Part shown: positions 1 through 64,000 of the stretch, piece after piece | Layout: the number at the start of each line of letters is the position of its first letter | Position numbering within the stretch: the stretch's first letter is position 1 | NCBI GenBank assembly: GCA_041651455.1 | Contig: JBAZJG010000004.1 | Coordinates: 72,848-136,847 of the forward strand | Source of the DNA: Candidatus Omnitrophota bacterium | GTDB taxonomy: Bacteria > Omnitrophota > Gorgyraeia > Pluralincolimonadales > Pluralincolimonadaceae | DNA: 64,000 nucleotides | Direction of reading: 5' to 3' | The notes under the pieces: model-generated | What the model saw: only the letters and a program-made list of their open reading frames with translations | What the model was told of the DNA's origin: nothing | Database searches by the model: none | Position numbers and translations under genes: made by a program

Positions 1-1344
1 GTCACCGGCCTGAACCCCGGCGCCGACCAGAGCACCGGCATATTCTTCTCTACGCTTAAGGAGCGCGACAAGAGGGAGCCGATGAGCAAGGTTGTCCCGA
101 AACTCAGGAGAGAGATGTCCATGATACCTGACGGCGTGGCTTTCGTCATGGCCATACCCGCCCTTAAACTGAGCGCCGGAGGCGAGGCGACCGCGACCGG
201 AAGCAAATATTCGTATACCCTTACCGGCCCCGACCAGGATAAGCTCTATCAATCGTCTTTTAGCCTGGCGGATGCCATGAAAAAACTTCCGGGGTTCCTC
301 GATATCCAGAACAGCACAAGGCTCGACCTTCCGCAGCTGAACATACAGATACTGCGCGACAGGGCCTCCACTCTGGGCATAACCGCGCACGACATCGAAT
401 ATGCGCTGACCCTGGCGTACTCCGGCGGAAAGGTCACGACGTTCAAGACCGACGTCGACCAGTACGATGTCATTGTCGAGCTGACGAAGGATTTCCAGAA
501 GAGGCCCGAGAACCTTTCGCAGATATACGTAAGGTCCTCGATCACGGGCAAGCTCGTGCCGTTGAGCACGGTGGCGAAATGGGAGGTCGATGCCGGCCCC
601 CAGAACGTGCCGCATTTGAACCAGCTCAATTCGGCTACCCTTTCCTTTAACCTTGCCCCCGAGGTCCCCCTCGGCAGCGCGACGAAGGCGCTCGAAGAGC
701 TTACGAGAAAACCCGAAGTGGTGCCGGAAGGCGTTACGGGCTCCCTGCAGGGCGAGGCCGAACAGTTCAAGGAATCCATCGCAAGCCTCGGCATCCTCAT
801 AATCGTCGCCATATTCATAAAGTACATCATACTTGGCATACTCTATGAGAGCTATGTCCACCCGTTCACGATACTTACGACGCTTCCGGTGGCCACGTTC
901 GGCGGCCTTGCGACCCTCTGGCTGTTCGGATCGGAACTGTCCCTCTACGCTTATGTAGGCGTATTCATGCTGCTCGGTATCGTGGCTAAGAACGGCATCA
1001 TGATGGTCGACTTCGCGAACGAGAACCTCGTAAAGAACAACATGAATAACTTTGACGCGATATATAACGCGTGCCTCGTAAGGTTCCGCCCGATCCTGAT
1101 GACGGGCCTTGCGGCTATCATGGGCGCCATGCCCATCGCTCTCGGGTACGGCGCGGACGGCGCTTCAAGAAGGCCCCTCGGGCTTATAGTCGTCGGCGGC
1201 CTTATATTCTCGCAGGTTGTCACGCTCTTCGTCACTCCCGGCATATTCCTTTATATGCAGAAGTTCCAGGAGAAGTTCCTCGACAGGTTCGAGCTGACAC
1301 GCTCCGACGCCGCAAGGAAAATAACGGATAAAGCCAAAGAATAA
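1..1344 (+). CDS. RND (HAE1/AcrB-family) efflux permease, C-terminal half; 5' end lies outside the window
   Basis: The frame is open from nt 1 (VTGLNPGADQSTGIFF... is in frame upstream of the annotated Met). It has a typical RND periplasmic porter subdomain followed by C-terminal TM helices (GIVAKNGIMMVDFANE, ILMTGLAAIMGAMP). Confidence 0.85.
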   Translation, partial: VTGLNPGADQSTGIFFSTLKERDKREPMSKVVPKLRREMSMIPDGVAFVMAIPALKLSAGGEATATGSKYSYTLTGPDQDKLYQSSFSLADAMKKLPGFLDIQNSTRLDLPQLNIQILRDRASTLGITAHDIEYALTLAYSGGKVTTFKTDVDQYDVIVELTKDFQKRPENLSQIYVRSSITGKLVPLSTVAKWEVDAGPQNVPHLNQLNSATLSFNLAPEVPLGSATKALEELTRKPEVVPEGVTGSLQGEAEQFKESIASLGILIIVAIFIKYIILGILYESYVHPFTILTTLPVATFGGLATLWLFGSELSLYAYVGVFMLLGIVAKNGIMMVDFANENLVKNNMNNFDAIYNACLVRFRPILMTGLAAIMGAMPIALGYGADGASRRPLGLIVVGGLIFSQVVTLFVTPGIFLYMQKFQEKFLDRFELTRSDAARKITDKAKE

Positions 1345-1379
1345 AAATCCCTCGCAGATAACCTGCGAGGGATTTCCTA

Positions 1380-1453
1380 TGGTTGCCCCGCTTGGACTCG
1401 AACCAAGACAGCAAGATCCAGAATCTTGTGGGCTACCATTACCCAACGGGGCA
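1380..1453 (-). tRNA. tRNA-Gln (anticodon CUG)
   Basis: The reverse complement folds as a cloverleaf. Acceptor is UGCCCCG/CGGGGCA with the U1-A72 pair typical of tRNA-Gln. Anticodon loop is UUCUGGA, T arm is CTTGG-TTCGAGT-CCAAG, and CCA is encoded. Confidence 0.85.
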
Positions 1454-1531
1454 GAAATTCCGGACGTAAGGGAAGATTATACTTTACCCGCCTCTATTTG
1501 TAAAGGGGATTAACCTCCGGAAGGCCGTATA

Positions 1532-2110
1532 TTAGATAAACTTTAAGCTCCTGAGTACACGGCTGAACCTCTTATCGAGGGCCGCAAAAACATTTTCTTG
1601 GCAAAATAACTTAATAAAATAGAACTTCCCGCTCTTTTCGAGTATCAGGACCCTCTCTTCCATGCTCACAAAATTCCCTCTCATCGGAAGCGGCGTATCC
1701 AGTGTCTTATATTTATAGACCAGCTCGACGGCTTCCGCACCCAGGATCTTCACGGCTTTCTTGGATAAAAGGTTGAAATCCTTTGATTTTTCGTTCTTTG
1801 CAATCTGGTTGGCAGCGGCGGTTTCCAGGTCTTTAACCGATATAGGCATATTGGACCTTTTTACGGCTAATACCGATATCGCGCTGAGCCTTGAACGGTT
1901 TGGGGTTTCCTTCGGCTCAATAAATATTGCGCTGAAGTACTTGTCTCCGGAACCCCTGTCCTCGGACACCTTCCATCCGGAAGGGTAGAGCATAGAAACG
2001 CCGATCGCGGGATCCTTGTTCTCGTATCTGTCGTATTTGAACCCATCGGAACACCCAAAAATATTCACCATTAGAAAGGCTCCTGCAATTAACAATATAT
2101 TTCTCGGCAT
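1532..2110 (-). CDS. hypothetical lipoprotein (signal peptide plus lipobox FGCS)
   Basis: The likely start is MPRNILLIAGAFLMVNIFGCS. No recognisable catalytic motif. Confidence 0.45.
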   Translation of the reverse strand: MPRNILLIAGAFLMVNIFGCSDGFKYDRYENKDPAIGVSMLYPSGWKVSEDRGSGDKYFSAIFIEPKETPNRSRLSAISVLAVKRSNMPISVKDLETAAANQIAKNEKSKDFNLLSKKAVKILGAEAVELVYKYKTLDTPLPMRGNFVSMEERVLILEKSGKFYFIKLFCQENVFAALDKRFSRVLRSLKFI

Positions 2111-2142
2111 TTTTAGGTCCTCTTCTTCTTTCTTCTGGAGAA

Positions 2143-3333
2143 TCAATAATCAGGTAAGGTCGAGTAAGAAGGTATTGTTTTAAGCCAGGCCTTGAAGTCG
2201 GCTTCTCCTTTATCGAATTCCGTCTCATAGGTATCCAAGTCGACGTTCGGCCCGTCTCTCACGACATCCCATAGCTCTAGCATAGCGTCGCAGGCGTTAT
2301 ACTCCTGGTCTATCGAATTCCCGGGGTATTGCGTTATATGTATTTCATCGTCCGTCAGTTCCGGATGGGCCGCTTTCGTAGCATCTATCCATTCCTGCGG
2401 ATTATAATCATAATCTGCGTGGGTTGCCTCATGGGCGATCACGCAGGCTACAGCCGCTTCGGTATAGGTTGCAGTCGCATTCTGATTCACGAATATCGTA
2501 TTACCGGTCACAAAAACTCGATTACCGTTATAATCGTACGCGTAATGGTCGTCTATTCCCCACCAAAATGCGATCGCCGAGGAACTTACTCCGTAATCCT
2601 CGTTGTTAACATATACGAGCCTAATATCGTTATCGTTGATCAGGTCAAGCCGGTCAGCCGCCAACGGGGCAAGGCCAAGGTAGTCGAGATAAGATGACGG
2701 GACAGCCGTCTGCGTCGGATGTATTATTCCGTCTTCACTTCCTCCGCCGGTCGGGCTATCCCCAGTATCTTCGCTGCTTGGAGTGCCTCCGCTGGGAGTA
2801 CCTCCGCCGGGGCTTCCTCCTCCGGGGCTGCCGCTGCTCGGACCGCCGCTTGGACTTCCGCTCCCGGGAGGCGTGCTGTCGCCGGTATCGGGACCGCCAA
2901 TATTGTCTCCGCCGAGATCCTGCCCACCCTGATTGACGCTATCGGGAGATATCGGGCCGCTATTATTCCTGGCGACAACTATATCGTCGCCCGTAATATC
3001 CCCTGATTCTATATCATCGCGGATCCTCTCGGCAAGCACGATAAAATTATCGTTCGTTACGCCGACTACCTTATAATTAAACCACCTTGGCTCGATATTT
3101 AGGCCAAGGCGTTCGTTAACTTCCTGCGTATTTTCCGCGGCGACGTACTCGCCTGTTTCAAGTTTCGCAATCTCCTCGGTCTTAGCGATATTCGCAACGG
3201 TCGCGACCGCTTCGACATACTTCGACTTATTTATTGCATTCTTATAGAACGCAAAAATAAGCCCGAAGAACACGGCTATGACCGTGACCGCAAGCAGTAT
3301 CTCTATAAGGCTAAATGCTCTTCTCTTCCTCAT
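2143..3333 (-). CDS. prepilin-type N-terminal methylation-domain protein (pseudopilin-like) with Gly/Ser/Pro-rich linker and C-terminal HExxH (zincin-like) domain
   Basis: N-terminus MRKRRAFSLIEILLAVTVIAVF has a class III signal with E at +5. A repetitive SGSPSGGPSSGSPGGGSPGGGTPSGGTPSS linker follows. The C-terminal domain contains IAHEATHADYD. Confidence 0.6.
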   Translation of the reverse strand: MRKRRAFSLIEILLAVTVIAVFFGLIFAFYKNAINKSKYVEAVATVANIAKTEEIAKLETGEYVAAENTQEVNERLGLNIEPRWFNYKVVGVTNDNFIVLAERIRDDIESGDITGDDIVVARNNSGPISPDSVNQGGQDLGGDNIGGPDTGDSTPPGSGSPSGGPSSGSPGGGSPGGGTPSGGTPSSEDTGDSPTGGGSEDGIIHPTQTAVPSSYLDYLGLAPLAADRLDLINDNDIRLVYVNNEDYGVSSSAIAFWWGIDDHYAYDYNGNRVFVTGNTIFVNQNATATYTEAAVACVIAHEATHADYDYNPQEWIDATKAAHPELTDDEIHITQYPGNSIDQEYNACDAMLELWDVVRDGPNVDLDTYETEFDKGEADFKAWLKTIPSYSTLPDY

Positions 3334-3371
3334 AACACGATTTTACCATAACCAACGAATATTTCAACCTG

Positions 3372-4157
3372 TTAATTAGCCGAAGAAAGGGTGTTCAGGG
3401 CCGTTTTGGCATCAGGATTCTGCGGATCGATCGACAATACCTTCTTCCAGCATGCCCTAGCCAGCGATCTGTCGCCCCTGTTAAAGTGGGCTACTCCGAG
3501 ATTATAGAGCGCCTCGATATTGTCCGGTTCTTTTTCCACCACTTTCTTGTATTCGTTTATCGCGCCCGGGAAATCCTTGCCCATCAGCAATAACCCGGCA
3601 AGGTTGAAGTGCGCCTCGGTCAGCCCGGAATCTTTTTCTATCGCCTTATTGAACATTTCTATCGCTTTTTCATTTTCATTGTCGGTCGCGTAAATGGCCC
3701 CGAGGTTGTTCAATATCTTAGCGTCTATCGTCCCCTTCTCGAGCACGTAGCTGTAATCCTCTTTCGTCCGCGAGAGATTGCCCGCCTTATGGTTCAGGAC
3801 GGCGCGCAGGTAATGGATCTCCGAGCTCTTCGAGAACGTCTGCAGCAGCACGTCGCAAAACGCGGCAGCTTCGGCATATTTGCCTTCCTTAACGTTGTCC
3901 TTTATCGCGTTGCAAAGGCCTTCGTAATCATATCTCGAAACGGAGCCGTCATCGTTAAGTATCCTGTCTATGCGATCTCTTTTCACGCTCGCTTCGCCGT
4001 CGGGGCGGGCCAATACCAGCGTATCTTTACTGCGAGAGACCACTCTTTCGTCCGCGACCCTTCCGTCGATATAATATATCTTCTCGGCCCCGCAGTAAGG
4101 CGCGGGGAAAAACGAATACGCGAGCAATACGGTGACAGCCAATGCGTGTTTTCTCAT
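3372..4157 (-). CDS. secreted TPR-repeat protein
   Basis: Signal peptide, then multiple TPR-like repeats (AEAAAFCDVLLQ, LNNLGAIYATDNENEKAIEMFNKAIE, ALYNLGVAHFNRGD). Confidence 0.6.
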   Translation of the reverse strand: MRKHALAVTVLLAYSFFPAPYCGAEKIYYIDGRVADERVVSRSKDTLVLARPDGEASVKRDRIDRILNDDGSVSRYDYEGLCNAIKDNVKEGKYAEAAAFCDVLLQTFSKSSEIHYLRAVLNHKAGNLSRTKEDYSYVLEKGTIDAKILNNLGAIYATDNENEKAIEMFNKAIEKDSGLTEAHFNLAGLLLMGKDFPGAINEYKKVVEKEPDNIEALYNLGVAHFNRGDRSLARACWKKVLSIDPQNPDAKTALNTLSSAN

Positions 4158-5464
4158 GGTTTTGCCTTCTCCGCGGCGGACTTCAGCCGTATCATGGACC
4201 TGTCTTTGCCTACCAGCGCCACCGTCTCGAACAGGCTCGCGCCGACTTTATGCCCGGTTATAGCGACCCTTATCGGATGTATCAGCTCCGCCGCTTTCAG
4301 CCCGGACTCCGCCGCCAGCTTCCTGACACAATCCTCGAGGGCGGGAGCGCTGAAGTCGTCCAGTTTCGAGAACCTGTCCATGACGTCTTCGAGTTTCTTT
4401 TTCGCGCCTTCTTTGCCGAGCACGGAGGAGACCGCCTCCTCGTCATACTCCATATTTTCCGAGAAGAACGGCGCTACGGAATCCGTGAGCTCGCGAATCG
4501 TCTTCGCGCGCGGGTGGAAAAGTTTCACGGCCTCGGCAAGCCGCGCGCCGTCAAAGCCCTCTTTCAGGACGCCCTTCTCCTTCAGTTCCGGCACTATCGC
4601 GGCGGCCAGGTCCTCGGGCTTGCGCGCCCTGATATATTCGCCGTTCATCCACGTCAGCTTGTTTATATCGAACACCGCCCCGGTCTTGCCGACTTTTTCG
4701 AGCGTGAATTCCTTTATTATCTCCGCTATCGGCAGGACCTCCCTGTCGCCCGACGGGGCCCAGCCAAGCAGCGATATATAATTAACGAGCGCGTCGGGCA
4801 GGAAACCCATCTGCCTGTATTCGGATATCGACGTCGCGCCGTGGCGTTTCGACATGCGTGAACGGTCGGTCCCGAGGATCATCGGGATATGCGCGAATTT
4901 CGGCGGCTCTATCCCGAGCGCCCTGTAAACGGCGAGCTGTTTCGGGGTGTTCGATATGTGGTCGTCGCCCCTTATCACGTGCGTTATCTTCATGTCGTCA
5001 TCGTCTATCACGCACGCGAAGTTGTATGTCGGGAACCCGTCGGATTTCATCAGCACAAGGTCTTTCTGGAGGTTCATGTCGAAGGTGACCTTGCCGTGCA
5101 CGATGTCGTCCATAACAATTATATCCTTCGGCATCGTGAGGATTATCGCCTTCTCTCCCCCGAGCGCACCCTCGGCCTCGTACGCCTTCCCCTCCTTGAG
5201 GAGCTGCTGCGCGTAGCCGCGGTAGGCATCGAGCCTCTTGGTCTGGTAATACGGGCCCTCATCCCAGTCCATACCGAGCCACTTCATCGAGCTGATTATC
5301 TCCTGCAGGAACTCGTCCTTCGAGCGTTCCCTGTCGGTATCCTCGACCCTGAAGACGAAGGTCCCCTTCTCGTGCCTCGCGAAAAGCCAGTTGAAGAGCG
5401 CGGTCCGCGCGCTCCCAATATGCAAAAAGCCCGTCGGGGACGGGGCAAACCTTACTTTCACCAT
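4154..5464 (-). CDS. gltX: glutamate--tRNA ligase
   Basis: HIGS motif (SPTGFLHIGSART) and KMSK-like motif (RMSKRHG). Class I GluRS catalytic core. Confidence 0.9.
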   Translation of the reverse strand: MVKVRFAPSPTGFLHIGSARTALFNWLFARHEKGTFVFRVEDTDRERSKDEFLQEIISSMKWLGMDWDEGPYYQTKRLDAYRGYAQQLLKEGKAYEAEGALGGEKAIILTMPKDIIVMDDIVHGKVTFDMNLQKDLVLMKSDGFPTYNFACVIDDDDMKITHVIRGDDHISNTPKQLAVYRALGIEPPKFAHIPMILGTDRSRMSKRHGATSISEYRQMGFLPDALVNYISLLGWAPSGDREVLPIAEIIKEFTLEKVGKTGAVFDINKLTWMNGEYIRARKPEDLAAAIVPELKEKGVLKEGFDGARLAEAVKLFHPRAKTIRELTDSVAPFFSENMEYDEEAVSSVLGKEGAKKKLEDVMDRFSKLDDFSAPALEDCVRKLAAESGLKAAELIHPIRVAITGHKVGASLFETVALVGKDRSMIRLKSAAEKAKP

Positions 5465-5465
5465 A

Positions 5466-6008
5466 TCATTGCCTCGCGACGAGCCTGGCGCCTTCCTTCA
5501 GCGCCTGCTCGTTCATAGGTATCAGGTCCTGCTTGTCCGGAGGAATGACCTCCTTCAACGCATCGACAAGCGCCCGCATCGACACAATCTTAAGCTTCGC
5601 GTTCAACGCGCCTAGAGCTATCATATTAGCGACCCGCGTATTCCCCATGTCTGTCGCCAGCTTCGTGACCGGTATCTTCAGCACGTCTAGATCGCCCCTT
5701 GCCGGCTGCCTGTCTATCAGCGTCTCGTTCATTATCAATGTTCCGGTCGGGGCCAGCGACTCCTCATACCTGTCCATAGAAGGCCTGTTCATCACGACGC
5801 ATGCGGTCGGGCTCGTAACGACAGGCGAGGGGACCATCTCGTCCGATATGACGACCATCGAATGGGCCGTCCCGCCGCGCACCTCGGCGCCGTACGACGG
5901 CATCCATGTGACCTTTAGGCCTTCCTTCATCGCGGCCCAGGCAAGCACCTTGCCCATCACCATTATCCCCTGCCCTCCAAAACCGGCAAATATTATCTCT
6001 TCTTTCAT
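5466..6008 (-). CDS. 2-oxoacid:ferredoxin oxidoreductase, gamma subunit
   Basis: FAGFGGQGIMVMGKVLA signature of the POR/KOR gamma family. Adjacent to the beta, alpha and delta subunits. Confidence 0.8.
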   Translation of the reverse strand: MKEEIIFAGFGGQGIMVMGKVLAWAAMKEGLKVTWMPSYGAEVRGGTAHSMVVISDEMVPSPVVTSPTACVVMNRPSMDRYEESLAPTGTLIMNETLIDRQPARGDLDVLKIPVTKLATDMGNTRVANMIALGALNAKLKIVSMRALVDALKEVIPPDKQDLIPMNEQALKEGARLVARQ

Positions 6009-6743
6009 CTATATGTCCTTTATGACCCCGAGCGGGAAATACTTCGTCATCTCATCCTCGATGCGCCGGCATGCGTCTTTCGGCGAGAGGCCCCAGTAGG
6101 TCGGGCACGGAGAAAGTATCTCGACGAGCGAGAACCCCTTGCCTTCCATCTGGTTCTTTAAGGCCTTCTTTATCGCCGCTTTCGTCTTCAGCACGTTCGC
6201 GGGATTATCCACCGACACCCTCTCTATGTATTTTGTGCCCGGCAGCTGTGAAAGCAGTTCCGAGATCTTCATCGGGTAGCCGTCCCTCGTTATGTCGCGC
6301 CCGTGTATAGAGGTCGATGTCTTTTGTCCTATAAGCGTCGTCGGGGCCATCTGCCCGTTCGTCATGCCGTATACCCCGTTATTTATGAAGAAGACCGTGA
6401 TATTCTCGCCGCGGTTGGCCGTGTGTATTATCTCCGCCGTGCCTATCGCCGCAAGGTCGCCGTCCCCCTGGTAACTGAACACGATCTTGTCGGGGTGCAC
6501 GCGCTTTATGCCCGTCGCGACGCATGGCGTCCTGCCGTGCGGGGCTTCCGAGCAGTCGAAATCCCAATATTCATAAGCTATGACCGCGCAGCCCACCGGG
6601 CATACCGCTATGACGTCCTCGCGGATACCGAGCTCGTCGATGACCTCGCAGATCAGCCTGTGCGCAATGCTGTGGCCGCATCCGGAACAGTAATGTGTCG
6701 GCACATCCCTGAGCGACGACGGGCGTTCGAACACTTTTTTCAT
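6009..6743 (-). CDS. 2-oxoacid:ferredoxin oxidoreductase, beta subunit (TPP-binding)
   Basis: CxGCG motif (YCSGCGHS) and TPP-binding GDGD region (YQGDGDLAAIG). Confidence 0.85.
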   Translation of the reverse strand: MKKVFERPSSLRDVPTHYCSGCGHSIAHRLICEVIDELGIREDVIAVCPVGCAVIAYEYWDFDCSEAPHGRTPCVATGIKRVHPDKIVFSYQGDGDLAAIGTAEIIHTANRGENITVFFINNGVYGMTNGQMAPTTLIGQKTSTSIHGRDITRDGYPMKISELLSQLPGTKYIERVSVDNPANVLKTKAAIKKALKNQMEGKGFSLVEILSPCPTYWGLSPKDACRRIEDEMTKYFPLGVIKDI

Positions 6744-7828
6744 GCGTATACCCTCTTCTTCGACCTCGGCTTAAGGATATCCCTTATCGCCTCGACTATG
6801 GCCTCTTCGGTCGGCACGCCGCCGCCGGCGCGGCCGTGGAAATGTATCGGCCTCTGCCCGAGTATCGAAAGCTTGACGTCGTCGACCATCTGCCCCGCGC
6901 TCATCTCTACCACGAGGAACGCCTTGGATTTCTTCGCGAGCTTCTGCAGCTGCGCCTCTGGGAACGGCCACAGCGTTATCGGCCTGAACATGCCGACATG
7001 CAGGTGTTCGTGGCGCGCTTTCGATATCGCGGAGCGGACGATCCTGCTGGTCGTGCCGTAGGCGACAACGACAAGGTCCGAATCCTCCGTATATAACGAC
7101 TCAAGCCTGGGTTCCTTCGATTTTATCTTGTTGTACTTCATCTGCATGATCCTGTTGAGCTCCTCGAGCTCTCCTTCCCCGAGGAACAGGGAACGCACGA
7201 CATTGGGCCTGCGCCCCTTGCATCCGGTAAGGGCCCACGGCTTATGCGTATTGACGGCGCTCTTGCCGTGCACGTGCCTTCTCACGACCTCCACCGGCTC
7301 CATCATCTGCCCGAGTATCCCGTCGCCGAGTATCATCACGGGGTTCCTGTACTCATCGGCCAGGTCGAACGCGAGCTGAGTGAGGTTCCAGGCCTCCTCT
7401 ACCGTCGACGGGGCCAGCACTATCGTCCTGTAATCCCCGTGTCCGCCGCCCCTCGTCGCCTGGAAATAGTCCGCCTGCGACGGCGCGATATTGCCGAGGC
7501 CGGGACCGCCGCGCATCATATTCACTATTACCGCCGGCAGCTGGCACGCCGCCATGTAAGATATCCCTTCCTGCTTCAGGCTGATCCCCGGGCTCGAGCT
7601 CGATGTCATCGCGCGCGCGCCGGCGGCAGAGGCGCCGAGCACGAGGTTTATCGCCGCGAGCTCCGACTCCGCCTGGATGAAAGTCCCTCCCGCCTCCTGC
7701 ATGCGGAACGACATGTAATGCGTCAGTTCGTTCTGCGGCGTTATCGGGTAACCCGCATAAAAAGTGCATCCGGCGTGTACGGCTGCCTCTCCGATCACCT
7801 CATTACCGCACATCATTATCTTTGCCAT
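6740..7828 (-). CDS. 2-oxoacid:ferredoxin oxidoreductase, alpha subunit
   Basis: N-terminal MMCGNEVIGEAAVHAGC...YPITPQNEL matches the pyruvate/2-oxoglutarate-flavodoxin/ferredoxin oxidoreductase domain. Confidence 0.85.
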   Translation of the reverse strand: MAKIMMCGNEVIGEAAVHAGCTFYAGYPITPQNELTHYMSFRMQEAGGTFIQAESELAAINLVLGASAAGARAMTSSSSPGISLKQEGISYMAACQLPAVIVNMMRGGPGLGNIAPSQADYFQATRGGGHGDYRTIVLAPSTVEEAWNLTQLAFDLADEYRNPVMILGDGILGQMMEPVEVVRRHVHGKSAVNTHKPWALTGCKGRRPNVVRSLFLGEGELEELNRIMQMKYNKIKSKEPRLESLYTEDSDLVVVAYGTTSRIVRSAISKARHEHLHVGMFRPITLWPFPEAQLQKLAKKSKAFLVVEMSAGQMVDDVKLSILGQRPIHFHGRAGGGVPTEEAIVEAIRDILKPRSKKRVYA

Positions 7829-7832
7829 TATC

Positions 7833-8054
7833 TTATTTGTATACCTCTATGCAGACATCGGGGCACATTATCGCGCACATCTTGCATCCCTTGCATTTTT
7901 GTTCATCTGTAGATTGGTCTACGGACTTAAATTTTGCCGGATGCACACCCCTGACGTTGAGCGATTCTTCCATTATTATCAGTTTCTCGGGGCAGTTTAT
8001 CGCGCAGAGGCCGCATCCCTTGCACGCATCCCTGTTTATCGTTATCTTGCCCAT
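7833..8054 (-). CDS. 2-oxoacid:ferredoxin oxidoreductase, delta subunit (2x[4Fe-4S] ferredoxin)
   Basis: Two CxxCxxCxxxCP motifs (CKGCGLCAINCP and CKGCKMCAIMCP) in a 73 aa protein. Its start codon overlaps the dxs stop (ATGA). Confidence 0.8.
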   Translation of the reverse strand: MGKITINRDACKGCGLCAINCPEKLIIMEESLNVRGVHPAKFKSVDQSTDEQKCKGCKMCAIMCPDVCIEVYK

Positions 8055-9955
8055 CAGGCCCTGGCCGCTTTCCCTTTAGAGAACATCTTCTTTATCTCCG
8101 ATGCTATGCCGTGGGCGTCGAGCCCGTACGCCTTGAAGAGGTCCTCTTTCCTGCCGTGTTCGACGAACTTCGCGGGGAAACCGAGCCTCTTGACCGATAT
8201 ATCGCTCATCCTCTCCCTCTCGAAGAATTCGAGCACGGCGCTGCCGAAACCGCCTTCAAGCACGCCCTCTTCCACCGTAACGAATTTCTTGGTCCTCGCG
8301 GCGAGGCTCCTGAGCAATTCCTCGTCGAAGGGCTTTATGAACCTGACGTTTATCAGCGAGGTCTTTATGCCTTCGCTGAACAGCAGCCCTGCCGCGGCGC
8401 ACGCCGGCCAGACCATCGAGCCGACCGCGAGAATCGCGAGTTCGCCCTCTTTCGACATCACTTCGGCCTTCCCGCGGACTATAGGCGTATCCGTCTCGAG
8501 GACCGGCGGGGCGACTATCTTTCCGCGCGGGTACCTGATCGCGACCGGCCCCTCGCAGCGGTTGACCGCGTATTCGAGCATGCCTTTAAGCTCTGCCTGG
8601 TCCTTCGGCGCCAATAACGTCATGTTGGGCATATGGCGCATGAATGCTATATCGAATATCCCGTGATGCGTAGCGCCGTCCTCTCCGACTATCCCGGCGC
8701 GGTCAAGGCAGAAGACGACATGAAGGTTCTGCAGGCACGCGTCGTGTATTATCTGGTCGTAGGAACGCTGCATGAACGTCGAATATATCGCGACGACCGG
8801 CACGACGCCGCCTTTGGCGAGGCCTGCGGCAAAGGTCACCGCGTGCTGTTCGGCCATCCCGACATTGAAGAAACGGCCCGGATACTCTTTCTGGAACGCG
8901 TCGAGGCCGGTCCCTTCCGGCATAGCCGCGGTCACCGCGGCAACCTTCGGGTTATCCCTTGCGATCTCGACGAGCGATTCGGAGAAGGTTTCGGTGAACG
9001 ACTTGGCGGGGCCCGCCCCTGGCGCTTTCAGCTCCCCGGTCTCGATATCGAACGGGGCCGTGCCGTGGAATTTCTCGGGGTGCTTCTCCGCGTGGTGGTA
9101 GCCCTTGCCTTTCTTCGTCAGGGCATGGATCAGTATCGGCCCTTCGAGGCGCAGCGCGCCGTCTATCGTCCTTATCATTCCCTCGAGGTTATTGCCGTCT
9201 ATCGGGCCAATATACCTGAGCCCGAGCTCTTCGAAAAGCATCCCGGGTATGAGCATGCCCTTCATGCTCTCTTCGAGCTTCTTCGCGGCCCTGTAGACGC
9301 TGAAACCGTACCACGGGACCCTCTTTATCAGGCCTTCCATGTCCTTATGTATCTTGTTGTAGGTCGGATTTACCAGGATCTTGTTGAGGTATTTGGAGAA
9401 CGCCCCGACCGACGGGGCTATCGACATCTCGTTATCGTTGAGGATTATCAACATGTTCGTCTTGCTGTGCCCGGCATCGTTGAGGGCCTCGAGGGCCATG
9501 CCGCCGCCGAGTGAGCCGTCGCCTATCACCGCGACGACCTTATAAGACTCGCCGGTAATGTCCCTGGCCTTCGCGAGGCCGAGGGCGGCAGATATGGATG
9601 TCGAGCCGTGCCCGACCGTGAAGGTGTCGTATTCGCTCTCGAACGCGTTCGGAAAACCGCTTAAGCCGCCGAACTGGCGTATTGTCCTGAACCTCTCCCT
9701 GCGGCCGGTCAGGACCTTATGCGCGTACGCCTGGTGCCCGACGTCCCATACTATCTTGTCATACGGCGTATTGAGGCAATAATGCAGCGCGACCGCGATC
9801 TCGACGGCCCCGAGGCTCGGCGCGAGATGTCCGCCGGTCCTGGAGACCGTATCGACGATAAACTCGCGCATCTCCCTGGCAAGGAGCTCGCGCTCCTCCC
9901 TGGACAATATCCTTAGGTCCTGCGGAGAATTGATGGAATTCAGTATTTTAAACAT
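8054..9955 (-). CDS. dxs: 1-deoxy-D-xylulose-5-phosphate synthase
   Basis: SRTGGHLAPSLGAVE TPP-binding region, GDGSLGGGMALEALN, transketolase-like C-terminus; 633 aa. Confidence 0.92.
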   Translation of the reverse strand: MFKILNSINSPQDLRILSREERELLAREMREFIVDTVSRTGGHLAPSLGAVEIAVALHYCLNTPYDKIVWDVGHQAYAHKVLTGRRERFRTIRQFGGLSGFPNAFESEYDTFTVGHGSTSISAALGLAKARDITGESYKVVAVIGDGSLGGGMALEALNDAGHSKTNMLIILNDNEMSIAPSVGAFSKYLNKILVNPTYNKIHKDMEGLIKRVPWYGFSVYRAAKKLEESMKGMLIPGMLFEELGLRYIGPIDGNNLEGMIRTIDGALRLEGPILIHALTKKGKGYHHAEKHPEKFHGTAPFDIETGELKAPGAGPAKSFTETFSESLVEIARDNPKVAAVTAAMPEGTGLDAFQKEYPGRFFNVGMAEQHAVTFAAGLAKGGVVPVVAIYSTFMQRSYDQIIHDACLQNLHVVFCLDRAGIVGEDGATHHGIFDIAFMRHMPNMTLLAPKDQAELKGMLEYAVNRCEGPVAIRYPRGKIVAPPVLETDTPIVRGKAEVMSKEGELAILAVGSMVWPACAAAGLLFSEGIKTSLINVRFIKPFDEELLRSLAARTKKFVTVEEGVLEGGFGSAVLEFFERERMSDISVKRLGFPAKFVEHGRKEDLFKAYGLDAHGIASEIKKMFSKGKAARA

Positions 9956-9956
9956 A

Positions 9957-10772
9957 TTATTTTTTGCGGTTTAAGATAAAATCGGCCAGGTCCCCCAGCG
10001 GTTTTGCCCTGCGGCCGAATATCTCGAGCTCCCTGTGGGCCTTTTTGATGAGCCTCGCGGCCTCTTTCCTGGCACCGTCCACGCCTAAGGCCAACGCGAA
10101 ACCCTCTTTATCCAATATATCATCTATGACCTGAAACGTAAAGCCGATATATTCCCCGTACCTGGTCATCGCTTCAGTCTGTTTTCTCGTGGCGTGTGCC
10201 GCTATGGCCCCGATCCTGCACGAACCAGCTATAAGCGAGCCCGTCTTTCGCGCGTTTATATAGGTGAGTGTCGGAAGGTCCGGGTCCACCTGGTTCTTTA
10301 TGTCGACGACCTGTCCGCCTATCATCCCGTAGGTGCCGGAGGCCTCGGCGGCGGCCCTGATTATCTCGTTATTGACCTTCGCGTCCTTCCCTTTGGCCAT
10401 AAGGCCGAAAGCGAAAGTAAGCAGCGCGTCTCCCGCCAGCACGGCGACGCCCTCCCCGAACTTCTTGTGGCAGGTGGGCTTGCCCCTTCTGTAATCATCG
10501 TCGTCCATGGCCGGAAGGTCGTCATGCACCAGTGAATACGTATGCACGAGCTCTATCGCGCATGCGGCCGGCATCGCGTCCTTGATGCTGCCGCCGCAGG
10601 CCTCGCATGAGGCAAGCACGAGCGCGGGCCTTACCCTCTTGCCGCCGGAAAAGACGGAATACCTCATGGCCTTGTGTATCTCTTTCGGGTATTCGTTCTC
10701 CTGCGGCAGGTATGCGTCGAGCGCCGCGTCGATGATCTTCTGCCGGGACTTAAGGTATTCGGCGGTCTTCAT
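9957..10772 (-). CDS. ispA: (2E,6E)-farnesyl diphosphate synthase / polyprenyl synthetase
   Basis: Two Asp-rich motifs (LVHDDLPAMDDDDYRRG and FQVIDDILD). Conserved xseB-ispA-dxs neighbourhood. Confidence 0.85.
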   Translation of the reverse strand: MKTAEYLKSRQKIIDAALDAYLPQENEYPKEIHKAMRYSVFSGGKRVRPALVLASCEACGGSIKDAMPAACAIELVHTYSLVHDDLPAMDDDDYRRGKPTCHKKFGEGVAVLAGDALLTFAFGLMAKGKDAKVNNEIIRAAAEASGTYGMIGGQVVDIKNQVDPDLPTLTYINARKTGSLIAGSCRIGAIAAHATRKQTEAMTRYGEYIGFTFQVIDDILDKEGFALALGVDGARKEAARLIKKAHRELEIFGRRAKPLGDLADFILNRKK

Positions 10773-11011
10773 CAGCCCTCCAGGTCCTTCTCGTTGAACG
10801 GCTTGGCCTCGAGCTTCCCGGCGCCGCTCTTGACGAGGATCTCTACCTTCCTGCGCGCGGAATCGAGCTTCTTCGAGCAGAACTGCGCCAGCTTGACGCC
10901 TTCCTCGTATCTCTTAAGAGAATCATCGAGGGGCAGGTCGCCCGATTCAAGCTCCTCCACGACCTTCTCCAGTTTTTTCAGGGCATCTTCAAATTTCATC
11001 TCGGCAGTCAT
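10772..11011 (-). CDS. xseB: exodeoxyribonuclease VII small subunit
   Basis: 79 aa coiled-coil protein (FEDALKKLEKVVEELESGDLPLDDSLKRYEEGVKLAQFC). Adjacent to xseA. Confidence 0.85.
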   Translation of the reverse strand: MTAEMKFEDALKKLEKVVEELESGDLPLDDSLKRYEEGVKLAQFCSKKLDSARRKVEILVKSGAGKLEAKPFNEKDLEG

Positions 11012-12285
11012 CTCGGTCCCTCCTTGATAATATCCTTTATCTCGCTCACCAGTTTTCCGCCGGAGAGCTTCGTCTCTATTATATCACCGCGCTTGAGCCC
11101 TTTGACATCCCTTAAAACGGCGCCCTCTTTTGCGGAAAGCGTTATGCTGTACCCTCTCTTCAATATCGCGAGCGGGGACAAGGCGTCCATCTTTCCGACA
11201 AGGGCGTTCAGGGCCTGCGTCTTTATCTCTATGCCGTGCGAGAAATGACTGTCGCGCGCCCTCTCGAGGTCATCGAGCTCCTGCGCGTAGCGTTCCACCT
11301 TCTCGAGCGGGTACCTGAATACCGGGCTGCCGGTTAGGTCCGCGAGCCTGCTCTCGTAAAGCGAGACCGCGCCCTCCAGCGACGTCCTGAGGCCCTTGAC
11401 CAGGCCTTCCACCCTCTCGACAAGCTCTTCTTTCCTCGCTATGACGAGCTCAGCCGCCGCAGACGGCGTCGGCGCCCTGAGGTCCGCCGTAAAATCCGCT
11501 ATCGTATAATCCACTTCGTGCCCCACCGCGGATATGACGGGTATCTTCGAGGCATATATCGCCCTGGCAACCTCCTCTTCGTTGAAAGCCCAGAGGTCCT
11601 CGAGGCTTCCGCCGCCGCGGGCGATTATCATCACGTCTATATCTTTCATGCGGTTCAGGTCGCCGATAGCGCCGGCTATCTCCGCGGAAGCGCCGTCGCC
11701 CTGCACCTTGACCGGGTATATCAGTATCTCTATATCGTTGAACCTGCGCCTCAGGATATGGAGTATATCGCGTATCACGGCGCCCGTCGGCGAAGTGACA
11801 ACGGCTATCCTCGAAGGCAACATCGGCACGGGGACCTTATGCGCCTCGTCAAAGAGCCCTTCTTTCTGGAGCTTTTCCTTCAGCTGCTCGAAAGCGAGCT
11901 GGAGCTCCCCCACGCCTTTAGGTTCGGCCCTGTCTATATAGAGCTGGGTCTGCCCTGTCTTGTTATAATAGCCGACCCTGCCGAGGCACAATACCTTTAT
12001 GCCATCCTTCATCTGGAACTTGACCGACTGGTTGGATCCCCTGAAGAACGCGCACTGTATCACCGACTCCGCGTCTTTCAGCGCGAAATACATATGCCCC
12101 GATGAATGCAGCTTGAAATTAGAGACCTCGCCTTCGACCCATACCTGCGGAAAAGCGCCGTCGAGGACGGTCTTTATCTCCCTCGTGATCTGGGTGACCG
12201 AATATATGAGCCTTCCGGTATCGGCTATCGGAGTTTCTCCTGTATGCGCTTGATCGCGGACGACTTGCCGGTCTTGTCGTCGCAT
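11008..12285 (-). CDS. xseA: exodeoxyribonuclease VII large subunit
   Basis: OB-fold start FPQVWVEGEVSNFKLHSSGHMYFALKD and catalytic region. The ORF-track 597 aa model carries a ~170 aa Arg-rich N-terminal extension that overlaps ymdB in another frame. The start was moved to the internal Met at 12285; the exact start is uncertain. Confidence 0.75.
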   Translation of the reverse strand: MRRQDRQVVRDQAHTGETPIADTGRLIYSVTQITREIKTVLDGAFPQVWVEGEVSNFKLHSSGHMYFALKDAESVIQCAFFRGSNQSVKFQMKDGIKVLCLGRVGYYNKTGQTQLYIDRAEPKGVGELQLAFEQLKEKLQKEGLFDEAHKVPVPMLPSRIAVVTSPTGAVIRDILHILRRRFNDIEILIYPVKVQGDGASAEIAGAIGDLNRMKDIDVMIIARGGGSLEDLWAFNEEEVARAIYASKIPVISAVGHEVDYTIADFTADLRAPTPSAAAELVIARKEELVERVEGLVKGLRTSLEGAVSLYESRLADLTGSPVFRYPLEKVERYAQELDDLERARDSHFSHGIEIKTQALNALVGKMDALSPLAILKRGYSITLSAKEGAVLRDVKGLKRGDIIETKLSGGKLVSEIKDIIKEGPR

Positions 12286-13007
12286 GTTATGACCGCGCCC
12301 TGCAGCTGGACGTCCGAGTCGGCCATCTCGAACCTTGTCGGAAGCCCCGTGATGAAGCGCCTTATTATCTGTTCGGGCTTCCTGCCGAGCACTGAATCGA
12401 ACGGCCCGGTCATCCCGGCGTCGGATATATACGCGGTGCCTTTCTTGAACACCCTCTCGTCGGCGGTCTGTATGTGCGTATGCGTGCCGCATATCGCGGT
12501 GACCATTCCGTCGAGGTAATAGGCCAGCGCTATCTTCTCCGACGTCGCCTCGGCATGCATATCGATTACGATGACCGGCGTCTCTTTCCTGATTTTTTCT
12601 ATCTCTGCCATGGCCGCCTTGAACGGGCATTCGACCGCCTGCATGAAGACCCTTCCGACGAGGCCTATGACGCCGACCCTCGCGCCGGTCGCCGAATTGA
12701 GGATTATCGACCCTTTCCCCGGGGCGCCCTCTCCGTAGTTGAGCGGGCGGAGTATCCTCGGCTCCCTGTCGAAGCCGTCGATTATCTCCTTCCTGTCCCA
12801 AATGTGGTCGCCGTTCGTCAGGGCGTCTATCCCCGCGCCGAGAAGTTCATCGGCTATATCGGGCGTTATGCCGGCGCCTCCGGCCGCATTCTCGGAATTC
12901 GCGATCGTGAAATCAATCCCCTCCCTTTTTTTGATTACAGGGAGGAGCGACTTCACGGCTGCGCGGCCGGGCTCCCCGACTATGTCCCCTATAAACAGTA
13001 TGTTCAT
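12225..13007 (-). CDS. ymdB: YmdB-family metallophosphoesterase (2',3'-cyclic-nucleotide 2'-phosphodiesterase)
   Basis: MNILFIGDIVGEPGR...GDHIWD calcineurin-like fold. Lies immediately downstream of rny, as in Firmicutes. Confidence 0.8.
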   Translation of the reverse strand: MNILFIGDIVGEPGRAAVKSLLPVIKKREGIDFTIANSENAAGGAGITPDIADELLGAGIDALTNGDHIWDRKEIIDGFDREPRILRPLNYGEGAPGKGSIILNSATGARVGVIGLVGRVFMQAVECPFKAAMAEIEKIRKETPVIVIDMHAEATSEKIALAYYLDGMVTAICGTHTHIQTADERVFKKGTAYISDAGMTGPFDSVLGRKPEQIIRRFITGLPTRFEMADSDVQLQGAVITCDDKTGKSSAIKRIQEKLR

Positions 13008-13011
13008 CTTT

Positions 13012-14574
13012 TTACTTCGCGTATTCTATCGCGCGCGTCTCGCGTATGACCGTGATCTTTATCTGTCCGGGATATTCCATCCCTTCCTCTATCTTCTTCT
13101 TTATCTCGCGCGAAAGGACCGTCGCCTGCGCGTCGGTTATCTTCGTCGGCTCGACGATGACCCTTATCTCGCGGCCCGCCTGTATCGCGTACGCCTTCTC
13201 GACTCCCTTGAACGAGTCGGCTATCTCCTCGAGCTTCTCGAGCCTCTTTATGTAGACCTCGAGCGTCTCGCGCCTTGCGCCCGGCCTCGCGCCCGAGACC
13301 GCGTCCGCCGCGCTCGACAGGACCGTGTAGATCGATATCGGAGGTATCTCGCCGTGGTGCCCCTCTATGGCGTTGCAGACGATGTCGTTCTCGCCGTATT
13401 TCTTCGCCATCTCAGCGCCGAGTTTCGGATGGGCGCCTTCTATCTCGTGGCTGACCGCCTTGCCTATATCATGCAGGAGCCCGATGCGTTTCGCGAGCTG
13501 CGCGTCAAGCCCGAGCTCGTTGGCTATCGTGCCCATGATGAACGCCGATTCCTTCAGGTGGTCCATGACATTCTGCCCGTACGACGTCCTGTACTTCAGT
13601 TTTCCGATGAGCTTGACGAGTTCCGGATGAATGCCGCGTACGCCGACCTCGAAGACGGCCTGTTCGCCGGCCTCCTTGATTGAGACCTCCATCTCCTTCT
13701 TTACCTTCTCAACGATCTCCTCGATCCTGCCGGGATGGATCCTGCCGTCTTCCATAAGTCGCGTCAGCGCTATGCGCGCGACCTCCCTCTTTACGGGGTC
13801 GAAGCCGGAAAGTATGACTGCTTCCGGGGTATCGTCGATTATGACATCTATTCCCGTGGCCATCTCGAGCGCCCTGATGTTGCGCCCCTCGCGCCCGATT
13901 ATCCTTCCTTTCATCTCGTCGTTCGGCAGGTTGACCACAGAGACCGTCGACTCGACCGTATGCTCGACGGCGCATCTCTGTATGGCGGTCGCGAGTATCT
14001 CGCGCGCCTTCTTGTCGGATTCCTGCTTCGTCTCTTCCTCGATCTTCTTTATCATCAGGCCGGCTTCCTGCCTCACGTCCTCTTCCATCCTCGACAGGAG
14101 CAGTTTCTTGGCTTCCTCGGCTGTCAATCCGGACACCCGCTGGAGCCTGTCCTTCTCCTCGGCCAGCATGACCTTATATTCCTCTTCCATCGAATGCAGT
14201 TTCTGCTCTTTCGCGGAAAGGTCCCTGATCTTGTCGGTAAGCTCCTTCTCTTTCTTGTCCATCACCTCGACCTTCTTGTCGAGGTTCTCTTCGCGCTGGA
14301 TCAGGCGTTTTTCCGTATTAAGCAGTTCCGCGCGCCTGTCCTTCGTCTCTTTTTCGAAATCCGCCCTTATATTATGGAGCAGCTCCTTGGATTCGAGCTC
14401 GACTTCCTTCTTCTTCTCCTGCGCCTTCTTTTCGGCTTCCCCTATTATGAGCTTGGCTCTCTCTTCGGCTGACTGGACTTTCTTCTCCGCAAGCATTTTT
14501 CTTGCTAAAAAACCTACTAAGCCTCCGGCTATGAAGATGACAAGCCAGAGGACGATGGCTAAAACAGCGTTCAT
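13012..14574 (-). CDS. rny: ribonuclease Y
   Basis: N-terminal TM helix, long coiled coil, KH domain ([25 protein letters not shown]) and HD domain (HDIGKAV...HHGE). Confidence 0.88.
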
Positions 14575-14613
14575 CTTGGTTCCCCCTTTGTGTAAAACCT
14601 GGCTATATTAGAG

Positions 14614-15171
14614 TTATGCGGTGAGGAGTTTGGTGACGGGCCTGTCGTGAGAAAGGGTGGGTAATTTCCTGATGACCTGGAATTTGAATGCGAGGCCTAC
14701 TGTCGGGACTCCGGGACGGAGCCTCGTAAGGAACTTATCGTAATAGCCCATGCCGCGGCCCAGGCGGTTGCCTTTCCTGTCGAACGCAACTCCCGGGACT
14801 ATAGCAAGGTCTATCGAACGCGGATGAAATACCTCAAAATGCGCCTTCGGTTGATAAATTCCGTAAGGGCCTCTAACCAGATCTTTATCGGGATCCATTA
14901 CCTCGGATACCACCATTTTTTTCTTTCTCGCTTTGATGACCGGCACCAGAACTGCCTTACCACGTTCCAAAGCCGCCTCGATCATCGGCATCGTCTCTAC
15001 TTCGCCGTCTTTCGAGACGTAAAACATTATGACGTTCGCCCTTTTGAACTCGGGCAACAACAAAAGCCTCCTTTTTATAGCGAGGCTCTTACTATGCCTT
15101 TCTTCCTCCTTTTGGATTTTTAACCTTCTAAGGATCTTCTCTCGTAAGTTCTTTTTTAGCTTTTCTACCAT
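14614..15171 (-). CDS. 5-formyltetrahydrofolate cyclo-ligase
   Basis: Glycine-rich GRGMGYYDKF motif and 5-FCL-like fold; 185 aa. Confidence 0.75.
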   Translation of the reverse strand: MVEKLKKNLREKILRRLKIQKEEERHSKSLAIKRRLLLLPEFKRANVIMFYVSKDGEVETMPMIEAALERGKAVLVPVIKARKKKMVVSEVMDPDKDLVRGPYGIYQPKAHFEVFHPRSIDLAIVPGVAFDRKGNRLGRGMGYYDKFLTRLRPGVPTVGLAFKFQVIRKLPTLSHDRPVTKLLTA

Positions 15172-15204
15172 CTATCGTCTATTATAGGTTAAAACCGCCT
15201 TTAG

Positions 15205-15939
15205 TCAAGGGGAAAACACCCTCTCAAATAACCCCGTAAGCATCCCGAACGAATTGGTGAAAATCATTATGCCGATTACGATTAGGAATATGCCGCTTAT
15301 GACCGACAGGGCCCTCATGTGCTTCTTAACGGCCTTGAAATAAGACAGGAAATTGTTGATCAGCATGCCCGATACCAGGAACGGTATCGCAAGGCCGAGC
15401 GAGTAACTGAGCAGCATGGCCGCGCCCCTGCCCGCTTCCCCGGCCGTTGAGCTCAAGACAAGTATCGACGCGAGTATTGGCCCCACGCACGGGGTCCATC
15501 CTATCGCGAACGCCGCCCCGACCAGCACCGAGCCCGCATAGCCCGCCGGCTTGGACTTAAGCTCCAGCTTCTTCTCTTTTTGCATGAACCCGAGGTTGAT
15601 CACACCGGCTATGCAGAGGCCGAAGAACACTACGACCGCCCCTCCCGCCTTCCTTATTATCTCCCTGTTCTGCGGCAGGAAGCCGCCGAGGAAATTCAGG
15701 GACATCCCGAGGACCACAAAGACCGCCGTGAAACCGGCGATGAAGAGCAGCGAATGCGCCAGCGTCAGCAGGCGGACCTTCTTCGGCGGGGAATCCTCCC
15801 GGGTCAGTTCGCCGAATGTTATTCCCGTTATATACGATATGTACGACGGGAACAGCGGCAATACGCACGGCGACAGGAACGACAGTATGCCGCCTATGAA
15901 CGCGGCCGCCAGCGAGATCGTGTCCGGCCCGTTTCCCAT
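15205..15939 (-). CDS. ccdA: cytochrome c-type biogenesis protein CcdA / DsbD transmembrane domain
   Basis: Six TM helices and two conserved Cys in LSFLSPCVLPL and GWTPCVGPIL. Confidence 0.8.
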   Translation of the reverse strand: MGNGPDTISLAAAFIGGILSFLSPCVLPLFPSYISYITGITFGELTREDSPPKKVRLLTLAHSLLFIAGFTAVFVVLGMSLNFLGGFLPQNREIIRKAGGAVVVFFGLCIAGVINLGFMQKEKKLELKSKPAGYAGSVLVGAAFAIGWTPCVGPILASILVLSSTAGEAGRGAAMLLSYSLGLAIPFLVSGMLINNFLSYFKAVKKHMRALSVISGIFLIVIGIMIFTNSFGMLTGLFERVFSP

Positions 15940-15942
15940 ATT

Positions 15943-16917
15943 TCAGATCCTCCTGCTTATTGCCAGGGATTCTTCGCACGGCATGGCGTCGATCGTCCTG
16001 TCAGCCGTCCTGCCCGCGAAACACTTGATCCTGGCGTGCCCGGAATTGTTCTTCCCGAGGGCATACCTTGCCACTATCGAGACGGCCTCGTCGAATTCCG
16101 CCCCGTCCGTCTTCCCGAGCAGCACAGATACAGGCCCGAGGGGCTCCTGCGCGTGCAGCATCAGGCCCGACCCTCTCTTGAGCGAAACGATCTTATGGTT
16201 CTCGTTGTTATTCCTGCCGATGACCAGCTTCGATTCCGGCGATATCCTGAAATGCCGCCCGTGCTTCAGCAGCTCAATGTCGCCTGCGTTAAAACCGGGG
16301 TCATACCTCATAAGGTCGCTGAGCCTGCTCTCGAACTCCTTCTCCGCGAGCACGCATCCGCCGGCGGACGCGGGATAATCCTCAACGCCGAACCGCTTTG
16401 CCAGCGCCATCTGCGGCTTCCTCGAGCGCCCCGACATTGAAAGCAGCCTGTTCCTGTCTATGAGCCCTTTTTCTTCGGCTATCGTCGGGGGGAAGAGCTT
16501 CGCGCAAAGGGGCCTCAACAGGTATCCCTTGAGGCCGGAGTCCTTTTCGATCGCTTTCATGGCCTCCCTCCTCTGGGAGAACGGCCTTTGTCCCAGGACC
16601 TCCCCGGTAAAAACGAAAGAAGCCCCCTTCTTCTCCATGTATTCCTTTGCTTTTTTCAGCATTAATATCTTGCAGTCGATGCACGGGTTTATCGCGGTCC
16701 CGTAACCGTAGACGGGGCTCTTCAGGACCCCAAAGAACTCCTCCGTCATGTCTATGACGGTAAGCGGCATGCCCTTGCTGTCTACCGGCCCGTTGAAGAA
16801 AACGGTGGTAAAACGCACGAGCTCCGCCTCGACACCCAACTCCATCACGAGCCTGGCCGCGACGATGGAATCGAGCCCGCCGCTGAACAGCCCTATGGCT
16901 TTTGTTTTCTTTTCCAT
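15943..16917 (-). CDS. ThiI-like PP-loop ATP pyrophosphatase (no THUMP or rhodanese domain; CxxC motif suggests the Fe-S-dependent subtype)
   Basis: PP-loop SGGLDS, ThiI-like EVLGQRPFSQRREAM and LLRPL segments, and Cys motif NPCIDCK. Confidence 0.6.
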   Translation of the reverse strand: MEKKTKAIGLFSGGLDSIVAARLVMELGVEAELVRFTTVFFNGPVDSKGMPLTVIDMTEEFFGVLKSPVYGYGTAINPCIDCKILMLKKAKEYMEKKGASFVFTGEVLGQRPFSQRREAMKAIEKDSGLKGYLLRPLCAKLFPPTIAEEKGLIDRNRLLSMSGRSRKPQMALAKRFGVEDYPASAGGCVLAEKEFESRLSDLMRYDPGFNAGDIELLKHGRHFRISPESKLVIGRNNNENHKIVSLKRGSGLMLHAQEPLGPVSVLLGKTDGAEFDEAVSIVARYALGKNNSGHARIKCFAGRTADRTIDAMPCEESLAISRRI

Positions 16918-18242
16918 AACGTATCTATCCGATCCTTAAGCTGCTTCTCGAAACCTATCTCGCCCGGCTCGTAATACCTCGACTTCCTTGGCATATACTC
17001 CTGCTCGACGAAATGGCCCTCGAAATCATGCGCGTATTTATATCCCTTGCCGTGCCCGAGTTCTTTGCCGTCCATCGACGAGTCCTTCAGGTGTGCGGGC
17101 ACTTCCATCACGCGGCCCTCCTCTACGTCCTTAAGCGCCTTCTCTATGCCGAGGTATGCCGAGTTGGATTTCGGCGCGCAGGCGATATACACAGCGGCCT
17201 CGGCCAGCGGTATCCTCGCTTCCGGAAGCCCTACGAACTCTGCGACCTGGAACGCCGCGTTCGCCACCACTATCGCCTGCGGGTCGGCAAGACCGACGTC
17301 CTCGGCCGCGCAAATTACTATCCTGCGCGCGATGAACCTCGGGTCTTCCCCCGCGTAAAGCATCTTCGCGAGCCAGTAGAGCACGGCATCCGGGTCGGAG
17401 CCGCGCATCGACTTGATGAACGCGGATATCGTGTCGTAGTGGCCGTCCTCGTCCTTGTCGTATACGACGGCCTTCTTCTGTATGCACTCCTCGGCGACCT
17501 TCAGCGTGATATCTACGGGGCCGTCCTTCGACGCCGGGGTCGTCAACGCGGCCAGTTCGAGCGCGTTCAGCGCCCTTCTCGCGTCGCCTTCGGAGAGTTT
17601 AGACAGGAACTCGACTGCCTGCTTATCCGCTTTTATCGGCATGTTCCCGAGGCCGCGCTCCTTGTCCTTTAGCGCGTTATACAATATCGCGGTTATATCC
17701 GCCTCGGTAAGGGCCTTGAGCTCGAATACGAGAGACCTCGATATCAGGGGTGCCACTATCGAGAAGAAAGGGTTGTATGTCGTCGCGCCTATAAGCACCA
17801 CGACCCCCGCTTCGACGTCCGGCATCAGGACATCCTGTTGCGCCTTGTTGAAACGGTGGATCTCGTCGACGAAGAGTATCGTCTTCCTGCCGTAAAGCGA
17901 GCGGCGCTGTTTAGCGGATTCTATCTCTTTCCTGAGTTCCTGTACGTTGGACGTGGTCGCGTTAAGCTGTACGAATTCGGATTTTGTTGCGTTGGATACT
18001 ACATGGGCGAGCGTCGTCTTTCCGGTGCCGGGAGGCCCGTAAAGGATAAGCGATGTGATAGTGTCCGCCTCGATCGCGCGGGAGAGGAGCTTCCCTTCCC
18101 CGATGATATGGGGCTGGCCCACGAACTCCTTCAGGCCGCGCGGCCTCATCCTTGCGGACAGGGGCTCGGTCCTGGAGGATTGCTTATTTTTCTTCTCGAA
18201 CAGGTCTTTCATAGATAATTTTTCCCCGCCATGCCGTCCCAT
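16893..18242 (-). CDS. rarA: replication-associated recombination protein A (AAA+ ATPase)
   Basis: Walker A GPPGTGKTT, Walker B ILFVDEIHRFNK, MgsA C-terminal helical domain. The true start is possibly the internal Met (MKDLFEK). Confidence 0.85.
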   Translation of the reverse strand: MGRHGGEKLSMKDLFEKKNKQSSRTEPLSARMRPRGLKEFVGQPHIIGEGKLLSRAIEADTITSLILYGPPGTGKTTLAHVVSNATKSEFVQLNATTSNVQELRKEIESAKQRRSLYGRKTILFVDEIHRFNKAQQDVLMPDVEAGVVVLIGATTYNPFFSIVAPLISRSLVFELKALTEADITAILYNALKDKERGLGNMPIKADKQAVEFLSKLSEGDARRALNALELAALTTPASKDGPVDITLKVAEECIQKKAVVYDKDEDGHYDTISAFIKSMRGSDPDAVLYWLAKMLYAGEDPRFIARRIVICAAEDVGLADPQAIVVANAAFQVAEFVGLPEARIPLAEAAVYIACAPKSNSAYLGIEKALKDVEEGRVMEVPAHLKDSSMDGKELGHGKGYKYAHDFEGHFVEQEYMPRKSRYYEPGEIGFEKQLKDRIDTLWKRKQKP

Positions 18243-18417
18243 CCCGATAATTTTTGAACCTAAGCTTTCGCTAAGGTGGGTGCCCTGTTAACGTTTTCAT
18301 GCCCCCCGATGGATCGGGGTCCGCAATCCGACGTTAAAGCCGGGCTCCCTATGTATTTTGGTGTTGGCTCAAAATACATCCGGACAGATCGAGCACAGCA
18401 GGGAAATTTTCAATAAA

Positions 18418-20469
18418 CTAACGGATCTTTGCGCCGAACTTCCTGACCAATATTTCGCGGACCTTCCCGTCGAGCGAGTTTACCTCCTCGTCCGTCAGGG
18501 TCCTGTCGGGGGCCCTGTATTCCACAGAATACAGTATGCTCTTGCACCCTTTTGGCACCTGTTCCCCGCGGTAGAGGTCGAACGGCACGACGTTTATCGC
18601 GAGCGCTCCGCATGTCTCTTTTATCGTGCCTGTAATCTCGGCGTTCCCGGCTTTGTCGTCGACGATCAACGATATGTCGCGTACCGCCGAAGGGAACCTC
18701 GGGAGCTCCGTGAACTTCCTGTCTAATTTTGCCGCCGCATAAATGGCGGAAAGGTCCAGCTCGCCGGCAAACACAGCGCCTTTGATATCGAACCTGTCGA
18801 GCAGCGCCTTATCTACCCTGCCTATCGCGCCGACCTGCTGCGGGCCTATCTTGACCACCGCCGATGCCGCCGGAGACAAAAGCGGCAGGGGTTTTACTTC
18901 GAATGAGTAGTCCTTTATCCCGAGCCTGTCAAAAAGCGCTTCTATGACGCCTTTTACGTCGAATATGTCCGCCGCTTCCTTGGCGTGCCAATCCTTTCTC
19001 TTCATTCCGCAGAGCGCTATCGCGAGCACGCCGCTTTCGCACGGCGTCCCGTCGCCTGAGCACGAATAGGATTTGCCAAGCTCGAATATGCTCACGTCGG
19101 AGACCTTCCTGTTCAGGTTATGCGAGACGACGTCAAGCATGCCGCAGATGAGCGCGGACCTCAATGTCTCCGATTCGGAGCTGAGCGGGTTCTGGACCTT
19201 CAAAACATTGTCATCCGGTATCGAAAGCGCCTTCTGCACATACGGGTCCTTGCACCTGAGCGCGTAGGTTATGACTTCGTTGAGGCCGGCGCCGGTAAGG
19301 ACCTCCCTGGCGGCCTCTTCCACTATCCTGTCATGGCTCTTCTGGCTGCCCTTTCCCCATGTCTGTATCTTCGAAAGCGTCTCGGGTATCCTGTCGTAAC
19401 CGTATATCCTCGCGATCTCCTCGACGAGGTCTATCTCTGTTTTTAGGTCCCTCCTGAAAGACGGCACCGATACCAGCAGCCCGTCCTTTCCGGAAGCTTT
19501 CACCCCGAGGCCGAGCCCTTTGAGTATCGCTGCGCATTTCGCCGCAGGGATGGATGTCCCGAGTATCCTGTTGGCACCGGATACGTTTAGCTTTATCTTT
19601 ATATTCTTCGGCCCTTTAGAGCCCGAGTCGGCGAACTTCGATACGCGCGTCCCCCGGGCCGCGCAGATCATCGAGACGGCCCTCTCGGCGGCCTTCAGGC
19701 AACCGCAGATATCGACGTTCCTTTCGAACCTGTACGACGCCTCGCTCGATATGCCGAGCTTCCTCGCGCCGCGGCGCACCAGCACCGGGTCGAAATATGC
19801 GCTCTCAAGAAGCACCTTCTTCGTGGAAAAACCGACCTCGGTATCCCGTCCGCCCATGACCCCCGCTATCGCGACCGGCTTCGACGCGTCCGCGATGACG
19901 AGTATATCCCCGTCGAGCTGCCTCTTTATGCCGTCGATCGTGACCAGCTCTTCCCCTTTCCTGGCCCTCCTGACGGTTATGCGTCCGCCCTCGAGCTTAT
20001 CGTAATCGAAAGCGTGCATCGGCTGGCCCGACTCCATCATGCAGAAATTCGTGATATCGACTATATTATTGACCTGCCTCATTCCGGCGCTCTCGACCCT
20101 GGACGCGAGGTCTTTAGGCGAAACGCCGACCTGTACGCCGTCGATGACGACACCTACGTACCTTGGGCATCCTTTTTTATCTTCGATATTTATCGACGGC
20201 CCGGGGGCCCGCTTCGCCGAGGCCTTCGGAAGGGACGTCTTTATGGGCTTCATCTTCAGCCCGTACAGCGCCTGTATCTCATGCGCGATGCCATAAAGGC
20301 AGAGCCAATCGGGCCTGTTCGATGTGATCTCTATCTCGTAGACGGAGTCCCCGCCCTTCTGTTCGATACCCTTGACCTCAAGGCCCGCCATAGTCAGCTT
20401 GTCGGCCAGCGCGGCCGGATCTGCGCCGAAGGAGATGTATTCTTTCAGCCAGTTATAGGATACTTTCAT
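18418..20469 (-). CDS. pheT: phenylalanine--tRNA ligase beta subunit
   Basis: N-terminus MKVSYNWLKEY, B3/4 and B5 domains, C-terminal FDX-ACB-like domain. Confidence 0.9.
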   Translation of the reverse strand: MKVSYNWLKEYISFGADPAALADKLTMAGLEVKGIEQKGGDSVYEIEITSNRPDWLCLYGIAHEIQALYGLKMKPIKTSLPKASAKRAPGPSINIEDKKGCPRYVGVVIDGVQVGVSPKDLASRVESAGMRQVNNIVDITNFCMMESGQPMHAFDYDKLEGGRITVRRARKGEELVTIDGIKRQLDGDILVIADASKPVAIAGVMGGRDTEVGFSTKKVLLESAYFDPVLVRRGARKLGISSEASYRFERNVDICGCLKAAERAVSMICAARGTRVSKFADSGSKGPKNIKIKLNVSGANRILGTSIPAAKCAAILKGLGLGVKASGKDGLLVSVPSFRRDLKTEIDLVEEIARIYGYDRIPETLSKIQTWGKGSQKSHDRIVEEAAREVLTGAGLNEVITYALRCKDPYVQKALSIPDDNVLKVQNPLSSESETLRSALICGMLDVVSHNLNRKVSDVSIFELGKSYSCSGDGTPCESGVLAIALCGMKRKDWHAKEAADIFDVKGVIEALFDRLGIKDYSFEVKPLPLLSPAASAVVKIGPQQVGAIGRVDKALLDRFDIKGAVFAGELDLSAIYAAAKLDRKFTELPRFPSAVRDISLIVDDKAGNAEITGTIKETCGALAINVVPFDLYRGEQVPKGCKSILYSVEYRAPDRTLTDEEVNSLDGKVREILVRKFGAKIR

Positions 20470-21479
20470 TTGAACTGCCCCAGGAAACGCATATCGTTCT
20501 CGAAGAAGAGCCTCATGTCGTTTATGCCGTATTTCAGCATGGCGATGCGCTCTACTCCCATGCCGAAGGCGAAGCCCGTATATCTCTTCGCGTCATATTT
20601 GACCGCCTTGAACACGTTCGGGTGGACCATGCCGCACCCGAGGATCTCGAGCCATCCTTTCCTGCCGCATACGCTGCATCCCTTGCCTCCGCAGATGAAG
20701 CACGATACGTCCACTTCCGCGCTCGGTTCCGTGAACGGGAAAAAGTGCGGCCTGAACCTTACCTTGGCGTTCTCGCCGAAATAGCTCCTTATGAACATGC
20801 TGAGCGCGCCCTTCAGGTCCGCGAAGGTCACCCCTTCGCCGACGACAAGCCCCTCGACCTGGTGGAACATGAACGAGTGTGATGCGTCGACGGCATCCGG
20901 GCGGTATACCTTGCCCGGGACGACTATCTTGAATGGCGGTTTCTCGGTCTCCATGAACCTTACCTGGACCGGCGATGTGTGGCTGCGCAGCAGGTACCTG
21001 TTCTTTATGTAGAATGTGTCGAACGCGTCGCGGGAAGGATGGTCGAGCGCTATGTTAAGCGCCTCGAAATTATAGAACTCGGTCTCTATCTCCGGGCCCT
21101 CGACGACTTTGAACCCCATGCCGAGGAACGTCGCAAGTATCTCGCCTATCGTCTTCGTAAGCGGATGCGTTGTGCCTGAAGGCGGTCTGAACCCGGGGAG
21201 AGTAAGGTCGGTGTGATCTTTCGGTAGGACGGGGGAACTTGCGAGCTCGGCCTGCCTGGCCCTCATCGCCTCGTCTATGCGGACCTTCAGCGCGTTGAGC
21301 TCCTTGCCGAGGCGCGGTTTCTCCTCGGCAGACAGGGACGAAATCTGGCCCAACAGCTCGGTGACCAGGCCTTTCCTTCCAAGATACTTTATCCTAAGAT
21401 CATCGAGCGCCTTGGAGTCACCGGCCGATTTTATCTCGTTATTGGCTTCGGCCTCAATGGCTTTGATCTTCTCGAGCAT
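20466..21479 (-). CDS. pheS: phenylalanine--tRNA ligase alpha subunit
   Basis: Class II motifs (FRPHFFPFTEPSAEVDV, GCGMVHPNV). The track ORF is extended 50 aa upstream into rplT. The start MLEKIKAIEAE at 21479 abuts the rplT stop. Confidence 0.88.
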   Translation of the reverse strand: MLEKIKAIEAEANNEIKSAGDSKALDDLRIKYLGRKGLVTELLGQISSLSAEEKPRLGKELNALKVRIDEAMRARQAELASSPVLPKDHTDLTLPGFRPPSGTTHPLTKTIGEILATFLGMGFKVVEGPEIETEFYNFEALNIALDHPSRDAFDTFYIKNRYLLRSHTSPVQVRFMETEKPPFKIVVPGKVYRPDAVDASHSFMFHQVEGLVVGEGVTFADLKGALSMFIRSYFGENAKVRFRPHFFPFTEPSAEVDVSCFICGGKGCSVCGRKGWLEILGCGMVHPNVFKAVKYDAKRYTGFAFGMGVERIAMLKYGINDMRLFFENDMRFLGQFK

Positions 21480-21832
21480 TATTTGGCTTTGTTTATCTCT
21501 TCTACGAGTTTCACGAACGTCGCATTGTCGTTCGCGGCGATATCGGACAATATCTTCCTGTCGAGCTCTATCTTCAGTTTCTTCAGCCCGGCGATGAACT
21601 TCGAATAGGTTATGCCGCAGTTCCTGCACGCGGCATTGATGCGGACCACCCAGAGGGCGCGCATCTCGCGCTTGTGCGCTTTCCTGTCGCGGTAAGCATA
21701 GACCATCGCCCTTCTGACGGTCTCGACGGCTTTCTTATACTGTTTCGAACGGCCGAGGAAGTAACCCTTTGCCGCTTTAAGCACTTTCTTCCTGCGTTGT
21801 TTTTTCGCGGGTAAATACTTCGACTTAGGCAT
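21479..21832 (-). CDS. rplT: 50S ribosomal protein L20
   Basis: MPKSKYLPAKKQRRKKVLKAAKGYFLGRSK... is canonical L20. Confidence 0.92.
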   Translation of the reverse strand: MPKSKYLPAKKQRRKKVLKAAKGYFLGRSKQYKKAVETVRRAMVYAYRDRKAHKREMRALWVVRINAACRNCGITYSKFIAGLKKLKIELDRKILSDIAANDNATFVKLVEEINKAK

Positions 21833-21861
21833 TGCTTTCTTCTCCTTCTATGTCGTCTTTA

Positions 21862-22059
21862 TTAAGCGTAAGGCAGGAGCTTCGATATCTTTTCATGGTC
21901 GTTCTTGCTGACCAGGTCAGACCTTCTAAGAGCTCTCTTCCTCTTCTTTGTTTTGCCGGTCAGCAGATGGCCCTTGCCACCCTTCCGCCTCATTATCTTG
22001 CCGGTCTTCGTCTTCCTGAACCTTTTCTTCACGCCCTTGCGTGTCTTCATTTTAGGCAT
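21862..22059 (-). CDS. rpmI: 50S ribosomal protein L35
   Basis: MPKMKTRKGVKKRFRKTKTGKIMRR is canonical L35. Confidence 0.9.
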   Translation of the reverse strand: MPKMKTRKGVKKRFRKTKTGKIMRRKGGKGHLLTGKTKKRKRALRRSDLVSKNDHEKISKLLPYA

Positions 22060-22090
22060 GTCATGTCTCCTGTTTTGGCCCCTACCGTTA

Positions 22091-22606
22091 TTATTTAGGG
22101 CCGACTACCATGATGACAAAGCGCCCTTCCCTCAGCGGGGGCTTCTCTATCTGCCCTATCTCCGATATGTCCGCCTTAAGCCGCTCTATCACTTTCGTCC
22201 CGAGTTCCGGATGCGCCATCTCGCGCCCGCGGAACACGAGCGTTATCTTCACTTTATCTTTTCGTTCAAGGAATTTCTTGATGAACCCCAATTTGACAAG
22301 GTAATCGTGGTCGCCTATCTTCGGCTTGAGCCTAATCTCTTTTATGTGGGTCGCGTGCTGCTTCTTCCTGGCTTCCTTCTCCTTCTTCTCCTGCTCGTAC
22401 TTGTATTTGGAGAAGTCCATTATCCTGCAGACCGGCGGTTTCGCCATCGGCGCTATCTCTACCAGGTCCAACCCCGCCTGCTGCGCAAGCTTTAGGCCTT
22501 CTTCCGGGGCCATCACTCCGAGCTGGCTTCCGTCCTCGGCGATGACCATTACCTCGCGGATCCTTATCCTGTCATTTACCCTTATCGATTTTGCCTGAAA
22601 CTGGAT
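22091..22606 (-). CDS. infC: translation initiation factor IF-3, apparently initiating at a non-canonical AUC codon
   Basis: The annotated Met is internal. In-frame upstream sequence QFQAKSIRVNDRIRIREV aligns with the IF-3 N-terminus. A GGAGG Shine-Dalgarno lies 7 nt before an ATC codon (22604-22606), with no in-frame ATG/GTG/TTG between. Confidence 0.8.
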   Translation of the reverse strand: MQFQAKSIRVNDRIRIREVMVIAEDGSQLGVMAPEEGLKLAQQAGLDLVEIAPMAKPPVCRIMDFSKYKYEQEKKEKEARKKQHATHIKEIRLKPKIGDHDYLVKLGFIKKFLERKDKVKITLVFRGREMAHPELGTKVIERLKADISEIGQIEKPPLREGRFVIMVVGPK

Positions 22607-22699
22607 TTTTTTACCTCCTGTGAGGTCCGCTGTAGCGGACCGAACATCCCCTGCGTATTGATTTGACCCTTAGGGCAAATCAGCAGGGGATCTTTTTTT

Positions 22700-24436
22700 T
22701 CACTTCCTTGCTTCCACTTCGCCAACGATCTTCTTTATGAAATCGGCGAGTTTCATCGCGCCGAGATCGCCCTTGCCCCTCTCCCTGACGGAGACGCTCT
22801 CCGTCTGGGCTTCCTTGCCTCCGACAACCAGCATATACGGGACCTTTTGCACTTCCGCGTCCCTTATCTTATGCTGCATCCTGCCGCTCTTGTCGTCTAT
22901 CTCTGCCCGTATGCCCCTGTCGCGCAATGCCTGGGCGGCCTTGCCGGCGTATTCCTTGTGCTCATCGGATATCGGTATTATAACAGCTTGGACCGGCGAA
23001 AGCCATACGGGAAATGCGCCGCCGTAATGCTCGATGAGCATCGCGAGGGTCCGCTCGTAGCAGCCTATCGACGACCTGTGTATTACCATCGGGGTCTTCT
23101 GCGAGCCGTCGCTGTCCACGTATTCCATCCCGAACCTTCCGGGAAGCGCAAAATCGACCTGTATGGTTATGAGCGTATCTTCCTTGCCGAAAACATTCTT
23201 GAACTGTATGTCCAGCTTCGGCCCGTAGAACGCCGCTTCATTGTCGGCTTCGGCGTACTTGAGCTTTATATCGTCGAGGATCTTCTTCATCACCCTCTGG
23301 GACTCTTCCCAGGCCTTCGGGTCGTCTATATATTTTTCCTTGTTCTTCGGATCCCATTTCGAGAACCTGTACCATATCCGGTCTTCGATGCCGAGGGTCT
23401 TCATCACGAACTTGACCAGATCGAGGACCTTCTTGAACTCATCCTCAAGCTGCGCGGGCATGCATATGATATGCGCGTCGGCCAGGGTGAACTGCCTTAC
23501 CCTCGTCAACCCGTGCATCTCGCCCGACGTCTCGTTGCGGAACAGCACCGCGTTCTCGCAATACCTTAAAGGCAGGTCCTTGTAGCTTCTCGTCTTGGCC
23601 TTGTATATCATGAACTGGAAAGGGCAGGTCATCGGCCTCAGGGCTAGCACTTCGTCGCCTTCGCCTTTGCCGTTTATTATGAACATGCCTTCCCTGTAAT
23701 GGTCCCAGTGGCCCGATATCTTATAGAGGTCGCTCTTTGCCATATACGGCGTCTTCGTGAGCAGGTACCCTCTCTTCTCTTCCTCGTCCTCTATGAACCT
23801 TTGCAATATCTGGATGATCTTTGCACCCTTGGGCATTATAAGGGGAAGGCCCTGCCCTACGGCCTCGTTCGTTGTAAAGAGCTCCAGCATCCTGCCAAGC
23901 TTATTATGGTCCCTCTTCTCCGCCTCTTCCTTGTCTTTAAGGTAACTGACTAATTCTTCTTTCGTCGGAAAAGCCGTCCCGTAGATGCGCTGCAGCATCT
24001 TGTTCTTCTCGCTGCCGCGCCAGTACGCCCCGGTCGCCGAAAGCAGCTTGAACGCCTTTACCTGGCCGGTCGACTCTATATGCGGCCCCTTGCAAAGGTC
24101 TATGAAGTCGCCGTCCTTATAAAGGGTCATCTCCGCTTCGGGAAGGTCCCTTATAAGCTCCACCTTATATTGCTCGCCGATCTTCTCAAAGAACTTTATC
24201 GCCTCGTCCCTCTTCATGGAGGAACGCTCGAACTTCAGGTTATCCTTTATTATCCTGGACATCTCCGCTTCGATCCTGGCAAGGTCCTCCTCCAGGAAGG
24301 GCTGGGGAGAGTCGAAATCATAATAAAAACCGTCCTCTATCGCCGGCCCTATAGCCAGTTTTACGCCCGGATACAGCTTTTTTACGGCCTGGGCCATAAT
24401 ATGTGACGTTGAATGTCTTAGGGTATCCAGTTCCAT
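22700..24436 (-). CDS. thrS: threonine--tRNA ligase (lacks the N-terminal TGS domain)
   Basis: Starts at RHSTSHIMAQA...GPAIEDGFYYDF (editing domain), followed by class II core and anticodon-binding domain. The track ORF start is extended into the tRNA-Val gene, so the start was reset to MELDTL at 24436. Confidence 0.88.
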   Translation of the reverse strand: MELDTLRHSTSHIMAQAVKKLYPGVKLAIGPAIEDGFYYDFDSPQPFLEEDLARIEAEMSRIIKDNLKFERSSMKRDEAIKFFEKIGEQYKVELIRDLPEAEMTLYKDGDFIDLCKGPHIESTGQVKAFKLLSATGAYWRGSEKNKMLQRIYGTAFPTKEELVSYLKDKEEAEKRDHNKLGRMLELFTTNEAVGQGLPLIMPKGAKIIQILQRFIEDEEEKRGYLLTKTPYMAKSDLYKISGHWDHYREGMFIINGKGEGDEVLALRPMTCPFQFMIYKAKTRSYKDLPLRYCENAVLFRNETSGEMHGLTRVRQFTLADAHIICMPAQLEDEFKKVLDLVKFVMKTLGIEDRIWYRFSKWDPKNKEKYIDDPKAWEESQRVMKKILDDIKLKYAEADNEAAFYGPKLDIQFKNVFGKEDTLITIQVDFALPGRFGMEYVDSDGSQKTPMVIHRSSIGCYERTLAMLIEHYGGAFPVWLSPVQAVIIPISDEHKEYAGKAAQALRDRGIRAEIDDKSGRMQHKIRDAEVQKVPYMLVVGGKEAQTESVSVRERGKGDLGAMKLADFIKKIVGEVEARK

Positions 24437-24451
24437 AGTAATAAAATTAAA

Positions 24452-24528
24452 TGGTGGGCCTAAGAGGACTCGAACCTCTGACCTCTTCCATGTCAAGGAA
24501 GCGCTCTAACCAACTGAGCTATAAGCCC
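24452..24528 (-). tRNA. tRNA-Val (anticodon GAC)
   Basis: Cloverleaf with acceptor GGGCTTA/TAGGCCC, anticodon loop TTGACAT, T arm AGAGG-TTCGAGT-CCTCT, CCA encoded. Its own TTGACT-17-TATAAT promoter lies at 24542-24570. Confidence 0.85.
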
Positions 24529-24541
24529 ACAGCGAACCTAA

Positions 24542-24570
24542 ATTATAGCGATTAAAGGGTTTTAAGTCAA
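24542..24570 (-). promoter_or_regulatory. sigma70-type promoter of tRNA-Val (-35 TTGACT, 17 nt spacer, -10 TATAAT)
   Basis: Near-consensus hexamers. The predicted TSS is ~7 nt upstream of the mature tRNA 5' end. Confidence 0.55.
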
Positions 24571-24600
24571 GGATAAATAGGATGGCCTGCGGGCTGGTTC

Positions 24601-24639
24601 ATTAAATTACAAAGGCCGGGGATCTCGGGATCCCCGGCC
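24601..24639 (-). terminator. rho-independent terminator after PEP-CTERM gene 24688-25329
   Basis: Perfect GC hairpin GGCCGGGGATC-cga-GATCCCCGGCC followed by TTTGTAATTT on the minus strand. Confidence 0.7.
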
Positions 24640-24687
24640 ATCTTCCTCGGGTTAGTTGGGGTTGAGGAAGAACATCTTAATAAACGC

Positions 24688-25329
24688 TTATTTAACCGCT
24701 TTTTTCCTTAATCCGAGCAGCCCTACAAGGCCCGATCCGAGTAAAAGAAGGCTCGTCGGCTCGGGAACGGTAAACTGCGCGTCGTCGAACCACACCGTGC
24801 CGGTGGCGCTTGTGCCTGTCCCGGGAGCAAGCAGGGTCAGACGGTAGTCTATATACGCCGCGTTGGCAGGCGCTGTCCTCTCAGCCTCTGACCAGGAGCT
24901 TAAGCTCTGGTACTGCCAATCCCCCGAACCTGAGGTCTGATGGACTATACCTATGCCGCTTCCCAGCTCTTCCTGGCTTGCGTTAAGCCATTTGCACTCC
25001 AGGTACGCCTCTATGTTGCTGAGGTTCTCCCATTTCATCCATACGCCTCCGTCAACGACATCGCCGGGATTTACTGCGAAGATCTGCTTCGCTCCGGCCA
25101 TCTCCCATGAATCGGTCGTAGGACCGGCAGAAAGCTTCAGCGCCTGGCTGCCTTCGTGGACCGAATCGGCAGCGTCGTAATCGATCGTCCACTGCGGGCC
25201 CCAGTTGTAATCAAGCCACGGCCCCTGTCCTGCGCCTTCGAAACCGTAATCTCCGACAGCGTTTGCGCATGCAAAAGAAGGCATTGATATGGTCGTTAAA
25301 ACTGCTAATACGGTAAATAATCCCTTCAT
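24688..25329 (-). CDS. PEP-CTERM-anchored secreted protein with CBM4/9-like carbohydrate-binding domain
   Basis: Signal peptide. C-terminal VPEPTSLLLLGSGLVGLLGLRKKAVK has the PEP motif, a hydrophobic helix and a basic tail. Confidence 0.8.
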   Translation of the reverse strand: MKGLFTVLAVLTTISMPSFACANAVGDYGFEGAGQGPWLDYNWGPQWTIDYDAADSVHEGSQALKLSAGPTTDSWEMAGAKQIFAVNPGDVVDGGVWMKWENLSNIEAYLECKWLNASQEELGSGIGIVHQTSGSGDWQYQSLSSWSEAERTAPANAAYIDYRLTLLAPGTGTSATGTVWFDDAQFTVPEPTSLLLLGSGLVGLLGLRKKAVK

Positions 25330-25370
25330 TTGTTCACCCCCTCTCTTTTTCCTTGGTTTAAAGGTCTATT

Positions 25371-25462
25371 TGTAAACGCTTACATATAAATCTAAAAAAT
25401 AGAGCGCTGTATGTAAGCGCTTACATTACTGAAATGTTATCATCCGTATCATTGAATGTCAA
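25371..25462 (-). promoter_or_regulatory. promoter (-35 TTGACA 25457-25462, -10 TAACAT 25434-25439) plus two cre/LacI-type palindromic operators: TGTAAGCGCTTACA (25412-25425) and TGTAAACGCTTACA (25371-25384)
   Basis: The first is a perfect 14 bp palindrome overlapping the predicted TSS. The second, imperfect copy sits ~40 nt upstream of the start codon. Confidence 0.5.
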
Positions 25463-25467
25463 GATTA

Positions 25468-25824
25468 TTATTTTGCTAATTTTGAGGAATAAATGAGGGT
25501 CTTTACGATAGCTATCGCGACGAATAACGTCGATGACCCGCCCCCCAGGAACACGACTATTGCAGGATGCGTATCGTCGCGTACCGGAATAAGGAAGCAG
25601 GCTATCGCCGTTACCAATACCGGAACGGACCATATTACCATCTGGCGGCCGCCGTATGCATTTATCTCATACCATAATTCAGGCGACTTGAACGCTTTCG
25701 GCAACCTGAACCCGTACCAGTAATTCATCGGTATCTTGCGCTTGGCGAGGGGGATACCAAGGGCGATAAACAGCAATCCCATTACCAGATTTATAGCGAT
25801 AAATGATGCCTGTGTATTTCCCAT
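25468..25824 (-). CDS. small membrane protein, possibly SdpI/YhfL-family
   Basis: Three to four TM helices and NYWYGFRLPKAFKSPELW motif. Preceded by a TTGACC-17-TATACT promoter. Confidence 0.35.
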   Translation of the reverse strand: MGNTQASFIAINLVMGLLFIALGIPLAKRKIPMNYWYGFRLPKAFKSPELWYEINAYGGRQMVIWSVPVLVTAIACFLIPVRDDTHPAIVVFLGGGSSTLFVAIAIVKTLIYSSKLAK

Positions 25825-25870
25825 CTTCTTCCCTTTTTGATTAAGTATACACCATAAGTCGGACCCGGTC

Positions 25871-25906
25871 AAAAACAAAAGGGCGGGGATCTCGGGATCC
25901 CCGCCC
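25871..25906 (-). terminator. rho-independent terminator after PEP-CTERM gene 25953-26579
   Basis: GGGCGGGGATC-cga-GATCCCCGCCC hairpin followed by a T-tract on the minus strand. Confidence 0.7.
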
Positions 25907-25952
25907 CTCTTCCTCGGGTTAGTTGGGGTGTTTGAGGAAGATATTTACCGGA

Positions 25953-26579
25953 TTATGGCCTTTTCCTTAAACCGAGAAGTCCGACAAGGCCTGAACCGAG
26001 AAGAAGCAGGCTCGCGGGCTCGGGTATCGGCGCTGTATCAAGGTAAGCATCATCAAAGTAAGCGGTGCCAGAACCGCCGTCTACGGTCTGGTTCACGAAG
26101 AAAGCCAAAGACGCGTATGACGCGGTGACCGGGGCGGCGCCGCTTATATTAAGGGCTGTCCAGTCATGCGTGCCAGTAAGCACCGGGGACGCGCCGGCCG
26201 TGCCGACCCATCCGCCCGTCGAGTTGAACCAGTCTATCTTGACAAAGGCCTCTTCATTGACAAGGGCGTTGGTCTTGGCGAATATTGTGCCGTAATACGT
26301 GGTGCCGGGTGTAACGGCAGCCATCGTGTTGCTGTACATGAAATAATCGTCGCCCGTGCCGGATGCGCTGTTCGATGTTATCTTCGTCGACTTAACGCCG
26401 GTCCTTGCGGCTTCGGTGCTGCCGTATGTGCCGGTGTGCTGGCTGTTTCCCCAGAGGCCAAGCCACGGGTCCGGGGCCGTATTTTCAAAGCCTGAGTTCG
26501 TGAGCATGTTAGCGGCTTCCGATGCGGAAGCGCTGAACATTACCGCTATAGCTAAAACCAATATTGCGATAAATTTCAT
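25953..26579 (-). CDS. PEP-CTERM-anchored secreted protein with CBM4/9-like domain
   Basis: Signal peptide. NMLTNSGFEN...W start typical of CBM_4_9. C-terminal IPEPASLLLLGSGLVGLLGLRKRP. Confidence 0.8.
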   Translation of the reverse strand: MKFIAILVLAIAVMFSASASEAANMLTNSGFENTAPDPWLGLWGNSQHTGTYGSTEAARTGVKSTKITSNSASGTGDDYFMYSNTMAAVTPGTTYYGTIFAKTNALVNEEAFVKIDWFNSTGGWVGTAGASPVLTGTHDWTALNISGAAPVTASYASLAFFVNQTVDGGSGTAYFDDAYLDTAPIPEPASLLLLGSGLVGLLGLRKRP

Positions 26580-26591
26580 CTCTATTCTCCT

Positions 26592-27122
26592 TTAGTTTCC
26601 TTTTTCTATAGTAGCGTCAAAATCATCGAAACAGGCCTCACCTGTGGAACCGGCCACGCCTCTTGCGTATCCGAGCACCCTTGCTTCGATCGCTCCCGCA
26701 GGCGCTTTGCCGTTGACCTCCAGCTTCTTCCAGGCCGTGGCGCCCCTGATATGTTCGCTCTCTTTATGCCCTGAGCTCAAAGGGCCTGCGCTTCCCCAGA
26801 ACTCAAGCCGGACAAAGGCCTCGGCGCCGTTGGACAACGCTTTCGAGTCCGGGCTCATTACCCATGCGCTGGCTTTCACCATCTCGCCGGGATTGACCGG
26901 TATCTGCTGCCCATAACAACCCTGCCCTAATCCCTCGACCTGCCTGCATGCCGCTTTCTCCCCGCTGTATTTATACTCGGATGTCACTATCCCGCTCGTG
27001 GCCTGGTCGTTCCAGTTGTACCAGCTCTCCTCTTCCGATTCGAAGCCGGGATTGATCATGTCATTGGCATGGCAAGCGGAACATATCGACATGGCAATAA
27101 CCGCCGATAACAGCTTCTTCAC
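26592..27122 (-). CDS. secreted CBM4/9-like protein without PEP-CTERM anchor (GTG start)
   Basis: Signal peptide, MINPGFESEEESWYNW domain start, no C-terminal sorting signal. Co-transcribed with the 25953 gene. Confidence 0.5.
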   Translation of the reverse strand: MKKLLSAVIAMSICSACHANDMINPGFESEEESWYNWNDQATSGIVTSEYKYSGEKAACRQVEGLGQGCYGQQIPVNPGEMVKASAWVMSPDSKALSNGAEAFVRLEFWGSAGPLSSGHKESEHIRGATAWKKLEVNGKAPAGAIEARVLGYARGVAGSTGEACFDDFDATIEKGN

Positions 27123-27236
27123 TTGTTCACCTCCCTCCTTTACTCATAAAATAGTTTCTCATTACTAAATTGTTTTACTATACTGCAAAAATATACCACC
27201 TGCGCATACCATTGTCAAGCGTAATAAATTGTTATT

Positions 27237-28937
27237 TTATGGTGCTTTTTCCAGGGTAAGAGGATTGAATTTGTTCTTGGCGAATATGTACCATGAGGCC
27301 ACGGATACCGTCCCCATATCGGCCCTGCTCCAGTTATAGCCGCCTTCCCTGTTCGCAGTATACGGTATAGTACGGCCCTTCGCCCCCTTGATATTCCTGT
27401 CGACGAGGAAAGCATCCATCTGGTTGGCGTAGAAATACCCTCTTTCCTTGTCGCCTTCGGTAATATACGCGCACGCAATATGGCCTGTACCGTCAAGCCA
27501 TATATTGTTTATGTTTATGTCGGCATGATCGAAGAAACCCATAACTTCTTTGCCGTTCACATTCAACGTCTTGCGGTACCTGAGGTCATATTCCGGGATG
27601 TTCAACAGGGACGCCGTTCCTTTGCCGTATGCAAGGACCCTCCAGGTATAGTTATCCAGCGGAAGCGTATTGCCTTTCAGTACCGAATCGAGCCATATGC
27701 GTATCTTGTCGGCGTACGCGTCCTCCTTGCAGAGTTTTAGCGCGGCATAGCAATCGATATTGCCTTCCGGATGCCCGCCGTCCTCATGGAGCTTCTTGTC
27801 CCCGCTCCTCCATCCGTGCTGTATATAACCGCCTTTTCCGCCCGGATCGTCCTTATACCATGATATCAACAGGTCTTTCAGCATCCCCGTAATATCCCTG
27901 TATCTCTCCGGCCCGTATTCCTTCTCGTAATATTTGTACGCGATAAGAAGCCACGCCATGTCGCCCATCCAGCGGTCCGCCTTGCCGGGGTTATGGTACG
28001 CCGGAAGGTTCCCCTCGTTCCTTAGGTTCACGTACTGGAAGAACCCTCTCGCTTCCCCTTTATAAAAGAAATTCTGGTATGACGGGCACCTGTTATTCCT
28101 GTCCGTTGACTGGGCGTAGAAATCGAGTATGCGTTCCGCCCTTTCTTTTTCGCCCTTCAGGATGAACGCCATCGCGACGAGCGAATTATTGAACGTGTGC
28201 GCCTGATTATCTTCCGCGGTCGGGAGAAGCTGCTTGTCTTCGGAGAAGTTATCCTGGCACAGCTTGAGCCATTCCAATACGAGCGGGTCCTCCGGTACAA
28301 GCTCTGCGTCCCTTCTCTGCTTGAACCCGATGCCTTTCAGTTCCCTGTCCGGGTCAAGCACCGGGCCCACGACCGAGAATGAGGCCGGCAACCCCGGCTT
28401 GCCTAAACCGATCTCGTCCAGGTCCACCGTGCCTTTTCCCTTGCCGGAAAAAGCTATCTCCAGGTTAACAAGCTTATCGAACTTATCGTCCCCGCCCCAT
28501 CCGTATTCAAGGTTATTCCTGTATATCACGACCTCTGTCCAATCCGCATATTTGCCCCTCAGGGGGAATTTCCTGAAGAATACGGAGCCGTCCGCGTCGA
28601 CCAGCTTGATCTCCATGTCCGAAGACGAATCGGACTTGATCAGGAATGTCAAAGGGACATCCTCCGGCATTTTTTCCGTCATCTTCCTGCGTATAAGCAC
28701 CCAACCGTAATCACCCCTGAGCTCATACACCGCCCGGATACCGTCGTCCGACTTTCCCGGCGCGGAGGATATCTCTATGGTACTCTTCCCGTCCATATCG
28801 GCCTTCCACTGGCCAAGGTCGTCCCAGCTCGCCTTCGCGGGGGTTTGGGGCTGCGGCCCGGGTTTTTGCGCTTGCTCATACTCCTTGCAACCGGACACTA
28901 AAAGCAGTAACACCGCCAGACAGGCAACCTTCTTCAT
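27237..28937 (-). CDS. lipoprotein with N-terminal beta-sandwich domain and C-terminal six-hairpin glycosidase-like domain
   Basis: Lipobox LLLVSGC. Paralogous to 32517-34271 (shared WYIFAKNKFNP vs WYIFAKENFNPF motif). Glycosidase assignment is an inference, not motif-verified. Confidence 0.4.
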   Translation of the reverse strand: MKKVACLAVLLLLVSGCKEYEQAQKPGPQPQTPAKASWDDLGQWKADMDGKSTIEISSAPGKSDDGIRAVYELRGDYGWVLIRRKMTEKMPEDVPLTFLIKSDSSSDMEIKLVDADGSVFFRKFPLRGKYADWTEVVIYRNNLEYGWGGDDKFDKLVNLEIAFSGKGKGTVDLDEIGLGKPGLPASFSVVGPVLDPDRELKGIGFKQRRDAELVPEDPLVLEWLKLCQDNFSEDKQLLPTAEDNQAHTFNNSLVAMAFILKGEKERAERILDFYAQSTDRNNRCPSYQNFFYKGEARGFFQYVNLRNEGNLPAYHNPGKADRWMGDMAWLLIAYKYYEKEYGPERYRDITGMLKDLLISWYKDDPGGKGGYIQHGWRSGDKKLHEDGGHPEGNIDCYAALKLCKEDAYADKIRIWLDSVLKGNTLPLDNYTWRVLAYGKGTASLLNIPEYDLRYRKTLNVNGKEVMGFFDHADININNIWLDGTGHIACAYITEGDKERGYFYANQMDAFLVDRNIKGAKGRTIPYTANREGGYNWSRADMGTVSVASWYIFAKNKFNPLTLEKAP

Positions 28938-29149
28938 TGGTATCTCCTTTAGTATATGAGTTTCTTATTACTAAATTGTTTTACCAGTTAATAAAGATAC
29001 CACCGGAATAAGCTTTTGTCAAATATATATTATTTTGCGAAAAAGGGTGGAATGCGGGAAACGCCTAGAATAGAAAAAGGCTCCCAATTCCTGGAGCGGA
29101 AGGTTGGAAGCCTTTTTCGTCCCCCTACTTCTAACTTAACCTGCTTTAC

Positions 29150-29770
29150 TTATTTCTTTCTTCCTAATCCCATCAAACCAACAAGGCCTGAACCGAGAAG
29201 CAACAGGCTTGCGGGTTCCGGAACGGCAGCGACATCAAAGTTGAAGTTGTCAAAATCGCTTTCGCCGGGAACTTCATACGGATCATTCGCGTACGTACCG
29301 AACATGATCCTTGCCGTAACAGCATCGCTCGGAGCTACTATAACGCCGGTGTCCCCAAGGTTATACTGATCTCTTGTCAAGGCTTTCATGTCGACCATCG
29401 TCTTGCTCGCTAACGTACCATTAGCCCTAAGGAACTTGACTCCGATGTATGAACCCCAGCTGTTGGCAACCGTACCCGAAGGAACTAGCGCATAACCGGT
29501 AAGGTTATACGACTGTCCACCCGTGATGGCAACTTCCTGCTTCATACCGCCATCGTTGTAGTTATGAAGATTGTGAGTCCCGCTCACAGGGTTATCGGTT
29601 ACGACAACCTGGTTTTCCGCATTCCAACCGTCAGGCGCATCAGCTGACCAACCGTACGCATAATCTCCGTCTACCGAGATCTCAAAATCACCGTTGACCA
29701 ACAGGTTCGCGCTGGCTACACCAGGCACCAACAGTACCGCTAAGCTTACCAATGCTACTAATTTACCCAT
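29150..29770 (-). CDS. PEP-CTERM-anchored secreted protein with CBM4/9-like domain
   Basis: NLLVNGDFE start. C-terminal AVPEPASLLLLGSGLVGLMGLGRKK. Operonic with 29781-30413 (10 bp gap, RBS AAAGGAG). Confidence 0.8.
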   Translation of the reverse strand: MGKLVALVSLAVLLVPGVASANLLVNGDFEISVDGDYAYGWSADAPDGWNAENQVVVTDNPVSGTHNLHNYNDGGMKQEVAITGGQSYNLTGYALVPSGTVANSWGSYIGVKFLRANGTLASKTMVDMKALTRDQYNLGDTGVIVAPSDAVTARIMFGTYANDPYEVPGESDFDNFNFDVAAVPEPASLLLLGSGLVGLMGLGRKK

Positions 29771-29780
29771 CTTTCTCCTT

Positions 29781-30413
29781 TCACCCCTTTCTTTTTACCT
29801 TTCCCTTATTAAACAACCCTACTCCCAACAATCCACTGCCCAATAACAACATACTGGCGGGTTCCGGAATGGGGGTGGATTCAACGATGAGGTCATCAAA
29901 GATTCCCCTTCCGTCACCACTGCCAGTATTGTTTACTTCCCAAACCATTGTCGCCTTGACTATATCGGATCCGTAGTTTGACGGGGTCACTATAGCCGTC
30001 TTATCGTTCCAAACATTGTCCGTAAGCTCATTACCCGTAAGGCTACCGGTAGTCCACGTTCCTACTATAGAATCGTCCGAACGCTTGAATTCCACTCTTA
30101 ATGAGGCGGATGAACCGTTCCTAAGGGACTCGTTCCCGGCAACATCATCAAACAAATAACCCCCAATCTTATAGGTTGATCCTGGATCTGATATAGCGAT
30201 ATCCTGCCAGCCCGATGTTGCCCACCATCCCGCAGCGGAATAGCTTCCCGAGTTTCCCCAGGTATTTATAGTCGCATTTGTACCGTTCCACTGGCTCCAT
30301 CCGGTAAAATCCCCATTTTCAAACCCGGAGTTTGTCAGAAGATTGGCGTGCGCTATAGGATATGAAGATAACATCATTACAAGGACTGCTATTAATACGG
30401 CTTTTGTCTTCAT
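29781..30413 (-). CDS. PEP-CTERM-anchored secreted protein with CBM4/9-like domain
   Basis: NLLTNSGFENGDFTGW start. C-terminal IPEPASMLLLGSGLLGVGLF...KRKG. Confidence 0.8.
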   Translation of the reverse strand: MKTKAVLIAVLVMMLSSYPIAHANLLTNSGFENGDFTGWSQWNGTNATINTWGNSGSYSAAGWWATSGWQDIAISDPGSTYKIGGYLFDDVAGNESLRNGSSASLRVEFKRSDDSIVGTWTTGSLTGNELTDNVWNDKTAIVTPSNYGSDIVKATMVWEVNNTGSGDGRGIFDDLIVESTPIPEPASMLLLGSGLLGVGLFNKGKVKRKG

Positions 30414-30430
30414 TGCTTCTCAACCCCTTT

Positions 30431-30573
30431 ATCGATACGTGTTTATTAAACAAACGTAATAAACTGTTTCTTCATTCGGTTGATTTTGTATTTTAGAAGT
30501 TGCTATCGTAGAATATATATCGACACGTGTTTACGAATGCATATAATATACCTTAAGAATGTAAATGTGTCAA
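30431..30573 (-). promoter_or_regulatory. promoter (-35 TTGACA 30568-30573, -10 TATATT 30545-30550) plus two ACACGTGT-core operator repeats (30519-30532 and 30431-30444)
   Basis: ATCGACACGTGTTT sits at the predicted TSS and ATCGATACGTGTTT ~20 nt before the start codon. The core is a palindrome. Confidence 0.5.
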
Positions 30574-30620
30574 GAGAATTATATTGCTATTATATAGCAA
30601 ATAGTTGTTATATTGCAGAT

Positions 30621-30649
30621 AAGAAAACAGGGGAACATTTCTGTTCCCC
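30621..30649 (-). terminator. rho-independent terminator after PEP-CTERM gene 30693-31319
   Basis: GGGGAACA-gaaa-TGTTCCCC hairpin plus TGTTTTCTT. Confidence 0.65.
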
Positions 30650-30692
30650 TGTCCGGTTCTCCCTCGGGTTATTGGGGATTGAGGAAAAATAC

Positions 30693-31319
30693 CTACTTCT
30701 TGGCGCTCTTATTTCTTATTCCTATAATACCGATCAGGCCTGAACCGAGAAGCAACAGGCTGGCCGGTTCCGGTATCGGCTGCGTATCGATCATGAAATC
30801 ATCGAAAATACCGCGTCCGTCTCCAGAGCCGCTGTTATTGACCTCCCATACAAGAGTCGCATGGTCTATCCCTGCGCCATAGCTTGCCGGGGTCACTACA
30901 GCCGTCTTATCGTTCCACGTGTTGTCCGTCAGGTCGGCTCCTGTCATGTTACCGGTCGTCCAGGTGCCAACGATGTTGTTGGCCGCGTCCTTAAACTCAA
31001 CCCTTATCGATGCATAACCACCGTTCCTTAAGGACTCGTTCGCGGCAACGTCATCAAAGACGTAACCTCCGATCTTCACCGGCGTATTGGCGTCTGCAAT
31101 GATCGCATCCTGCCAGGCCGATGTCGCCCACCATCCTGCAGCAGAGTAATTTCCGGTACGTCCCCAGCTGTTGATAATAGCATTGGTGTCGTTCCACTGT
31201 CCCCAGTCGCTGAAGCTCCCCGTCTCAAATCCCGCGTTGCTGAGAAGATTTGCGGCGTCCGCCTGGGCCGGTATTACAAGAGCTGCTGCAAACAGAAGCA
31301 CTGCAACCAACTTTCCCAT
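30693..31319 (-). CDS. PEP-CTERM-anchored secreted protein with CBM4/9-like domain
   Basis: Start reset to MGKLVAVLLF (strong SD GGAAAGGAGG). C-terminal PIPEPASLLLLGSGLIGIIGIRNKSAKK. Confidence 0.8.
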   Translation of the reverse strand: MGKLVAVLLFAAALVIPAQADAANLLSNAGFETGSFSDWGQWNDTNAIINSWGRTGNYSAAGWWATSAWQDAIIADANTPVKIGGYVFDDVAANESLRNGGYASIRVEFKDAANNIVGTWTTGNMTGADLTDNTWNDKTAVVTPASYGAGIDHATLVWEVNNSGSGDGRGIFDDFMIDTQPIPEPASLLLLGSGLIGIIGIRNKSAKK

Positions 31320-31340
31320 ATCTTTTCCTCCTTTCCTCAA

Positions 31341-31463
31341 TTCGACACGTGTTGAGTTATTCATTACAATAATCCCTTGCCGGAATTATAGGGATTTATT
31401 TAGAGTGATTCGACACGTGTTTAATTGTTAATTTATTATGCATTAATTAAGTGCCTGTGTCAA
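31341..31463 (-). promoter_or_regulatory. promoter (-35 TTGACA 31458-31463, -10 CATAAT 31435-31440) plus two TTCGACACGTGTT operator repeats (31409-31421 and 31341-31353)
   Basis: Same architecture as the 30431-30573 unit. The repeats flank a small hairpin, ATCCCT-n12-AGGGAT, in the 5'UTR. Confidence 0.5.
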
Positions 31464-31494
31464 GATTAATATATTGCTTTTTTGTAGGACTAAT

Positions 31495-32517
31495 TTAGGC
31501 GGGCTTGACGGACTCCCTCCGGATGTATTCCGGAGTGAATATAACCGTATCATTCTCTACCTTTTTCCCCGATACTATATCCAAAAGCATCTGTGCGGCG
31601 GTCTTGCCTATCTCGACCAGCGGAAGCCTCATGGAACTTAACGTCGGAGATCCCGGGGGAAAAGGGAACATGTCGTTAAAACCTATTACCGAAATATGCT
31701 CGGGGACCGAAAGGCCGGCATCACGTATCCTTCTTATTGCGGCAAGCGCCATGACGTCGTCGGAAGCCACTATGCCGGTGATCCTCGGCTCCTGCTTCAA
31801 CAGGATCCCGGTAGCTTCGTATGCCTTCTCATAGATGAACAACCCTTCGGCCACGAGGTTTTCGTCGAATCCCGCGCCAGCTTCAGATAGCGCTTTTTTA
31901 TATCCGGCGAGCCTGTCCTGGTCGAGTTGGAACCTTAACGCGCCGCTGAGGAACGCTATCCTCTTATGGCCGGTGTCGAGCAATTCTTTTGTCGCCCTGA
32001 AAAGGCCTTCCTTGTTATCTATCAGGACTTTCGGTATCTTTATGCCCTTGATGTACCTGTTCACAAGCACTATCGGGAACTTCTTTTCGAAGAGCGTCGT
32101 CACATCCTTCTCGAGCGCCTCTTCGACAAGTATGCACATGCCGTCGACCCTTTTTTCTTCGAAGGCCTTCATGTAATACGGGGAAAGCGGCTCTTCTTTT
32201 GGCTTGATCGCGCGGGTCAACTGGAAATAATAACCGTTCTTCTCCAGCACTCCGGCGATACCGCTGACCACATGGCTGAAATACGAATAATATATGTCCT
32301 CGAAATCCTTTACCACCACGGCGATATTAAACGTCTTCCTGCTGACAAGGCTGCGGGCTATCACGTTAGGAGTGAAATCGAGGTCCGCGACCACCTTGCT
32401 GACCCTCTCCTGTGTCTTCTTGCCCACCTTCTGAAGGTCCTTCCCGTTAATGACCCTCGAGACGGTGCTTATGGACACTTTCGCCTTTTTGGCTATGTCT
32501 TTATATGTGTATGCCAT
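31495..32517 (-). CDS. LacI-family transcriptional regulator
   Basis: N-terminal HTH (YKDIAKKAKVSISTVSRVING) and periplasmic-binding-protein-like sugar-binding core. It is the last gene of the operon 34923 to 31495. Confidence 0.85.
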   Translation of the reverse strand: MAYTYKDIAKKAKVSISTVSRVINGKDLQKVGKKTQERVSKVVADLDFTPNVIARSLVSRKTFNIAVVVKDFEDIYYSYFSHVVSGIAGVLEKNGYYFQLTRAIKPKEEPLSPYYMKAFEEKRVDGMCILVEEALEKDVTTLFEKKFPIVLVNRYIKGIKIPKVLIDNKEGLFRATKELLDTGHKRIAFLSGALRFQLDQDRLAGYKKALSEAGAGFDENLVAEGLFIYEKAYEATGILLKQEPRITGIVASDDVMALAAIRRIRDAGLSVPEHISVIGFNDMFPFPPGSPTLSSMRLPLVEIGKTAAQMLLDIVSGKKVENDTVIFTPEYIRRESVKPA

Positions 32518-34271
32518 TAATTAAGGTATATCCTATACAGGTTCACCGCGGAATTCCCGCTGCAATCCTCCACCCTTACCTCGAACGTCATCTTTCTTAC
32601 GCCTTCCCTGTCAAATATTCCGTTCCCGTAATTTTGCAATTCCGGGCTCCTCTTGAACCCGTCCTTCATGTCCAGTGAAAAACTCTCCGGCTCGCCGCCA
32701 TAAAGGTATATCGGGATGCTTTCAAATGGCTCGCCTTCTTTGTCATACACTTTTACCTTTATGGACGTTTTCTGCGCGCTGCCGGAAAGCTCCAGGTTCA
32801 ATTTGCCGTACTTTCCCCAATCCTGCGGACAGAGAAAAGGACGGCTGATCGTCCCCCAGCAGGTTTTCGCCGTCTCTTCCGGCTCGATGGTTATCTTCAT
32901 CGTATTTACTAGTTTACCTTTAGATGATGCCGCCGGCGCCAATTTCCTTGATATCTTGCAATGCCCCGCCGAGACCATCTCCGAAGGATACGCCGTCTCG
33001 AATTTTATGCTGCCATCCGTGAAATAGTCTATTACCGGGACGAACTGGAAGGCGGGCTTATAATCGATGCTGTCGACTGTCTTGTTCGCCCGTTCCTCGT
33101 CCTGTCCCATCGAAAATGGGTTGAAATTCTCTTTCGCGAATATATACCAGCAAGTGCTCGATATACATAGCGGGCGGTCCTGCATAATCCAGCTGCCGTA
33201 AGCGGTCGTGCCTTCGTTCGTCGCGTATGGCAATGCCGAAGCGTTCTTGTGGACAGAACTGGCCGTAAGCGCCTTGTCCAGCTCCGACAGGAAATGCGCG
33301 CTCTCGTCTTTCCTTCCGGCCCTGTCGAACGCGAGGACCATCTGGGCTGTGCCTTCCAGCCATACGGAATCTTTGTCCGGATAATGGGACTTTTCGTAGG
33401 TGGAACCGAAATCGAAGCCCTCTATTTCGACACCGTTGACCTTATACATCTTCTTCGTAAGGCTCTTGTCTATCGCGAAATCGAGCGTGGGCCCGTAAGC
33501 GCGCCCGAGCGCGAGGACCGCCCAGCTCGACTGGTCGGTCGCGAAATTAGGGTTGTCCCTGCCCATATTGAACCTTTTCTGTTCTTTGTTCCAGGCGGCG
33601 TTCTCCATCCAGAACTTTATCTCTTTCGCGACGCCGAGGCACCGCATATCGCCGGTAAGCACACCGAGGTCCCTGAACGCTGCATAAGAGTCGAGATTGT
33701 GTTCGACAGATATCCATGTCATCGGCTCCCCGTTTCCGTAATATCCGCCTATGATCCCGCCTTCTATCGACTGCAGCGACATCAGCCATTCAACAAGCGT
33801 CTCCGCAAGGTCCGAATACCTGATATCTTTCGATACATATGTATAATGGTTTATCGCGATGAGCATCCATGCGTTCGGGCCCGCAGCCCACGTCTTTCCC
33901 CAGCGCCCGTCCTTGCGATAGGCATCACTGAACCCTATGAACTTGCCGTATTTCTTTATCTCCTTGCGGTAGGTGCTGTCGAAGAAATCCAGCACCTGCC
34001 TTGCCCTTTTCAAATCGCCGCGGGAGGTAAAGACAATGACGGCAAGGGCCTGGTCATAGGTAAAACAATCGGTCCCGCCCTCATAGCTCGGAAGCAGCCC
34101 CGACGTAAAGAATATCAGGCGCCGGTTCGATTCCTGCTGCGCGACAAGCCACCTGTATGCCTTGTCCGTTCCATCGTCCTGCATCGGGCCGGGATCCTGC
34201 CCCCAGCACACCGGCCCGGCACATAGCACACATAACAACGCAGACGCCGTAAGGGCGCGTATTTTATTCAT
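32517..34271 (-). CDS. secreted six-hairpin glycosidase-like protein with C-terminal beta-sandwich (CBM-like) domain
   Basis: Signal peptide at MNKIRALTASALLCVLCAGPVCWG. Paralog of 27237-28937 with reversed domain order. Function is an inference. Confidence 0.4.
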   Translation of the reverse strand: MNKIRALTASALLCVLCAGPVCWGQDPGPMQDDGTDKAYRWLVAQQESNRRLIFFTSGLLPSYEGGTDCFTYDQALAVIVFTSRGDLKRARQVLDFFDSTYRKEIKKYGKFIGFSDAYRKDGRWGKTWAAGPNAWMLIAINHYTYVSKDIRYSDLAETLVEWLMSLQSIEGGIIGGYYGNGEPMTWISVEHNLDSYAAFRDLGVLTGDMRCLGVAKEIKFWMENAAWNKEQKRFNMGRDNPNFATDQSSWAVLALGRAYGPTLDFAIDKSLTKKMYKVNGVEIEGFDFGSTYEKSHYPDKDSVWLEGTAQMVLAFDRAGRKDESAHFLSELDKALTASSVHKNASALPYATNEGTTAYGSWIMQDRPLCISSTCWYIFAKENFNPFSMGQDEERANKTVDSIDYKPAFQFVPVIDYFTDGSIKFETAYPSEMVSAGHCKISRKLAPAASSKGKLVNTMKITIEPEETAKTCWGTISRPFLCPQDWGKYGKLNLELSGSAQKTSIKVKVYDKEGEPFESIPIYLYGGEPESFSLDMKDGFKRSPELQNYGNGIFDREGVRKMTFEVRVEDCSGNSAVNLYRIYLN

Positions 34272-34923
34272 TCGATAACATGAAATCATCCAGGTATACG
34301 GTGGCTCCCGGGCCGTTGCCTACATCGGCTCCGAAGGCTATGCCGATATTGTCGAGAGATTTAACGTCTATGCCGGACTTGCGCAGTCCGGCTACGGATA
34401 TCGTTATCTTCTTCCATTCCTTCGTGGCCGATTCAACCGATATCTTTGTCTGCGGCATATAACTCGGCGCGTGGCTGTCCCTGAGGACTATTTCCATGTT
34501 CTCGCCGCCGTTCTCGCCCTTTACCCAGAACTCTATGTTCTTGAAGCCGGATATGTCCTTGCTCTTGACCTTCTTCGGGACTGGAACGGCATCGGTTACC
34601 GGGCCCATATCTATCGAAAAACTTCCCCATGCCTCTGATGCCTTGCTTCCGAGGGCGTTGACAAGTCGGAACGATTGCTTCCCGCTATGAACGTTCCTCA
34701 TATCATACCCCGGCACGTCCGGAGCATAGTACCAGCTGAACGGGGTGTTCTTGTCTTCCCAATTAGGTTCCAAAGACCCGTAGACCCCGACCTCGCCTCC
34801 GAGGTTGTTCGGATGGCCTTCAAAATCCGCTATGACTGTGATGCTCTCTTCGGAAAACGATTGCCCAGGAATAAAAAATATAGCGACAGTTACCGCCGCT
34901 ATAAGAAATATCAGTCCTTTCAT
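34264..34923 (-). CDS. secreted CBM-like (jelly-roll) protein
   Basis: Signal peptide. Domain resembles the beta-sandwich modules of the two glycosidase-like proteins. Preceded by a TTTACA-17-TATAAT promoter. Confidence 0.45.
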   Translation of the reverse strand: MKGLIFLIAAVTVAIFFIPGQSFSEESITVIADFEGHPNNLGGEVGVYGSLEPNWEDKNTPFSWYYAPDVPGYDMRNVHSGKQSFRLVNALGSKASEAWGSFSIDMGPVTDAVPVPKKVKSKDISGFKNIEFWVKGENGGENMEIVLRDSHAPSYMPQTKISVESATKEWKKITISVAGLRKSGIDVKSLDNIGIAFGADVGNGPGATVYLDDFMLSNE

Positions 34924-34968
34924 GCCGGCCTCCTTTAGCCTGTATTATAACTCATTGACCTTTCGATG

Positions 34969-35002
34969 TAAACAATGGGGGGCCCGTAATAATCCGGGCC
35001 CC
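34969..35002 (-). terminator. rho-independent terminator after PEP-CTERM gene 35015-35668
   Basis: GGGGCCCG-gattatta-CGGGCCCC hairpin followed by CCATTGTTT. Confidence 0.6.
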
Positions 35003-35014
35003 GCTTGTTAACTG

Positions 35015-35668
35015 CTAGCTTTTCTTCCTTCTACCGAGACCGAGAAGCCCAATCAGCCCTGTACCGAGCAAGAGCATGCTTGCCGGTTCCGGAACGGGCG
35101 CAAACGACATGTCATCCACCCACAGCGTGCTGTTAGGCGAATACGCGCCGCTTGTCGAAAGGGCGACGACGGCAGATACCTTCGTCGTCCCTGCAGGGGC
35201 AGCCGCGGTCGTGACAGAGAGAGGGTGCCATGTGTCTGCCGTTACCGAGTTGTCGAATAAGGCACTCTCATCCACGCGGATGACGTTGCCAAGCGAGTTG
35301 TACCATTTGACCTGAAGCTTGGCTGAACTGCCGTCCTTAAGCGTATCAGCGGAATTCCACAGGAAATAACCATTCAGTAAGTAGGGGGCACTGAAATCGA
35401 TCCCTGTGAAGTCCTCGTTGAAATACGCATAATCGGTGTTGTTTCCGCCCCACATGACAACCTTCGCTGCCTTGGCGCCGCTCATTGCAACCGAAGAATC
35501 ATAGAATGAGTCGCCATTAACGCCGCCGCTCCACGTCCATGGGCCGTCCTTTAAAGCAATAGCCGATCCGCCGAGCTCAAAACCCGGATCGCTCAGGAGG
35601 TTGGCAGATGCCTGCGATGAAAACAAGCCGAATACCGCTACCATCAGTATTACCCTGAATATCTTCAT
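35015..35668 (-). CDS. PEP-CTERM-anchored secreted protein with CBM4/9-like domain
   Basis: Start reset to MKIFRV (SD AAAGGAGGTGA). C-terminal VPEPASMLLLGTGLIGLLGLGRRKKS. Confidence 0.75.
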   Translation of the reverse strand: MKIFRVILMVAVFGLFSSQASANLLSDPGFELGGSAIALKDGPWTWSGGVNGDSFYDSSVAMSGAKAAKVVMWGGNNTDYAYFNEDFTGIDFSAPYLLNGYFLWNSADTLKDGSSAKLQVKWYNSLGNVIRVDESALFDNSVTADTWHPLSVTTAAAPAGTTKVSAVVALSTSGAYSPNSTLWVDDMSFAPVPEPASMLLLGTGLIGLLGLGRRKKS

Positions 35669-35691
35669 TATCTCACCTCCTTTCATTTATT

Positions 35692-35778
35692 GGTTAAACG
35701 TTTTCCTTATAACCCTTTAAAAAAAGGAAAACGATTTCCTTTGCTTTGAAATTTTATCATATCCCAGAATAAAGTCAA
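35692..35778 (-). promoter_or_regulatory. promoter (-35 TTGACT 35773-35778, 16 nt spacer, -10 TAAAAT 35751-35756) plus two GGAAAnCGTTT operator-like repeats (35726-35739, 35692-35706)
   Basis: GGAAATCGTTTTCC and GGAAAACGTTTAACC both have an AACGTT-type centre typical of LacI/PurR-family operators. Confidence 0.45.
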
Positions 35779-35808
35779 GATTATTATATTGTTATTTTAT
35801 AGTAATAA

Positions 35809-36459
35809 TTAGAGGTAATCCGGAAGGATCTTTACTGCTTCGCGTATGAACTTCCTGCATCTTTCGAGCGCGGCTGTCGTGTCGTTATCCGTTATAGCGG
35901 TCCACACCCTTATGGCCGACCCGCCGCTCTTGCCCCCCCTTAGCTGGTTAATGACAAAATACAGCTGTTGCCTGTAAAAATTCTCCGTCATTACGTCGCC
36001 GGCGGTATACCAGTCAAGCATCAGTACCTTGTTCTTCGATATCTGGTAGATCGACTCGTTGGCCGACATCTGCTTTCCCCCGCCGAGATCGATATCCGCC
36101 TTTCCCTGCGTCAACATCTCGGTGCGGCCGCTCCCGAGATAACAATATTCCGGAGGATGGAAACTCTGCCTCTTCTGGTCCGAATATACCACCTGCATCG
36201 ATACTCTTTCGTTGCCCGGCCCGAGGTAGGTGCGTATCAGCACTTTGTCCGTCCCGAGGACCTCATATACCTGTTTCAGGTATTCCTTGTCCTTAAACTC
36301 GACGTTCGCTCCCTTCCACCCGGAAACATCCATGGGGAATGACATCAGCCTGACTTCGCGCGCCGGCGTCCTTTTTATTGACGACATGAAAAATACCGCG
36401 GCCGCGCAAACAGCAAGCATAGTTACGGCTATTGCCGTATTTAGGTCTTTTTTGTCCAC
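35809..36459 (-). CDS. epsI: EpsI-family exosortase-associated protein
   Basis: ~216 aa with a single N-terminal TM helix. Overlaps the 3' end of the exosortase gene, which is the typical XrtA-EpsI arrangement. Assigned by context and architecture. Confidence 0.55.
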   Translation of the reverse strand: MDKKDLNTAIAVTMLAVCAAAVFFMSSIKRTPAREVRLMSFPMDVSGWKGANVEFKDKEYLKQVYEVLGTDKVLIRTYLGPGNERVSMQVVYSDQKRQSFHPPEYCYLGSGRTEMLTQGKADIDLGGGKQMSANESIYQISKNKVLMLDWYTAGDVMTENFYRQQLYFVINQLRGGKSGGSAIRVWTAITDNDTTAALERCRKFIREAVKILPDYL

Positions 36460-37277
36460 GACAACATTCTCCCTGCCAGTATTAATCCCGCTATAGCGAA
36501 TACGTATACGAGGAAACCGAGAAAATCATGTGCAAATGTCCCCGGGGACGCCGCCTTTGCGTCGTAGGCAAACGCTATAAGCAAAAGGAGCACGATCCGG
36601 ATTATGTTCGCCCCTAAGGCGATGGGTATGGACAGCACGAATATCGCGATCTTCTTGACCGTTGACATCTTGATCAGATAAGCATAGAGAGCACCCAGGG
36701 CGGTCAGGGCTATCAGTGAACTAAGGCCGCTGCATGGACTGCCTATAGTAAGGAAGGTATCGGGCCTCAGGTGTACGATGCTGCCGTCCCTGACGGCAGG
36801 TACCCCCATAAGGCTGATTATGAACGTCGCCGCCTGCGCGGCCATCATCTTCATCTTGAAGCTAACGCTTATTATAAAGACCTGCGGCAACGGGACCATG
36901 AACACGAGGAACAGGATAGCAAACGCTATCTTCTTCGTGATCCCTGTGCCGTAAATATAAAGAGACAGCCCGAACAGCGTGAATATCAGAGTGAACCCGG
37001 AGATGAAGTTGATCTCGAAAAAATACGCGAATAAGTGCAGCAGTAAAGCCGGCAGGAACAGCGCAAGGCCGATACCGAGAGGCCTTATTTCCGCATTTTT
37101 GAGCTCATTCCTTCTCAGCCAGACCAGGTATGCGAAAACAAGGGGCACGAGGTAACCGTGCGAATAATATGTGTCGGCTTCCTCGAAACGCGCCGCCATC
37201 CAGACAAAAGTCGGCCAGTAGACCGCTATTAAAAGAGCTCCGACTATAAAAGGCCCGAACCTTGATATAAGTTTCAT
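36441..37277 (-). CDS. xrt: exosortase (XrtA-like transpeptidase for PEP-CTERM proteins)
   Basis: Eight TM helices. Conserved motifs SHGYLVP, catalytic Cys in IGSPCSGLSSL, and Asn/Arg in GANIIRIV. Confidence 0.75.
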   Translation of the reverse strand: MKLISRFGPFIVGALLIAVYWPTFVWMAARFEEADTYYSHGYLVPLVFAYLVWLRRNELKNAEIRPLGIGLALFLPALLLHLFAYFFEINFISGFTLIFTLFGLSLYIYGTGITKKIAFAILFLVFMVPLPQVFIISVSFKMKMMAAQAATFIISLMGVPAVRDGSIVHLRPDTFLTIGSPCSGLSSLIALTALGALYAYLIKMSTVKKIAIFVLSIPIALGANIIRIVLLLLIAFAYDAKAASPGTFAHDFLGFLVYVFAIAGLILAGRMLSWTKKT

Positions 37278-38126
37278 TTATTTGCTTTTGTTTATCGCCT
37301 CGAGCTGCTTCTCGGCAAGTTTAGCAAAAGGGGTATTGGGATATTTTTCCGTTATAAGGCGGTAGTTCAGGGCCGCCTTTTCCGGCTGGTTCGTCTTCTG
37401 CTCGTAGATGGCGCCTGCGACGAAAAGCGCCTTGGGGGCAAGCAGTGTGTCGCCGTGCGCGGCGACCAACGAATCGAGGTACTCCAGCGCTTCCGCCCAT
37501 TTCGCCTGGTCTGCATAGCATGTCACGATAAGGTCGATTGTCACGAGAGCGCCGTACGTTTTGGAGTTGTCGGAGATATATTTCTTATATTTGTCTATTG
37601 CGGTAACGTACGCAGCCGAGGCCTCGTCGTTCTTTCCCTTCAGCTTGTAATATTCGGCGATATGCACCGGGACCTGCAACGCTGTGCCCGTGTCTGGATA
37701 ATCGGACATTATCCTGTTGAGGTTTTCGATCGCTTTCGGCGCGTCATCGGCTGCCTCATATGTTATAGCAACCATATACAGGGCCCTCGAACACAGGTCG
37801 GTGTTCTCCGGATGCTCTTTCAATATCACGAGGAACTCGTCCCTCGCTTTCGCGACGCTTCCCTGTATCGCGTATAACTGCCCGATATTAAACTGCGCCT
37901 GGGCGCTGTTGGGCCACGTCGGGTATCTTATGGTTATCTCCCTGAATTTGTCTATTATCTTCTGGTACTCCACGGGCGAAGCCTTGTCCGGGGCCTGCAG
38001 GAGCTTGTTCAGGTCCTTCGAGGCATGCCAAAACCTCTTCTCGGCGGAATACGTCCCGGAGTCGCATCCGCTTATTGCGGCAGACGCCAGCAAGACCGCG
38101 CAGATTACTGATATCTTCCTAAACAT
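37278..38126 (-). CDS. TPR-repeat lipoprotein
   Basis: Lipobox LLASAAISGC followed by TPR-like repeats. In operon with the exosortase. Confidence 0.6.
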   Translation of the reverse strand: MFRKISVICAVLLASAAISGCDSGTYSAEKRFWHASKDLNKLLQAPDKASPVEYQKIIDKFREITIRYPTWPNSAQAQFNIGQLYAIQGSVAKARDEFLVILKEHPENTDLCSRALYMVAITYEAADDAPKAIENLNRIMSDYPDTGTALQVPVHIAEYYKLKGKNDEASAAYVTAIDKYKKYISDNSKTYGALVTIDLIVTCYADQAKWAEALEYLDSLVAAHGDTLLAPKALFVAGAIYEQKTNQPEKAALNYRLITEKYPNTPFAKLAEKQLEAINKSK

Positions 38127-38129
38127 TGG

Positions 38130-38972
38130 CTATTTGCTTTCCTTTTCCGTTTCCTGTTTAAGCATGAACAGGTTCGCGGTGCTCAAGAATACCAGGGAAT
38201 CGGTAATGAAAGATGTGACTATGCCCGCGGCAAGTATATACAAGGTGATTTCCGGGAAGGTCAGGTTCATCAGCCCCTGCTGCTTCTGCTTGACAAACAT
38301 GAACAATACTTCCAGCAGCCTCGGTATGGACACGAGCAGTATGGTAGTAAAAAAGACGTGCTTTACGATGCCGAAAGACCGCGCGATCGCCCCGAACACT
38401 CCCCTGCGTTCGACCATCAACGCCGGATATGCGTAAATGAAGAGCGCTTCCACTAGGAACGCGACCGCTATTCCCGCATACGACAATACCTGCAGCAACA
38501 TTACCGACGAAGGGGTGCGTTGCATGGTAGAGGTTATTATCCAGGTAGGCGCTTTAAGTATGGCGAATGACAGGATATATATAATAGCCCATATCCCGAG
38601 CAGCGCGAAGTACCTTCTTGCCGCCCTGTTGAAACTCCCGAACGCGCGCACGCCTTCGCCTTCGGAATGCGCCTGAGAGACCATCGCAACCGCCATGCCG
38701 TACATTATGACGCCGAATATGACCATGACGAGCACCTGTCCGTAATAGAAAAGGGTCGGAAGGATATTGAAATTATACGGATAGTGCAGGTAGGCCGCCC
38801 CGAATATATTCTTTATGGGCTTGGCAAATACGGCCGTGAACGGCGGGCGCGGCGAATAGAACAATACCGCAAGCACGATGCCTTCAAAAATCGCTTTAAA
38901 CAGGAAAGGCAACAGGACGGCCGGATATTTCGCGACCATCCTGAAAGTTATCGCCCAAACAGTCCTAATCAT
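38130..38972 (-). CDS. polytopic membrane protein of unknown function
   Basis: Six to eight predicted TM helices and no recognisable motif. In the exosortase operon. Confidence 0.4.
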   Translation of the reverse strand: MIRTVWAITFRMVAKYPAVLLPFLFKAIFEGIVLAVLFYSPRPPFTAVFAKPIKNIFGAAYLHYPYNFNILPTLFYYGQVLVMVIFGVIMYGMAVAMVSQAHSEGEGVRAFGSFNRAARRYFALLGIWAIIYILSFAILKAPTWIITSTMQRTPSSVMLLQVLSYAGIAVAFLVEALFIYAYPALMVERRGVFGAIARSFGIVKHVFFTTILLVSIPRLLEVLFMFVKQKQQGLMNLTFPEITLYILAAGIVTSFITDSLVFLSTANLFMLKQETEKESK

Positions 38973-39429
38973 TCTCGAACGACTTCTTTATTACCAGTAT
39001 CTTCTTCTTGAGGTCGGCTTCCTGCTTTTCATCATCAACGAACGATACGCCGACATCATATTTTCCCGGTTCCTGTTCCACGGGAGGCTTGACCCAGCTG
39101 ACCTTTACCAGCGTCTTTACCGGTTCTATATCATTTCCGGGCATTATATCCAGGGTTATGTGCATCTCGGGCACCAGATCCTTATTAAACTCTTCGCCAT
39201 TACCGTTATCTTCCTTAAGCCTGCATTTCGAATTATGGACCCATCCCAGGCAGTTTGAGCAGCTGATGCAATCCCATGAGCGCGGCCACTCAAGCAAGGC
39301 ACCCCCCTCACTTAAGTTCTTTGCTTTCAACGGGATATCACCAGAAATATCTATCTTCTTCTGAGGATCTACAAGCTTCCCCTTAATAGCAACATTTATT
39401 TCGACACGTTTAAACTTTCTGCGTTCCAA
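38965..39429 (-). CDS. PilZ-domain (c-di-GMP-binding) protein, first gene of the exosortase operon
   Basis: RRKFKR ... NLSEGGA, i.e. the RxxxR / DxSxxG PilZ motifs. Start reassigned to TTG at 39429 (SD AAGGAG 6 nt upstream), because a TTGACA-16-TATACT promoter at 39463-39490 places the track start upstream of the TSS. Confidence 0.6.
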   Translation of the reverse strand: MERRKFKRVEINVAIKGKLVDPQKKIDISGDIPLKAKNLSEGGALLEWPRSWDCISCSNCLGWVHNSKCRLKEDNGNGEEFNKDLVPEMHITLDIMPGNDIEPVKTLVKVSWVKPPVEQEPGKYDVGVSFVDDEKQEADLKKKILVIKKSFEND

Positions 39430-39462
39430 GTTTTTCTCCTTGTACACCAAATTTAGAAGTTT

Positions 39463-39490
39463 AGTATAACACAAAAGTAAACCGTGTCAA
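39463..39490 (-). promoter_or_regulatory. sigma70-type promoter of the PilZ-exosortase operon (-35 TTGACA, 16 nt spacer, -10 TATACT)
   Basis: Near-consensus hexamers in the 31 bp gap after the araC-like gene. Confidence 0.5.
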
Positions 39491-39505
39491 CGGGTTTTGT
39501 TGCTT

Positions 39506-40336
39506 TTATGCCGTAATAATTTGCTTTTCCACCCCCTTTTTCAGTATACTGCTCCTGTATTCGATCGGAGACGTTTTCATATATCTTTTGAAAACTTTGC
39601 TGAAATAATTGGGGTCCTGATACCCGACAGCGTAAGCTATCTGGTTCACGTTAAGGTTCCTGTTCTTCAGCATCTTGGACGCAGCTTCCATCCTTATCTT
39701 CGTCAGGTATTCGATAAAGGTTATCTTCAACTCGTCCTTGAATATATGGCTGAAATAGTAATGGCTCAGGGCCACTTCAGACGCTACCTTCTGGAGCGAT
39801 ATGTCCTTATCATGGTAATTCTTCCGTATGAATGTCACGGCTTTCAGGACGGCTTCCTGGTTGCGTGAGTACTGCTTGTCCGATTCCGTTACGACAAGGA
39901 AATCAAATTCATGCTTGAATATGTAGTTCACCATGATGGACAGCAGGTCTGCCGCGGCCTTAACCTGTTCCTTCTTGAGGTCCTGTGATGAACTTGGCGC
40001 CTGGGCGGGACACATCATAACGCCGCCTATGGCCTTGTCTCCGATCATTATAGGGATGAAAGCCATCTGCAATTTTTTGTATTCGCAAAGACACGGTTTT
40101 TTTGAGCTTCCTGCCGCCGCGCAGGATTTGCCGACGAGATCAAGGAACGCGCTGTCTTTTTTCTTTGAGGAGAGGATCGATTTGCATGAATGGCCGGCAA
40201 GCTGGGGTATAATGACGGGCCTGCCTTTCAGGTCGATGAACGAGAACTCCATCCCCGTCAGCTTCAGGAAGGCGCTCTCTACGTCCTGGAGGACTTTTGT
40301 GCTTGCGATCCCTTTAATGGCCAGTGAGCATTCCAT
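39506..40336 (-). CDS. AraC-family transcriptional regulator with N-terminal sensor domain
   Basis: C-terminal double HTH (YHDKDISLQKVASEVALSHYYFSHIFK ... VNQIAYAVGYQDPNYFSKVFKRYMKTSP). Confidence 0.8.
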   Translation of the reverse strand: MECSLAIKGIASTKVLQDVESAFLKLTGMEFSFIDLKGRPVIIPQLAGHSCKSILSSKKKDSAFLDLVGKSCAAAGSSKKPCLCEYKKLQMAFIPIMIGDKAIGGVMMCPAQAPSSSQDLKKEQVKAAADLLSIMVNYIFKHEFDFLVVTESDKQYSRNQEAVLKAVTFIRKNYHDKDISLQKVASEVALSHYYFSHIFKDELKITFIEYLTKIRMEAASKMLKNRNLNVNQIAYAVGYQDPNYFSKVFKRYMKTSPIEYRSSILKKGVEKQIITA

Positions 40337-40384
40337 ATCTTCTTAAAATTTACTACTATCGAGCAATTTTGTCAAGCAAATTAC

Positions 40385-41422
40385 CTATTTAAAATCGAGG
40401 AATCCCGAGTCCTTCATCCACCTGTAGGTGACGACCACGACGACGACAAGCGCCGCGATAGCGTATAACCCTTTTATCCCCCTGAAGCTCAGGGCTATCA
40501 TCCCGAAACATGTAGAAAGGAAATACAGGGAGAGGACCACTCTCCTTTGCGACTCATCCCTGAACAGCAATTTGTGGTGTATGTGCTCTTTGTCGGCCTG
40601 AAATATGTGTTTCTTCTTCGCAAGGCGTCGGACTATCGCCAGCGTCGTATCTATTATAGGAACCCCGAGCGCTATGACCGGGACAAAAAGGGTTATTATC
40701 GTCTTGCTCTTCTGGAAACTTATGACCGATATCGCCGCTAACGCAAAACCGAGGAACATGCTTCCGGGATTGCCCATGAAGATGCGGGCCGGGTAGAAAT
40801 TATACGGCAGGAAACCCGCGCATGCGCCTACGAGCGCAAACGCAAGGAACGCGATCACGTATTCATGCTGGTCGATCGCCGAGAGGAATATGAAGAACGA
40901 GGATATGGCCGACACTCCGGCGGCAAGCCCGTCGAGCCCGTCGAGAAGATTTATCGCGTTAGTTATGCCTATTATCCATATCATCGTGAAGATGACGCCG
41001 AGGAAGCCGAGCGAGACCTTCCCTACGAACGGTATGGTGAACTCCTCGACGACAAATCCGCACGCCACGAGTATAGCAGCGGCTATCACTTGAACGAAGA
41101 GTTTCGGCCTGGCCCTCATCGGTTTTATATCGTCGATGACGCCGAGGATGACTATCATAGCGGCAGCGACGCAAAAACCGGCGTACTTCAGGGAGAACCT
41201 GTCCATAGCTCCGGGGATCGCGTAAAAAGCCACCAGCGTCCCGGCAAAAAAAGCGACGGCGATGGCTACTCCGCCCATCGTCGGCATATTGCCCCTGTGG
41301 ACCTTCCTGCCGCCGGGCTTATCGACAACGCCGAGGCCGATAGCGACGGCCCTTACTATGGGCGTCAGAACCAGCGCAACGGCCCCGGAGACGCAGAATG
41401 TGGCCAGGTAACCCCTAAGCAT
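40385..41422 (-). CDS. undecaprenyl-phosphate sugar-1-phosphate transferase (WecA/MraY family)
   Basis: Ten to eleven TM helices. Motifs NAINLLDGLDGLAAG and DxxK-type. This is the initiating transferase of glycan assembly. Confidence 0.8.
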   Translation of the reverse strand: MLRGYLATFCVSGAVALVLTPIVRAVAIGLGVVDKPGGRKVHRGNMPTMGGVAIAVAFFAGTLVAFYAIPGAMDRFSLKYAGFCVAAAMIVILGVIDDIKPMRARPKLFVQVIAAAILVACGFVVEEFTIPFVGKVSLGFLGVIFTMIWIIGITNAINLLDGLDGLAAGVSAISSFFIFLSAIDQHEYVIAFLAFALVGACAGFLPYNFYPARIFMGNPGSMFLGFALAAISVISFQKSKTIITLFVPVIALGVPIIDTTLAIVRRLAKKKHIFQADKEHIHHKLLFRDESQRRVVLSLYFLSTCFGMIALSFRGIKGLYAIAALVVVVVVTYRWMKDSGFLDFK

Positions 41423-42631
41423 TTATTTTATGCCCCCTTCGAATATCTTTTCCAGGTCCCTTATGTTATTTTCCCAGTTGAAATTTTCTTCCGCATATCT
41501 TCTCGACATCAACGACAACCTTTCCCTGAGCGGCCTGTCTTCCATGACCCTTACGACGTTCCCGGCAAAACTTTCGGGGGAATCCGACATCAGCACTCCG
41601 GTCTCCCGCCCTGCCTGCATCCATTGGGTAGATATCGTCGTAGATACCACCGGCAACCCCATCGCCATGGCTTCCATCACTTTATTCTGCATGCCGGTAG
41701 CCGCCCTTATCGGGCAAACGAGAGCGGCGGCATCGCCCAGATGCACCCTCGTATCTTCAACGGGTCCGGTGACAAACACGCTCCTGCCGTCGGCAAGCTT
41801 TTTTATCTTCTCCGGCGGGTTGGACCCGACTATATAAAAAACGGCGCCGGGCCGTGCTCTTTTGACGGCGGGAAAGATCTTGCCGTAGAAATACAATACC
41901 GCATCCCTGTTCGGAAAACTATGCAAATTGCCTATAAACACTATCTTGTTATCGTCGTATCCCTTCGGAGAAGGACTAAAATACCCGAGGTCTACCCCGT
42001 TCGGGATGATGGATATGCTCTTTTCCGAGGCAAGCGCTTTTTCTGACCTCAGGTCCGCATCCGAAATAAGCAGCGACCTGTCGAAGGAGCGCACGGCTTC
42101 AGGTTCGTACCTGCGGACCTTGAGCCACTCGACCAGGTAGAACAGGTAGAAGACGTGCTTCCTGTATTTCAGCGACCTGTACAGGCTCAGGGACAGCGAA
42201 TCGGTAAGGTCGAGGACCCTTCTCTCATCCTTGCGGCCACGGGCATATTGCGCCATTCTGAGCAGGTGGACATAAATGCCGTCATATTTTTCGGACGACA
42301 TCATGCTATCCGCCTTGTCGCGCATCCTGCCTTCCTTGTAATAAGCGACCTGGAAAGGCACGGCCGTCGGGGATAAAAGCAGGCATTTGGCGTATGAATC
42401 GGCAGGCTTCAAAAGTACGGTCTCTATGCGCGCACAATACTTGCCCAGTTCACCCAGGTATTTCTTTTCTTCTTCGGATTCTATGAAAGATAACAGGTGT
42501 ATGGCATGCCTGGCGGAAAGGTATTTGATGAAATTAAATACCCTGAGCTTATCCCCGCCGTAAGGCGGATATGGAAGGCGTGACGTCAGGAATAATATTT
42601 TCACCGGTTCACCATGCCTTTTGTGCGGCAT
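41423..42631 (-). CDS. glycosyltransferase (GT-B fold, GT1/GT4-like)
   Basis: C-terminal EX7E-like region (QNKVMEAMAMGLPVVST). Confidence 0.8.
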   Translation of the reverse strand: MPHKRHGEPVKILFLTSRLPYPPYGGDKLRVFNFIKYLSARHAIHLLSFIESEEEKKYLGELGKYCARIETVLLKPADSYAKCLLLSPTAVPFQVAYYKEGRMRDKADSMMSSEKYDGIYVHLLRMAQYARGRKDERRVLDLTDSLSLSLYRSLKYRKHVFYLFYLVEWLKVRRYEPEAVRSFDRSLLISDADLRSEKALASEKSISIIPNGVDLGYFSPSPKGYDDNKIVFIGNLHSFPNRDAVLYFYGKIFPAVKRARPGAVFYIVGSNPPEKIKKLADGRSVFVTGPVEDTRVHLGDAAALVCPIRAATGMQNKVMEAMAMGLPVVSTTISTQWMQAGRETGVLMSDSPESFAGNVVRVMEDRPLRERLSLMSRRYAEENFNWENNIRDLEKIFEGGIK

Positions 42632-44291
42632 AAGATATTGAATTTAGATTATTCTTCCATCCATCCCAGGTCGTAACAATAATCCCGAGGCATTTTTTGC
42701 TCCCCTTGGTCACATTCAGCCATTTATCAATATTCCCGGTATCCTTGTAACCCGCAGCGAGATAGTCGAAACCTTGCGAACTATAGAAATTGGGTGAATT
42801 TTTCATCTTAGACAAGTTGTCCGATTCATCATACCACCAGGACATCAGGATAATATCATTTGGCATTATGTAAATAGCGTCCGATGTTTTTCCCGCTTTC
42901 CCGCCGTACTGCTCCTGATAAGAATTGTCGCCACCATTATGCCAAGGATTCACCATGTCATCCCAAATCAATAACCTTGTCCCAAGACCATAGCTCGCCA
43001 CATAATCATTTATTCTTGATAATTCATCAGCCAACAACTCTGCGTTAGATAAATTCCTTTTTAGGCACCGGGAATCTCTATTCATTCCCCTTATTTCATC
43101 GTGGGTTACACTTATATAATGCGGTTGGAATTCCCGCATAATACCTCCTAATACTTTGTTAATGACATTATAAGTGCGTTCTGACGATGGGCAGTATGGA
43201 ACGCTCCATTCGCAATCCTTGCATTTTTTCCCAACATAATCATAGCTTACCAGTATCTCGTCTCCGTCCTCAATATTTCCGTCATTGATTCTTAGTATTC
43301 TTGTAGGTCTGGCATTGGCTGGATAGGGATAGTTCGTTTCGCCGTCTATTATCTTGTAATCGATGTTTTCTCTGAATATGCCGGTACCATTACAATTTTT
43401 TACAACAATATCCGAATCTTCGCTCCTTATTACGTTTATCAGGGCCTCTCCCGCCTTTTGTAACGGGATAGCCTCATTATTAACGAATCTAAATCTCTCG
43501 CTGTCTACGAATATTCCCTCTGCAGTCATGGGGTCTATATAAAACACATCGATCCCCACTCCGAATGTTGATATCTCGGGAACTGCTGTAATATAGTTTT
43601 CTTCTGCGTATGCAAATACCTCCTTTAGCCTTTCCAGGTTATCCCCCCTGTCCAGCTGGTAGTATTTTCCACTTTGAAATATTACAAAGTTCATCTTTTG
43701 GCGCGCCATCATATTTATAAGTTCTTTTGCCTCGTCCAGGTTTGCCCCCATGATATGCACCCCCCTAAACCTGGTCTTTGGATAATCTACGATTTTTACC
43801 GCATCCAAGATCAGTTCCCCTTGCTTTGCTTGGAATAATTGCAGCAATGTCTGAGTCCCGTAAAACACACCTTGCGGCGTGTTCCCGGCGACTACTATAT
43901 GATCCCTGAATATATCTATCACATATCCTTCATCTCCGAGTATTTGTGATGGAATAATTTCATCTTTAAGCTGTGGATTACTATTTTCCAGATCCGTCTC
44001 TAACGCTAAGATAATATTGTTCTTTATGTCTGCGGAAGAGGCCATGCTTACGGGTATAAGCAGGTTCGTGTCCTCAAAGCAACTATTTGAAAATCTGCTC
44101 GCCGTACCGTAAAGATCGCTGTTGCCGGGTAAGCAGATTATTTTCCATTTGTTGTCTACTTTAATAGTGTAATTTTTCGCGATACAGGCCTTTACCTCTG
44201 GCTTTAACCGACTGCCCAGGATGTCCGCAGATTCGATTGAGAAAAGCGGCATTAATAACGCTATCGTAATAAACAGTATCCTTTTATTCAT
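42609..44291 (-). CDS. secreted GH20-like TIM-barrel glycosidase-fold protein
   Basis: Signal peptide. DYPKTRFRGVHIMGANLDEAKELINMMARQKMNFVIFQ resembles the GH20/hexosaminidase N-terminal barrel, but the canonical H-x-H/D-E pair was not confirmed. Lies in the low-GC DNA. Confidence 0.35.
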   Translation of the reverse strand: MNKRILFITIALLMPLFSIESADILGSRLKPEVKACIAKNYTIKVDNKWKIICLPGNSDLYGTASRFSNSCFEDTNLLIPVSMASSADIKNNIILALETDLENSNPQLKDEIIPSQILGDEGYVIDIFRDHIVVAGNTPQGVFYGTQTLLQLFQAKQGELILDAVKIVDYPKTRFRGVHIMGANLDEAKELINMMARQKMNFVIFQSGKYYQLDRGDNLERLKEVFAYAEENYITAVPEISTFGVGIDVFYIDPMTAEGIFVDSERFRFVNNEAIPLQKAGEALINVIRSEDSDIVVKNCNGTGIFRENIDYKIIDGETNYPYPANARPTRILRINDGNIEDGDEILVSYDYVGKKCKDCEWSVPYCPSSERTYNVINKVLGGIMREFQPHYISVTHDEIRGMNRDSRCLKRNLSNAELLADELSRINDYVASYGLGTRLLIWDDMVNPWHNGGDNSYQEQYGGKAGKTSDAIYIMPNDIILMSWWYDESDNLSKMKNSPNFYSSQGFDYLAAGYKDTGNIDKWLNVTKGSKKCLGIIVTTWDGWKNNLNSISYAAQKAW

Positions 44292-45396
44292 TGGCTAATA
44301 TCCGATCGTTTAACAATCTATCTGCTGCCCTTGTAACATCTTCGACCGTTATAGATGTCAGGCAGCGATAATCGTTGCTCTTGCATTTAAAACGTTTCTT
44401 GAGCCATGAATTCCGCTTACCTGCCTCTTCCAATGTGTCTCCTATAAACGGATAATAACAAGGGCAACATTCGTGGTGCTTTTGAAGCACGATGTGACCC
44501 GCTCCCCAGGGCCTATGTATTCGAGGGTCAGTAGGACCAAAAATACTTATTGTGGGTGTCCCAACGGCTGCAGCAATATGCATAGGCGCAGAATTATTGC
44601 ATATAAGAAATATTGATCGTTTAAGCAATGCTGCTGTTTGCAAGATAGAAAGGTTTCCGGCAGCAACGATAGGTTTTCTAGTAATCTTGCCGATCATCTT
44701 ATTTAGCACCGGAAGATCGTCCTGGCCTCCGATTAAAATAACTTTTACCCCTATTTTCTCACTTAAGTAATTGGTTACTTCTATAAATCTTTCTATTGGC
44801 CATCTCCTGTATCGAGAGGTGCCTTCCCCGCAACCGGAGTGGATGGCAATTATTTTATCACTTTTTTCAATTCCTCGTGATTCCAGGAATTTTTCAATAT
44901 AAGTCTCGTCTTCCGCGCTCAAATTCAGCGATACAGCTACGCTATCTGTGTCGGGATTCACTCCAAGTAGTTTCATAAAATCCATGTTCATCAATACCGC
45001 GTGCTTAATTTCACTAATTGGAGCAAGTTTAGTGAATAGCTGGCGGTATTTCTTGAAAATGCTCAGATCCTGTCCGAGTCTTTCTCTCGCCCCCGATAAA
45101 TACGATAAAAAGGCTGTCCTCAATCCTCCCGGATAAGCGCAGATTGATATTTTAAATTTTTTCCTTCTTAATTCATTTATAAGGGATACTATTCTAAAAG
45201 GGTTGTTTGTATCTTTCCTGTCGATGCATATCAGCTCATCAATATCCTTATTCCCGGCCAGAACACCGCTGTTTTGCCTGAAAGTTAGAACAGATATCTC
45301 GATATTCTTGATGTTTTTTCTAAGGCTGCTTATCAGCGGGGTTATCAGGATGGCGTCTCCGATCCCCTGCAATGAAATTATCAATATTCTGCTCAT
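44284..45396 (-). CDS. glycosyltransferase family 9 (heptosyltransferase-like)
   Basis: MSRILIISLQGIGDAILITPLI start and GT9 fold. Confidence 0.75.
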   Translation of the reverse strand: MSRILIISLQGIGDAILITPLISSLRKNIKNIEISVLTFRQNSGVLAGNKDIDELICIDRKDTNNPFRIVSLINELRRKKFKISICAYPGGLRTAFLSYLSGARERLGQDLSIFKKYRQLFTKLAPISEIKHAVLMNMDFMKLLGVNPDTDSVAVSLNLSAEDETYIEKFLESRGIEKSDKIIAIHSGCGEGTSRYRRWPIERFIEVTNYLSEKIGVKVILIGGQDDLPVLNKMIGKITRKPIVAAGNLSILQTAALLKRSIFLICNNSAPMHIAAAVGTPTISIFGPTDPRIHRPWGAGHIVLQKHHECCPCYYPFIGDTLEEAGKRNSWLKKRFKCKSNDYRCLTSITVEDVTRAADRLLNDRILANE

Positions 45397-45415
45397 TGAT
45401 TCGTTTGTCAAGCGA

Positions 45416-46561
45416 TTATCCATTTAGTAAATTTTCATACATAATTTCGTATTTTTCGGTCATTGCCTGGGCTGAATAGTACGACTTTATGCATGCCTTT
45501 GCATTCTTACCATATTCATCTATTAGTTTTTTGTTGCCCAATAACCTTATAATGGCTTCTGCTAGCTCTTTAGTATCTTTTGGTTTAATCAGAATTCCGT
45601 TAAGTCCGTCCTTTATCACCTCTGGAATACCCCCGACGTTTGTAGCAATAACCGCTTTCCCGGAAGCCATCGCCTCAAGCAACGCCATTGGTGTGCCCTC
45701 GCTCAATGAGGGCATGACAAACAAACGAGATATCCCCAGTATATCTTTTACATCATCCCTGTATCCGGTAAATATTACATTGTTCTCAATATTGAGCTCC
45801 GAAGATAGGTCTTCTAATTCCTTTTTAAGGGGCCCGTCCCCAACAAACAAAAACATGACGTTTCGGTACGCCTTTATTACTTCCTTCGCAGCGTTAAGTA
45901 GGTAAAAATGCCCCTTTTGAGGACTGAGTCGGCCTATACAGCATATTATTATCCTATCATCGTTTATCCCAAGTTTATCCTTAACCGTTCCTGCACTAAC
46001 ATCTATGCCATATTTATCCACATCAATACCGTTGGGTATTACCACTATCCTTTCCTTTTTGATGTTTCTGCTTATAAGCGTGTTCTTAATGTCCTCGGAT
46101 ACGGTAATGATCTTCTCGAAGGCCTTTGACTTTATAATTATCGAATCCAGGTACTCGTAAATCCTTGCCCTCAAGACCTCGCCCGCCCAAAGATGCTGTG
46201 TCGAAATCAGGTGTACGCACGTGTTCCTTGTAGCAATGTATCCGATGATGTCACTTTTGTATTCATGGCAGTGTAAGATGTGCGTATTGTGTTTTTTAAA
46301 CAATTTTTTAAGCCGAAATGCACTTGTTATTATGTCATATCTACCAATGGGATTTATCAATTCGGTTGGTACTTCTAAGCGCTCCGCTTCCTTTATAAGC
46401 GGAATAACATCCACGTACGGGTCCTTAAAAGACGCTACAACTGAACGGAACCGGAACCTGTCGATATTCTTGATGATCTGCAGGATCACTCCTTCAGCGC
46501 CCAATATTACATTTGAGCCCCTCACCCCGCTCCTTAAATGCATAACATTTATTGTATTCAT
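45416..46561 (-). CDS. glycosyltransferase (GT-B fold, GT1/GT4-like)
   Basis: EALASGKAVIATNVGGIPEVI motif. Start reset to MNTINVMHL. Confidence 0.8.
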   Translation of the reverse strand: MNTINVMHLRSGVRGSNVILGAEGVILQIIKNIDRFRFRSVVASFKDPYVDVIPLIKEAERLEVPTELINPIGRYDIITSAFRLKKLFKKHNTHILHCHEYKSDIIGYIATRNTCVHLISTQHLWAGEVLRARIYEYLDSIIIKSKAFEKIITVSEDIKNTLISRNIKKERIVVIPNGIDVDKYGIDVSAGTVKDKLGINDDRIIICCIGRLSPQKGHFYLLNAAKEVIKAYRNVMFLFVGDGPLKKELEDLSSELNIENNVIFTGYRDDVKDILGISRLFVMPSLSEGTPMALLEAMASGKAVIATNVGGIPEVIKDGLNGILIKPKDTKELAEAIIRLLGNKKLIDEYGKNAKACIKSYYSAQAMTEKYEIMYENLLNG

Positions 46562-47991
46562 GCTTTTACGCCGCTTTCTGCGTCTTTGCTTTCCGGAAGA
46601 TTGTTCAAAACAACGGAAAGGCCTATTATTATCCAAAATATCATTAAGTCAAGATGCCAGGAAAACAGGTTAACCAAGAAAAACGCCATAAGGCTAATCT
46701 CCAATGCCCCTGAAATCCCAGCTAATAACGCTTCGCCGTTCCTTTCAAGATTTCTTCTCGCTCTTCTCAGTTGGATCCATGCATAATATATGATGGTCAG
46801 GACGAATAATGCCGCCAAAATTCCTGCTTCCGCACCCGTATGCAAAAATAGATTGTGTGCGTGATATAGAACAAATTTTGTTTTTATATCTGCAGATGTA
46901 ATTGCGGCAGTCATAAATTCATATTTAAATAGTCCGTATCCCACCCCCGTAAAGGGGTGTTCTTTGATCATGTTTAATGCCAATTTCCATGCGTCTAAGC
47001 GGCTTGCAATTGAAATTTCCTTCGTATCCGTTATTGTACCCATCCTTTCCCAGTATTCATTCGGTATGAATGGCGTAACAGCCGCAGCTATTAATGCAAA
47101 GATAATGAACAAGAAAATAAGCGTTGATACTTTACGCTTGCCTTTCAATATTATCTGCAAAAATGACAATAACAACACTATGCATAAAGTAGCCATACCA
47201 GCCCTTGAAAACGTCAATACTATCGCCATGAGCAAGGCGCTCAAACACAATAATAAAATAAATTTAAGCAATACGCGTTTTACGTTTATTATCAATGTTA
47301 TTGCTATTGGAACGATAAGGACCAATTCGGCCGCTAAAATGTTCGGATTTTGAGTAGTGCCGAATACCCTCACTACTGAGCCAATTAGGGTCAGCCCTAT
47401 ACCGTGGATATATTGAAAAAAAGCCGCCCCCGATGAAATAACGCCAGAGATTATCAGTATTCCTATGAGTACCAGAATCTGTTTTTTTGTTTTTACTATA
47501 TTAGCTATTATTAAATACAGAATTACGGCTTTGCTCGCTAGTTCGAGATAATCGGGGAAACTATATTCAAAATACCTGAAACAGGCTATAAATAAGGTAG
47601 CTGCTAATCCCAAAACAAAAATGTTTTGCGGTGTTTTTGTAATTTTGAAATCCTTGTAGACAATTATATGCAAAATCCATATCAAAAGAACAAAAAAAGC
47701 CAAATTTCTTGCTATATGAAGCTGCTGAAGAGCGGGGAATAACGCGGTAGGATGCAAATATGCTCCTAACAAAAAGATTATTACTGCCACAAACAGGTCC
47801 AAGAACATCGCAACGAACACACACATGCCTATAAAAAGCAATAATACTATAAAAGGCGGGAGGAAGAGCAGGGATATTCCCATTAAAAATGAGCATACTA
47901 CGATAAACCCTTTTATTAATGCCGGCAGTTCTATTAAGGGCTTTTCTTCTTCCTTAATTATTCTATCCTGTTGGTTCATTTTCGTTTTCAT
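46558..47991 (-). CDS. O-antigen polymerase/ligase-like (Wzy_C domain) membrane protein
   Basis: About twelve TM helices and a periplasmic loop with RAGMATL-type Wzy_C signature. Confidence 0.7.
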   Translation of the reverse strand: MKTKMNQQDRIIKEEEKPLIELPALIKGFIVVCSFLMGISLLFLPPFIVLLLFIGMCVFVAMFLDLFVAVIIFLLGAYLHPTALFPALQQLHIARNLAFFVLLIWILHIIVYKDFKITKTPQNIFVLGLAATLFIACFRYFEYSFPDYLELASKAVILYLIIANIVKTKKQILVLIGILIISGVISSGAAFFQYIHGIGLTLIGSVVRVFGTTQNPNILAAELVLIVPIAITLIINVKRVLLKFILLLCLSALLMAIVLTFSRAGMATLCIVLLLSFLQIILKGKRKVSTLIFLFIIFALIAAAVTPFIPNEYWERMGTITDTKEISIASRLDAWKLALNMIKEHPFTGVGYGLFKYEFMTAAITSADIKTKFVLYHAHNLFLHTGAEAGILAALFVLTIIYYAWIQLRRARRNLERNGEALLAGISGALEISLMAFFLVNLFSWHLDLMIFWIIIGLSVVLNNLPESKDAESGVKA

Positions 47992-49111
47992 AAAGGTCGT
48001 AAATCTTATCTACCATTGATGTTAACTCGAAATCGTTCCTTCTAATGAACTCCTTCGCATTAATTGCCAGATATTCTCTCTTTGCTTTATCCGAAATAAC
48101 GGCATCCAGCGCCGCCTCTAGTCCTTTTATGTCTTTAGGCGCGACCAGAATGCCCGTCTTGTTATTATCAATTAGCTCTGGAAGGCCCCCGATATCGGAC
48201 GCGATTACGGGCTTACCGGAAGCCATTGCCTCTAATGCACAATAGGATAACCCCTCCGATAAAGACGGTATAACAACGATATCTGTAATATACAGTATTT
48301 GCGGAACGTCATTCCTCATTTCTGTAAATATTATTTTTTTATTTATTTCTAATTTGTCCGATAATCCGTTCAGAGTGGAAAAATACGGGTGCCCTTTTGC
48401 TCCTATAAGAAGCAGCTTCGAGTTGGGGTATTTATTCGCTATGTTCTTAAATGCCTCTATTAAATAGAGTTGACCCTTTTCTGGCCGGCCTTGCGCTATA
48501 CAAGAAATCACTATTTCCGATGGAGCAATATTAAATTCTGACCTAAGCGCCCCGGCCTGGACTGTGTAATCGGACCTAAATCTGTCAACACTGAAACCAT
48601 TGTATATCAATTCTATCTTCTCCTTTCTCAGCCCTTTTGAGATAAGGTCGTTTTTAACGGCTCTTGAAATCGCTATTATCTTTTTTGCCTCGCGCGCCAA
48701 AATCCTGTAAAATATCTTCCTTGCTTCGGACCATTTTGATCCTGTTATATGGTGTTGATGCCAATAATATGCTGGTTCATTGTAAATCAAGCGGCTTAAT
48801 AATATGGGGAAATTTGCCAAGTCAAAATGAGAATGAACCACTTCTATGTGTTTCCTTTTCAGAAAAGACACAAATCTTATTATAAACCTTGGGTCAAATC
48901 TATTCTTAATGGGTAACAACACGATTATCCCGCCGACATCCTTAATCTTGTCGGTCAGTTCGATTATCGGGTCCCCCGGAAATACATAATATATACGGAT
49001 ATTATCTTTCTTCGCCCTTTTAGCAACGGCAATCATAACCTCCTCAAAAGATCCCATCTTCTCAGGAGCATACCCGATTGCCCATAATATGGAAGACAAT
49101 TTTCTACTCAT
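47963..49111 (-). CDS. glycosyltransferase (GT-B fold, GT1/GT4-like)
   Basis: EAMASGKPVIASDIGGLPELI motif. Confidence 0.8.
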   Translation of the reverse strand: MSRKLSSILWAIGYAPEKMGSFEEVMIAVAKRAKKDNIRIYYVFPGDPIIELTDKIKDVGGIIVLLPIKNRFDPRFIIRFVSFLKRKHIEVVHSHFDLANFPILLSRLIYNEPAYYWHQHHITGSKWSEARKIFYRILAREAKKIIAISRAVKNDLISKGLRKEKIELIYNGFSVDRFRSDYTVQAGALRSEFNIAPSEIVISCIAQGRPEKGQLYLIEAFKNIANKYPNSKLLLIGAKGHPYFSTLNGLSDKLEINKKIIFTEMRNDVPQILYITDIVVIPSLSEGLSYCALEAMASGKPVIASDIGGLPELIDNNKTGILVAPKDIKGLEAALDAVISDKAKREYLAINAKEFIRRNDFELTSMVDKIYDLYENENEPTG

Positions 49112-49122
49112 GTTCCATCCTG

Positions 49123-50031
49123 TTAGCCTAAAACACAATACCTTATTATGCCCAAATGGCCTTTCATTCTTTCATTTAAATCTCCCCTTCTTACGCCAAC
49201 AACATAAAACGGGAGATAGCATATTATCTTAAGGCCTGATGTTAGCGTTGCGCAACATTTATATACCAATGCGGGGAATGCGCCGTATAGTTTTTTTAGC
49301 AGCTTATGCATACCCTTATAAGCTTCTATTGACATTTCCGCTTTACACTGCTGACTGCTCCCTTTCATATAATGGATTATGCTCGCATCCGGCATATAGA
49401 ATATCTTCATCTTGTTCTTTTTTATTTGATAGCAAAGATCTATATCGTCTCCATACATGAAATACCTTTCATCCAATAGCCCTATTCTTTCAAAAGTGGT
49501 CTTTCTTACCATCATGCAGCATCCTGAAAGCACTTCTATTTCATGGGTATACTCATAATCATTGGCTTTCGTTTTTGACTCATCCAGCATTAACCGTTCT
49601 GGTAATATCAGGCGCATTATTTCCTTCCCCAGGGAGGGGACATTTCTGAAGTATGGATGCAAAGTACCGTCGCCATTGAGAATCTTACAGCCTAGCGCTG
49701 CCGCCTGCTGATTCTCCGCCATATACCTTACCATTTTATCCGCAGCACTATCGAGCATGACTGTATCGGGGTTTAGTATTAATATATAGTCGCCCTTGCT
49801 TACTTTTATAGCTTGGTTATTTGCTTTATTGAAGCCGAGGTTCTCGATATTCTTAATTAAAATTACTTCCTTATATTCCGAGGATAACATTTCCTGGCTT
49901 CCGTCTTTTGAGTTATTATCTACGACTATTATTTCGTAGGTAATCTCTTTTGTCGTCTTACGAATTGACTCGATGCATTGCTTGAGAAGCAATTGGGTAT
50001 TCCAATTCACTATCGCAATGGAAAGATCCAT
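49123..50031 (-). CDS. glycosyltransferase family 2
   Basis: SIAIVNWNT ... VVDNNSKDGS ... DxD, GT-A fold. Confidence 0.85.
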   Translation of the reverse strand: MDLSIAIVNWNTQLLLKQCIESIRKTTKEITYEIIVVDNNSKDGSQEMLSSEYKEVILIKNIENLGFNKANNQAIKVSKGDYILILNPDTVMLDSAADKMVRYMAENQQAAALGCKILNGDGTLHPYFRNVPSLGKEIMRLILPERLMLDESKTKANDYEYTHEIEVLSGCCMMVRKTTFERIGLLDERYFMYGDDIDLCYQIKKNKMKIFYMPDASIIHYMKGSSQQCKAEMSIEAYKGMHKLLKKLYGAFPALVYKCCATLTSGLKIICYLPFYVVGVRRGDLNERMKGHLGIIRYCVLG

Positions 50032-50121
50032 TAAGTATCCCTCTTATTAATAAATAAAAAAACCAAAACCTTTTTTCTGGATTTGGCTTTATGATTCACC
50101 GAATATCCTCCTGGGCCCGGG

Positions 50122-50976
50122 TTAAAGGTGCCGGTGAATATACTCGGGAATATGGTATTCTATGCCTGTAAGAACATATCCTAGGATATTCGCACCGACA
50201 CTTTTTAGCACACTTTCCGCTCGCGCAACGACCTCCCTGCGGGTCCTGCCCGCCCTAATGACCAGCACTGTCCCGTCCGCGATATGGCTTAAGATACGGG
50301 CGTCGGAATACGGTATGACCGCCGGCGTATCCAGTATTATCCTGTCGTACTTGCCCTTGAGCTCGAATAGCACGTCTTTCATCTTCTGCGAGCTGAGTAA
50401 TTCATTCGGGTTGCCGTGGATATGCCCGGCAGGTATGACAAAAAGGTTCCTGGTGTCGCAGGCTACCGTTACTCCGGGAATGTCCGCGGCACCCGACAAC
50501 AACTCCCCGAGCCCCCTTTCCGAGGATATGCCCATCAGGCCTCCGATAGACGGTTTCCTGAGATTGCAATCGATAAGGAGTGTGGGTTTACCGGAATTTT
50601 GCGCCGTTACAATGGCAAGATTGGCCACCGCAATACTTTTTCCTTCGCCGCTGGACGCGCTCGTAATGATCACCGACCGAAGCTTATTCTCCCTTTCAGG
50701 GCAGAATACATGCGCATATAACGTATGGAATTGCTCGGCTACAGGACTGCCGGGATTATGGTATGCGACTATCTTCCTGTTTACCGCCGACGACAGCGCT
50801 ACTTCCGTGCGGACCTGCACCGGTGTCTCGCTTACGGGGCGCTGCGCAGGAGCGGGGTTGCCTATAGCGGGGGTTGTAGGGGTAGAGGGGCCGGCCTGGA
50901 AGGCCTTGCCTTTCTCCTCGGCAGCCCTTTTTATAGCTTCGTTTATCTTGTTAATTCCGTTGCCGTTATTTTGCAT
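50122..50976 (-). CDS. polysaccharide co-polymerase BY-kinase (tyrosine autokinase, CpsD/Wzc C-terminal type)
   Basis: Walker A SASSGEGKSIAVANLA, Walker A' and B, Tyr residues at the C-terminus (GIEYHIPEYIHRHL). Confidence 0.8.
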   Translation of the reverse strand: MQNNGNGINKINEAIKRAAEEKGKAFQAGPSTPTTPAIGNPAPAQRPVSETPVQVRTEVALSSAVNRKIVAYHNPGSPVAEQFHTLYAHVFCPERENKLRSVIITSASSGEGKSIAVANLAIVTAQNSGKPTLLIDCNLRKPSIGGLMGISSERGLGELLSGAADIPGVTVACDTRNLFVIPAGHIHGNPNELLSSQKMKDVLFELKGKYDRIILDTPAVIPYSDARILSHIADGTVLVIRAGRTRREVVARAESVLKSVGANILGYVLTGIEYHIPEYIHRHL

Positions 50977-52597
50977 TCCGCCCCACCCCTGCCGCTTTTT
51001 CCTTGTTGGCGATCTCTATTACCTTCTTCCTGACCTCATCCTGGCTAACGTTATAGCTTATGAAGGCTACGGTGAAAAGTGCCACGTATAGCGCTATTAA
51101 AAATATCGCCAGCCCGCGCTGCTTCGCTGCTTTAGAGGCCGCCTCATTCTTATCGACGATAGCTGAAATACCGCCGAATATCTCATGCTTCAGGAATGGC
51201 CTCGCGTCTTCTACGCCCCTGAACGAATGGTCCGCGAACTCCGCCAGAAAAACACATCCAAAGCCCGAAAGAACACCGAGTATAAAAGCGACTACTCCTA
51301 TCATGAGAACTTCTGGTTTCGAAGGTTTTAGCGGTAACCTTGGCTCGTCAAGAACAGTGTACTTCGTGCTTTTGTCCTGGGCCTCCGCAGAGGTAAGCTT
51401 GTTTTCCTCGATTTTTAACATCAGCATTTTATATACATTCTCATTCACCTCGGTATCTCTGGTCAGGAGCGCAAGTTCCCTCTCCTGCTCGGGCAGGGTC
51501 TGTATCTTTGATTCGTAGTCCTTTACCAGCTTCGAGAGCTGTTCTCTCCTCTTCCTAAGGTCGTTGACCTCTTTTTCGGCGTCTTTTACCTTCTGGCTCA
51601 GCCTTTGAAAGAATAGCGGGGCTGTGGTAGATGTATCGCTGTCAACCATCTTCTCAGTCTCAAGTCTTAGCTTCTCCCTGACATCCTCCATCTGAACCTG
51701 AAGGGAGGCGAGGTCTGATGATTGCGGATTTTCCGCCATCGTTTCATCGTGCCGTGATTGCAGGTTTTGCAATTGTGAATTAAGGCGTGAAACCGCAGGA
51801 TTAAGCTCCATCATCTCTTCGGATATAATTACAGGATCCTTTCCGGACATCTGTCTTTTCAAAAGGTCGAGCTTGCGCTCGGACTCTTTCATGCTCATCT
51901 CAACGGCGGTTAGCGATGTCTGGTAGCTCGTCAGCATCGAGACGTTATAGTCAAGCTCTTTGCCCGGCAGCTGCATCGGGTATTGGGCGCGGAAATCGAA
52001 CAGTTTCTTTTCCGATTCCTCGAGCTTCTTCTTGTAAATCTTCGCTTGTTCTTCTGCAAATTTTATCGCCGTAGCAGCTTGCGCTGTCTTTTTTGATTTG
52101 TTTTCGTCGATGAATATCTCTATTATGGTCTTTGTGATGTTCCTCGCCGCAATGGGATCCTTGTCCTCGTAAGATACCTGAAAGACCTCGGGAGACCTCA
52201 TCTTCACTTCGGAGCGCTTCCTTATGCCCAGAAGCATCTTTTCGTACATTACCTGGTCGGTCACGCCTTTCTTAAGGTCAAGGGTATCCACTAGCTTGAT
52301 GAGATTAGGGTAGCTCAATATTTTTTCGGTCAATGTCTTAAGTTGTTCCGCAAGCGTCGGGGGTTGCCCGGTTGAAGACGTGTATGCCAGCTCTTTAGTG
52401 GCGAGGGGGTTTACCGGTTTTTCTTCTTCGACGAGGATTAGTACTGAGGATTTATAAAATTTTGGGAGAAAAAAACTGCCTATAGAGGCAGTAAAAAATA
52501 CCATGACGAATGGGAGCATGAAAAACCACCTGCGGTGAAAGATTATCTGGAGATAATCCCTGATAGAACCCTGCCCCTGCCCAGGCGCTGTAGTCAT
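50966..52597 (-). CDS. polysaccharide chain-length determinant protein (Wzz/GumC; PEP-CTERM-locus type)
   Basis: Two TM helices flanking a long coiled-coil periplasmic domain. Abuts the BY-kinase gene. Confidence 0.75.
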   Translation of the reverse strand: MTTAPGQGQGSIRDYLQIIFHRRWFFMLPFVMVFFTASIGSFFLPKFYKSSVLILVEEEKPVNPLATKELAYTSSTGQPPTLAEQLKTLTEKILSYPNLIKLVDTLDLKKGVTDQVMYEKMLLGIRKRSEVKMRSPEVFQVSYEDKDPIAARNITKTIIEIFIDENKSKKTAQAATAIKFAEEQAKIYKKKLEESEKKLFDFRAQYPMQLPGKELDYNVSMLTSYQTSLTAVEMSMKESERKLDLLKRQMSGKDPVIISEEMMELNPAVSRLNSQLQNLQSRHDETMAENPQSSDLASLQVQMEDVREKLRLETEKMVDSDTSTTAPLFFQRLSQKVKDAEKEVNDLRKRREQLSKLVKDYESKIQTLPEQERELALLTRDTEVNENVYKMLMLKIEENKLTSAEAQDKSTKYTVLDEPRLPLKPSKPEVLMIGVVAFILGVLSGFGCVFLAEFADHSFRGVEDARPFLKHEIFGGISAIVDKNEAASKAAKQRGLAIFLIALYVALFTVAFISYNVSQDEVRKKVIEIANKEKAAGVGRNAK

Positions 52598-52600
52598 GAA

Positions 52601-54217
52601 TTACTCTTCCTTCATGTCCAGGATTCTCATCAGGTCCTTCTGCATTGCTTTCGACCGTTTTTCCGTGACGGGCGGTGTCAGCTCTACTCCGCCGGACTTC
52701 TCTATTTCGTGCTCTACGATCGGGTCGATCTTCCGTGTCCTGTCAATGCTCTCCTGGTATTTTTGCCTGGATATGTTCTGGCGGTTATCGCTTGTAAGTA
52801 TATGGGGCGTTATAAAAACCAGCACCTCTTTTTTCACGTCCTGGTACGACTTGTTCTGGAACAACAGCCCTATTATCGGGATGTCGCCGATCAGGGGCAC
52901 TTTGTTTATCGTGCTCTTCTTGTCGTTCTTAATGAGCCCGCCGAGTATTATCGTCTCGCCGTCCTTGACCATCATCGTCGTATCTGCCTGCGTCGTGTCC
53001 TTGGCGACGACGTTATCAACCTCGGCGACCCTTCTTGCCGTACTGACCTCGGGATGTATCTTCATCGTCACATAATTATCTTCGCCTATCTGCGGGGTCA
53101 CTTCCAGCTTGATACCTACGTCGACATATTTGATGTCCTGGACCAGCAATTTCGTGACCGGGTCCGTCGTAGCTACCGCGTAGGGCTCGCTGCTACCTAC
53201 GAGGATGTTCGCCGCTTCTCCGTCGATGACAACAATGCGCGGGCTCGAGAGGACCTCCGTGTTCGCATCGCTCTTGAGCGCTTCCAATGTCACCGTATAC
53301 TCGTCGGGGGTCAGGCCGCCTATCTTATATATGCCTCCGGTCCCGCCGGTGGCCAGGTTGATCCCGAAATCGGTCAGGAGATCGAGCGCTCCGGGGTTGT
53401 GGTGCGGGTCCTCCCCGGTCCTGTCATATGCATGCTCCCATTCAATCCCGAATTTCATAGTATCATCGAGAGTGATCTCCACAATCATCGCTTCTATCAT
53501 GACCTGCTTATGCTGGGAGTCCCATCCCTCGATGAAGCTGTCTATATTCTTCAGGATCACCGGGGTGGCCCTAACGACTATCGTGTTCGTCCTCTCATCT
53601 ATATATACATCTCCTTTTTCTTTCGGTATCAGCTGCGTAAGCTTGGCTTCCATGTCCGCCGCCTTGGAATAAAGGAGCTTATACTTCTTTATCTCCGTCT
53701 GTTGGTCGAGCTGCATCAGCGCTTCCTCGACCTCTTTAACCTTTTCCGGCGTGTCGGTTATTATTACCTGGTTACTCTTCTCGTTCGTCTCTATCCTGCC
53801 GCGCGCGGTCTTCATCGAAAGGAGTATCCGCTTAAGGTCCGCGACATCCGTGTAATTCAGCGTTATGACCTTCGTCTGCAGGTTAACGAACCTCTCCTGC
53901 TGCTGGGTATCCTGGTATGAATATACGGTTATTATCCCGTCGGTAACCGAATAGAGGTAGTTGTTCGCCTTCAGGACCGAATCGAGCGCCTGGACTACCG
54001 TGACCTTGTCGAGTTTCACGGAGACATTCCCGGTCACGTTAGTGCTAAGCACGACGCTCATCCCGCTCTGGTCCGCGATCATCTTAAGGACCTCTTCTAT
54101 GCTGACGTTCTGGACATCGAGCGTGACTTCTCCGTCTTCGGCGAACAGCGGGCAACGGGAGACCAAAAGGAAGACCGAAAATACAAGGCAGAACAACAGT
54201 TGTTTACTGAATCTCAT
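52601..54217 (-). CDS. secretin (GspD/PilQ family outer-membrane channel)
   Basis: Signal peptide, N0 and secretin-N (NolW-like) domains, and C-terminal secretin domain (VPLIGDIPIIGLLFQNKSYQDVKKEVLVFITPHIL). Confidence 0.75.
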   Translation of the reverse strand: MRFSKQLLFCLVFSVFLLVSRCPLFAEDGEVTLDVQNVSIEEVLKMIADQSGMSVVLSTNVTGNVSVKLDKVTVVQALDSVLKANNYLYSVTDGIITVYSYQDTQQQERFVNLQTKVITLNYTDVADLKRILLSMKTARGRIETNEKSNQVIITDTPEKVKEVEEALMQLDQQTEIKKYKLLYSKAADMEAKLTQLIPKEKGDVYIDERTNTIVVRATPVILKNIDSFIEGWDSQHKQVMIEAMIVEITLDDTMKFGIEWEHAYDRTGEDPHHNPGALDLLTDFGINLATGGTGGIYKIGGLTPDEYTVTLEALKSDANTEVLSSPRIVVIDGEAANILVGSSEPYAVATTDPVTKLLVQDIKYVDVGIKLEVTPQIGEDNYVTMKIHPEVSTARRVAEVDNVVAKDTTQADTTMMVKDGETIILGGLIKNDKKSTINKVPLIGDIPIIGLLFQNKSYQDVKKEVLVFITPHILTSDNRQNISRQKYQESIDRTRKIDPIVEHEIEKSGGVELTPPVTEKRSKAMQKDLMRILDMKEE

Positions 54218-56231
54218 TCGTGATCTCCTTTGTGGCGCGGACGGTCTTGTTCTTGCCTTCCGCCTTTGCCCTGTACAGCGCCCTGTCGACGTACTTTATC
54301 AGGTCGGTCTTATCCAAAGCGATATCCGGATAGCTCGCGACGCCGAAACTTGCGGTCAGGCCTATTACATTGTCCTTGTTGCCGAACGCGTAATTCTTTA
54401 TGACCATCCTGATCCTGTCCGCGAGTATATAGGCGCCCTCGAGGTCGGTCTCCGGCAGGATGACGGCGAACTCTTCCCCGCCGTACCTTGCCACGACATC
54501 GACTTCCCTGCATATCTTCCTCAATATCTGCGCGATCTCTTTAAGGACCTCGTCGCCCATCGGATGGCCGTAGCTGTCATTGACCTTCTTGAACCCGTCG
54601 AGGTCCATCATTATGAGGCCGAACGTCTGCCTGTACCTTGCCGAACGCAGTATCTCCTTGTCCATCGCCTCGCTGAAATACCTGTAGACATAAAGCCCCG
54701 TCAGCCCGTCGGTGATCGACAGCTCCGTGATCTTCTTGTGCAATAACGTATTGTTTATCGCTATGCTGGAATGGCGGGAAATTATCGAGAATATCCTTAG
54801 GTCTTCGCCGCTGAAAGCGTTCGGGAATGAATTTGTCACCGCAAGCATGCCGATCGGCCTGTCGCCGGCCGTTAGAAGGTGGGCCTGGAACGAGCTGAGA
54901 ATATTCCTGTTTTCAGAAAAAGAATCGCTCAGGTTGTTGCTATCGGCCTGATCGATCGAAACCTGTTCCGGCAACAGTCTCCCCCCTGTTAACCTATTGA
55001 ACGTTTCTATGATCTTAAGCTTAAAACTGTCGACCTCCTTCTGCGAAGCGGGGTATTTAACCTCCACTATCACGCCCGTCTTCTTTGTCTCGTCGACAAA
55101 TAACAAACCGCACAGATGACAATCCAGGGAGCGTTCTATTATCTCCAGTATCGCATCTATAATTTCTTTATAATCAAGCCTTGCGTATATTATATTACTA
55201 ACTTCCTGCGATATTGTCAACTCATATAATTCGTCATCGAGCGAACGGGCTATATCGGCGAATATCTTCTTCCCGGTCTTGAGTTTTTCTATCTGTGTGT
55301 TCGCTTCCTCGAGGCGTTTTTGCCAATGGGACGATTCTATGGCTATCGATATCTCGTTCGTCAGGATCGTGAGCAGCGAAAGGTCGTATTCGGTGAATTG
55401 TTCTTTTGATGCCTTGTTATTCACGTTTATGACCCCGATGACCTTGTCCTTTACCCGTATCGGGGCGCTCAGGAGGGATGAATTGTAATACCTGTTCGAA
55501 TTCTGCCTCGAGAAACGCTCGTCTGATTCGACGTCCTTGATGAGCAGCGGGCTGCCGGACTTCGCAACCCAGCCGGATATGCCCCTGCCGACCTTGATCC
55601 TTGTCTTGTTCGCAAGGTCTTCGCTCAATCCCCTCGACGCGCTTATTATAAGTTCCTGGGAATCGTCATCGATGAGCATGAGCGATCCAAGCTCAGAGCT
55701 CAACATGTTGGTTATCTTCTCGAGCACCTCGCCAAGGATATCCCTGGCATGGGATGAGTGCAGGCTCTGCGACGCCTGATAAGCATCTACGAGCCTGGCC
55801 ATGAGCTTCTTGAACTGCTCGCTTTGGGACTGGAATTTGTTCGTATCTACGCGGCCTTTAATCTTCTCTATCGCGGCGTCTATATTCGCGTCAAAATCGT
55901 TCTTGTTGGTAAACCTTATGACGCTCTGCCCCCGTTGGGGTCTCATCCCGAGGGACCTGTACGCTTCCTTCTCGTTGGTTATACAGATCAGGAGCGGGAT
56001 ATCGGAGGTACGCGGGTCATCTTTAAGCAGTTTATATACGCAAAATCCGTTTATGTCCGTGACGGCAGGATTCAGCAGGATAAGGTCGGGCATCTCCTCG
56101 CAGACAAGCTCTATCCCATCGAGGCCGTTCGAGGCGCGCAGTACGTTATAGTCCCTGCCCGCAAGGACAGCTGACATGTCCTGGGCTATGTTCTGGCTTT
56201 GCTCTATTATTACGGCTTTTTTCCTGTCCAA
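54204..56231 (-). CDS. REC(pseudo-receiver)-GAF-GAF-GGDEF diguanylate cyclase
   Basis: GGEEF active site, two GAF domains. N-terminal receiver has Asn (LILLNP) at the phospho-acceptor position. Start reassigned to TTG at 56231 (SD GGAGG). Confidence 0.75.
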   Translation of the reverse strand: MDRKKAVIIEQSQNIAQDMSAVLAGRDYNVLRASNGLDGIELVCEEMPDLILLNPAVTDINGFCVYKLLKDDPRTSDIPLLICITNEKEAYRSLGMRPQRGQSVIRFTNKNDFDANIDAAIEKIKGRVDTNKFQSQSEQFKKLMARLVDAYQASQSLHSSHARDILGEVLEKITNMLSSELGSLMLIDDDSQELIISASRGLSEDLANKTRIKVGRGISGWVAKSGSPLLIKDVESDERFSRQNSNRYYNSSLLSAPIRVKDKVIGVINVNNKASKEQFTEYDLSLLTILTNEISIAIESSHWQKRLEEANTQIEKLKTGKKIFADIARSLDDELYELTISQEVSNIIYARLDYKEIIDAILEIIERSLDCHLCGLLFVDETKKTGVIVEVKYPASQKEVDSFKLKIIETFNRLTGGRLLPEQVSIDQADSNNLSDSFSENRNILSSFQAHLLTAGDRPIGMLAVTNSFPNAFSGEDLRIFSIISRHSSIAINNTLLHKKITELSITDGLTGLYVYRYFSEAMDKEILRSARYRQTFGLIMMDLDGFKKVNDSYGHPMGDEVLKEIAQILRKICREVDVVARYGGEEFAVILPETDLEGAYILADRIRMVIKNYAFGNKDNVIGLTASFGVASYPDIALDKTDLIKYVDRALYRAKAEGKNKTVRATKEITNEIQ

Positions 56232-56377
56232 CCTCTGCCTCCGTACAGCAAAAAGGAGCCCCAAATTTCCGGCTCCGGTTTTGATTGTTATATTAACAAT
56301 ACCATATTAAAATACCCCAATTCGGGGTTTATGTCAAGGAAATTATATTGTTATTTAATAGTAATTTGTTGGGGGTA

Positions 56378-56464
56378 TGGTGCCGGGAGAGGGGGTCGAA
56401 CCCTCATAACCTTGCGGTCGCGAGATTTTAAGTCTCGTGCGTCTGCCAATTCCGCCATCCCGGC
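56378..56464 (-). tRNA. tRNA-Leu (anticodon UAA)
   Basis: 87 nt with long variable arm. Acceptor GCCGGGA/TCCCGGC, anticodon loop CTTAAAA, CCA encoded. Confidence 0.85.
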
Positions 56465-56478
56465 GGTCTTCGGAAATT

Positions 56479-56553
56479 TGGAGGCGACGATCGGAATCGA
56501 ACCGATGCATCGCGGTTTTGCAGACCGCTCCCTTACCACTTGGGTACGTCGCC
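56479..56553 (-). tRNA. tRNA-Cys (anticodon GCA)
   Basis: 75 nt. Acceptor GGCGACG/CGTCGCC, anticodon stem GCGGT/ACCGC with loop CTGCAAA, T arm ATCGG-TTCGATT-CCGAT, CCA encoded. Confidence 0.8.
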
Positions 56554-56562
56554 TTAAACTAA

Positions 56563-56591
56563 GGGCGCTTAAGACTGATGCTTAAGCGCCC
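56563..56591 (-). terminator. rho-independent terminator downstream of the pilin gene pair
   Basis: GGGCGCTTAAG-catcagt-CTTAAGCGCCC hairpin followed by CTTAGTTT. Confidence 0.55.
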
Positions 56592-56622
56592 CACAACCTG
56601 CTGTGAAACACTATCTGTGCCC

Positions 56623-57027
56623 TTATCTTATCTTTACTTGCCCGCCTTTATACAGGTAGACACCTCCGGTGCCGTGGTTAGGGCATGTCACTATAACTAT
56701 CGTAGAGGCCGTGGTTGCGCTAGGCGCCGATGTATAGCTATAAGCCGCCGAGTTGCTCGGACATGAGAAAACCTGCGTATCGTCTATATACGTAGGCGCC
56801 GTTGTCAAAGCATTCTGGAGTGTGGCTGCCACCGGATATTTTTCGTTATTATCCGCGGTATACATCATAAGTGCAGACCCTATCTGCTTCAGGTTGTTCG
56901 CGCATGTAGTCTTCCTGGCCTGTTCCCTAGCCCTGCCGAGCGCCGGCATAAGTAAACCAGCTAGTATAATTATGATTGCCATAACGACCAACAGCTCGAT
57001 AAGGGTGAAACCTTTTGCTTTGCGCAT
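56623..57027 (-). CDS. type II secretion pseudopilin / type IV pilin-like protein (copy 1)
   Basis: [26 protein letters not shown] has the prepilin peptidase site G|FTLIE. 134 aa. Near-identical to the upstream copy. Confidence 0.75.
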
Positions 57028-57062
57028 CTTATTTCACCTCCTTTCTTATGAATTTTAAATAC

Positions 57063-57467
57063 CTATCTGATCCTTACATGCCCGCCTTTATACAGGTAGA
57101 CACCTCCGGTGCCGTGGTTAGGGCATGTCACTATAACTATCGTAGAGGCCGTGGTTGCGCTAGGCGCCGATGTATAGCTATAAGCCGCCGAGTTGCTCGG
57201 ACATGAGAAAACCTGCGTATCGTCTATATACGTAGGCGCCGTTGTCAAAGCATTCTGGAGTGTGGCTGCCACCGGATATTTTTCGTTATTATCCGCGGTA
57301 TACATCATAAGTGCAGACCCTATCTGCTTCAGGTTGTTCGCGCATGTAGTCTTCCTGGCCTGTTCCCTAGCCCTGCCGAGCGCCGGCATAAGTAAACCAG
57401 CTAGTATAATTATGATTGCCATAACGACCAACAGCTCGATAAGGGTGAAACCTTTTGCTTTGCGCAT
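57063..57467 (-). CDS. type II secretion pseudopilin / type IV pilin-like protein (copy 2)
   Basis: Same as copy 1 except the last residues (GGHVRIR vs GGQVKIR). Confidence 0.75.
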
Positions 57468-57512
57468 CTCTCCTCCTTTTTGGTTGTATACACCTATCCC
57501 TATTAAAGGATA

Positions 57513-58136
57513 CTATCCGTTCTCTGCCTTGTCAAGGACAAATCTAGCCATCCTGTCTTTTTTTGAAAACATGCCTTCAGGCTCTCCCGCGCTTTTAAGG
57601 CATTTTATGCGGATCTTCCTGTCCCCGAACGGGCCGGTCTCGCCCTTCATCCCGATCGCGAACATGAGGTCGGCTTTTTTCGCTTTCAGTTTCGCAATCG
57701 CATTTTTTACGGTATTTTCCGTTTCAAGCGCAAATCCTATTACCTTCCGCTTGCCCTTATTCCTGCCGGCCCAGGAGAGTATATCCGGGTTGAGCCGCAT
57801 CCTTATATTCAGCGCCCTGCCGTGTTTTTTTATCTTGGACTTGCTGAACCGCTCGGGCCTGTAATCGGCGACGGCGGCGGTCATGATAAGGCAGTCTGCC
57901 TTGAAAAAATTCCTTTTGACGGCCTTTTCCATCTCGAGAGCCGAGACCACTGGAATGAATTCAACGCCCGCAGGAGGCTCCATCGCTACCGGGCCGCTGA
58001 CGAGCACTACTTTATGCCCGCGCCTGACGGCTTCCGCGGCTATACTGTACCCGAAATAGCCCGTCGAGGAATTTGATATATAACGGATCGGGTCGAGGAA
58101 TTCTCTGGTAGGGCCGGCGGTTATGAGGATCCGCAT
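57513..58136 (-). CDS. coaB: phosphopantothenate--cysteine ligase
   Basis: MRILITAGPTREFLDPIRYISNSSTGYFG. Start codon separated by 1 nt from the coaC stop (TGAgATG). Confidence 0.85.
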   Translation of the reverse strand: MRILITAGPTREFLDPIRYISNSSTGYFGYSIAAEAVRRGHKVVLVSGPVAMEPPAGVEFIPVVSALEMEKAVKRNFFKADCLIMTAAVADYRPERFSKSKIKKHGRALNIRMRLNPDILSWAGRNKGKRKVIGFALETENTVKNAIAKLKAKKADLMFAIGMKGETGPFGDRKIRIKCLKSAGEPEGMFSKKDRMARFVLDKAENG

Positions 58137-58137
58137 C

Positions 58138-58680
58138 TCAACCCTTAAGGGATCTTTTTACTTCTGATATTATCGTATCCAGGCCGGCTATATGCCCGAC
58201 GCCTTCGTGTCCGCATGCAAGCGGGCCTTTTACCGGCCCAATCATCTTTATCCCGCGCTTCTTAAGCTTGCCGATATTCTCCTGTACCGCGGGATTCGCG
58301 TACATCTTCTCGTTCATGGCCGGCGCGATAAGGACTTTCGCCGACGATGCCATGACTACGCAGGTAAGCAGGTCGTCGCATATGCCGTTCGCGAGTTTGC
58401 CTATGATGTTAGCGCATGCAGGCGCTATAAGGATGAGGCCGGCTTTGTCCGCAAGCGATGTGTGGACGGGGTTCCATTCGGAAGGCGCTTCGAACATCTC
58501 GGAATACACCTTGTTATGCGAAAGGGTCTGGAATGTCAGGGGCGAAATGAACTCCTTCGCCTCTTTCGTCATTATGACAGTGACGTTAAATCCCGCCTTC
58601 CTAAGGCAGTTCACGATATCGCAAGCCCTGTAAGCGGCTATCGATCCGGTAACGCCGAGGACGACCTCTTTCTTTGCCAT
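58138..58680 (-). CDS. coaC: phosphopantothenoylcysteine decarboxylase (flavoprotein)
   Basis: VLGVTGSIAAYRACDIV ... PAMN flavoprotein motifs. Confidence 0.85.
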   Translation of the reverse strand: MAKKEVVLGVTGSIAAYRACDIVNCLRKAGFNVTVIMTKEAKEFISPLTFQTLSHNKVYSEMFEAPSEWNPVHTSLADKAGLILIAPACANIIGKLANGICDDLLTCVVMASSAKVLIAPAMNEKMYANPAVQENIGKLKKRGIKMIGPVKGPLACGHEGVGHIAGLDTIISEVKRSLKG

Positions 58681-58887
58681 TTATTTTTTCTTTTCCTTCA
58701 TGCTGATCTTTCCGGCCTTGATCTCCTCGAGGGCGACCGTAGAGACCTTCTTGCTCTCGGTCTCAACGAGCTTCGGGCTTCCCTCGTTCAGTTCGAGGGC
58801 GCGCTTCGAGGCAAGTATCACAAGCTTGTAGATCGAATTCGTCTTATCAAGAAGTTCTTCGGCCGATACGGGGGTCTTGCCTTTCAC
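58681..58887 (-). CDS. rpoZ: DNA-directed RNA polymerase subunit omega
   Basis: 68 aa with YKLVILASKRALEL. In the conserved gmk-rpoZ pair. Confidence 0.85.
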   Translation of the reverse strand: MKGKTPVSAEELLDKTNSIYKLVILASKRALELNEGSPKLVETESKKVSTVALEEIKAGKISMKEKKK

Positions 58888-58891
58888 TTAT

Positions 58892-59467
58892 TCACCTCAC
58901 TCTAAGCCTTTCGGCAATTATTATCGATTTTAGTTTTGCGACGGCTTCCGCGAAATCGTCGTTTACAACAGCATAGTCGTATTTCTTGAGGTTCGCAATA
59001 TCTTTCTTTGCGCAGCTCAGCCTCTTTTTTATCTCTGAGGACTTGTCCGTAGACCTCCCTATAAGCCTCTTCCTGAGGGCCCCGATCGACGGCGGAAGAA
59101 GGTATATAAGCGTGGAAGTCCCGAACTTTTTCTTTATGAAGAACGCCCCCCTGACATCAAGGCTCAATATGACATCCCTGCCACTGTCGACGCCGGCAAG
59201 TATGCCCTTCTTTGAGGTAGCGTAATATTTCCCGTACGGCTTCGACCATTCAAGGAAGTCGCCGCTTTTTTGCCTGCGCGCGAATTCCTTTTCCGAAACG
59301 AAATGATAATCCCTGCCGTTTTTTTCTCCGGCCCTCGGTTTTCTCGTCGTGAAAGAAGCGGGATGCACAAGGCCCCTGTCTTTCTTCAGGAGAGCCCTTA
59401 CGAGCGAGGTCTTGCCGCACCCGGACGGAGCCGAAACCACGAATATGCGGCCCTTTGATCGCGCCAT
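58892..59467 (-). CDS. gmk: guanylate kinase
   Basis: P-loop SAPSGCGKTSL, TTRKPRAGE and GKYYATS motifs. Confidence 0.9.
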   Translation of the reverse strand: MARSKGRIFVVSAPSGCGKTSLVRALLKKDRGLVHPASFTTRKPRAGEKNGRDYHFVSEKEFARRQKSGDFLEWSKPYGKYYATSKKGILAGVDSGRDVILSLDVRGAFFIKKKFGTSTLIYLLPPSIGALRKRLIGRSTDKSSEIKKRLSCAKKDIANLKKYDYAVVNDDFAEAVAKLKSIIIAERLRVR

Positions 59468-59469
59468 CG

Positions 59470-60351
59470 CTACTCCACGTTCTGTATCTGTTCGCGTATC
59501 TTTTCGACTTCGCCCTTTATGGATATCGCAAGCTGGGCGATCTTGTAATCGCTTGTCTTCTGTCCGACCGTATTTATCTCCCTGTGCAGCTCCTGCGAGA
59601 TAAAATCGAGTTTTCTGCCGACCTCGTCCTGCCGGGTTATCGTCTCTCCGAAACTTTTCAGGTGCGCCTTCAGCCTCGTGAGTTCTTCGGATATATCGGA
59701 GCTTTTGGCAAACAGGGCGACTTCGAGCTCTATCCTTCCCTTGTCGAGGTTTATCTTGCCGGAGGACAGTTCTTTGATCTTCCTTAACAGGTGGAGCCGG
59801 TATTCCTTCAGCGCCAGTTTCGAGCGTTTTTCTATAGCCGTCAGGCTTCTAAGTATCGCTTTCCTCCTGCCCGCTATATCCGCTATAAGCCTCGCGCCTT
59901 CCTTCTCCCTCATATCTATGAGCCCGTCGATCGCCCGACTCAGGGCGGACTTTATGCACGGCCACATCTCCGCTTCCTTCCTCGGGCTTTCCTCCACATA
60001 GATGACACCGGGGAAAGCGATTATCTGCGAGAAGTTTATATCATCGGTAAGACGGAGCGACCTCCTGAGGTCGGCCAAAAGGCCTTTGTATTTTTTCGCG
60101 AGGGGCTTGTTTATTACCAGCTTCGGGTCGGATCTTGCGGGATTTTCGTAGGTCAGGGAGAGGTTTACTTTGCCGCGTTTCACTTTCTTTGCCACTTCCG
60201 CCCTTATCTTGTCCTCGAATATGTTGAGGTTCTCGGGCAGCCTGCTGGATATCTCAAAAAACCGGTGGTTGACCGTCCTTATCTCCACCTGGATCTTTCC
60301 GTGCGCTGCGGATGCGTCTGCGCGCCCGAATCCCGTCATGCTCCTTACCAA
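59470..60351 (-). CDS. yicC: YicC-family stress-induced protein
   Basis: MTGFGRA start plus C-terminal DUF1732-like region. Conserved yicC-gmk-rpoZ order. Confidence 0.8.
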   Translation of the reverse strand: MVRSMTGFGRADASAAHGKIQVEIRTVNHRFFEISSRLPENLNIFEDKIRAEVAKKVKRGKVNLSLTYENPARSDPKLVINKPLAKKYKGLLADLRRSLRLTDDINFSQIIAFPGVIYVEESPRKEAEMWPCIKSALSRAIDGLIDMREKEGARLIADIAGRRKAILRSLTAIEKRSKLALKEYRLHLLRKIKELSSGKINLDKGRIELEVALFAKSSDISEELTRLKAHLKSFGETITRQDEVGRKLDFISQELHREINTVGQKTSDYKIAQLAISIKGEVEKIREQIQNVE

Positions 60352-60366
60352 TTTAGACTCCGCTAT

Positions 60367-60870
60367 TTATCCCCAGACCCGCTTCGTGACGTTGGATAAA
60401 GTCACGAATTTGGTTGGATACAGGTCTACTATTATTTCGTCCGGCTCAAACCAGAGCTTGATCTCCCTCTCGGCCTCCGATTCGTTCGATGAGGCATGGA
60501 TGACGTTCTCGTAAAGGCCTTTCGTCGTTATGCGGCCGTATGAACCGCGTATCGTGGTCGGGTCGGCCTCTTCCGGGTTCGTCGATCCTGCGAGCTTCCT
60601 CACCTTGTCTATCGCTCCGTCCCCCCAGTAGACCATCGCCATTACTTTGCGCCGCTCGTGCAGTTCCCCTTGCAGGTATTTTATGAGCTCGTCGAAGAAG
60701 GGCTTGTCCTTCATGTGCTTGTAATGTTCCGCGGCAAGCTCCTTGCTCACGCGGATGATCTTAGCGGCCACTATCTCAAGCTTGGATTCGGAAAGGCGGG
60801 TCAATATGTTGCCCGTAAGGGATTTCTTCAGTCCGTCCGGTTTTATTACAACTAGCGTCTTCTGGTCCAT
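60367..60870 (-). CDS. ndk: nucleoside-diphosphate kinase
   Basis: KTLVVIKPDGL..., active-site region NVIHASSNESEAEREIKLWF, with an extended C-terminus. Confidence 0.85.
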   Translation of the reverse strand: MDQKTLVVIKPDGLKKSLTGNILTRLSESKLEIVAAKIIRVSKELAAEHYKHMKDKPFFDELIKYLQGELHERRKVMAMVYWGDGAIDKVRKLAGSTNPEEADPTTIRGSYGRITTKGLYENVIHASSNESEAEREIKLWFEPDEIIVDLYPTKFVTLSNVTKRVWG

Positions 60871-60917
60871 ATGGGGGTTTCCTTATTTGTTTAACCCTAA
60901 ATTCTATTATAACTTGG

Positions 60918-62792
60918 CTACTTTGTCAACAGTTCCTTCGCCCGGTCGGAGAAGTACTTCGCCTGTTCATGCGCCCCCATCCTCGAACACAGTTCGGAGA
61001 CGCGCGTATATATCTCGGGAACGTCCGGGGCTATCTGGAGCGCCACCTTATATTCTTCAAGCGCCGCCACGAGGTCGCCTTTTCTCGCGTATATGCCTCC
61101 GAGGTTCACCCTTGAATCGAGCAGGTACGGGTAGATCGCAATGGCTTTCCTGTAGGCCTCCCCGGCTTCGCGGTCCATCTTTTCGGCGAGGTAGGCGTTG
61201 CCGAGGCTGTTCCAGTACGCGGCATTGCCCGGGGCTATCTCAAGGGCTCTTTTGAACATCGATACGGAATCCTTGTACTTGCCTTTCCTGTAATATATAT
61301 CGCCGAGGTTTGCGTAGGTCACCGGCACGAGCGGATCGGCCGCTATCGCCTTCTTGTAAGCATCGAACGCCTCGTCCTCCCTTCCCTGGTAATAATACAT
61401 TGCCGCGAGGTTCAGCAGGTGGTAGACGGTATTCTTCCCGTCCGGCTCAATCCTCAACGATTCCATGTATTCGTTCTCGGCTTTTTCGAAAAGCCCGCGG
61501 TTGAAATACTCTATCCCGAGGTTGGTATGCAGCCTGGTACTTTCCGGGGAATAGGCCAGCGTATATTTGTAGAAAGCTACGGGATCCCTCCAGATTAGGT
61601 TCTGTCTTATCGTCAGCACCGACAGCATAAGGACAAGGACCACGATGAAGGCCTTAACGCATAACTTTATCGACTTGAATTGCGTGATGCGGTCCAATAG
61701 CACCGAAACGGCGATGAAAAAACCTATGGACGGAAAATAAAGCCAGTGTTCCGCGACAAACGCGTTTATCGGTATTATATTAATGAAAGGCAGGAGCCCG
61801 ATCGCGAACCATACGGCCCCGAATAAAAACAGTTTCGGCCTTTTATGCCAGAGGGCGAGCGCAAGGACTGACGATATGAGGAATACCGAAGGGGCTAGGA
61901 ACCGCGGGTCCTTTGCGGACACAACTACGTTATAAAGGAAATCCATCCTCTCCATGTGCAGGCCTGCCGGCACTACCAGGATCTTGATATATTCAGCGAT
62001 CACGGCGGGCGCGGTAAGTATCCTGTAGGGCAAAGGGATAGTGCTTATGTACGAGCCGGCGTCGCTTATGCCTGCAAGTGCCATATGCCTTATACATAGG
62101 AAGATCGCTATCACGGCTAAAAACGGTATATAGGGGATACCCTTGGAAAAGCGGGATTTATCTTCAGCGAAGCATGCCGAATACAGGGCAAAAAAAGCCG
62201 GCAGGACCAGGGCGGATTCTTTCGTGAAGACCGCTATCGCGAAAAAAACCACGGATACGGCATAAAAGGCCGTCTTCCTTACGCCTTCCTGCCCGGTGAA
62301 CTTTATGAAACACAACAGCGAGAGCAGGCTGAAGAACGCCGCGAGCGGGTCACCCCGCCCTGATATATATGTCACCGCTTCGGTATGCACCGGATGAACC
62401 GCGAATAACAGCGCCGCCAGGAAAGAGACGGTCCTCTTCTTTGACAGCAGCCACACGAGGCAATAGACAAGCAGAGCGTTGCTCAGGTGCAGGAAGAGGT
62501 TGGCCAAGTGGTAACCGAAAGGTTCGAGGCCCCAATAGCGGTAATCAAGCGCGAAGGACGCCATCAGCACCGGCCTGTAAAAGTTCCCGGTTATGTCCTG
62601 GTGGTAGCTCCCCTCTAAAAAGAGCCTCGGGATATAACCAAGGTCGCCGATATGGAAGTTCCTGACTATCAGCGCTATATCGTCCCATATGAACGGGTTC
62701 AGCAGCGAATTTACGTATGATATCGAACCGGCGACAAGTATTAAGGCGGTTGCCAGCACAACGGCGGCGGAATTATTAGCGTTCTTGCTCAT
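60918..62792 (-). CDS. polytopic membrane protein (GT-C/PMT-like N-terminal domain) with C-terminal TPR repeats
   Basis: About ten TM helices followed by five to six TPR repeats (AYWNSLGNAYLAEKMDREAGEAYRKAIAIYP etc.). Confidence 0.5.
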   Translation of the reverse strand: MSKNANNSAAVVLATALILVAGSISYVNSLLNPFIWDDIALIVRNFHIGDLGYIPRLFLEGSYHQDITGNFYRPVLMASFALDYRYWGLEPFGYHLANLFLHLSNALLVYCLVWLLSKKRTVSFLAALLFAVHPVHTEAVTYISGRGDPLAAFFSLLSLLCFIKFTGQEGVRKTAFYAVSVVFFAIAVFTKESALVLPAFFALYSACFAEDKSRFSKGIPYIPFLAVIAIFLCIRHMALAGISDAGSYISTIPLPYRILTAPAVIAEYIKILVVPAGLHMERMDFLYNVVVSAKDPRFLAPSVFLISSVLALALWHKRPKLFLFGAVWFAIGLLPFINIIPINAFVAEHWLYFPSIGFFIAVSVLLDRITQFKSIKLCVKAFIVVLVLMLSVLTIRQNLIWRDPVAFYKYTLAYSPESTRLHTNLGIEYFNRGLFEKAENEYMESLRIEPDGKNTVYHLLNLAAMYYYQGREDEAFDAYKKAIAADPLVPVTYANLGDIYYRKGKYKDSVSMFKRALEIAPGNAAYWNSLGNAYLAEKMDREAGEAYRKAIAIYPYLLDSRVNLGGIYARKGDLVAALEEYKVALQIAPDVPEIYTRVSELCSRMGAHEQAKYFSDRAKELLTK

Positions 62793-62795
62793 GGG

Positions 62796-64000
62796 TCAGA
62801 AGCTCACCGGACCCAGCAGGAGCCCGTACCTGTCGTTAATGTCTGCGTTCCCCGCATTTTCCATAATAAGGGCCCTCATGCTGTCGCTAAGGAAAAGCGT
62901 CATCCTTATGTCGTATTCACCGCGCTGAGCGGCTTTTGCGGGTATGAACATCCTGAAATCATCCGTTATGACTTCACCTTTTTTCCACCGGCTCATCGGA
63001 TATATGCCGTAACATACCGGCTTTACGGTGCTGAAAACTTCCTTCCCGTTCTTATCCATGACCTGAAAAAGATAACTGACGCTGTCCTTTATAGGATCGA
63101 GGCATCTCCAGCTTACGCTTATCTCCACGAACCGCCCTTCTTTGTTGATAGCGGACCTCTCAAGCACGACATTGCCACCTATCCTGGCCAACGGCACGGC
63201 GACGCTGCTGCCATCCGCGTCCTGGCGAAACAGTGTCTTCCCGGGTAGGTTCCCCTTCCTGAACAATACGACGGTATCGAACGAGTCGACCGCGCCGAGT
63301 TCCCCTTCCTCAAGAAACTTCCTGACCCTAAGGTCGGAATCCCTGTCGGAGAATAGGACCACCGTAAACGGGTCGAGGAAATCTATAAGTGCGTACTCGA
63401 CGCCCTTAGGGACCTTATATCCGGGATACGGCATCCTGCCCTTGCCACGGGTCAGGTAGTGGAAAGAATAGAGATGCCGCCTGTTGGCGATATGCGGCGT
63501 AAACCTGAATGTCGTTATGACGGAGGCGTCTGCGGGGATCCTTTTTACATACTCCGTCATCATGCCGCTGAAATCGCGCTGCGCCAGCATGTGCCAGTAA
63601 TCTTTCCAGACGGACAGCGGGCCGAACAGCACGTTCGATATTAAAGGCGCCGCTACGATAAAAGCGGCGAAGAAAGCGCCGAATCTTTTCGAGGATAACC
63701 TGCTTTTCGCCAGATATTTTGAAATGCCGTACGCGAACGACACATACAGGAAAGGCAGCAGGGTGACCGAATAATACGATTTTATCGTGTGTTCGAGCGG
63801 CTTGAGGGACGTGAGGTGCTGGAAAAGCGTGAGCAGGCAAATCGAGAACTCCTTTATCGCAAGCAACGGGAAAAACGCGACGGGAAGCAGCGTTTCCATC
63901 ATGAAGATCGCGTTCACTTCCGTAAACAGGGTTTTTGACGCGATAAGCGGGTTAGATACGAGGTTCCTTGCGATCTCCGCGAACGACCCTCCCATGTAGG
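62796..64000 (-). CDS. large membrane-associated protein, N-terminus outside the window (partial)
   Basis: The ORF runs to the window edge. TM segments alternate with a soluble domain. Function unknown. Confidence 0.4.
   Translation of the reverse strand, partial: YMGGSFAEIARNLVSNPLIASKTLFTEVNAIFMMETLLPVAFFPLLAIKEFSICLLTLFQHLTSLKPLEHTIKSYYSVTLLPFLYVSFAYGISKYLAKSRLSSKRFGAFFAAFIVAAPLISNVLFGPLSVWKDYWHMLAQRDFSGMMTEYVKRIPADASVITTFRFTPHIANRRHLYSFHYLTRGKGRMPYPGYKVPKGVEYALIDFLDPFTVVLFSDRDSDLRVRKFLEEGELGAVDSFDTVVLFRKGNLPGKTLFRQDADGSSVAVPLARIGGNVVLERSAINKEGRFVEISVSWRCLDPIKDSVSYLFQVMDKNGKEVFSTVKPVCYGIYPMSRWKKGEVITDDFRMFIPAKAAQRGEYDIRMTLFLSDSMRALIMENAGNADINDRYGLLLGPVSF

Follow-up and report, generated by a model that had tools for sequence, protein, structure and literature searches.

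Paired ACACGT-class boxes as probable repressor operators in the leader of an exosortase-cargo operon of an uncultured Omnitrophota bacterium

Introduction

The 5' leader of a PEP-CTERM operon in an Omnitrophota genome contains the same short box twice, once just past the promoter and once just before the start codon. What are these boxes, and what kind of regulator would read them? The stretch of DNA analyzed here, 64,000 nucleotides in full and referred to as the window, is part of a metagenome-assembled genome assigned to Candidatus Omnitrophota; metagenomes are the only source for this organism. To our knowledge, the regulation of PEP-CTERM/exosortase cargo is almost unexplored. Likewise, we know of nothing on gene regulation in Omnitrophota, a group for which we know of no cultured, genetically tractable members, and our literature search on PEP-CTERM regulation in Omnitrophota found no paper.

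Judged by sequence comparison, the two boxes are real, conserved sites of an ordinary operator kind, with a new consensus and an unusual regulon and phylum. On balance, we consider it probable that they are a pair of DNA operators (14-bp imperfect dyads, extendable to ~20 bp, with a central CpG) for a dimeric repressor, most probably a member of the LacI family, which would be encoded elsewhere in the genome.

The locus and its cargo genes

The window contains an exosortase/EPS locus and, after it, an array encoding small secreted PEP-CTERM proteins. Besides EpsH and EpsI, the EPS locus includes glycosyltransferases, Wzz, a secretin, a GGDEF response regulator and an AraC/PocR regulator. The genes and boundaries used below are as follows:

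36441..37277: EpsH
35809..36459: EpsI
31495..32517, minus strand: LacI-family gene (Pfam LacI and Peripla_BP), ending just before the gene B promoter
31319..30693, minus strand: gene B (ATG at 31319), PEP-CTERM (Pfam), 63% identical to A
30413..29781, minus strand: gene A, with a signal peptide, a beta-sandwich of sugar-binding type and a PEP-CTERM anchor (Pfam PEP-CTERM, AlphaFold)
29770..29150, minus strand: gene A2, the second PEP-CTERM protein of the operon, after a 10-nt gap
30654..30625 and 29097..29080, minus strand: terminator-like hairpins bounding the A-A2 unit, the latter ending it

The description of A-A2 as a PEP-CTERM operon is borne out, in that both proteins carry PEP-CTERM and the unit is bounded by the hairpins. 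The AlphaFold model of A (pLDDT 86) has as its best Foldseek matches the Fbs1 sugar-binding domain, CBM16, CBM61 and CBM4; since these are sugar-binding beta-sandwich domains, the cargo is predicted to be lectin-like. The other cargo paralogs in the array are only 23-35% identical to A and B.

Related loci, numbered here with the letter L, were collected by way of orthologs of lacI, of A and of A2. When 29150..31319 is compared with L004, L056, L058 and L140, the cargo genes prove to evolve much faster than their surroundings. Between the window and L004, the LacI protein is 98% identical, yet coding DNA of B, A and A2 only 78-87%, a pattern that suggests diversifying selection or recombination acting on surface proteins. 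Two further observations concern tRNA sequences. A tRNA gene (24455..24528, minus strand; Rfam 72.8 bits) lies inside the start of the listed thrS ORF (22700..24496), so the real thrS start should be further downstream, and the region ~56400..56480 (minus strand), just upstream of the EPS-row promoter, resembles the 3' half of a tRNA.

The two boxes and their promoter

In the order in which it would be transcribed, the leader of gene A has the following elements:

30569..30588, minus strand: upstream element AGCAA-N10, joined to the -35 (pattern ARCAA-N10-TTGAC)
30573..30568, minus strand: -35 hexamer TTGACA (promoter scan, 11/12 positions match)
30550..30545, minus strand: -10 hexamer TATATT after a 17-nt spacer (promoter scan; largely conserved in the six-leader alignment)
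30533..30518, minus strand: 16-nt repeat unit of box 1, TAAACACGTGTCGATA (read directly)
30533..30520, minus strand: 14-bp operator of box 1, TAAACACGTGTCGA, with half-sites TAAACAC and GTGTCGA, at ~+6 to +19
30496..30503, minus strand: mid-leader block GCAACTTC, in which AACTTC is invariant in six leaders
30445..30430, minus strand: 16-nt repeat unit of box 2, TAAACACGTATCGATA (read directly)
30445..30432, minus strand: 14-bp operator of box 2, with half-sites TAAACAC and GTATCGA, conserved in orthologous leaders
30427..30424, minus strand: ribosome-binding site GGGG of gene A, 2 nt past box 2 (ATG at 30413)

Both boxes are thus found where the preliminary description had placed them in the 5'UTR of the 30413-29150 operon. 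It had put the first at about +5 relative to the TTGACA-17-TATATT promoter; if transcription starts ~7 nt past the -10, the 16-nt unit occupies ~+6 to +21, after a gap of 11 nt from the -10, and its center lies ~+12 from the putative start and 113 bp before the ATG. The second, said to be about 20 nt ahead of the start codon, ends 16 nt before it, with a center at 25 bp, slightly nearer than the usual 30-140 bp range of LacI-family sites. The idea of dual cores needs amendment: both boxes are present, but ACACGTGT occurs in box 1 only, box 2 having ACACGTAT, and the unit that is repeated is longer, at 16 nt. The two units are direct copies (15/16 identical) separated by 72 nt, or 88 bp from center to center.

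Two other features of this leader were considered and set aside. A small upstream ORF of nine codons (ATG at 30474), which runs up to box 2, lacks a ribosome-binding site, and its frame is lost in L004 through a 1-nt indel. An antisense promoter was suggested by the promoter scan, where TCGACA of the reverse-complemented box scores as a -35 near plus-strand hexamers resembling a -10, but the ortholog variants TCGAAA and TAAACA are poor -35s and AT-rich leaders readily yield such matches.

The motif is well above random frequency in the window. A scan of the 64 kb with the 16-mer, allowing up to 3 mismatches, gives 4 matches where 0.57 are expected (0/100 shuffles reached 4), and ACACGTGT occurs 3 times versus 0.23 expected. 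All four 16-mer matches fall in the 5' leaders of the two adjacent paralogs A and B, on one strand and in one layout. A further motif match, at 39401..39414, is inside a PilZ coding sequence at the RRKFKRVE motif and is attributed to chance. The corresponding elements of gene B are:

31463..31435, minus strand: promoter TTGACA-17-CATAAT (promoter scan), upstream of B box 1
31423..31410, minus strand: box 1 of gene B, half-sites TAAACAC and GTGTCGA (16-nt unit TAAACACGTGTCGAAT, 31423..31408)
31355..31342, minus strand: box 2 of gene B, half-sites TCAACAC and GTGTCGA (16-nt unit TCAACACGTGTCGAAT, 31355..31340), just 5' of the ribosome-binding site

Conservation and shape of the sites

Within nine loci (the window, L001, L004, L005, L056, L058, L136/L137, L138 and L140) there are 30 ACACGT-class sites, representing 11 distinct 14-mers. 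Most come from closely related genomes, so that the 30 are not independent observations; the LacI orthologs of these loci are 76-100% identical. Four more sites of the class, beyond the 30, are present in L146, a more distant exosortase locus.

When six A-type leaders are aligned, the longest invariant blocks are box 1 (14/14 positions), box 2 and the -35 region, where TTCTCTTGACA does not vary; the sequence between the boxes diverges in L001 and L005. The leader is at least as conserved as the coding sequence, and in L140 the A leader is 81% identical while the A coding sequence is 68% identical. Together with the central-CG dyads and the position after or on the promoter, these invariant blocks in six orthologous loci argue for the proposal that the boxes are operators.

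The consensus of the 30 sites is a 14-bp dyad with a central CG, in which T[A/C][A/G]A[C/A]AC is joined to GT[G/T]T[C/T][G/T]A. Half-sites of the form TAAACAC are counted 22 times, TCGACAC 17 times and TCGAAAC 10 times, plus minor variants, and either type may occupy either side of the dyad. Perfect 14-bp palindromes exist as well: TAAACACGTGTTTA in L001, TCGACACGTGTCGA in L140 and TCGAAACGTTTCGA in L146. ACGT is central in 30/30 sites, a figure to be read with the fact that part of them were found by a scan requiring ACGT, where the center was not free to vary; no such filter was applied in finding the sites of the window and their positional orthologs.

The layout of the pair is less rigid than the boxes themselves. 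The spacing is 88-89 bp in seven A-type leaders and drifts between 68 and 71 bp in B-type leaders, with changes of 1-3 bp between close relatives. Since these spacings are out of helical phase, a rigid loop is not favored. Box 1 is flipped in L136 and L138, where it lies directly against the -10 (TATAATTCGAAACGTG). In L005, a 29-nt insertion separates box 2 from the ribosome-binding site, a distance that is therefore not conserved. L005 and L136 have ACACGT boxes at an A2-type gene alone; counting L146, three loci have the class at A2-type genes. L146, which is from another genus and was found through an A2 homolog, has its sites in two pairs (9849..9862 with 9961..9974, 112 bp apart, and 11952..11965 with 12063..12076, 111 bp apart) that flank the promoters of two PEP-CTERM genes located to either side of a LacI-family gene. 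The constant spacing in L146 hints at looping there.

Could the boxes simply have been copied along with genes A and B, as a passive remnant of duplication with no function? With A and B being recent paralogs (63% identity), co-inheritance could indeed account for two of the four copies in the window. Within each leader, however, the two boxes are separated by unrelated sequence, and they stay invariant while their flanks diverge in L001, L005 and L140. The class also appears in L146, which is not syntenic, and the half-sites vary only in ways that preserve the dyad. We regard a functionless remnant as extremely improbable.

Action on DNA or on RNA

Both boxes lie within the transcribed leader, and box 2 adjoins the ribosome-binding site in the window, so the repeats might instead act in the mRNA: as a site for an RNA-binding protein, by pairing of box 1 with box 2, or as part of a leader structure controlling translation or termination. 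The palindromic cores of leader B can pair (z = -1.89), and several sibling leaders have terminator-like hairpins between their boxes. Against this, the fold of leader A is no more stable than that of shuffled sequence (z = +0.43), and the consensus fold of six leaders reaches -4.25 kcal/mol with a double change in 1/13 pairs. Pairing of box 2 with box 1 is broken where box 2 has ACACGUAU or ACACGUUU, and box 2 is not at a fixed distance from the ribosome-binding site. An Rfam search of 24000..37000 with E up to 1 gave no leader match, only a tRNA and chance-level matches; leader A has neither the curated RNA family nor the covarying structure that would mark a riboswitch or attenuator.

The arrangement of the sites bears on the same question. 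In L136 and L138 the flipped box 1 touches the -10, and in L146 one box of each pair is upstream of the promoter. Given these positions, the L005 insertion and the lack of a fold or Rfam match in leader A, action on DNA is the reading to be preferred, and action in the mRNA appears highly improbable. The dyad symmetry and the perfect palindromes, together with the lack of RNA structure, covariation and Rfam match, point to DNA operators for a dimeric repressor.

Some structural features of the leaders are recorded here in their own right. In the six-leader fold, RNAalifold pairs GCAACTTC with the GGGGTTG ribosome-binding region, at only the -4.25 kcal/mol given above and with essentially no covariation; the block could weakly pair with that region. 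In many of these leaders the interval from box 1 to box 2 contains a terminator-like hairpin, often with a T-run after it; leader A has none. The leader hairpins are located as follows:

25403..25421, window: leader of gene C
31371..31396, window: leader of gene B
56250..56275 region, window: leader of the EPS row
~2540-2570: L002
~1355-1380: L007
~1245-1275: L012

The left arm of the gene C hairpin, AGCGCT, is the center of box 1, an arrangement kept in L140. In the gene B hairpin, the stem AATCCCT/AGGGATT is conserved and the loop is variable.

Family of the regulator

A central-CG, even palindrome is the hallmark of 1173/1303 LacI-family motifs, and most LacI-family sites are 30-140 bp before the start codon (PMC4052901). 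The ACACGT sites have the corresponding shape (an even palindrome of 14-22 bp with a central CG) and the corresponding position, in the promoter or leader at distances typically of 30-140 bp before the start. The sibling cargo genes have the same layout of a promoter and two boxes, and theirs are canonical LacI-type boxes. From these features, the boxes are most likely read by a dimeric repressor of the LacI family.

The family does not follow from the core alone, because two TetR-family proteins, FabR and EilR, also use ACACGTGT-core palindromes; our literature search on ACACGTGT returned TetR-family precedents only. The Escherichia coli FabR motif is AGCGTACACGTGTTCGCT (PMC4273635), and the EilR operator is GTTGGACACGTGTCCAAC (PMC6127294), which has GACACGTGTC in common with TCGACACGTGTCGA. 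A repressor outside the LacI family, such as a TetR-family protein of this type, would also fit, no cognate LacI gene having emerged from the loci collected. But the DNA-binding regulators among the ORFs of the 64-kb window are only one LacI and one AraC/PocR protein, with no TetR-family or other helix-turn-helix repressor, and the flanking bases differ from those of FabR and EilR operators. A TetR-family gene may exist at an unlinked site. The variant made of TCGAAAC and GTTTCGA lacks the core in which CAC meets GTG; we take it to resemble operators of the RbsR/PurR type, which belong to the LacI family. Canonical LacI-type boxes are present in every sibling leader of this layout, and LacI-family genes adjoin the ACACGT class in two non-syntenic contexts. 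A regulator of another family is in our view improbable, and a LacI-family repressor is kept as the preferred reader.

In a different lineage, the A homologs of L142, L143 and L145 (50-56% identical, without a PEP-CTERM match) have upstream of them paired perfect TGTTACCGGTAACA boxes 150-190 bp apart (at 7743 and 7896, 3026 and 3176, and 1754 and 1944, respectively). These pairs bracket a small conserved ORF of 67-81 aa. Both they and the ACACGT pairs around the LacI-family gene of L146 lend further support to a LacI-family reader.

The neighboring LacI gene

If the regulator is of the LacI family, the obvious candidate is the gene at 31495..32517, the only LacI-family gene in the window (only tblastn match). 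It would then be a classical local regulator, binding the ACACGT boxes of B and of A-A2 itself. The ACACGT unit is directly downstream of lacI in all box-bearing loci at or above 76% identity (the window, L001, L004, L005, L056, L058, L136 and L138), while the L140 contig starts where lacI would lie, and the arrangement persists despite differing cargo, L005 and L136 having the A2-type gene only. The clade at or above 76% also has DNA-binding-domain substitutions of its own (K/R13 where others have G13, Q29 where others have H29), and its sole S18A member, L139, has different downstream boxes, GTAAACGTTTAC.

The wider distribution of the gene argues the other way. The ortholog clade of this lacI spans 49-100% identity, with one copy per scanned genome and hardly any variation in the DNA-binding domain; orthologs of 49-63% identity, which have no ACACGT boxes nearby, show no difference in the DNA-reading helix (VSISTVSRVIN) or the hinge. 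Wherever a promoter driving lacI is visible, a GGAAAACGTTTTC-type box is present. It directly follows the lacI -10 in L136/L137 (L136 2506), L139 (475), L007 (3642) and L008 (1534), and in L009-L011 (~1337-1347) it stands at the start of the operon whose last gene is lacI. Boxes of this kind are found at genes I and H in the window and its close relatives, with the following window coordinates:

35739..35726, minus strand: GGAAA-class box of gene I, GGAAAACGATTTCC
35706..35693, minus strand: second GGAAA-class box of gene I
34865..34852, minus strand: GGAAA-class box in the 5' end of gene H, ahead of H-G-lacI (window and close relatives)

Autoregulation applies to more than three-quarters of LacI-family regulators that act locally (PMC4052901). 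On that basis the cognate box would be the one in the promoter of lacI, and the GGAAA class becomes the natural assignment for the adjacent LacI; GGAAAACGTTTTCC-type boxes are probably its true operator. Among the loci collected through lacI, A and A2 orthologs, no ACACGT box was found at the promoter of a regulator gene itself. The co-occurrence of lacI with ACACGT units comes from one syntenic lineage and so amounts to one evolutionary event, and in L146 the class adjoins a non-orthologous LacI, only 30% identical, whose recognition helix is VAHSTVSLVMN and which has no relatives among the fetched loci.

The DNA-binding domain of the local LacI is closest to CcpA among solved structures, with recognition residues I17, S18 and R22. 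A reading of specificity from the recognition helix was argued in both directions and is not relied on. Overall, the adjacent LacI is probably not the cognate regulator of the ACACGT boxes; that it binds them itself has a minor but real chance. A LacI-family repressor encoded elsewhere in the genome is the reading carried forward.

Other operator classes and a shared upstream element

The preliminary description had noted that this leader has the same layout as that of gene 25329 with a different operator. This holds: the leader of that gene (gene C) has TGTAAGCGCTTACA and TGTAAGCGTTTACA, 41 bp apart. In the cargo array as a whole there are at least four operator classes, namely ACACGT (A and B), the cre-like TGTAAGCGCTTACA (C), a GGAAAACGTTTTCC-like class (I, with boxes GGAAATCGTTTTCC and GGAAAACGTTTAAC) and GTAAAACAATTTAGTAAT (E and F). 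Each is kept at the orthologous gene elsewhere; the cre-like class of C recurs in L140, the GGAAA class of I in L002, L007 and L012, and E and F keep a GTAAAACA(A/T)TTT-type box.

Distinct operators on paralogous genes are therefore seen, but not one for each paralog, since A and B (63% identical) share a class, E and F share another, and the ACACGT class occurs at an A2-type gene alone in relatives. The further suggestion that every cargo gene has its own repressor does not stand. As far as sequence classes can tell, the mapping of class to cargo is by subfamily and not by gene, with A, B and A2 in one class and E and F in another.

Genes E and F have the identical 18-mer GTAAAACAATTTAGTAAT right after the -10 (27161..27178 and 28967..28984, minus strand; 2 matches versus 0.03 expected), and the center of this class is not CG. 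The similar sequences GTAAAACATTTTAC and TGCAAAACATTTTTAGCA are found downstream of lacI in L009-L011 and upstream of the L146 LacI paralog.

Several of these promoters also have the upstream element ARCAA-N10-TTGAC, with 6 matches in the window versus 0.07 expected, all on the minus strand:

25458..25477, minus strand: ARCAA-N10-TTGAC site
27214..27233, minus strand: ARCAA-N10-TTGAC site
30569..30588, minus strand: ARCAA-N10-TTGAC site (gene A, listed above)
31459..31478, minus strand: ARCAA-N10-TTGAC site
35774..35793, minus strand: ARCAA-N10-TTGAC site
56333..56352, minus strand: ARCAA-N10-TTGAC site

Five of them belong to the cargo genes C, E, A, B and I, and the sixth to the promoter from which the EPS gene row starts (GGDEF regulator, 54204..56264). 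Neither the H promoter nor the lacI promoters of relatives have the element, which may serve as an UP element or be bound by a common activator; the AraC/PocR protein at 39506..40336 is one candidate. As a tentative idea, more doubtful than not, the exosortase locus may use a modular promoter code, in which the common element (ARCAA-N10-TTGACA, with a possible shared activator such as the AraC/PocR protein, which is conserved in the locus) is combined with a private LacI-type operator pair for each cargo subfamily; the surface coat would then be composed according to the glycans present, and ACACGT would be one channel.

Proposed mechanism

We infer repression, the regulator family, a sugar effector and a role for box 2 along the following lines. 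A strong sigma-70-type promoter with a repressor dimer sitting on box 1, at ~+6 to +19, would be blocked in initiation or in promoter escape. Box 2 lies 88 bp downstream, and another dimer bound there might act as a roadblock or as a partner in cooperative binding or looping. Binding of an effector to the repressor would allow expression of the A-A2 operon and of paralog B; given the LacI-like shape and family of the sites and the sugar-binding, lectin-like fold of the cargo, the effector is presumably a sugar, perhaps an oligosaccharide. The sugar-binding PEP-CTERM proteins would then be displayed by way of the exosortase of the same locus.

What this yields is a testable operator consensus, a small regulon (B, A and A2) and a map of at least four operator classes in one cargo array. 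Should the classes respond to different sugars, the result would be a glycan-addressable set of surface lectins, with a bearing on the attachment of these very small bacteria to substrates or hosts.

Comparison with known systems

Promoters with two sites for LacI/GalR-family repressors are well known, among them lac with O1, O2 and O3 and gal with OE and OI, and CcpA can act as a roadblock at cre sites. The boxes described here share with the LacI/GalR promoters an even dyad of 14-20 bp with a central CpG, one site on or just past the promoter with a second tens of bp away, and carbohydrate-related targets. The gal operators are ~113 bp apart, and the L146 pairs likewise flank the promoter, at 111-112 bp. 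The differences are that the half-site T[A/C][A/G]A[C/A]AC was matched to no described regulator, that the targets are exosortase-sorted lectin-like surface proteins instead of catabolic enzymes or transporters, and that the host is an uncultured Omnitrophota bacterium with both sites, in the window, downstream of the promoter.

CcpA cre sites (TGWAANCGNTNWCA) are of equal length, with a central CG and an A at half-site position 4, and neighboring gene C has near-perfect cre-like boxes in the same layout. Unlike cre, the ACACGT class has no TG at positions 7-6 and no A at position 3 of the cre half-site; neither TAAACAC nor TCGACAC fits the consensus (no G at 6, no A at 3), whereas TGTAAGCGCTTACA of gene C does. 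The operators of FabR and EilR are alike in being ACACGTGT-based palindromes just after the -10; they are unlike in the flanking half-site bases, in the existence here of the TCGAAACGTTTCGA variant without the core, in their unrelated targets and in the lack of a TetR gene in the window. Repression from paired operators is thus a textbook mechanism, and it is the setting, exosortase cargo, that is unusual.

Follow-up and report, generated by a model that had tools for sequence, protein, structure and literature searches.

Why should the same short sequence stand on both sides of a hairpin in the leader of a gene for a secreted protein, and then recur in the leader of the neighbouring gene? This is the question raised by the region upstream of gene 30693-31319 in the window, by which we mean the whole stretch of 64,000 nucleotides that was analysed, and it is really two questions, since one can ask both at what level the repeats act and which protein, if any, reads them. 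Our answer to the first is that the boxes very probably act as DNA operators. To the second we reply with less assurance: we lean towards a repressor operator pair whose regulator is a protein other than the LacI-family protein encoded next door. The features on which the argument turns, all on the minus strand, are as follows, given in the order in which they are transcribed.

31495-32517, minus strand: gene for a LacI-family regulator, the last gene of the CBM30 operon, with its stop codon 32 nt before promoter P1
31464-31478, minus strand: A/T-rich block AGCAATATATTAATC, directly upstream of the -35 and common to all PEP-CTERM/CBM promoters of the locus
31458-31463, minus strand: -35 hexamer TTGACA of P1
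31435-31440, minus strand: -10 hexamer CATAAT of P1, after a 17-nt spacer, with the predicted start at about 31428
31409-31424, minus strand: box 1 (O1) of P1, TTAAACAC-GTGTCGAA, with its central CG at 31416-31417, about +12 from the predicted start
31372-31395, minus strand: inverted repeat ATCCCT-n12-AGGGAT, arms 31372-31377 and 31390-31395, specific to P1
31341-31356, minus strand: box 2 (O2) of P1, CTCAACAC-GTGTCGAA, with its central CG at 31348-31349, about +80, a few nt ahead of the ribosome-binding site (RBS)
31327-31334, minus strand: RBS sequence AAAGGAGG of gene 30693-31319
30693-31319, minus strand: gene 1, a secreted beta-sandwich (CBM-like) protein of 208 aa with a PEP-CTERM sorting signal (Pfam PF07589)
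30625-30654, minus strand: terminator-like hairpin after gene 1, ending a single-gene unit
30545-30573, minus strand: promoter P2, TTGACA-17-TATATT, -35 at 30573-30568 and -10 at 30550-30545
30520-30533, minus strand: box 1 of P2, TAAACAC-GTGTCGA, centred at about +12
30432-30445, minus strand: box 2 of P2, TAAACAC-GTATCGA, a degenerate copy, with the start codon about 17 nt further on
29150-30413, minus strand: PEP-CTERM genes 2 and 3 (29781-30413 and 29150-29770), behind P2

The boxes and the genes behind them

Read in the minus sense from 31500 to 31317, P1 presents its -10, then 11 nt, box 1 (TAAACACGTGTCGAA as read on that strand), ATCCCT-n12-AGGGAT, box 2 (TCAACACGTGTCGAA), a GGAGG RBS and finally the ATG. 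The original prediction had described two 13-nt copies of TTCGACACGTGTT following a TTGACA-17-CATAAT promoter, and these are indeed present as exact matches at 31341-31353 and 31409-31421; measured from the ATG at 31319, which is the true start of the gene, rather than the upstream ATG at 31364, the boxes are centred about 98 and 30 nt upstream. A comparison with 30431-30573, which had also been proposed, is borne out by related 13-mers with one or two mismatches to TTCGACACGTGTT, namely ATCGACACGTGTT at 30519-30531 and ATCGATACGTGTT at 30431-30443, behind TTGACA-17-TATATT, so that all four boxes of the window lie on the minus strand downstream of near-consensus promoters of the sigma-70 type. 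With up to two mismatches allowed, TTCGACACGTGTT has five matches in the 64-kb window against 1.02 expected, a number that none of 100 shuffles reached, and its 8-mer core ACACGTGT occurs three times against 0.23 expected. The motif can be written as a CG-centred quasi-palindrome, T(A/C)(A/G)ACAC-GTGT(C/T)(G/T)A, of 14-16 bp, whose half-sites agree at 5/7 positions in one P1 box (31410-31423) and at 6/7 in the other (31342-31355), and a scan of the 64 kb with a degenerate 14-mer returns four sites only, all in the two leaders of P1 and P2. The fifth and weak match to the 13-mer, at 39400-39412, is coding sequence (KRVE in a PilZ-like protein), is identical in the related locus L035 and was taken as a chance occurrence.

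What kind of promoter is this, and what does it serve? A TTGACT-17-TATAAT match directly precedes the tRNA gene at 24455-24528, which suggests that promoters of the TTGACA/TATAAT type are used in this organism. The -35 TTGACA of P1 is present in every promoter found, with the caveat that the pattern of our metagenome search required TCTTGACA and that the hexamer was unforced in L001, L012 and L037, and the block AGCAATATATTAATC just ahead of it could serve as an UP element or as a site for a common activator. The downstream gene had been called a PEP-CTERM gene, as its Pfam match to PF07589 confirms, and the AlphaFold model of its product (pLDDT 85) is structurally closest to the Fbs1 sugar-binding domain, CBM61 and CBM16; on such modelling the products of the box-bearing promoters look sugar-binding. 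Because a terminator-like hairpin follows this gene we regard it as a single-gene unit, and genes 29781-30413 (its paralogue, at 63% amino acid identity) and 29150-29770, which are only 10 nt apart (AAGGAGAAAG), are for that reason taken as co-transcribed. The "two operons" that had been envisaged therefore become one presumed operon, behind P2, and one gene on its own, behind P1.

Upstream in the sense of transcription lie first an exosortase cluster, comprising glycosyltransferases, a PocR-AraC regulator, a PilZ-like gene, a TPR gene, EpsH and EpsI, and then the operon of CBM30, a 590-aa protein and LacI. When the listed open reading frames of at least 150 aa that had not been dismissed as spurious were surveyed with Pfam, LacI and PocR-AraC (39506-40336) were the only DNA-binding regulators in the window.

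Recurrence and conservation among relatives

How far does the box pair extend beyond this one locus? A scan for it in 185,579 genomes, using a pattern that forced AACACGTRTCGA in both boxes, gave a single true relative, the syntenic MAG L001; the matches in Acidobacteriota, Verrucomicrobiales and Prevotellaceae turned out to be unrelated minisatellites of 20-42 bp, and the one in Sedimenticola was an equally unrelated chance match in coding sequence. Metagenomes were more rewarding, and the pattern TCTTGACA-N33-35-TAAACACGTGT, which forced TAAACACGTGT in box 1, found ten loci that are all genuine relatives, to which protein-based look-ups added L012, L035/36, L037/38 and L039. The motif is now seen in 17 distinct promoter regions, with a rearranged form in L037 adding one more, and every one of the 17 precedes a secreted PEP-CTERM or CBM-like gene. 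Three paralogous promoter classes can be told apart: P1, which follows the LacI gene, P2, which follows the P1 gene, and P3, found in L022 and L039. All of the loci come from one Omnitrophota clade (LacI identity at least 76%), and they therefore amount to few independent observations; the more distant homologues of the regulated gene, in L031-L034, have no ACACGTGT boxes.

Within that clade the conservation is nonetheless telling. When the window is compared with its relatives, identity at the third codon positions of the downstream genes is 42-74%; the boxes change little or not at all, and they are the most conserved blocks in both leaders. Across the P1, P2 and P3 classes nothing can still be aligned except the hexamers of the promoter, the block ahead of them and the boxes. 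On these alignments the boxes are under selection. One could of course suppose that the repeats are nothing more than functionless leftovers of a tandem duplication of gene and leader, given that 30693-31319 and 29781-30413 are paralogous (the 63% amino acid identity mentioned above) and that their leaders are homologous. We find this barely credible, as the flanking leader has diverged beyond alignment between classes in which the boxes stay identical, and as at least 17 distinct promoter regions still have the boxes, besides the rearranged one in L037.

The geometry is partly rigid and partly free. Every promoter has two box units, and 34 nt separate the -35 from box 1 without exception, in a search that allowed 33-35 nt and also in L012, which was found independently by protein search. 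Box 2 is always close to the RBS on its upstream side and stops 15-36 nt short of the start codon. The distance between the two is what varies: centre to centre it is 68-71 bp in P1, 88-89 bp in P2, 35 bp in P3 and 14 bp in L037, spacings that are out of helical phase across the classes, so that simple looping is unsupported. In the boxes themselves the central CG is present in 27/27 distinct examples and the promoter-distal CGA end is invariant in 26/27, and it is the inner positions of box 2 that vary. The outer CGA/AAA asymmetry is, by this count, conserved, and a simple symmetric-dimer model does not predict it. Perfect palindromes of 14 bp do occur in relatives, as TAAACACGTGTTTA in box 1 of L012 and as TCGACACGTGTCGA in box 2 of L024. 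In L037, the promoter at the P1 position has a TATAAT followed directly by TTCGAAACGTG-n8-CACGTTTCGAA, with the units inverted. The two 14-mers abut in this arrangement, which is tight for two LacI-type dimers.

The original prediction had drawn from the sharing of boxes between neighbouring units the idea of a shared operator, a common regulator and a small regulon, and this idea gains support from the conservation of the boxes, from their recurrence in three promoter classes and from the placement of box 1 at about +12.

Operators in DNA or an element of the leader RNA

Both boxes lie downstream of the predicted start, and it is fair to ask whether they work in the DNA or in the transcript. 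Here the other promoters of the same build are instructive. Sister promoters at 35778 and 25462, and others in L013, L025 and L033, carry classical CG-centred palindromes, GGAAAnCGnTTTCC, TGTAAGCGCTTACA and ATGTTACCGGTAACA. In the mapped cases (35778 and 25462) the first box stands at the same offset as box 1, GGAAATCGTTTTCC being centred 18 nt after the -10, exactly like box 1, and TGTAAGCGCTTACA 15 nt after it. A second copy of the palindrome is found further down each sister leader, and the homologue in L033 has two ATGTTACCGGTAACA sites. In the window, the GGAAA-class boxes lie at 35726-35739 and 35693-35706, upstream of the PEP-CTERM gene 35015-35686, with a third copy of the class at 34852-34865, just inside the CBM30 gene. 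Palindromes of the LacI type at the same positions in sister promoters, together with the perfect palindromes of L012 and L024 and the arrangement in L037, lead us to favour a DNA operator over an RNA element, and the inverted order of the units in L037 fits recognition in DNA, not an RNA motif.

The contrary proposal is that the boxes act in the mRNA leader, where pairing of box 1 with box 2 would close a 5' domain that contains the hairpin, and would thereby stabilise the transcript or modulate translation. There is something to be said for it in P1, where the predicted fold pairs box 1 with box 2 as well as CAAUU with AAUUG, starts from nt 2 of the transcript and reaches -23.2 kcal/mol (z = -2.2), where the duplex of the two boxes is worth -13.6 to -22.6 kcal/mol, where one pair is changed on both sides in L012, and where, as elsewhere, box 2 always adjoins the RBS. 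We nevertheless consider the proposal very unlikely. The covariation term from RNAalifold is +0.31, or about zero, and only 1/24 pairs is compensatory; in P2 and P3 the duplex falls to -7.3 to -10.1 kcal/mol across loops of about 20 to 75 nt, and the P2 leader is no stabler than its shuffles (z = +0.34). None of the predicted folds pairs the RBS. The first arm in L037 lies over the -10 and the start site, so that most of it would be left out of the transcript. Rfam, finally, offers no match. As a general matter, a palindrome that is present twice yields two RNA segments that are bound to be complementary, and so the DNA and RNA readings are partly confounded.

What, then, of the hairpin between the boxes? 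The original prediction had noted that ATCCCT-n12-AGGGAT, which is indeed present at 31372-31395, can form a stem-loop in the leader RNA. So it can, and the stem is kept in 6/6 orthologous P1 leaders while the loops vary at 12-14 nt, a pattern that suggests some constraint. Taken alone, the hairpin has -7.8 kcal/mol (z = -1.05) and is not unusually stable, it has three G-C pairs only and no U-run after it in the window sequence, and there is no covariation because the stem never varies. It is absent from the P2, P3 and L037 leaders, and this sets it apart from the operator system that the promoters share. Rfam gave no match in the window at the gathering score, and a permissive search of 30300-31600 gave only chance-level matches (E > 1).

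Returning to the DNA operators that we prefer, how might they work? In the lac system the main operator is centred at about +11/+12 and an auxiliary operator lies further downstream, the operator is a CG-centred quasi-palindrome, and one of its half-sites is better conserved than the other. The locus resembles the O1/O2/O3 operators of LacI in E. coli in each of these respects, with box 1 at about +12, box 2 downstream, a CG-centred quasi-palindrome and one better-kept half-site, but it differs in that the 35-89 bp spacings are out of helical phase and in that the core ACACGTGT is not that of the lac operator. We would accordingly picture the boxes as DNA operators of a sequence-specific, trans-acting repressor with the half-site T(A/C)(A/G)ACAC. 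A protein bound at box 1, 11 nt past the -10, would block open-complex formation or promoter escape, and box 2, before the RBS, would serve as an auxiliary and weaker operator, through either cooperative binding or a roadblock. One protein would in this way control at least two units, 30693-31319 on the one hand and 29781-30413 plus 29150-29770 on the other, and there would most probably be a regulon of at least three lectin-like genes under the repressor operator pair. The predicted targets are exosortase-sorted CBM-like proteins, which is why we think that the inducer is probably a sugar or a glycan fragment. The start site, the binding of a protein, repression and the nature of the inducer are all points that we infer.

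The regulator and its place among known systems

The obvious candidate for the regulator is the LacI-family protein encoded at 31495-32517, which would bind the ACACGTGT boxes and have the P1 and P2 genes as its local regulon. The window has no second LacI-family gene, P1 begins 32 nt past the stop codon of this one, LacI, P1 and P2 follow one another in that order in every close relative whose sequence extends far enough, and the ACACGTGT boxes are CG-centred, as LacI-family operators are (PMC4052901). We still think it unlikely, and the reason lies with its orthologues, in which the recognition helix VSI(S/T)TVSRVIN and the hinge NVIARSLVSRKT are the same down to 49% identity. Down to 51% identity, these orthologues are invariably accompanied by GGAAAnCGnTTTCC boxes. 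In L025 and L027 (both 59%) and in L037 (76%, and from the same clade) the boxes stand between the promoter and the start codon of LacI, where they would be autoregulatory; in L029 (51%) they precede the CBM30-LacI operon, and in L013 (63%) the PEP-CTERM gene that heads the cluster. The more distant of these loci (L013, L025, L027 and L029) have no ACACGTGT box, and the window itself contains the GGAAA-class boxes at 35726-35739, 35693-35706 and 34852-34865. The GGAAAnCGnTTTCC and ACACGTGT classes differ at half-site positions 3, 6 and 7. In addition, there are box-bearing promoters with no LacI gene directly upstream (L019, L022 and L039). Given this co-occurrence with GGAAAnCGnTTTCC boxes, the adjacent LacI is probably not the regulator of the ACACGTGT boxes, and it is predicted to bind the GGAAA class (GGAAAnCGnTTTCC) instead. 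As a cognate regulator of LacI-family operators, the window's LacI lacks a matching distribution, its orthologues being found without ACACGTGT boxes outside one clade.

If the neighbour is set aside, the regulator is most likely a LacI-family paralogue encoded outside the window, a view to which we come by analogy with the sister promoters. For 1173/1303 regulators of the LacI family the motif is an even palindrome centred on CG, and the majority of sites are found 140-30 bp ahead of the start codon (PMC4052901). The boxes share with these RegPrecise sugar regulons the central CG, the distance to the start codon and carbohydrate-related targets, and the sister promoters of the locus carry canonical motifs of that very type. 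They differ in having C/G at half-site position 3, where A/T is usual, in that the neighbouring LacI appears to own another motif, and in that the targets bind carbohydrates at the surface and are neither catabolic enzymes nor transporters.

There is a further option. The conserved CGA asymmetry, the variable spacing and the inversion in L037 keep a flexible regulator in play, one that would read the asymmetric unit CACGT(G/T)TCGAA plus its 5' flank through two domains, such as PocR-AraC (39506-40336). AraC itself uses half-sites in direct or inverted orientation at variable distance, and it tolerates rearrangement and looping. The motif here is consistently asymmetric with an invariant CGA end, there are always two units per promoter, at 14, 35, 68-71 or 88-89 bp, direct in P1-P3 and inverted in L037, and the AraC-family gene, which is conserved in relatives, is the one DNA-binding regulator that the survey of the window found besides LacI. 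The parallel with the AraC half-sites I1, I2 and O2, which we draw from sequence arrangement, thus comprises two asymmetric units at variable distance, their reversal in L037 and the presence of an AraC-family gene in the cluster; it breaks down in that the units here are all downstream of the -10 and have internal dyad symmetry. Activators of the AraC family usually bind upstream of or over the -35, perfectly palindromic variants of the box exist (L012 and L024), the sister promoters have plain LacI-type palindromes at the same positions, and there is no box near the AraC gene, the weak match at 39400-39412 being coding sequence of the next gene. On balance we consider this reading as improbable as that of the adjacent LacI.

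An extended version of the same thought, to which we give just as little credence, would see the locus as one chassis, made of the upstream block and the sigma-70 hexamers, into which at least four operator specificities have been swapped at the +12 and pre-RBS positions, giving each exosortase-sorted carbohydrate-binding protein its own ligand-specific switch. The ACACGTGT class would then be read by a flexible regulator and not a LacI-type dimer, PocR-AraC for example, that accepts units in direct or inverted order, at distances of 14-89 bp and all of them past the start, and the RNA complementarity of O1 and O2 in P1 would act as a second level of control by stabilising the 5' end.

What does a repressor operator pair read by a regulator other than the adjacent LacI, the reading we favour, mean more broadly? 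To our knowledge, transcriptional control in the Omnitrophota is uncharted, and the phylum is without a cultured model. Our text searches of the literature found no paper on PEP-CTERM gene regulation in Omnitrophota, nor one in which PEP-CTERM genes and LacI operators appear together, and RpoN with PrsK/PrsR was the one studied scheme found for PEP-CTERM genes. That scheme, by which such genes are controlled in Proteobacteria (PMC9850573), has the same class of target, PEP-CTERM exosortase substrates beside an EpsH/EpsI cluster; unlike it, the present locus has promoters of the sigma-70 type and operators downstream of the start, and an examination of the promoter elements and proteins of the window revealed no sigma-54 promoter, PrsK or PrsR. 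A sigma-54 reading of P1 with -24/-12 elements was considered and rejected, as the GG...GC of the spacer is mis-spaced and is lost in L001. The logic of the locus would therefore be unlike that of PrsK/PrsR, with strong sigma-70-type promoters held off by predicted operator pairs, and with neighbouring paralogous genes for surface carbohydrate-binding proteins each wired to a different operator class. If this is true, it furnishes a ready set of promoter and operator parts, and also the hypothesis that cells display different glycan-binding proteins according to the sugar. The motif is new, and the element itself, most probably a repressor operator pair, is of a familiar kind; since the element is so conventional, the value of describing it is mainly descriptive.

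A last observation concerns the core of the motif. The operator eilOc of EilR, a member of the TetR family, is a 24-bp palindrome, AAAGTTGGACACGTGTCCAACTTT (PMC6127294), and the core of that operator is also ACACGTGT, so that the core alone does not name the family of a regulator. The eilOc operator is longer, has other flanks and comes from an unrelated organism, but its GACACGTGTC matches box 2 of L024.

Sequence blocks around the box promoters

The promoters P1 and P2, which lie on the minus strand before the PEP-CTERM genes 30693-31319 and 29781-30413 and carry the paired CG-centred quasi-palindromes that we regard as putative operators (boxes 1 and 2), are accompanied by further elements, one of them found at other promoters of the window as well.

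31464-31478, 30574-30590 and equivalents at promoters 35778, 29022, 27218 and 25462: block resembling A(G/A)CAAT(A/T)TAnTnnTC, directly 5' of TTGACA
30495-30504: block AGCAACTTCT(G/A)AAA, kept in P2 leaders
30440-30464: inverted repeat GTTTATTA-n8-TAATAAAC, kept in P2 leaders
30520-30547, 31410-31439 and 31342-31370 (+): promoter-like matches that take the box end TCGACA as their -35

The block next to TTGACA is common to all PEP-CTERM/CBM promoters of the window and is missing at the tRNA promoter (24570) and at the promoter of the CBM30-LacI operon (34972); it may be a UP element or a site for a common activator. Within the P2 leaders, the inverted repeat extends with its 3' arm into the left half of box 2. 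On the opposite strand, TCGACA is followed after 16-18 nt by TATAAT, TATTAT or TACAAT, giving promoter scores of up to 11/12, and the match has its -10 region in common with the sense promoter, an arrangement that could give rise to divergent antisense transcription or could be the reason why the CGA ends are conserved.

The boxes are also found rearranged: in L037, a relative at 76% LacI identity, the units are inverted (3609-3643, TTCGAAACGTG-n8-CACGTTTCGAA) and begin within the -10 hexamer. In another locus, L021 (8927-9140), the middle paralogue is absent, and the gene driven directly by the box-bearing P2 promoter is the orthologue of the third one (29150-29770 type).

Other operator-like motifs

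Several further motifs lie at or near other genes of the window.

35693-35706 and 35726-35739: two GGAAAnCGnTTTCC-type palindromes, leader of PEP-CTERM gene 35015-35686
34852-34865: third GGAAAnCGnTTTCC-type palindrome, just within the CBM30 gene
25412-25425 and 25371-25384: cre-like perfect palindrome TGTAAGCGCTTACA and second copy TGTAAGCGTTTACA, leader of PEP-CTERM gene 24688-25329
28967-28985 and 27161-27179: motif (A/G)GTAAAACAATTTAGTAAT, common to two leaders (genes 27237-28937 and 26592-27122)

Judging from orthologue contexts, the GGAAAnCGnTTTCC-type palindromes are the likely operators of the LacI-family gene upstream of P1 (31495-32517), and its L037 counterpart has its own promoter, with AGGAAAACGTTTTCT ahead of the start codon (2505-2519). 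The right half of the TGTAAGCGCTTACA palindrome is included in a terminator-like hairpin, AGCGCT-n7-AGCGCT with a T-run (25421..25403). The (A/G)GTAAAACAATTTAGTAAT motif resembles AGTAAAACATTTTACT, which in L029 stands upstream of a second LacI gene, and L039 has sites of similar sequence.

Another operator class, on a gene related to the regulated one, is seen in L033, where two ATGTTACCGGTAACA palindromes (about 9750-9990) precede a homologue 55% identical to the regulated protein, with a 353-aa LacI gene at a distance of 8 kb.

The search pattern also retrieved ACACGTGT-containing minisatellites with units of 20, 21 and 42 bp, in MAGs from Acidobacteriota, Prevotellaceae and Verrucomicrobiales (L002 6312-6975, L007 5597-5820, L010 about 4440-4700), which have no relation to the box promoters.

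Other genes of the window

54204-56264 (-): REC-GAF-GGDEF diguanylate cyclase gene
38965-39474 (-): PilZ-like gene, weak match, neighbour of the PocR-AraC gene 39506-40336 (-)
18219-18407 (-): 6S RNA gene (Rfam RF00013, 96 bits)

The diguanylate cyclase and PilZ-like genes lie inside or beside the exosortase/polysaccharide cluster, and the pair hints that this cluster is under c-di-GMP control.

Follow-up and report, generated by a model that had tools for sequence, protein, structure and literature searches.

A secretin in the exporter slot of an Omnitrophota exopolysaccharide/PEP-CTERM operon suggests a previously undescribed way out for slime

The canonical XrtA/PEP-CTERM module combines an OPX exporter (TIGR03027), a PCP chain-length determinant (TIGR03007), a tyrosine autokinase of the BY-kinase family (TIGR03018), TIGR03016 and the ATPase TIGR03015 (Haft 2006, PMC1569441), and its loci are ordered OPX-PCP-BYK-TIGR03016. 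How the exosortase/PEP-CTERM cargo and the polysaccharide cross the outer membrane has been a standing question since that 2006 description. The closest described systems answer the outer-membrane step in different ways. The Wza-Wzc translocon of E. coli colanic acid and group 1 capsule uses an oligomeric channel (PMC12881504, PMC13469938), Myxococcus EpsY/EpsX and relatives form composite translocons of a class-3 OPX and a beta-barrel (PMC9601211, bioRxiv 10.1101/2022.02.11.480155), and in filamentous cyanobacteria and Myxococcus the secretion of exopolymer slime depends on secretins, the PilQ/GspD "slime nozzles" (Zuckerman, So & Hoiczyk 2025, PMC12475490). Proteins with GlyGly-CTERM (rhombosortase) or MYXO-CTERM (myxosortase) tags reach the surface via the T2SS (PMC11980579, PMC3237569). 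In a full-text search of the literature we came across no account of a secretin within a PCP/BY-kinase operon; Sphingomonas LM7 papers were considered as a precedent and rejected, as the text match proved to be the word "secreting".

Here we describe such an arrangement in a 64-kb stretch of Candidatus Omnitrophota DNA (the window), whose features are collected in Table 1. The secretin gene starts with ATG behind an AGGAG-type ribosome-binding site, and its product is a genuine member of the secretin superfamily, as a sequence-only reading of the window had proposed (GspD/PilQ type). Pfam, PDB and AF2/Foldseek searches agree on this. The Pfam Secretin domain (PF00263) matches residues 313-474 with 155.8 bits (cut-off 27.5), together with STN (40.6 bits), GspD_N0 (25.3 bits) and two Secretin_N matches (81.8 bits), and phmmer against the PDB returns ExeD (2e-40), PilQ (5e-40) and GspD, in a range of 1e-40 to 1e-32. 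An AF2 monomer model (pLDDT 74) contains three alpha/beta N-domains, and Foldseek matches it to PulD (6hcg, 1e-26), GspD (5zdh, 3.5e-25), ExeD (6i1x) and PilQ (6w6m), all between 1e-26 and 1e-23, with TM scores that are low (about 0.35) because the domains are placed differently relative to each other in the monomer model. The protein misses the equivalog cut-off for GspD (TIGR02517, 282.2 bits against 351.35) and narrowly that for PilQ (TIGR02515, 274.3 bits against 284.35), and it has three N-domains, unlike GspD with four (N0-N1-N2-N3).

Table 1. Features of the secretin operon, its downstream cluster and the neighboring pilin genes in the 64-kb window
Feature	Coordinates	Strand	Basis
Two prepilin-type genes (N_methyl + DUF1559); system membership uncertain	56623-57027, 57063-57467	-	
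Response regulator: GAF (two copies) and GGDEF (diguanylate cyclase) domains	54204..56264	-	Domain matches
Secretin, class A, 538 aa	52601..54217	-	Pfam and NCBIfam, AF2 model, Foldseek/PDB, clade and context analysis
PCP (chain-length determinant), probably XrtA type, 543 aa; GNVR, two TM-like segments near the C-terminus	50966..52597	-	TIGR03007, Pfam GNVR/Wzz
BY-kinase (tyrosine autokinase), split type, 284 aa	50122..50976	-	TIGR01007, TIGR03018
Glycan cassette: GT2, GT4, Wzy/O-antigen-ligase-like (TIGR03097-like), GT4, GT9	44284..50031	-	Profile matches
GH20-like protein, TIGR03087-like XrtA-system glycosyltransferase, WecA/MraY-family priming transferase	40385..44291	-	Profile matches
AraC/PocR-type regulator	39506-40336	-	Profile match
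Weak PilZ-domain protein	38965-39474	-	Weak match
Pair before the exosortase: 280-aa polytopic membrane protein and BamD/YbgF-like TPR lipoprotein (37278-38126, 282 aa; lipobox ISGC)	37278..38972	-	
Exosortase (XrtA-like) and EpsI	35809..37277	-	TIGR02602, TIGR03109, TIGR02914
PEP-CTERM cargo region	24688..35686	-	PF07589, NCBIfam PEP-CTERM families
PEP-CTERM proteins	35015-35686, 29781-30413, 29150-29770, 25953-26579, 24688-25329	-	
Cargo region extras: CBM-like proteins, LacI regulator, two proteins of ~570-590 aa without family (one a lipoprotein)	within 24688..35686	-	

We refer to secretins linked to a PCP gene as class A. The layout of the window's class-A secretin comprises a signal peptide, N0 (30-99), N1 (114-170), N3 (175-232), the barrel (238-474) and a helical C-tail (478-537). 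Neither Pfam nor NCBIfam gives an OPX match for the window secretin (Poly_export PF02563, SLBB), which is a positional analogue of OPX and not a member of the OPX/Wza family. In the secretin alignment the gate and lip motifs (GGL 426-428, P441, G444, P447, G450, F453) are invariant, and the barrel and gate are as conserved in class A as in pilus-type paralogues, so that the channel is presumably gated. Class-specific changes of pore or gate were sought in class A and none was found, giving no sign of a remodelled channel; the class-discriminating residues number only four, and all lie within the N-domains. Nothing in the class-A operon is obviously able to push the gate open.

The secretin, PCP and BY-kinase genes are co-directional and contiguous in the window, just as had been read from the letters, with a 3-nt gap between secretin and PCP, an 11-nt overlap between PCP and BY-kinase, and a 14-nt overlap of the GGDEF gene with the secretin gene. 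The response regulator is likely the first gene of the operon, and a GGDEF response regulator lies directly upstream of the secretin in many, not all, class-A loci. The PCP scores 274.8 bits against TIGR03007 (cut-off 278.85). The BY-kinase scores above the cut-off of the general model TIGR01007 (144.6 bits against 108) and reaches 144.9 bits (2e-42) against the XrtA-type TIGR03018 (cut-off 230.65). Downstream, the glycan cassette is variable and of low GC (39-41%), and a 96%-identical relative carries a different cassette at the same place; no Wzx flippase was found in the window's cluster. The TIGR03087-like glycosyltransferase scores 303 bits (cut-off 316.65). Three further loci (L087, L088 and L089) share with the window both the gene order around this enzyme, from the GH20-like protein to the priming transferase, and the membrane protein/TPR lipoprotein pair, of which we infer the lipoprotein to be a candidate pilotin or accessory factor. 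The exosortase passes TIGR02602 (148.6 bits, cut-off 105.55) and reaches 171 bits against the XrtA-specific TIGR03109 (cut-off 208), and EpsI passes TIGR02914 (81.5 bits, cut-off 42.8). Among the PEP-CTERM proteins, those at 29781-30413 and 25953-26579 match PF07589, and the other three give NCBIfam PEP-CTERM matches that are all below cut-off. Scores for PCP, XrtA and stp1 lie slightly under the curated equivalog cut-offs. All coding-looking ORFs of at least 120 aa in the window were scanned with Pfam/NCBIfam, and none encodes GspE/F/L/M, as had been claimed earlier, nor gspC, PilM/N/O/P or OPX.

The same three genes recur across relatives. A class-A secretin is followed by a PCP in 39/39 non-redundant related loci (median gap 6 nt), and the BY-kinase is present in all 27 class-A loci whose downstream DNA exceeds 3 kb. 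The arrangement is conserved throughout Omnitrophota, and three loci come from genomes labelled Auribacterota, UBP3 or unclassified. The secretin-PCP-BYK order is kept down to 47% secretin identity, while the upstream genes and glycan cassettes differ between loci. Genes for glycoside-hydrolase-like and CBM proteins are regular in the clusters; the set of hydrolase genes is not fixed across loci, unlike secretin-PCP-BYK, which never changes. Exosortase, EpsI and PEP-CTERM genes end a co-directional cluster headed by the operon in the window, in SDBU01000001.1 (17 kb apart) and in a third contig, with xrtA 15-17 kb from the secretin-PCP pair. PilM/N/O/P and GspC/E/F/L/M were found beside no class-A secretin. 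The secretin and PCP of L089, a 1.99-Mb Omnitrophota contig, do not appear in the homologue lists, and an exact-match scan of metagenome contigs was empty. The next-nearest PCP clade (P0348, 33% identity) has neither OPX nor secretin beside it.

That an OPX exporter would normally be expected in the secretin's position is borne out by the canonical XrtA locus of Vibrio alfacsensis pYa108, which reads OPX, PCP, autokinase. The class-A slot, upstream of PCP and co-oriented with it, is that of the OPX gene in L082 and in L091, an Omnitrophota contig that retains OPX-PCP-TIGR03015. A phmmer search with E. coli Wza by itself gave no matches and was judged too insensitive, and an OPX HMM built from 7 sequences was used instead. 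As a positive control, this HMM recovers the OPX that L091 carries (E 1e-28); it finds no OPX in the window, in 79 loci or in L087-L089. Likewise, the TIGR03016 outer-membrane protein, the TIGR03015 ATPase and the OPX TIGR03027 are all detected in the controls L082 and L091 and were found neither in the window nor in the class-A loci (about 1.2 Mb of related loci). OPX genes do occur in the phylum, and an OPX for the glycan may be encoded elsewhere in the genome.

In an NJ tree all PCP-linked secretins group together (bootstrap 94/100), and their clade falls within the PilO/PilP-linked Omnitrophota secretins, to which the window secretin is about 45% identical. Clade membership corresponds exactly, one to one, with gene context. 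The paralogues of classes B and C have pilM/N/O/P upstream, and these genes are absent in all class-A loci. In class C, found in four other Omnitrophota genomes, a T2SS-like operon (GspC-PilMN-PilO-PilP-secretin-PDZ-GspE) is followed directly by xrtA-epsI and also stands before PEP-CTERM genes. The sequence-only reading had named one circumstance that would speak against an export role, namely that the gene is the displaced secretin of a pilus or T2SS operon lacking its own. This is contradicted in at least ten related genomes that hold class A together with a separate PilO/PilP-linked secretin; because both paralogues are present there, class A is not the displaced pilus secretin of those genomes. 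With clade and context also matching exactly, we reject displacement as the main explanation. A second secretin was detected in 0/14 genomes of the window's own subclade versus 10/22 elsewhere (p=0.003). On account of this distribution and of the pilin genes just upstream, the window copy may work with a pilus or pseudopilus in addition to, or in place of, the export role.

The pilins themselves had been drawn into the proposed route. The tandem genes are real pilin genes, near-identical to each other (132/134 aa), but their tie to the operon is uncertain: a gap of 358 nt with promoter-like and hairpin signals parts them from it, and they stand upstream of the module only in the window's subclade, being absent from most class-A loci. 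A distant protein (2143-3333), previously described as a pilin-HExxH protein, does begin like a prepilin and contains a single HEATH motif (residue 301), but its gene lies 50 kb from the secretin amid housekeeping genes, which does not support the suggested link to the route.

Taken together, we put at roughly 0.55 the probability that the class-A secretin was recruited as the outer-membrane exit of an XrtA-type EPS/PEP-CTERM system, replacing OPX and its TIGR03016 partner, after arising once by duplication of a PilM/N/O/P-associated Omnitrophota secretin. The evidence for an export role of class A is all comparative. The secretin-based route proposed earlier for the EPS/exosortase system thus survives as the best reading, given secretin-PCP-BYK in 39 loci, with an uncertain role for pilins. 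The substrate may be glycan, protein or a conjugate. In the mechanism we propose, a c-di-GMP-producing response regulator, secretin, PCP and BY-kinase would be co-transcribed and translationally coupled, as suggested by the overlaps, the 3-nt gaps and the phylum-wide conservation. From what is known of the families, the WecA-like enzyme and glycosyltransferases would make undecaprenyl-linked repeat units, which the Wzy-like protein would polymerise while PCP and BY-kinase exert control. The PCP oligomer would dock by its periplasmic crown on the N0-N1-N3 rings of the secretin, replacing the PilP/GspC adaptor of the paralogues; the four class-discriminating residues are all within these N-domains. 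The polymer, possibly already bearing exosortase-processed PEP-CTERM proteins, would then exit via the gated secretin barrel.

Other readings of the same genes have to be weighed against this one. Tentatively, the secretin could be the outer-membrane gate for exosortase-processed PEP-CTERM proteins and not for glycan, driven by a T2SS-like pseudopilus whose subunits would be pilins like the tandem ones; motor and platform genes would lie elsewhere, and the PCP/BY-kinase adjacency would reflect co-regulated protein and polysaccharide export. The complete T2SS-like operon placed directly before xrtA-epsI and PEP-CTERM genes in class C fits this well, as do the T2SS passage of other C-terminal sorting tags (PMC11980579), a gate region unchanged relative to pilus-type paralogues, and the pilins upstream in a subclade where no second secretin was detected. 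However, PilM/N/O/P, GspC and GspE never stand beside a class-A secretin, most class-A loci have no pilins, the secretin adjoins PCP with xrtA many kilobases off, and the glycan would be left with no local OPX. A further idea, which we regard as unlikely, makes class A a wide-bore exit for protein-polysaccharide conjugates: exosortase would join PEP-CTERM proteins to nascent, PCP-held glycan in the periplasm, and the conjugate, too bulky for a Wza-type pore, would be extruded through a secretin docked on the PCP crown without a pilus motor. If true, PCP and secretin would together make up a trans-envelope machine of a new class, and this would be the first concrete answer on how exosortase substrates cross the outer membrane.

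Quite improbable, in our judgment, is that the glycan leaves by an OPX or other translocon encoded elsewhere while the secretin secretes the cluster's matrix-remodelling enzymes (GH20-like, GH123/GH26-like and CBM proteins). OPX-PCP modules do exist in Omnitrophota and such proteins are a regular part of the clusters, but the PCP that accompanies OPX comes with partners of its own and shares only about 30% identity with that of class A, and the enzymes change from locus to locus around a constant core. We give least credence to an ordinary type IV pilus/T2SS secretin that is functionally uncoupled from the EPS genes and stands beside them through an accident of inherited gene order. Its near-PilQ score (274 vs 284), its similarity to the PilO/PilP-linked paralogues and the lack of any other secretin seen in the window's subclade are what such a secretin would show; against this, near-zero spacing to PCP persists to 47% identity while both flanks reshuffle, clade and context match, a pilus-type paralogue coexists in at least ten genomes, and the gene takes the OPX slot of an otherwise canonical module.

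Recruitment as an outer-membrane exit, the reading we prefer, suggests that a secretin in the exporter slot is a previously undescribed way out for slime, and perhaps for attached proteins. Class A bears on the passage of PEP-CTERM cargo and polysaccharide through the outer membrane, and on whether secretins export non-protein polymers, as work on slime nozzles in cyanobacteria and myxobacteria has recently led others to propose. In the literature searched, we found no earlier genetic linkage of this kind, in which a PCP/BY-kinase operon has a dedicated secretin paralogue built into it. This linkage singles out a defined protein pair, the N-domains of the secretin and the periplasmic domain of the PCP, and, judging from sequence, the outer-membrane component of Wzx/Wzy-type pathways would be swappable for an unrelated channel family.

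Set beside the canonical XrtA module, the cluster shares the order and probably the families of PCP and BY-kinase, the exosortase, EpsI, the TIGR03087-like glycosyltransferase and multiple PEP-CTERM proteins. Unlike that module, it has a secretin instead of OPX before PCP, TIGR03016 and TIGR03015 were not found, and a GGDEF response regulator and an AraC-type regulator stand where the canonical module has PrsK/PrsR. With Wza-Wzc it has in common the gene for an oligomeric outer-membrane channel directly upstream of PCP/BY-kinase and, as the expected logic, a periplasm-spanning conduit of PCP and outer-membrane channel; it differs in lacking Wza homology, in a kinase that is a separate polypeptide, and in a channel that, as a secretin, would assemble 12-15 subunits into a beta-barrel whose lumen is gated and far wider. 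EpsY/EpsX show that Wzx/Wzy pathways can manage the outer-membrane step without full-length Wza, but they still use an OPX and a PgaA/BcsC-like barrel, neither of which was found here. The GlyGly- and MYXO-CTERM systems also couple a C-terminal sorting tag to a secretin route, and the class-C loci are the equivalent physical linkage for exosortase; the sortase family is another one, however, and the window secretin is without T2SS motor or platform. Like the slime nozzles (PMC12475490), the class-A secretin is a candidate exporter of a non-protein exopolymer; whereas the nozzles use the cell's general T4P/T2SS secretin, unlinked to PCP/BY-kinase, class A is a dedicated paralogue inside the polysaccharide operon.

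The product of the gene placed between the response regulator and the chain-length determinant (polysaccharide co-polymerase, PCP) reaches 155.8 bits against the Pfam Secretin model (cut-off 27.5). Its NCBIfam scores lie under the cut-offs for both GspD (282 bits, cut-off 351) and PilQ (274 bits, cut-off 284), so that no curated equivalog claims it, and NCBI labels its homologues only as "secretin N-terminal domain-containing protein". A search of PDB sequences returned ExeD (2e-40) and PilQ (5e-40). An AlphaFold2 model with 77 homologues as input (pLDDT 74) comprises a signal peptide, alpha/beta N-domains at residues 30-99, 114-170, and 175-232, a secretin beta-domain at 238-474, in which loop 253-297 is poorly predicted, and a helical tail at 478-537; the top Foldseek matches of this model in the PDB were PulD, GspD, ExeD, InvG, and PilQ (E 1e-26 to 1e-23). 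The family, sequence, and structure comparisons bear out the assignment of this gene as a secretin.

Features of the secretin and exosortase cluster (window positions unless a related locus, L###, is named)
Feature	Position	Strand	Length	Matches and remarks
Two prepilin-type genes	56623-57467	-		N_methyl and DUF1559 in both
Response regulator	upstream, 14-nt overlap with secretin start	-		two GAF and GGDEF
Secretin	52601-54217	-	538 aa	Pfam Secretin, two Secretin_N, STN, GspD_N0
PCP	3-nt gap downstream of secretin	-	543 aa	best match TIGR03007 (XrtA-system chain-length determinant)
Tyrosine autokinase (BY-kinase)	overlaps PCP by 11 nt	-	284 aa	TIGR01007 144.6 bits (cut-off 108); TIGR03018 2e-42
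Glycosyltransferase cassette	44000-50100; 1st 3' of kinase			39-41% GC, flanks about 50%; includes Wzy/O-antigen-ligase-like protein
GH20-like; TIGR03087-like XrtA-system glycosyltransferase; WecA-type priming enzyme	2nd to 4th 3' of kinase
AraC/PocR regulator; PilZ protein; polytopic membrane protein; TPR lipoprotein	5th to 8th 3' of kinase			PilZ match weak; lipobox ISGC
Exosortase and EpsI; then five PEP-CTERM proteins	9th and 10th 3' of kinase			PEP-CTERM proteins amid CBM-like/unknown proteins
The same polytopic membrane protein and TPR lipoprotein (7th and 8th)	37278-38972		~280 and ~282 aa	lipoprotein BamD/YbgF-like; immediately ahead of exosortase gene
Same pair in relatives	L087:8336-10020; L088:8276-9999; L089:7695-9915

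In the region around the secretin, every gene is on the minus strand, and the junctions from the response regulator through to the BY-kinase are operon-like. The PCP scores 274.8 bits against TIGR03007 (cut-off 278.85). A 358-nt gap containing a promoter-like site and a hairpin separates the GGDEF gene from the prepilin-type genes, past which lie the housekeeping genes coaC, coaB, gmk, yicC, and ndk; thrS stands at the far end of the cluster. The prepilin-type genes arose by a very recent tandem duplication and are identical at 132 of 134 aa and 401 of 405 nt; the copy number at this site in relatives ranges from one to three (three in L001, a 96%-identical relative). The gene at 2143-3333, with neighbors encoding PsbP-like and TPR proteins on either side, specifies a 396-aa product. 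It opens with a prepilin cleavage/methylation N-terminus, continues through a long linker rich in Gly, Ser, and Pro, and closes with a C-terminal domain in which the HEATH motif occurs once; a family search matched only N_methyl, and the product could be a pilin-tethered metalloprotease.

Homologues of the secretin at 44-96% identity come almost entirely from Candidatus Omnitrophota MAGs. We inspected five homologous loci (96%, 69%, 59%, 50%, and 50% identity) through precomputed gene and Pfam tables. In all five, the secretin is followed by a GNVR-type PCP, a ParA-like kinase, and then Wzx, Wzy, and glycosyltransferases, with variable genes upstream, and no Poly_export protein is encoded within 10 kb in any of them. 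A survey of one genome per GTDB species yielded 73 loci. Probing these by tblastn, with protein queries taken from the window and PilO/PilP-like queries taken from a paralogue's locus, revealed three context classes. Class A, which includes the window gene, comprises 39 non-redundant loci (47-96% identity), three of them from genomes labelled Auribacterota, UBP3, or unclassified. The PCP directly follows the secretin (median gap 6 nt, range -11 to 186), and a BY-kinase follows the PCP in 27 of 27 loci whose downstream sequence exceeds 3 kb, an arrangement conserved phylum-wide. Class B (44-48% identity) has PilO and a PilP/T2SSC-like gene immediately upstream of the secretin, without a PCP. 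Class C (40-44% identity) was found in four genomes (L066:6446-18800, and also L057, L058, and L063), in the order GspC-like PDZ protein, PilM/N fusion, PilO, PilP-like protein, secretin, PDZ protein, GspE/PilB ATPase with an MshEN domain, XrtA, EpsI, polyprenyl-phosphate (priming) sugar transferase, and PEP-CTERM proteins. A secretion motor physically joined to an exosortase module in this way appears to be undescribed.

In a neighbor-joining tree of 74 secretins (500 columns), all the PCP-linked sequences group into just one clade (bootstrap 94/100), which falls inside the PilO/PilP-linked Omnitrophota secretins and is sister to a class-B sequence. Because clade and context coincide, no secretin outside the clade having a PCP neighbor, the tree points to a single old duplication, inherited along with the PCP and BY-kinase. 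The gene might instead be the displaced secretin of a pilus operon that lacks its own, but this is contradicted in at least 10 genomes in which class A and class B occur together, either on separate contigs or at separate sites, as in GCA_004196255.1 (P0069 and P0116). A caveat concerns the subclade to which the window belongs (class A at ≥65% identity, 14 genomes): class B was found there in 0 of 14 genomes versus 10 of 22 elsewhere (Fisher p = 0.003), and pilin genes lie upstream of the class-A secretin in this subclade alone. Identity between the classes is lowest in the C-terminal tail (8%), with the N-domains and barrel alike (37-58%). Only four positions are fixed within each class and differ between them (K45R, R109Q, D124K, and K201E); they map to N0, N1, or N3, with the barrel and gate free of such positions, which weakly suggests a changed periplasmic partner rather than a remodelled pore.

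The canonical XrtA locus of Vibrio alfacsensis pYa108 encodes, in order, a Wza-type exporter (OPX; TIGR03027-type, 216 aa), the XrtA-system PCP, the XrtA-associated autokinase, and the TIGR03016 outer-membrane protein. When all plausible ORFs in the 64 kb of the window were scanned, OPX/Wza, the TIGR03016 protein, and the TIGR03015 ATPase were all missing, as were GspC/E/F/L/M and PilM/N/O/P. An OPX HMM built from seven proteobacterial proteins likewise found nothing in six-frame translations of the window and 79 loci (1.18 Mb; best E = 1.4) or in three XrtA-side loci. Yet this HMM picks up an Omnitrophota OPX at E 1e-28, and the Vibrio PCP and kinase matched 40 and 36 loci (E down to 6e-33), so the local absence of OPX from class-A modules, within the loci searched, is solid. 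The control OPX belongs to L091:9232-11832, on one Omnitrophota contig, where it accompanies an XrtA-type PCP (TIGR03007, 307 bits, above cut-off) and a TIGR03015 ATPase; both export solutions, canonical and secretin-type, thus exist in this phylum.

Class-A secretins are linked to xrtA at the level of the cluster. In GCA_004196255.1, the secretin (~273.5 kb) and XrtA (~291.9 kb) lie within one co-directional cluster whose tail repeats the window's order of glycosyltransferases, WecA, unknown membrane protein, TPR protein, XrtA, EpsI, and PEP-CTERM genes; a third contig carries secretin P0021 and exosortase P0131 with the same tail. Class A clusters and class C thus represent two independent Omnitrophota arrangements linking the exosortase system with a secretin. 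A window-like tail is also present on a 1.99-Mb contig (L089; Ga0378408_0000001, 1621086-1641826); the homologue lists contained neither a class-A secretin from this contig nor its PCP, and the cluster head there may therefore differ. The polytopic protein/TPR lipoprotein pair invariably stands right ahead of the exosortase gene (window, L087, L088, and L089). The polytopic protein had no match in a family search, and the lipoprotein could be a secretin pilotin. The glycan cassette of the window looks like a swapped serotype-type cassette; L001 has a methyltransferase, Wzx, GT4, and Wzy in its place, and the window's version lacks a Wzx flippase altogether. Amid the PEP-CTERM genes, 27237-28937 and 32517-34289 encode two proteins of ~570-590 aa, one with a lipoprotein signal (VSGC), that had no match in a family search; they share motifs (e.g., SWYIFAKNKFNP / CWYIFAKENFNP) and are therefore probably paralogues of an unknown secreted family. 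PheT (18418-20469) aligns with the bacterial model from model position 158 onward only and so appears to be without the N-terminal tRNA-binding domain; a stand-alone 106-aa tRNA_bind gene lies just upstream of the class-A secretin in two relatives (L004:9460-9780 and L005:9616-9936).

The most economical reading of these comparisons is that a duplicated secretin was recruited as the outer-membrane exit of an XrtA-type EPS operon. An Omnitrophota ancestor would have duplicated its pilus/T2SS secretin, and one copy, placed at the head of the operon, would replace OPX and its beta-barrel partner. The PCP would dock on the secretin N-domains and the polymer pass through the barrel, perhaps under c-di-GMP control via the GGDEF regulator and the PilZ protein. 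The sequence-only reading is supported in part: its secretin-based route and missing OPX hold and generalize to relatives, and the tandem pilins, like the distant pilin-HExxH gene, are only putative members of the system. As for the cargo, the tight PCP/BY-kinase coupling and missing local OPX favor a glycan, and the class-C loci, together with the precedent of GlyGly-CTERM and MYXO-CTERM proteins, which use the T2SS (PMC11980579), favor PEP-CTERM proteins; a conjugate of the two is a further option.

PilQ/GspD is required for exopolymer slime secretion (PMC12475490), which makes polymer export through a secretin plausible, although no genetic link to PCP proteins was reported there. A secretin as the outer-membrane exit of such a system is not mentioned in the founding PEP-CTERM paper (PMC1569441) or the main Omnitrophota genomics paper (PMC10066038); the epsSMASH preprint does not mention secretin, and the OPX classification preprint (bioRxiv 10.1101/2022.02.11.480155) uses the word once, for the WzpB beta-barrel. 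Full-text literature searching found no other description of this role. On purely comparative evidence, what would be new is an XrtA-family pathway of the Wzx/Wzy type, with PCP and BY-kinase, in which a secretin stands where OPX would be: relative to the known XrtA pathway of this type, class-A loci keep the PCP and BY-kinase but carry a secretin instead of an OPX.
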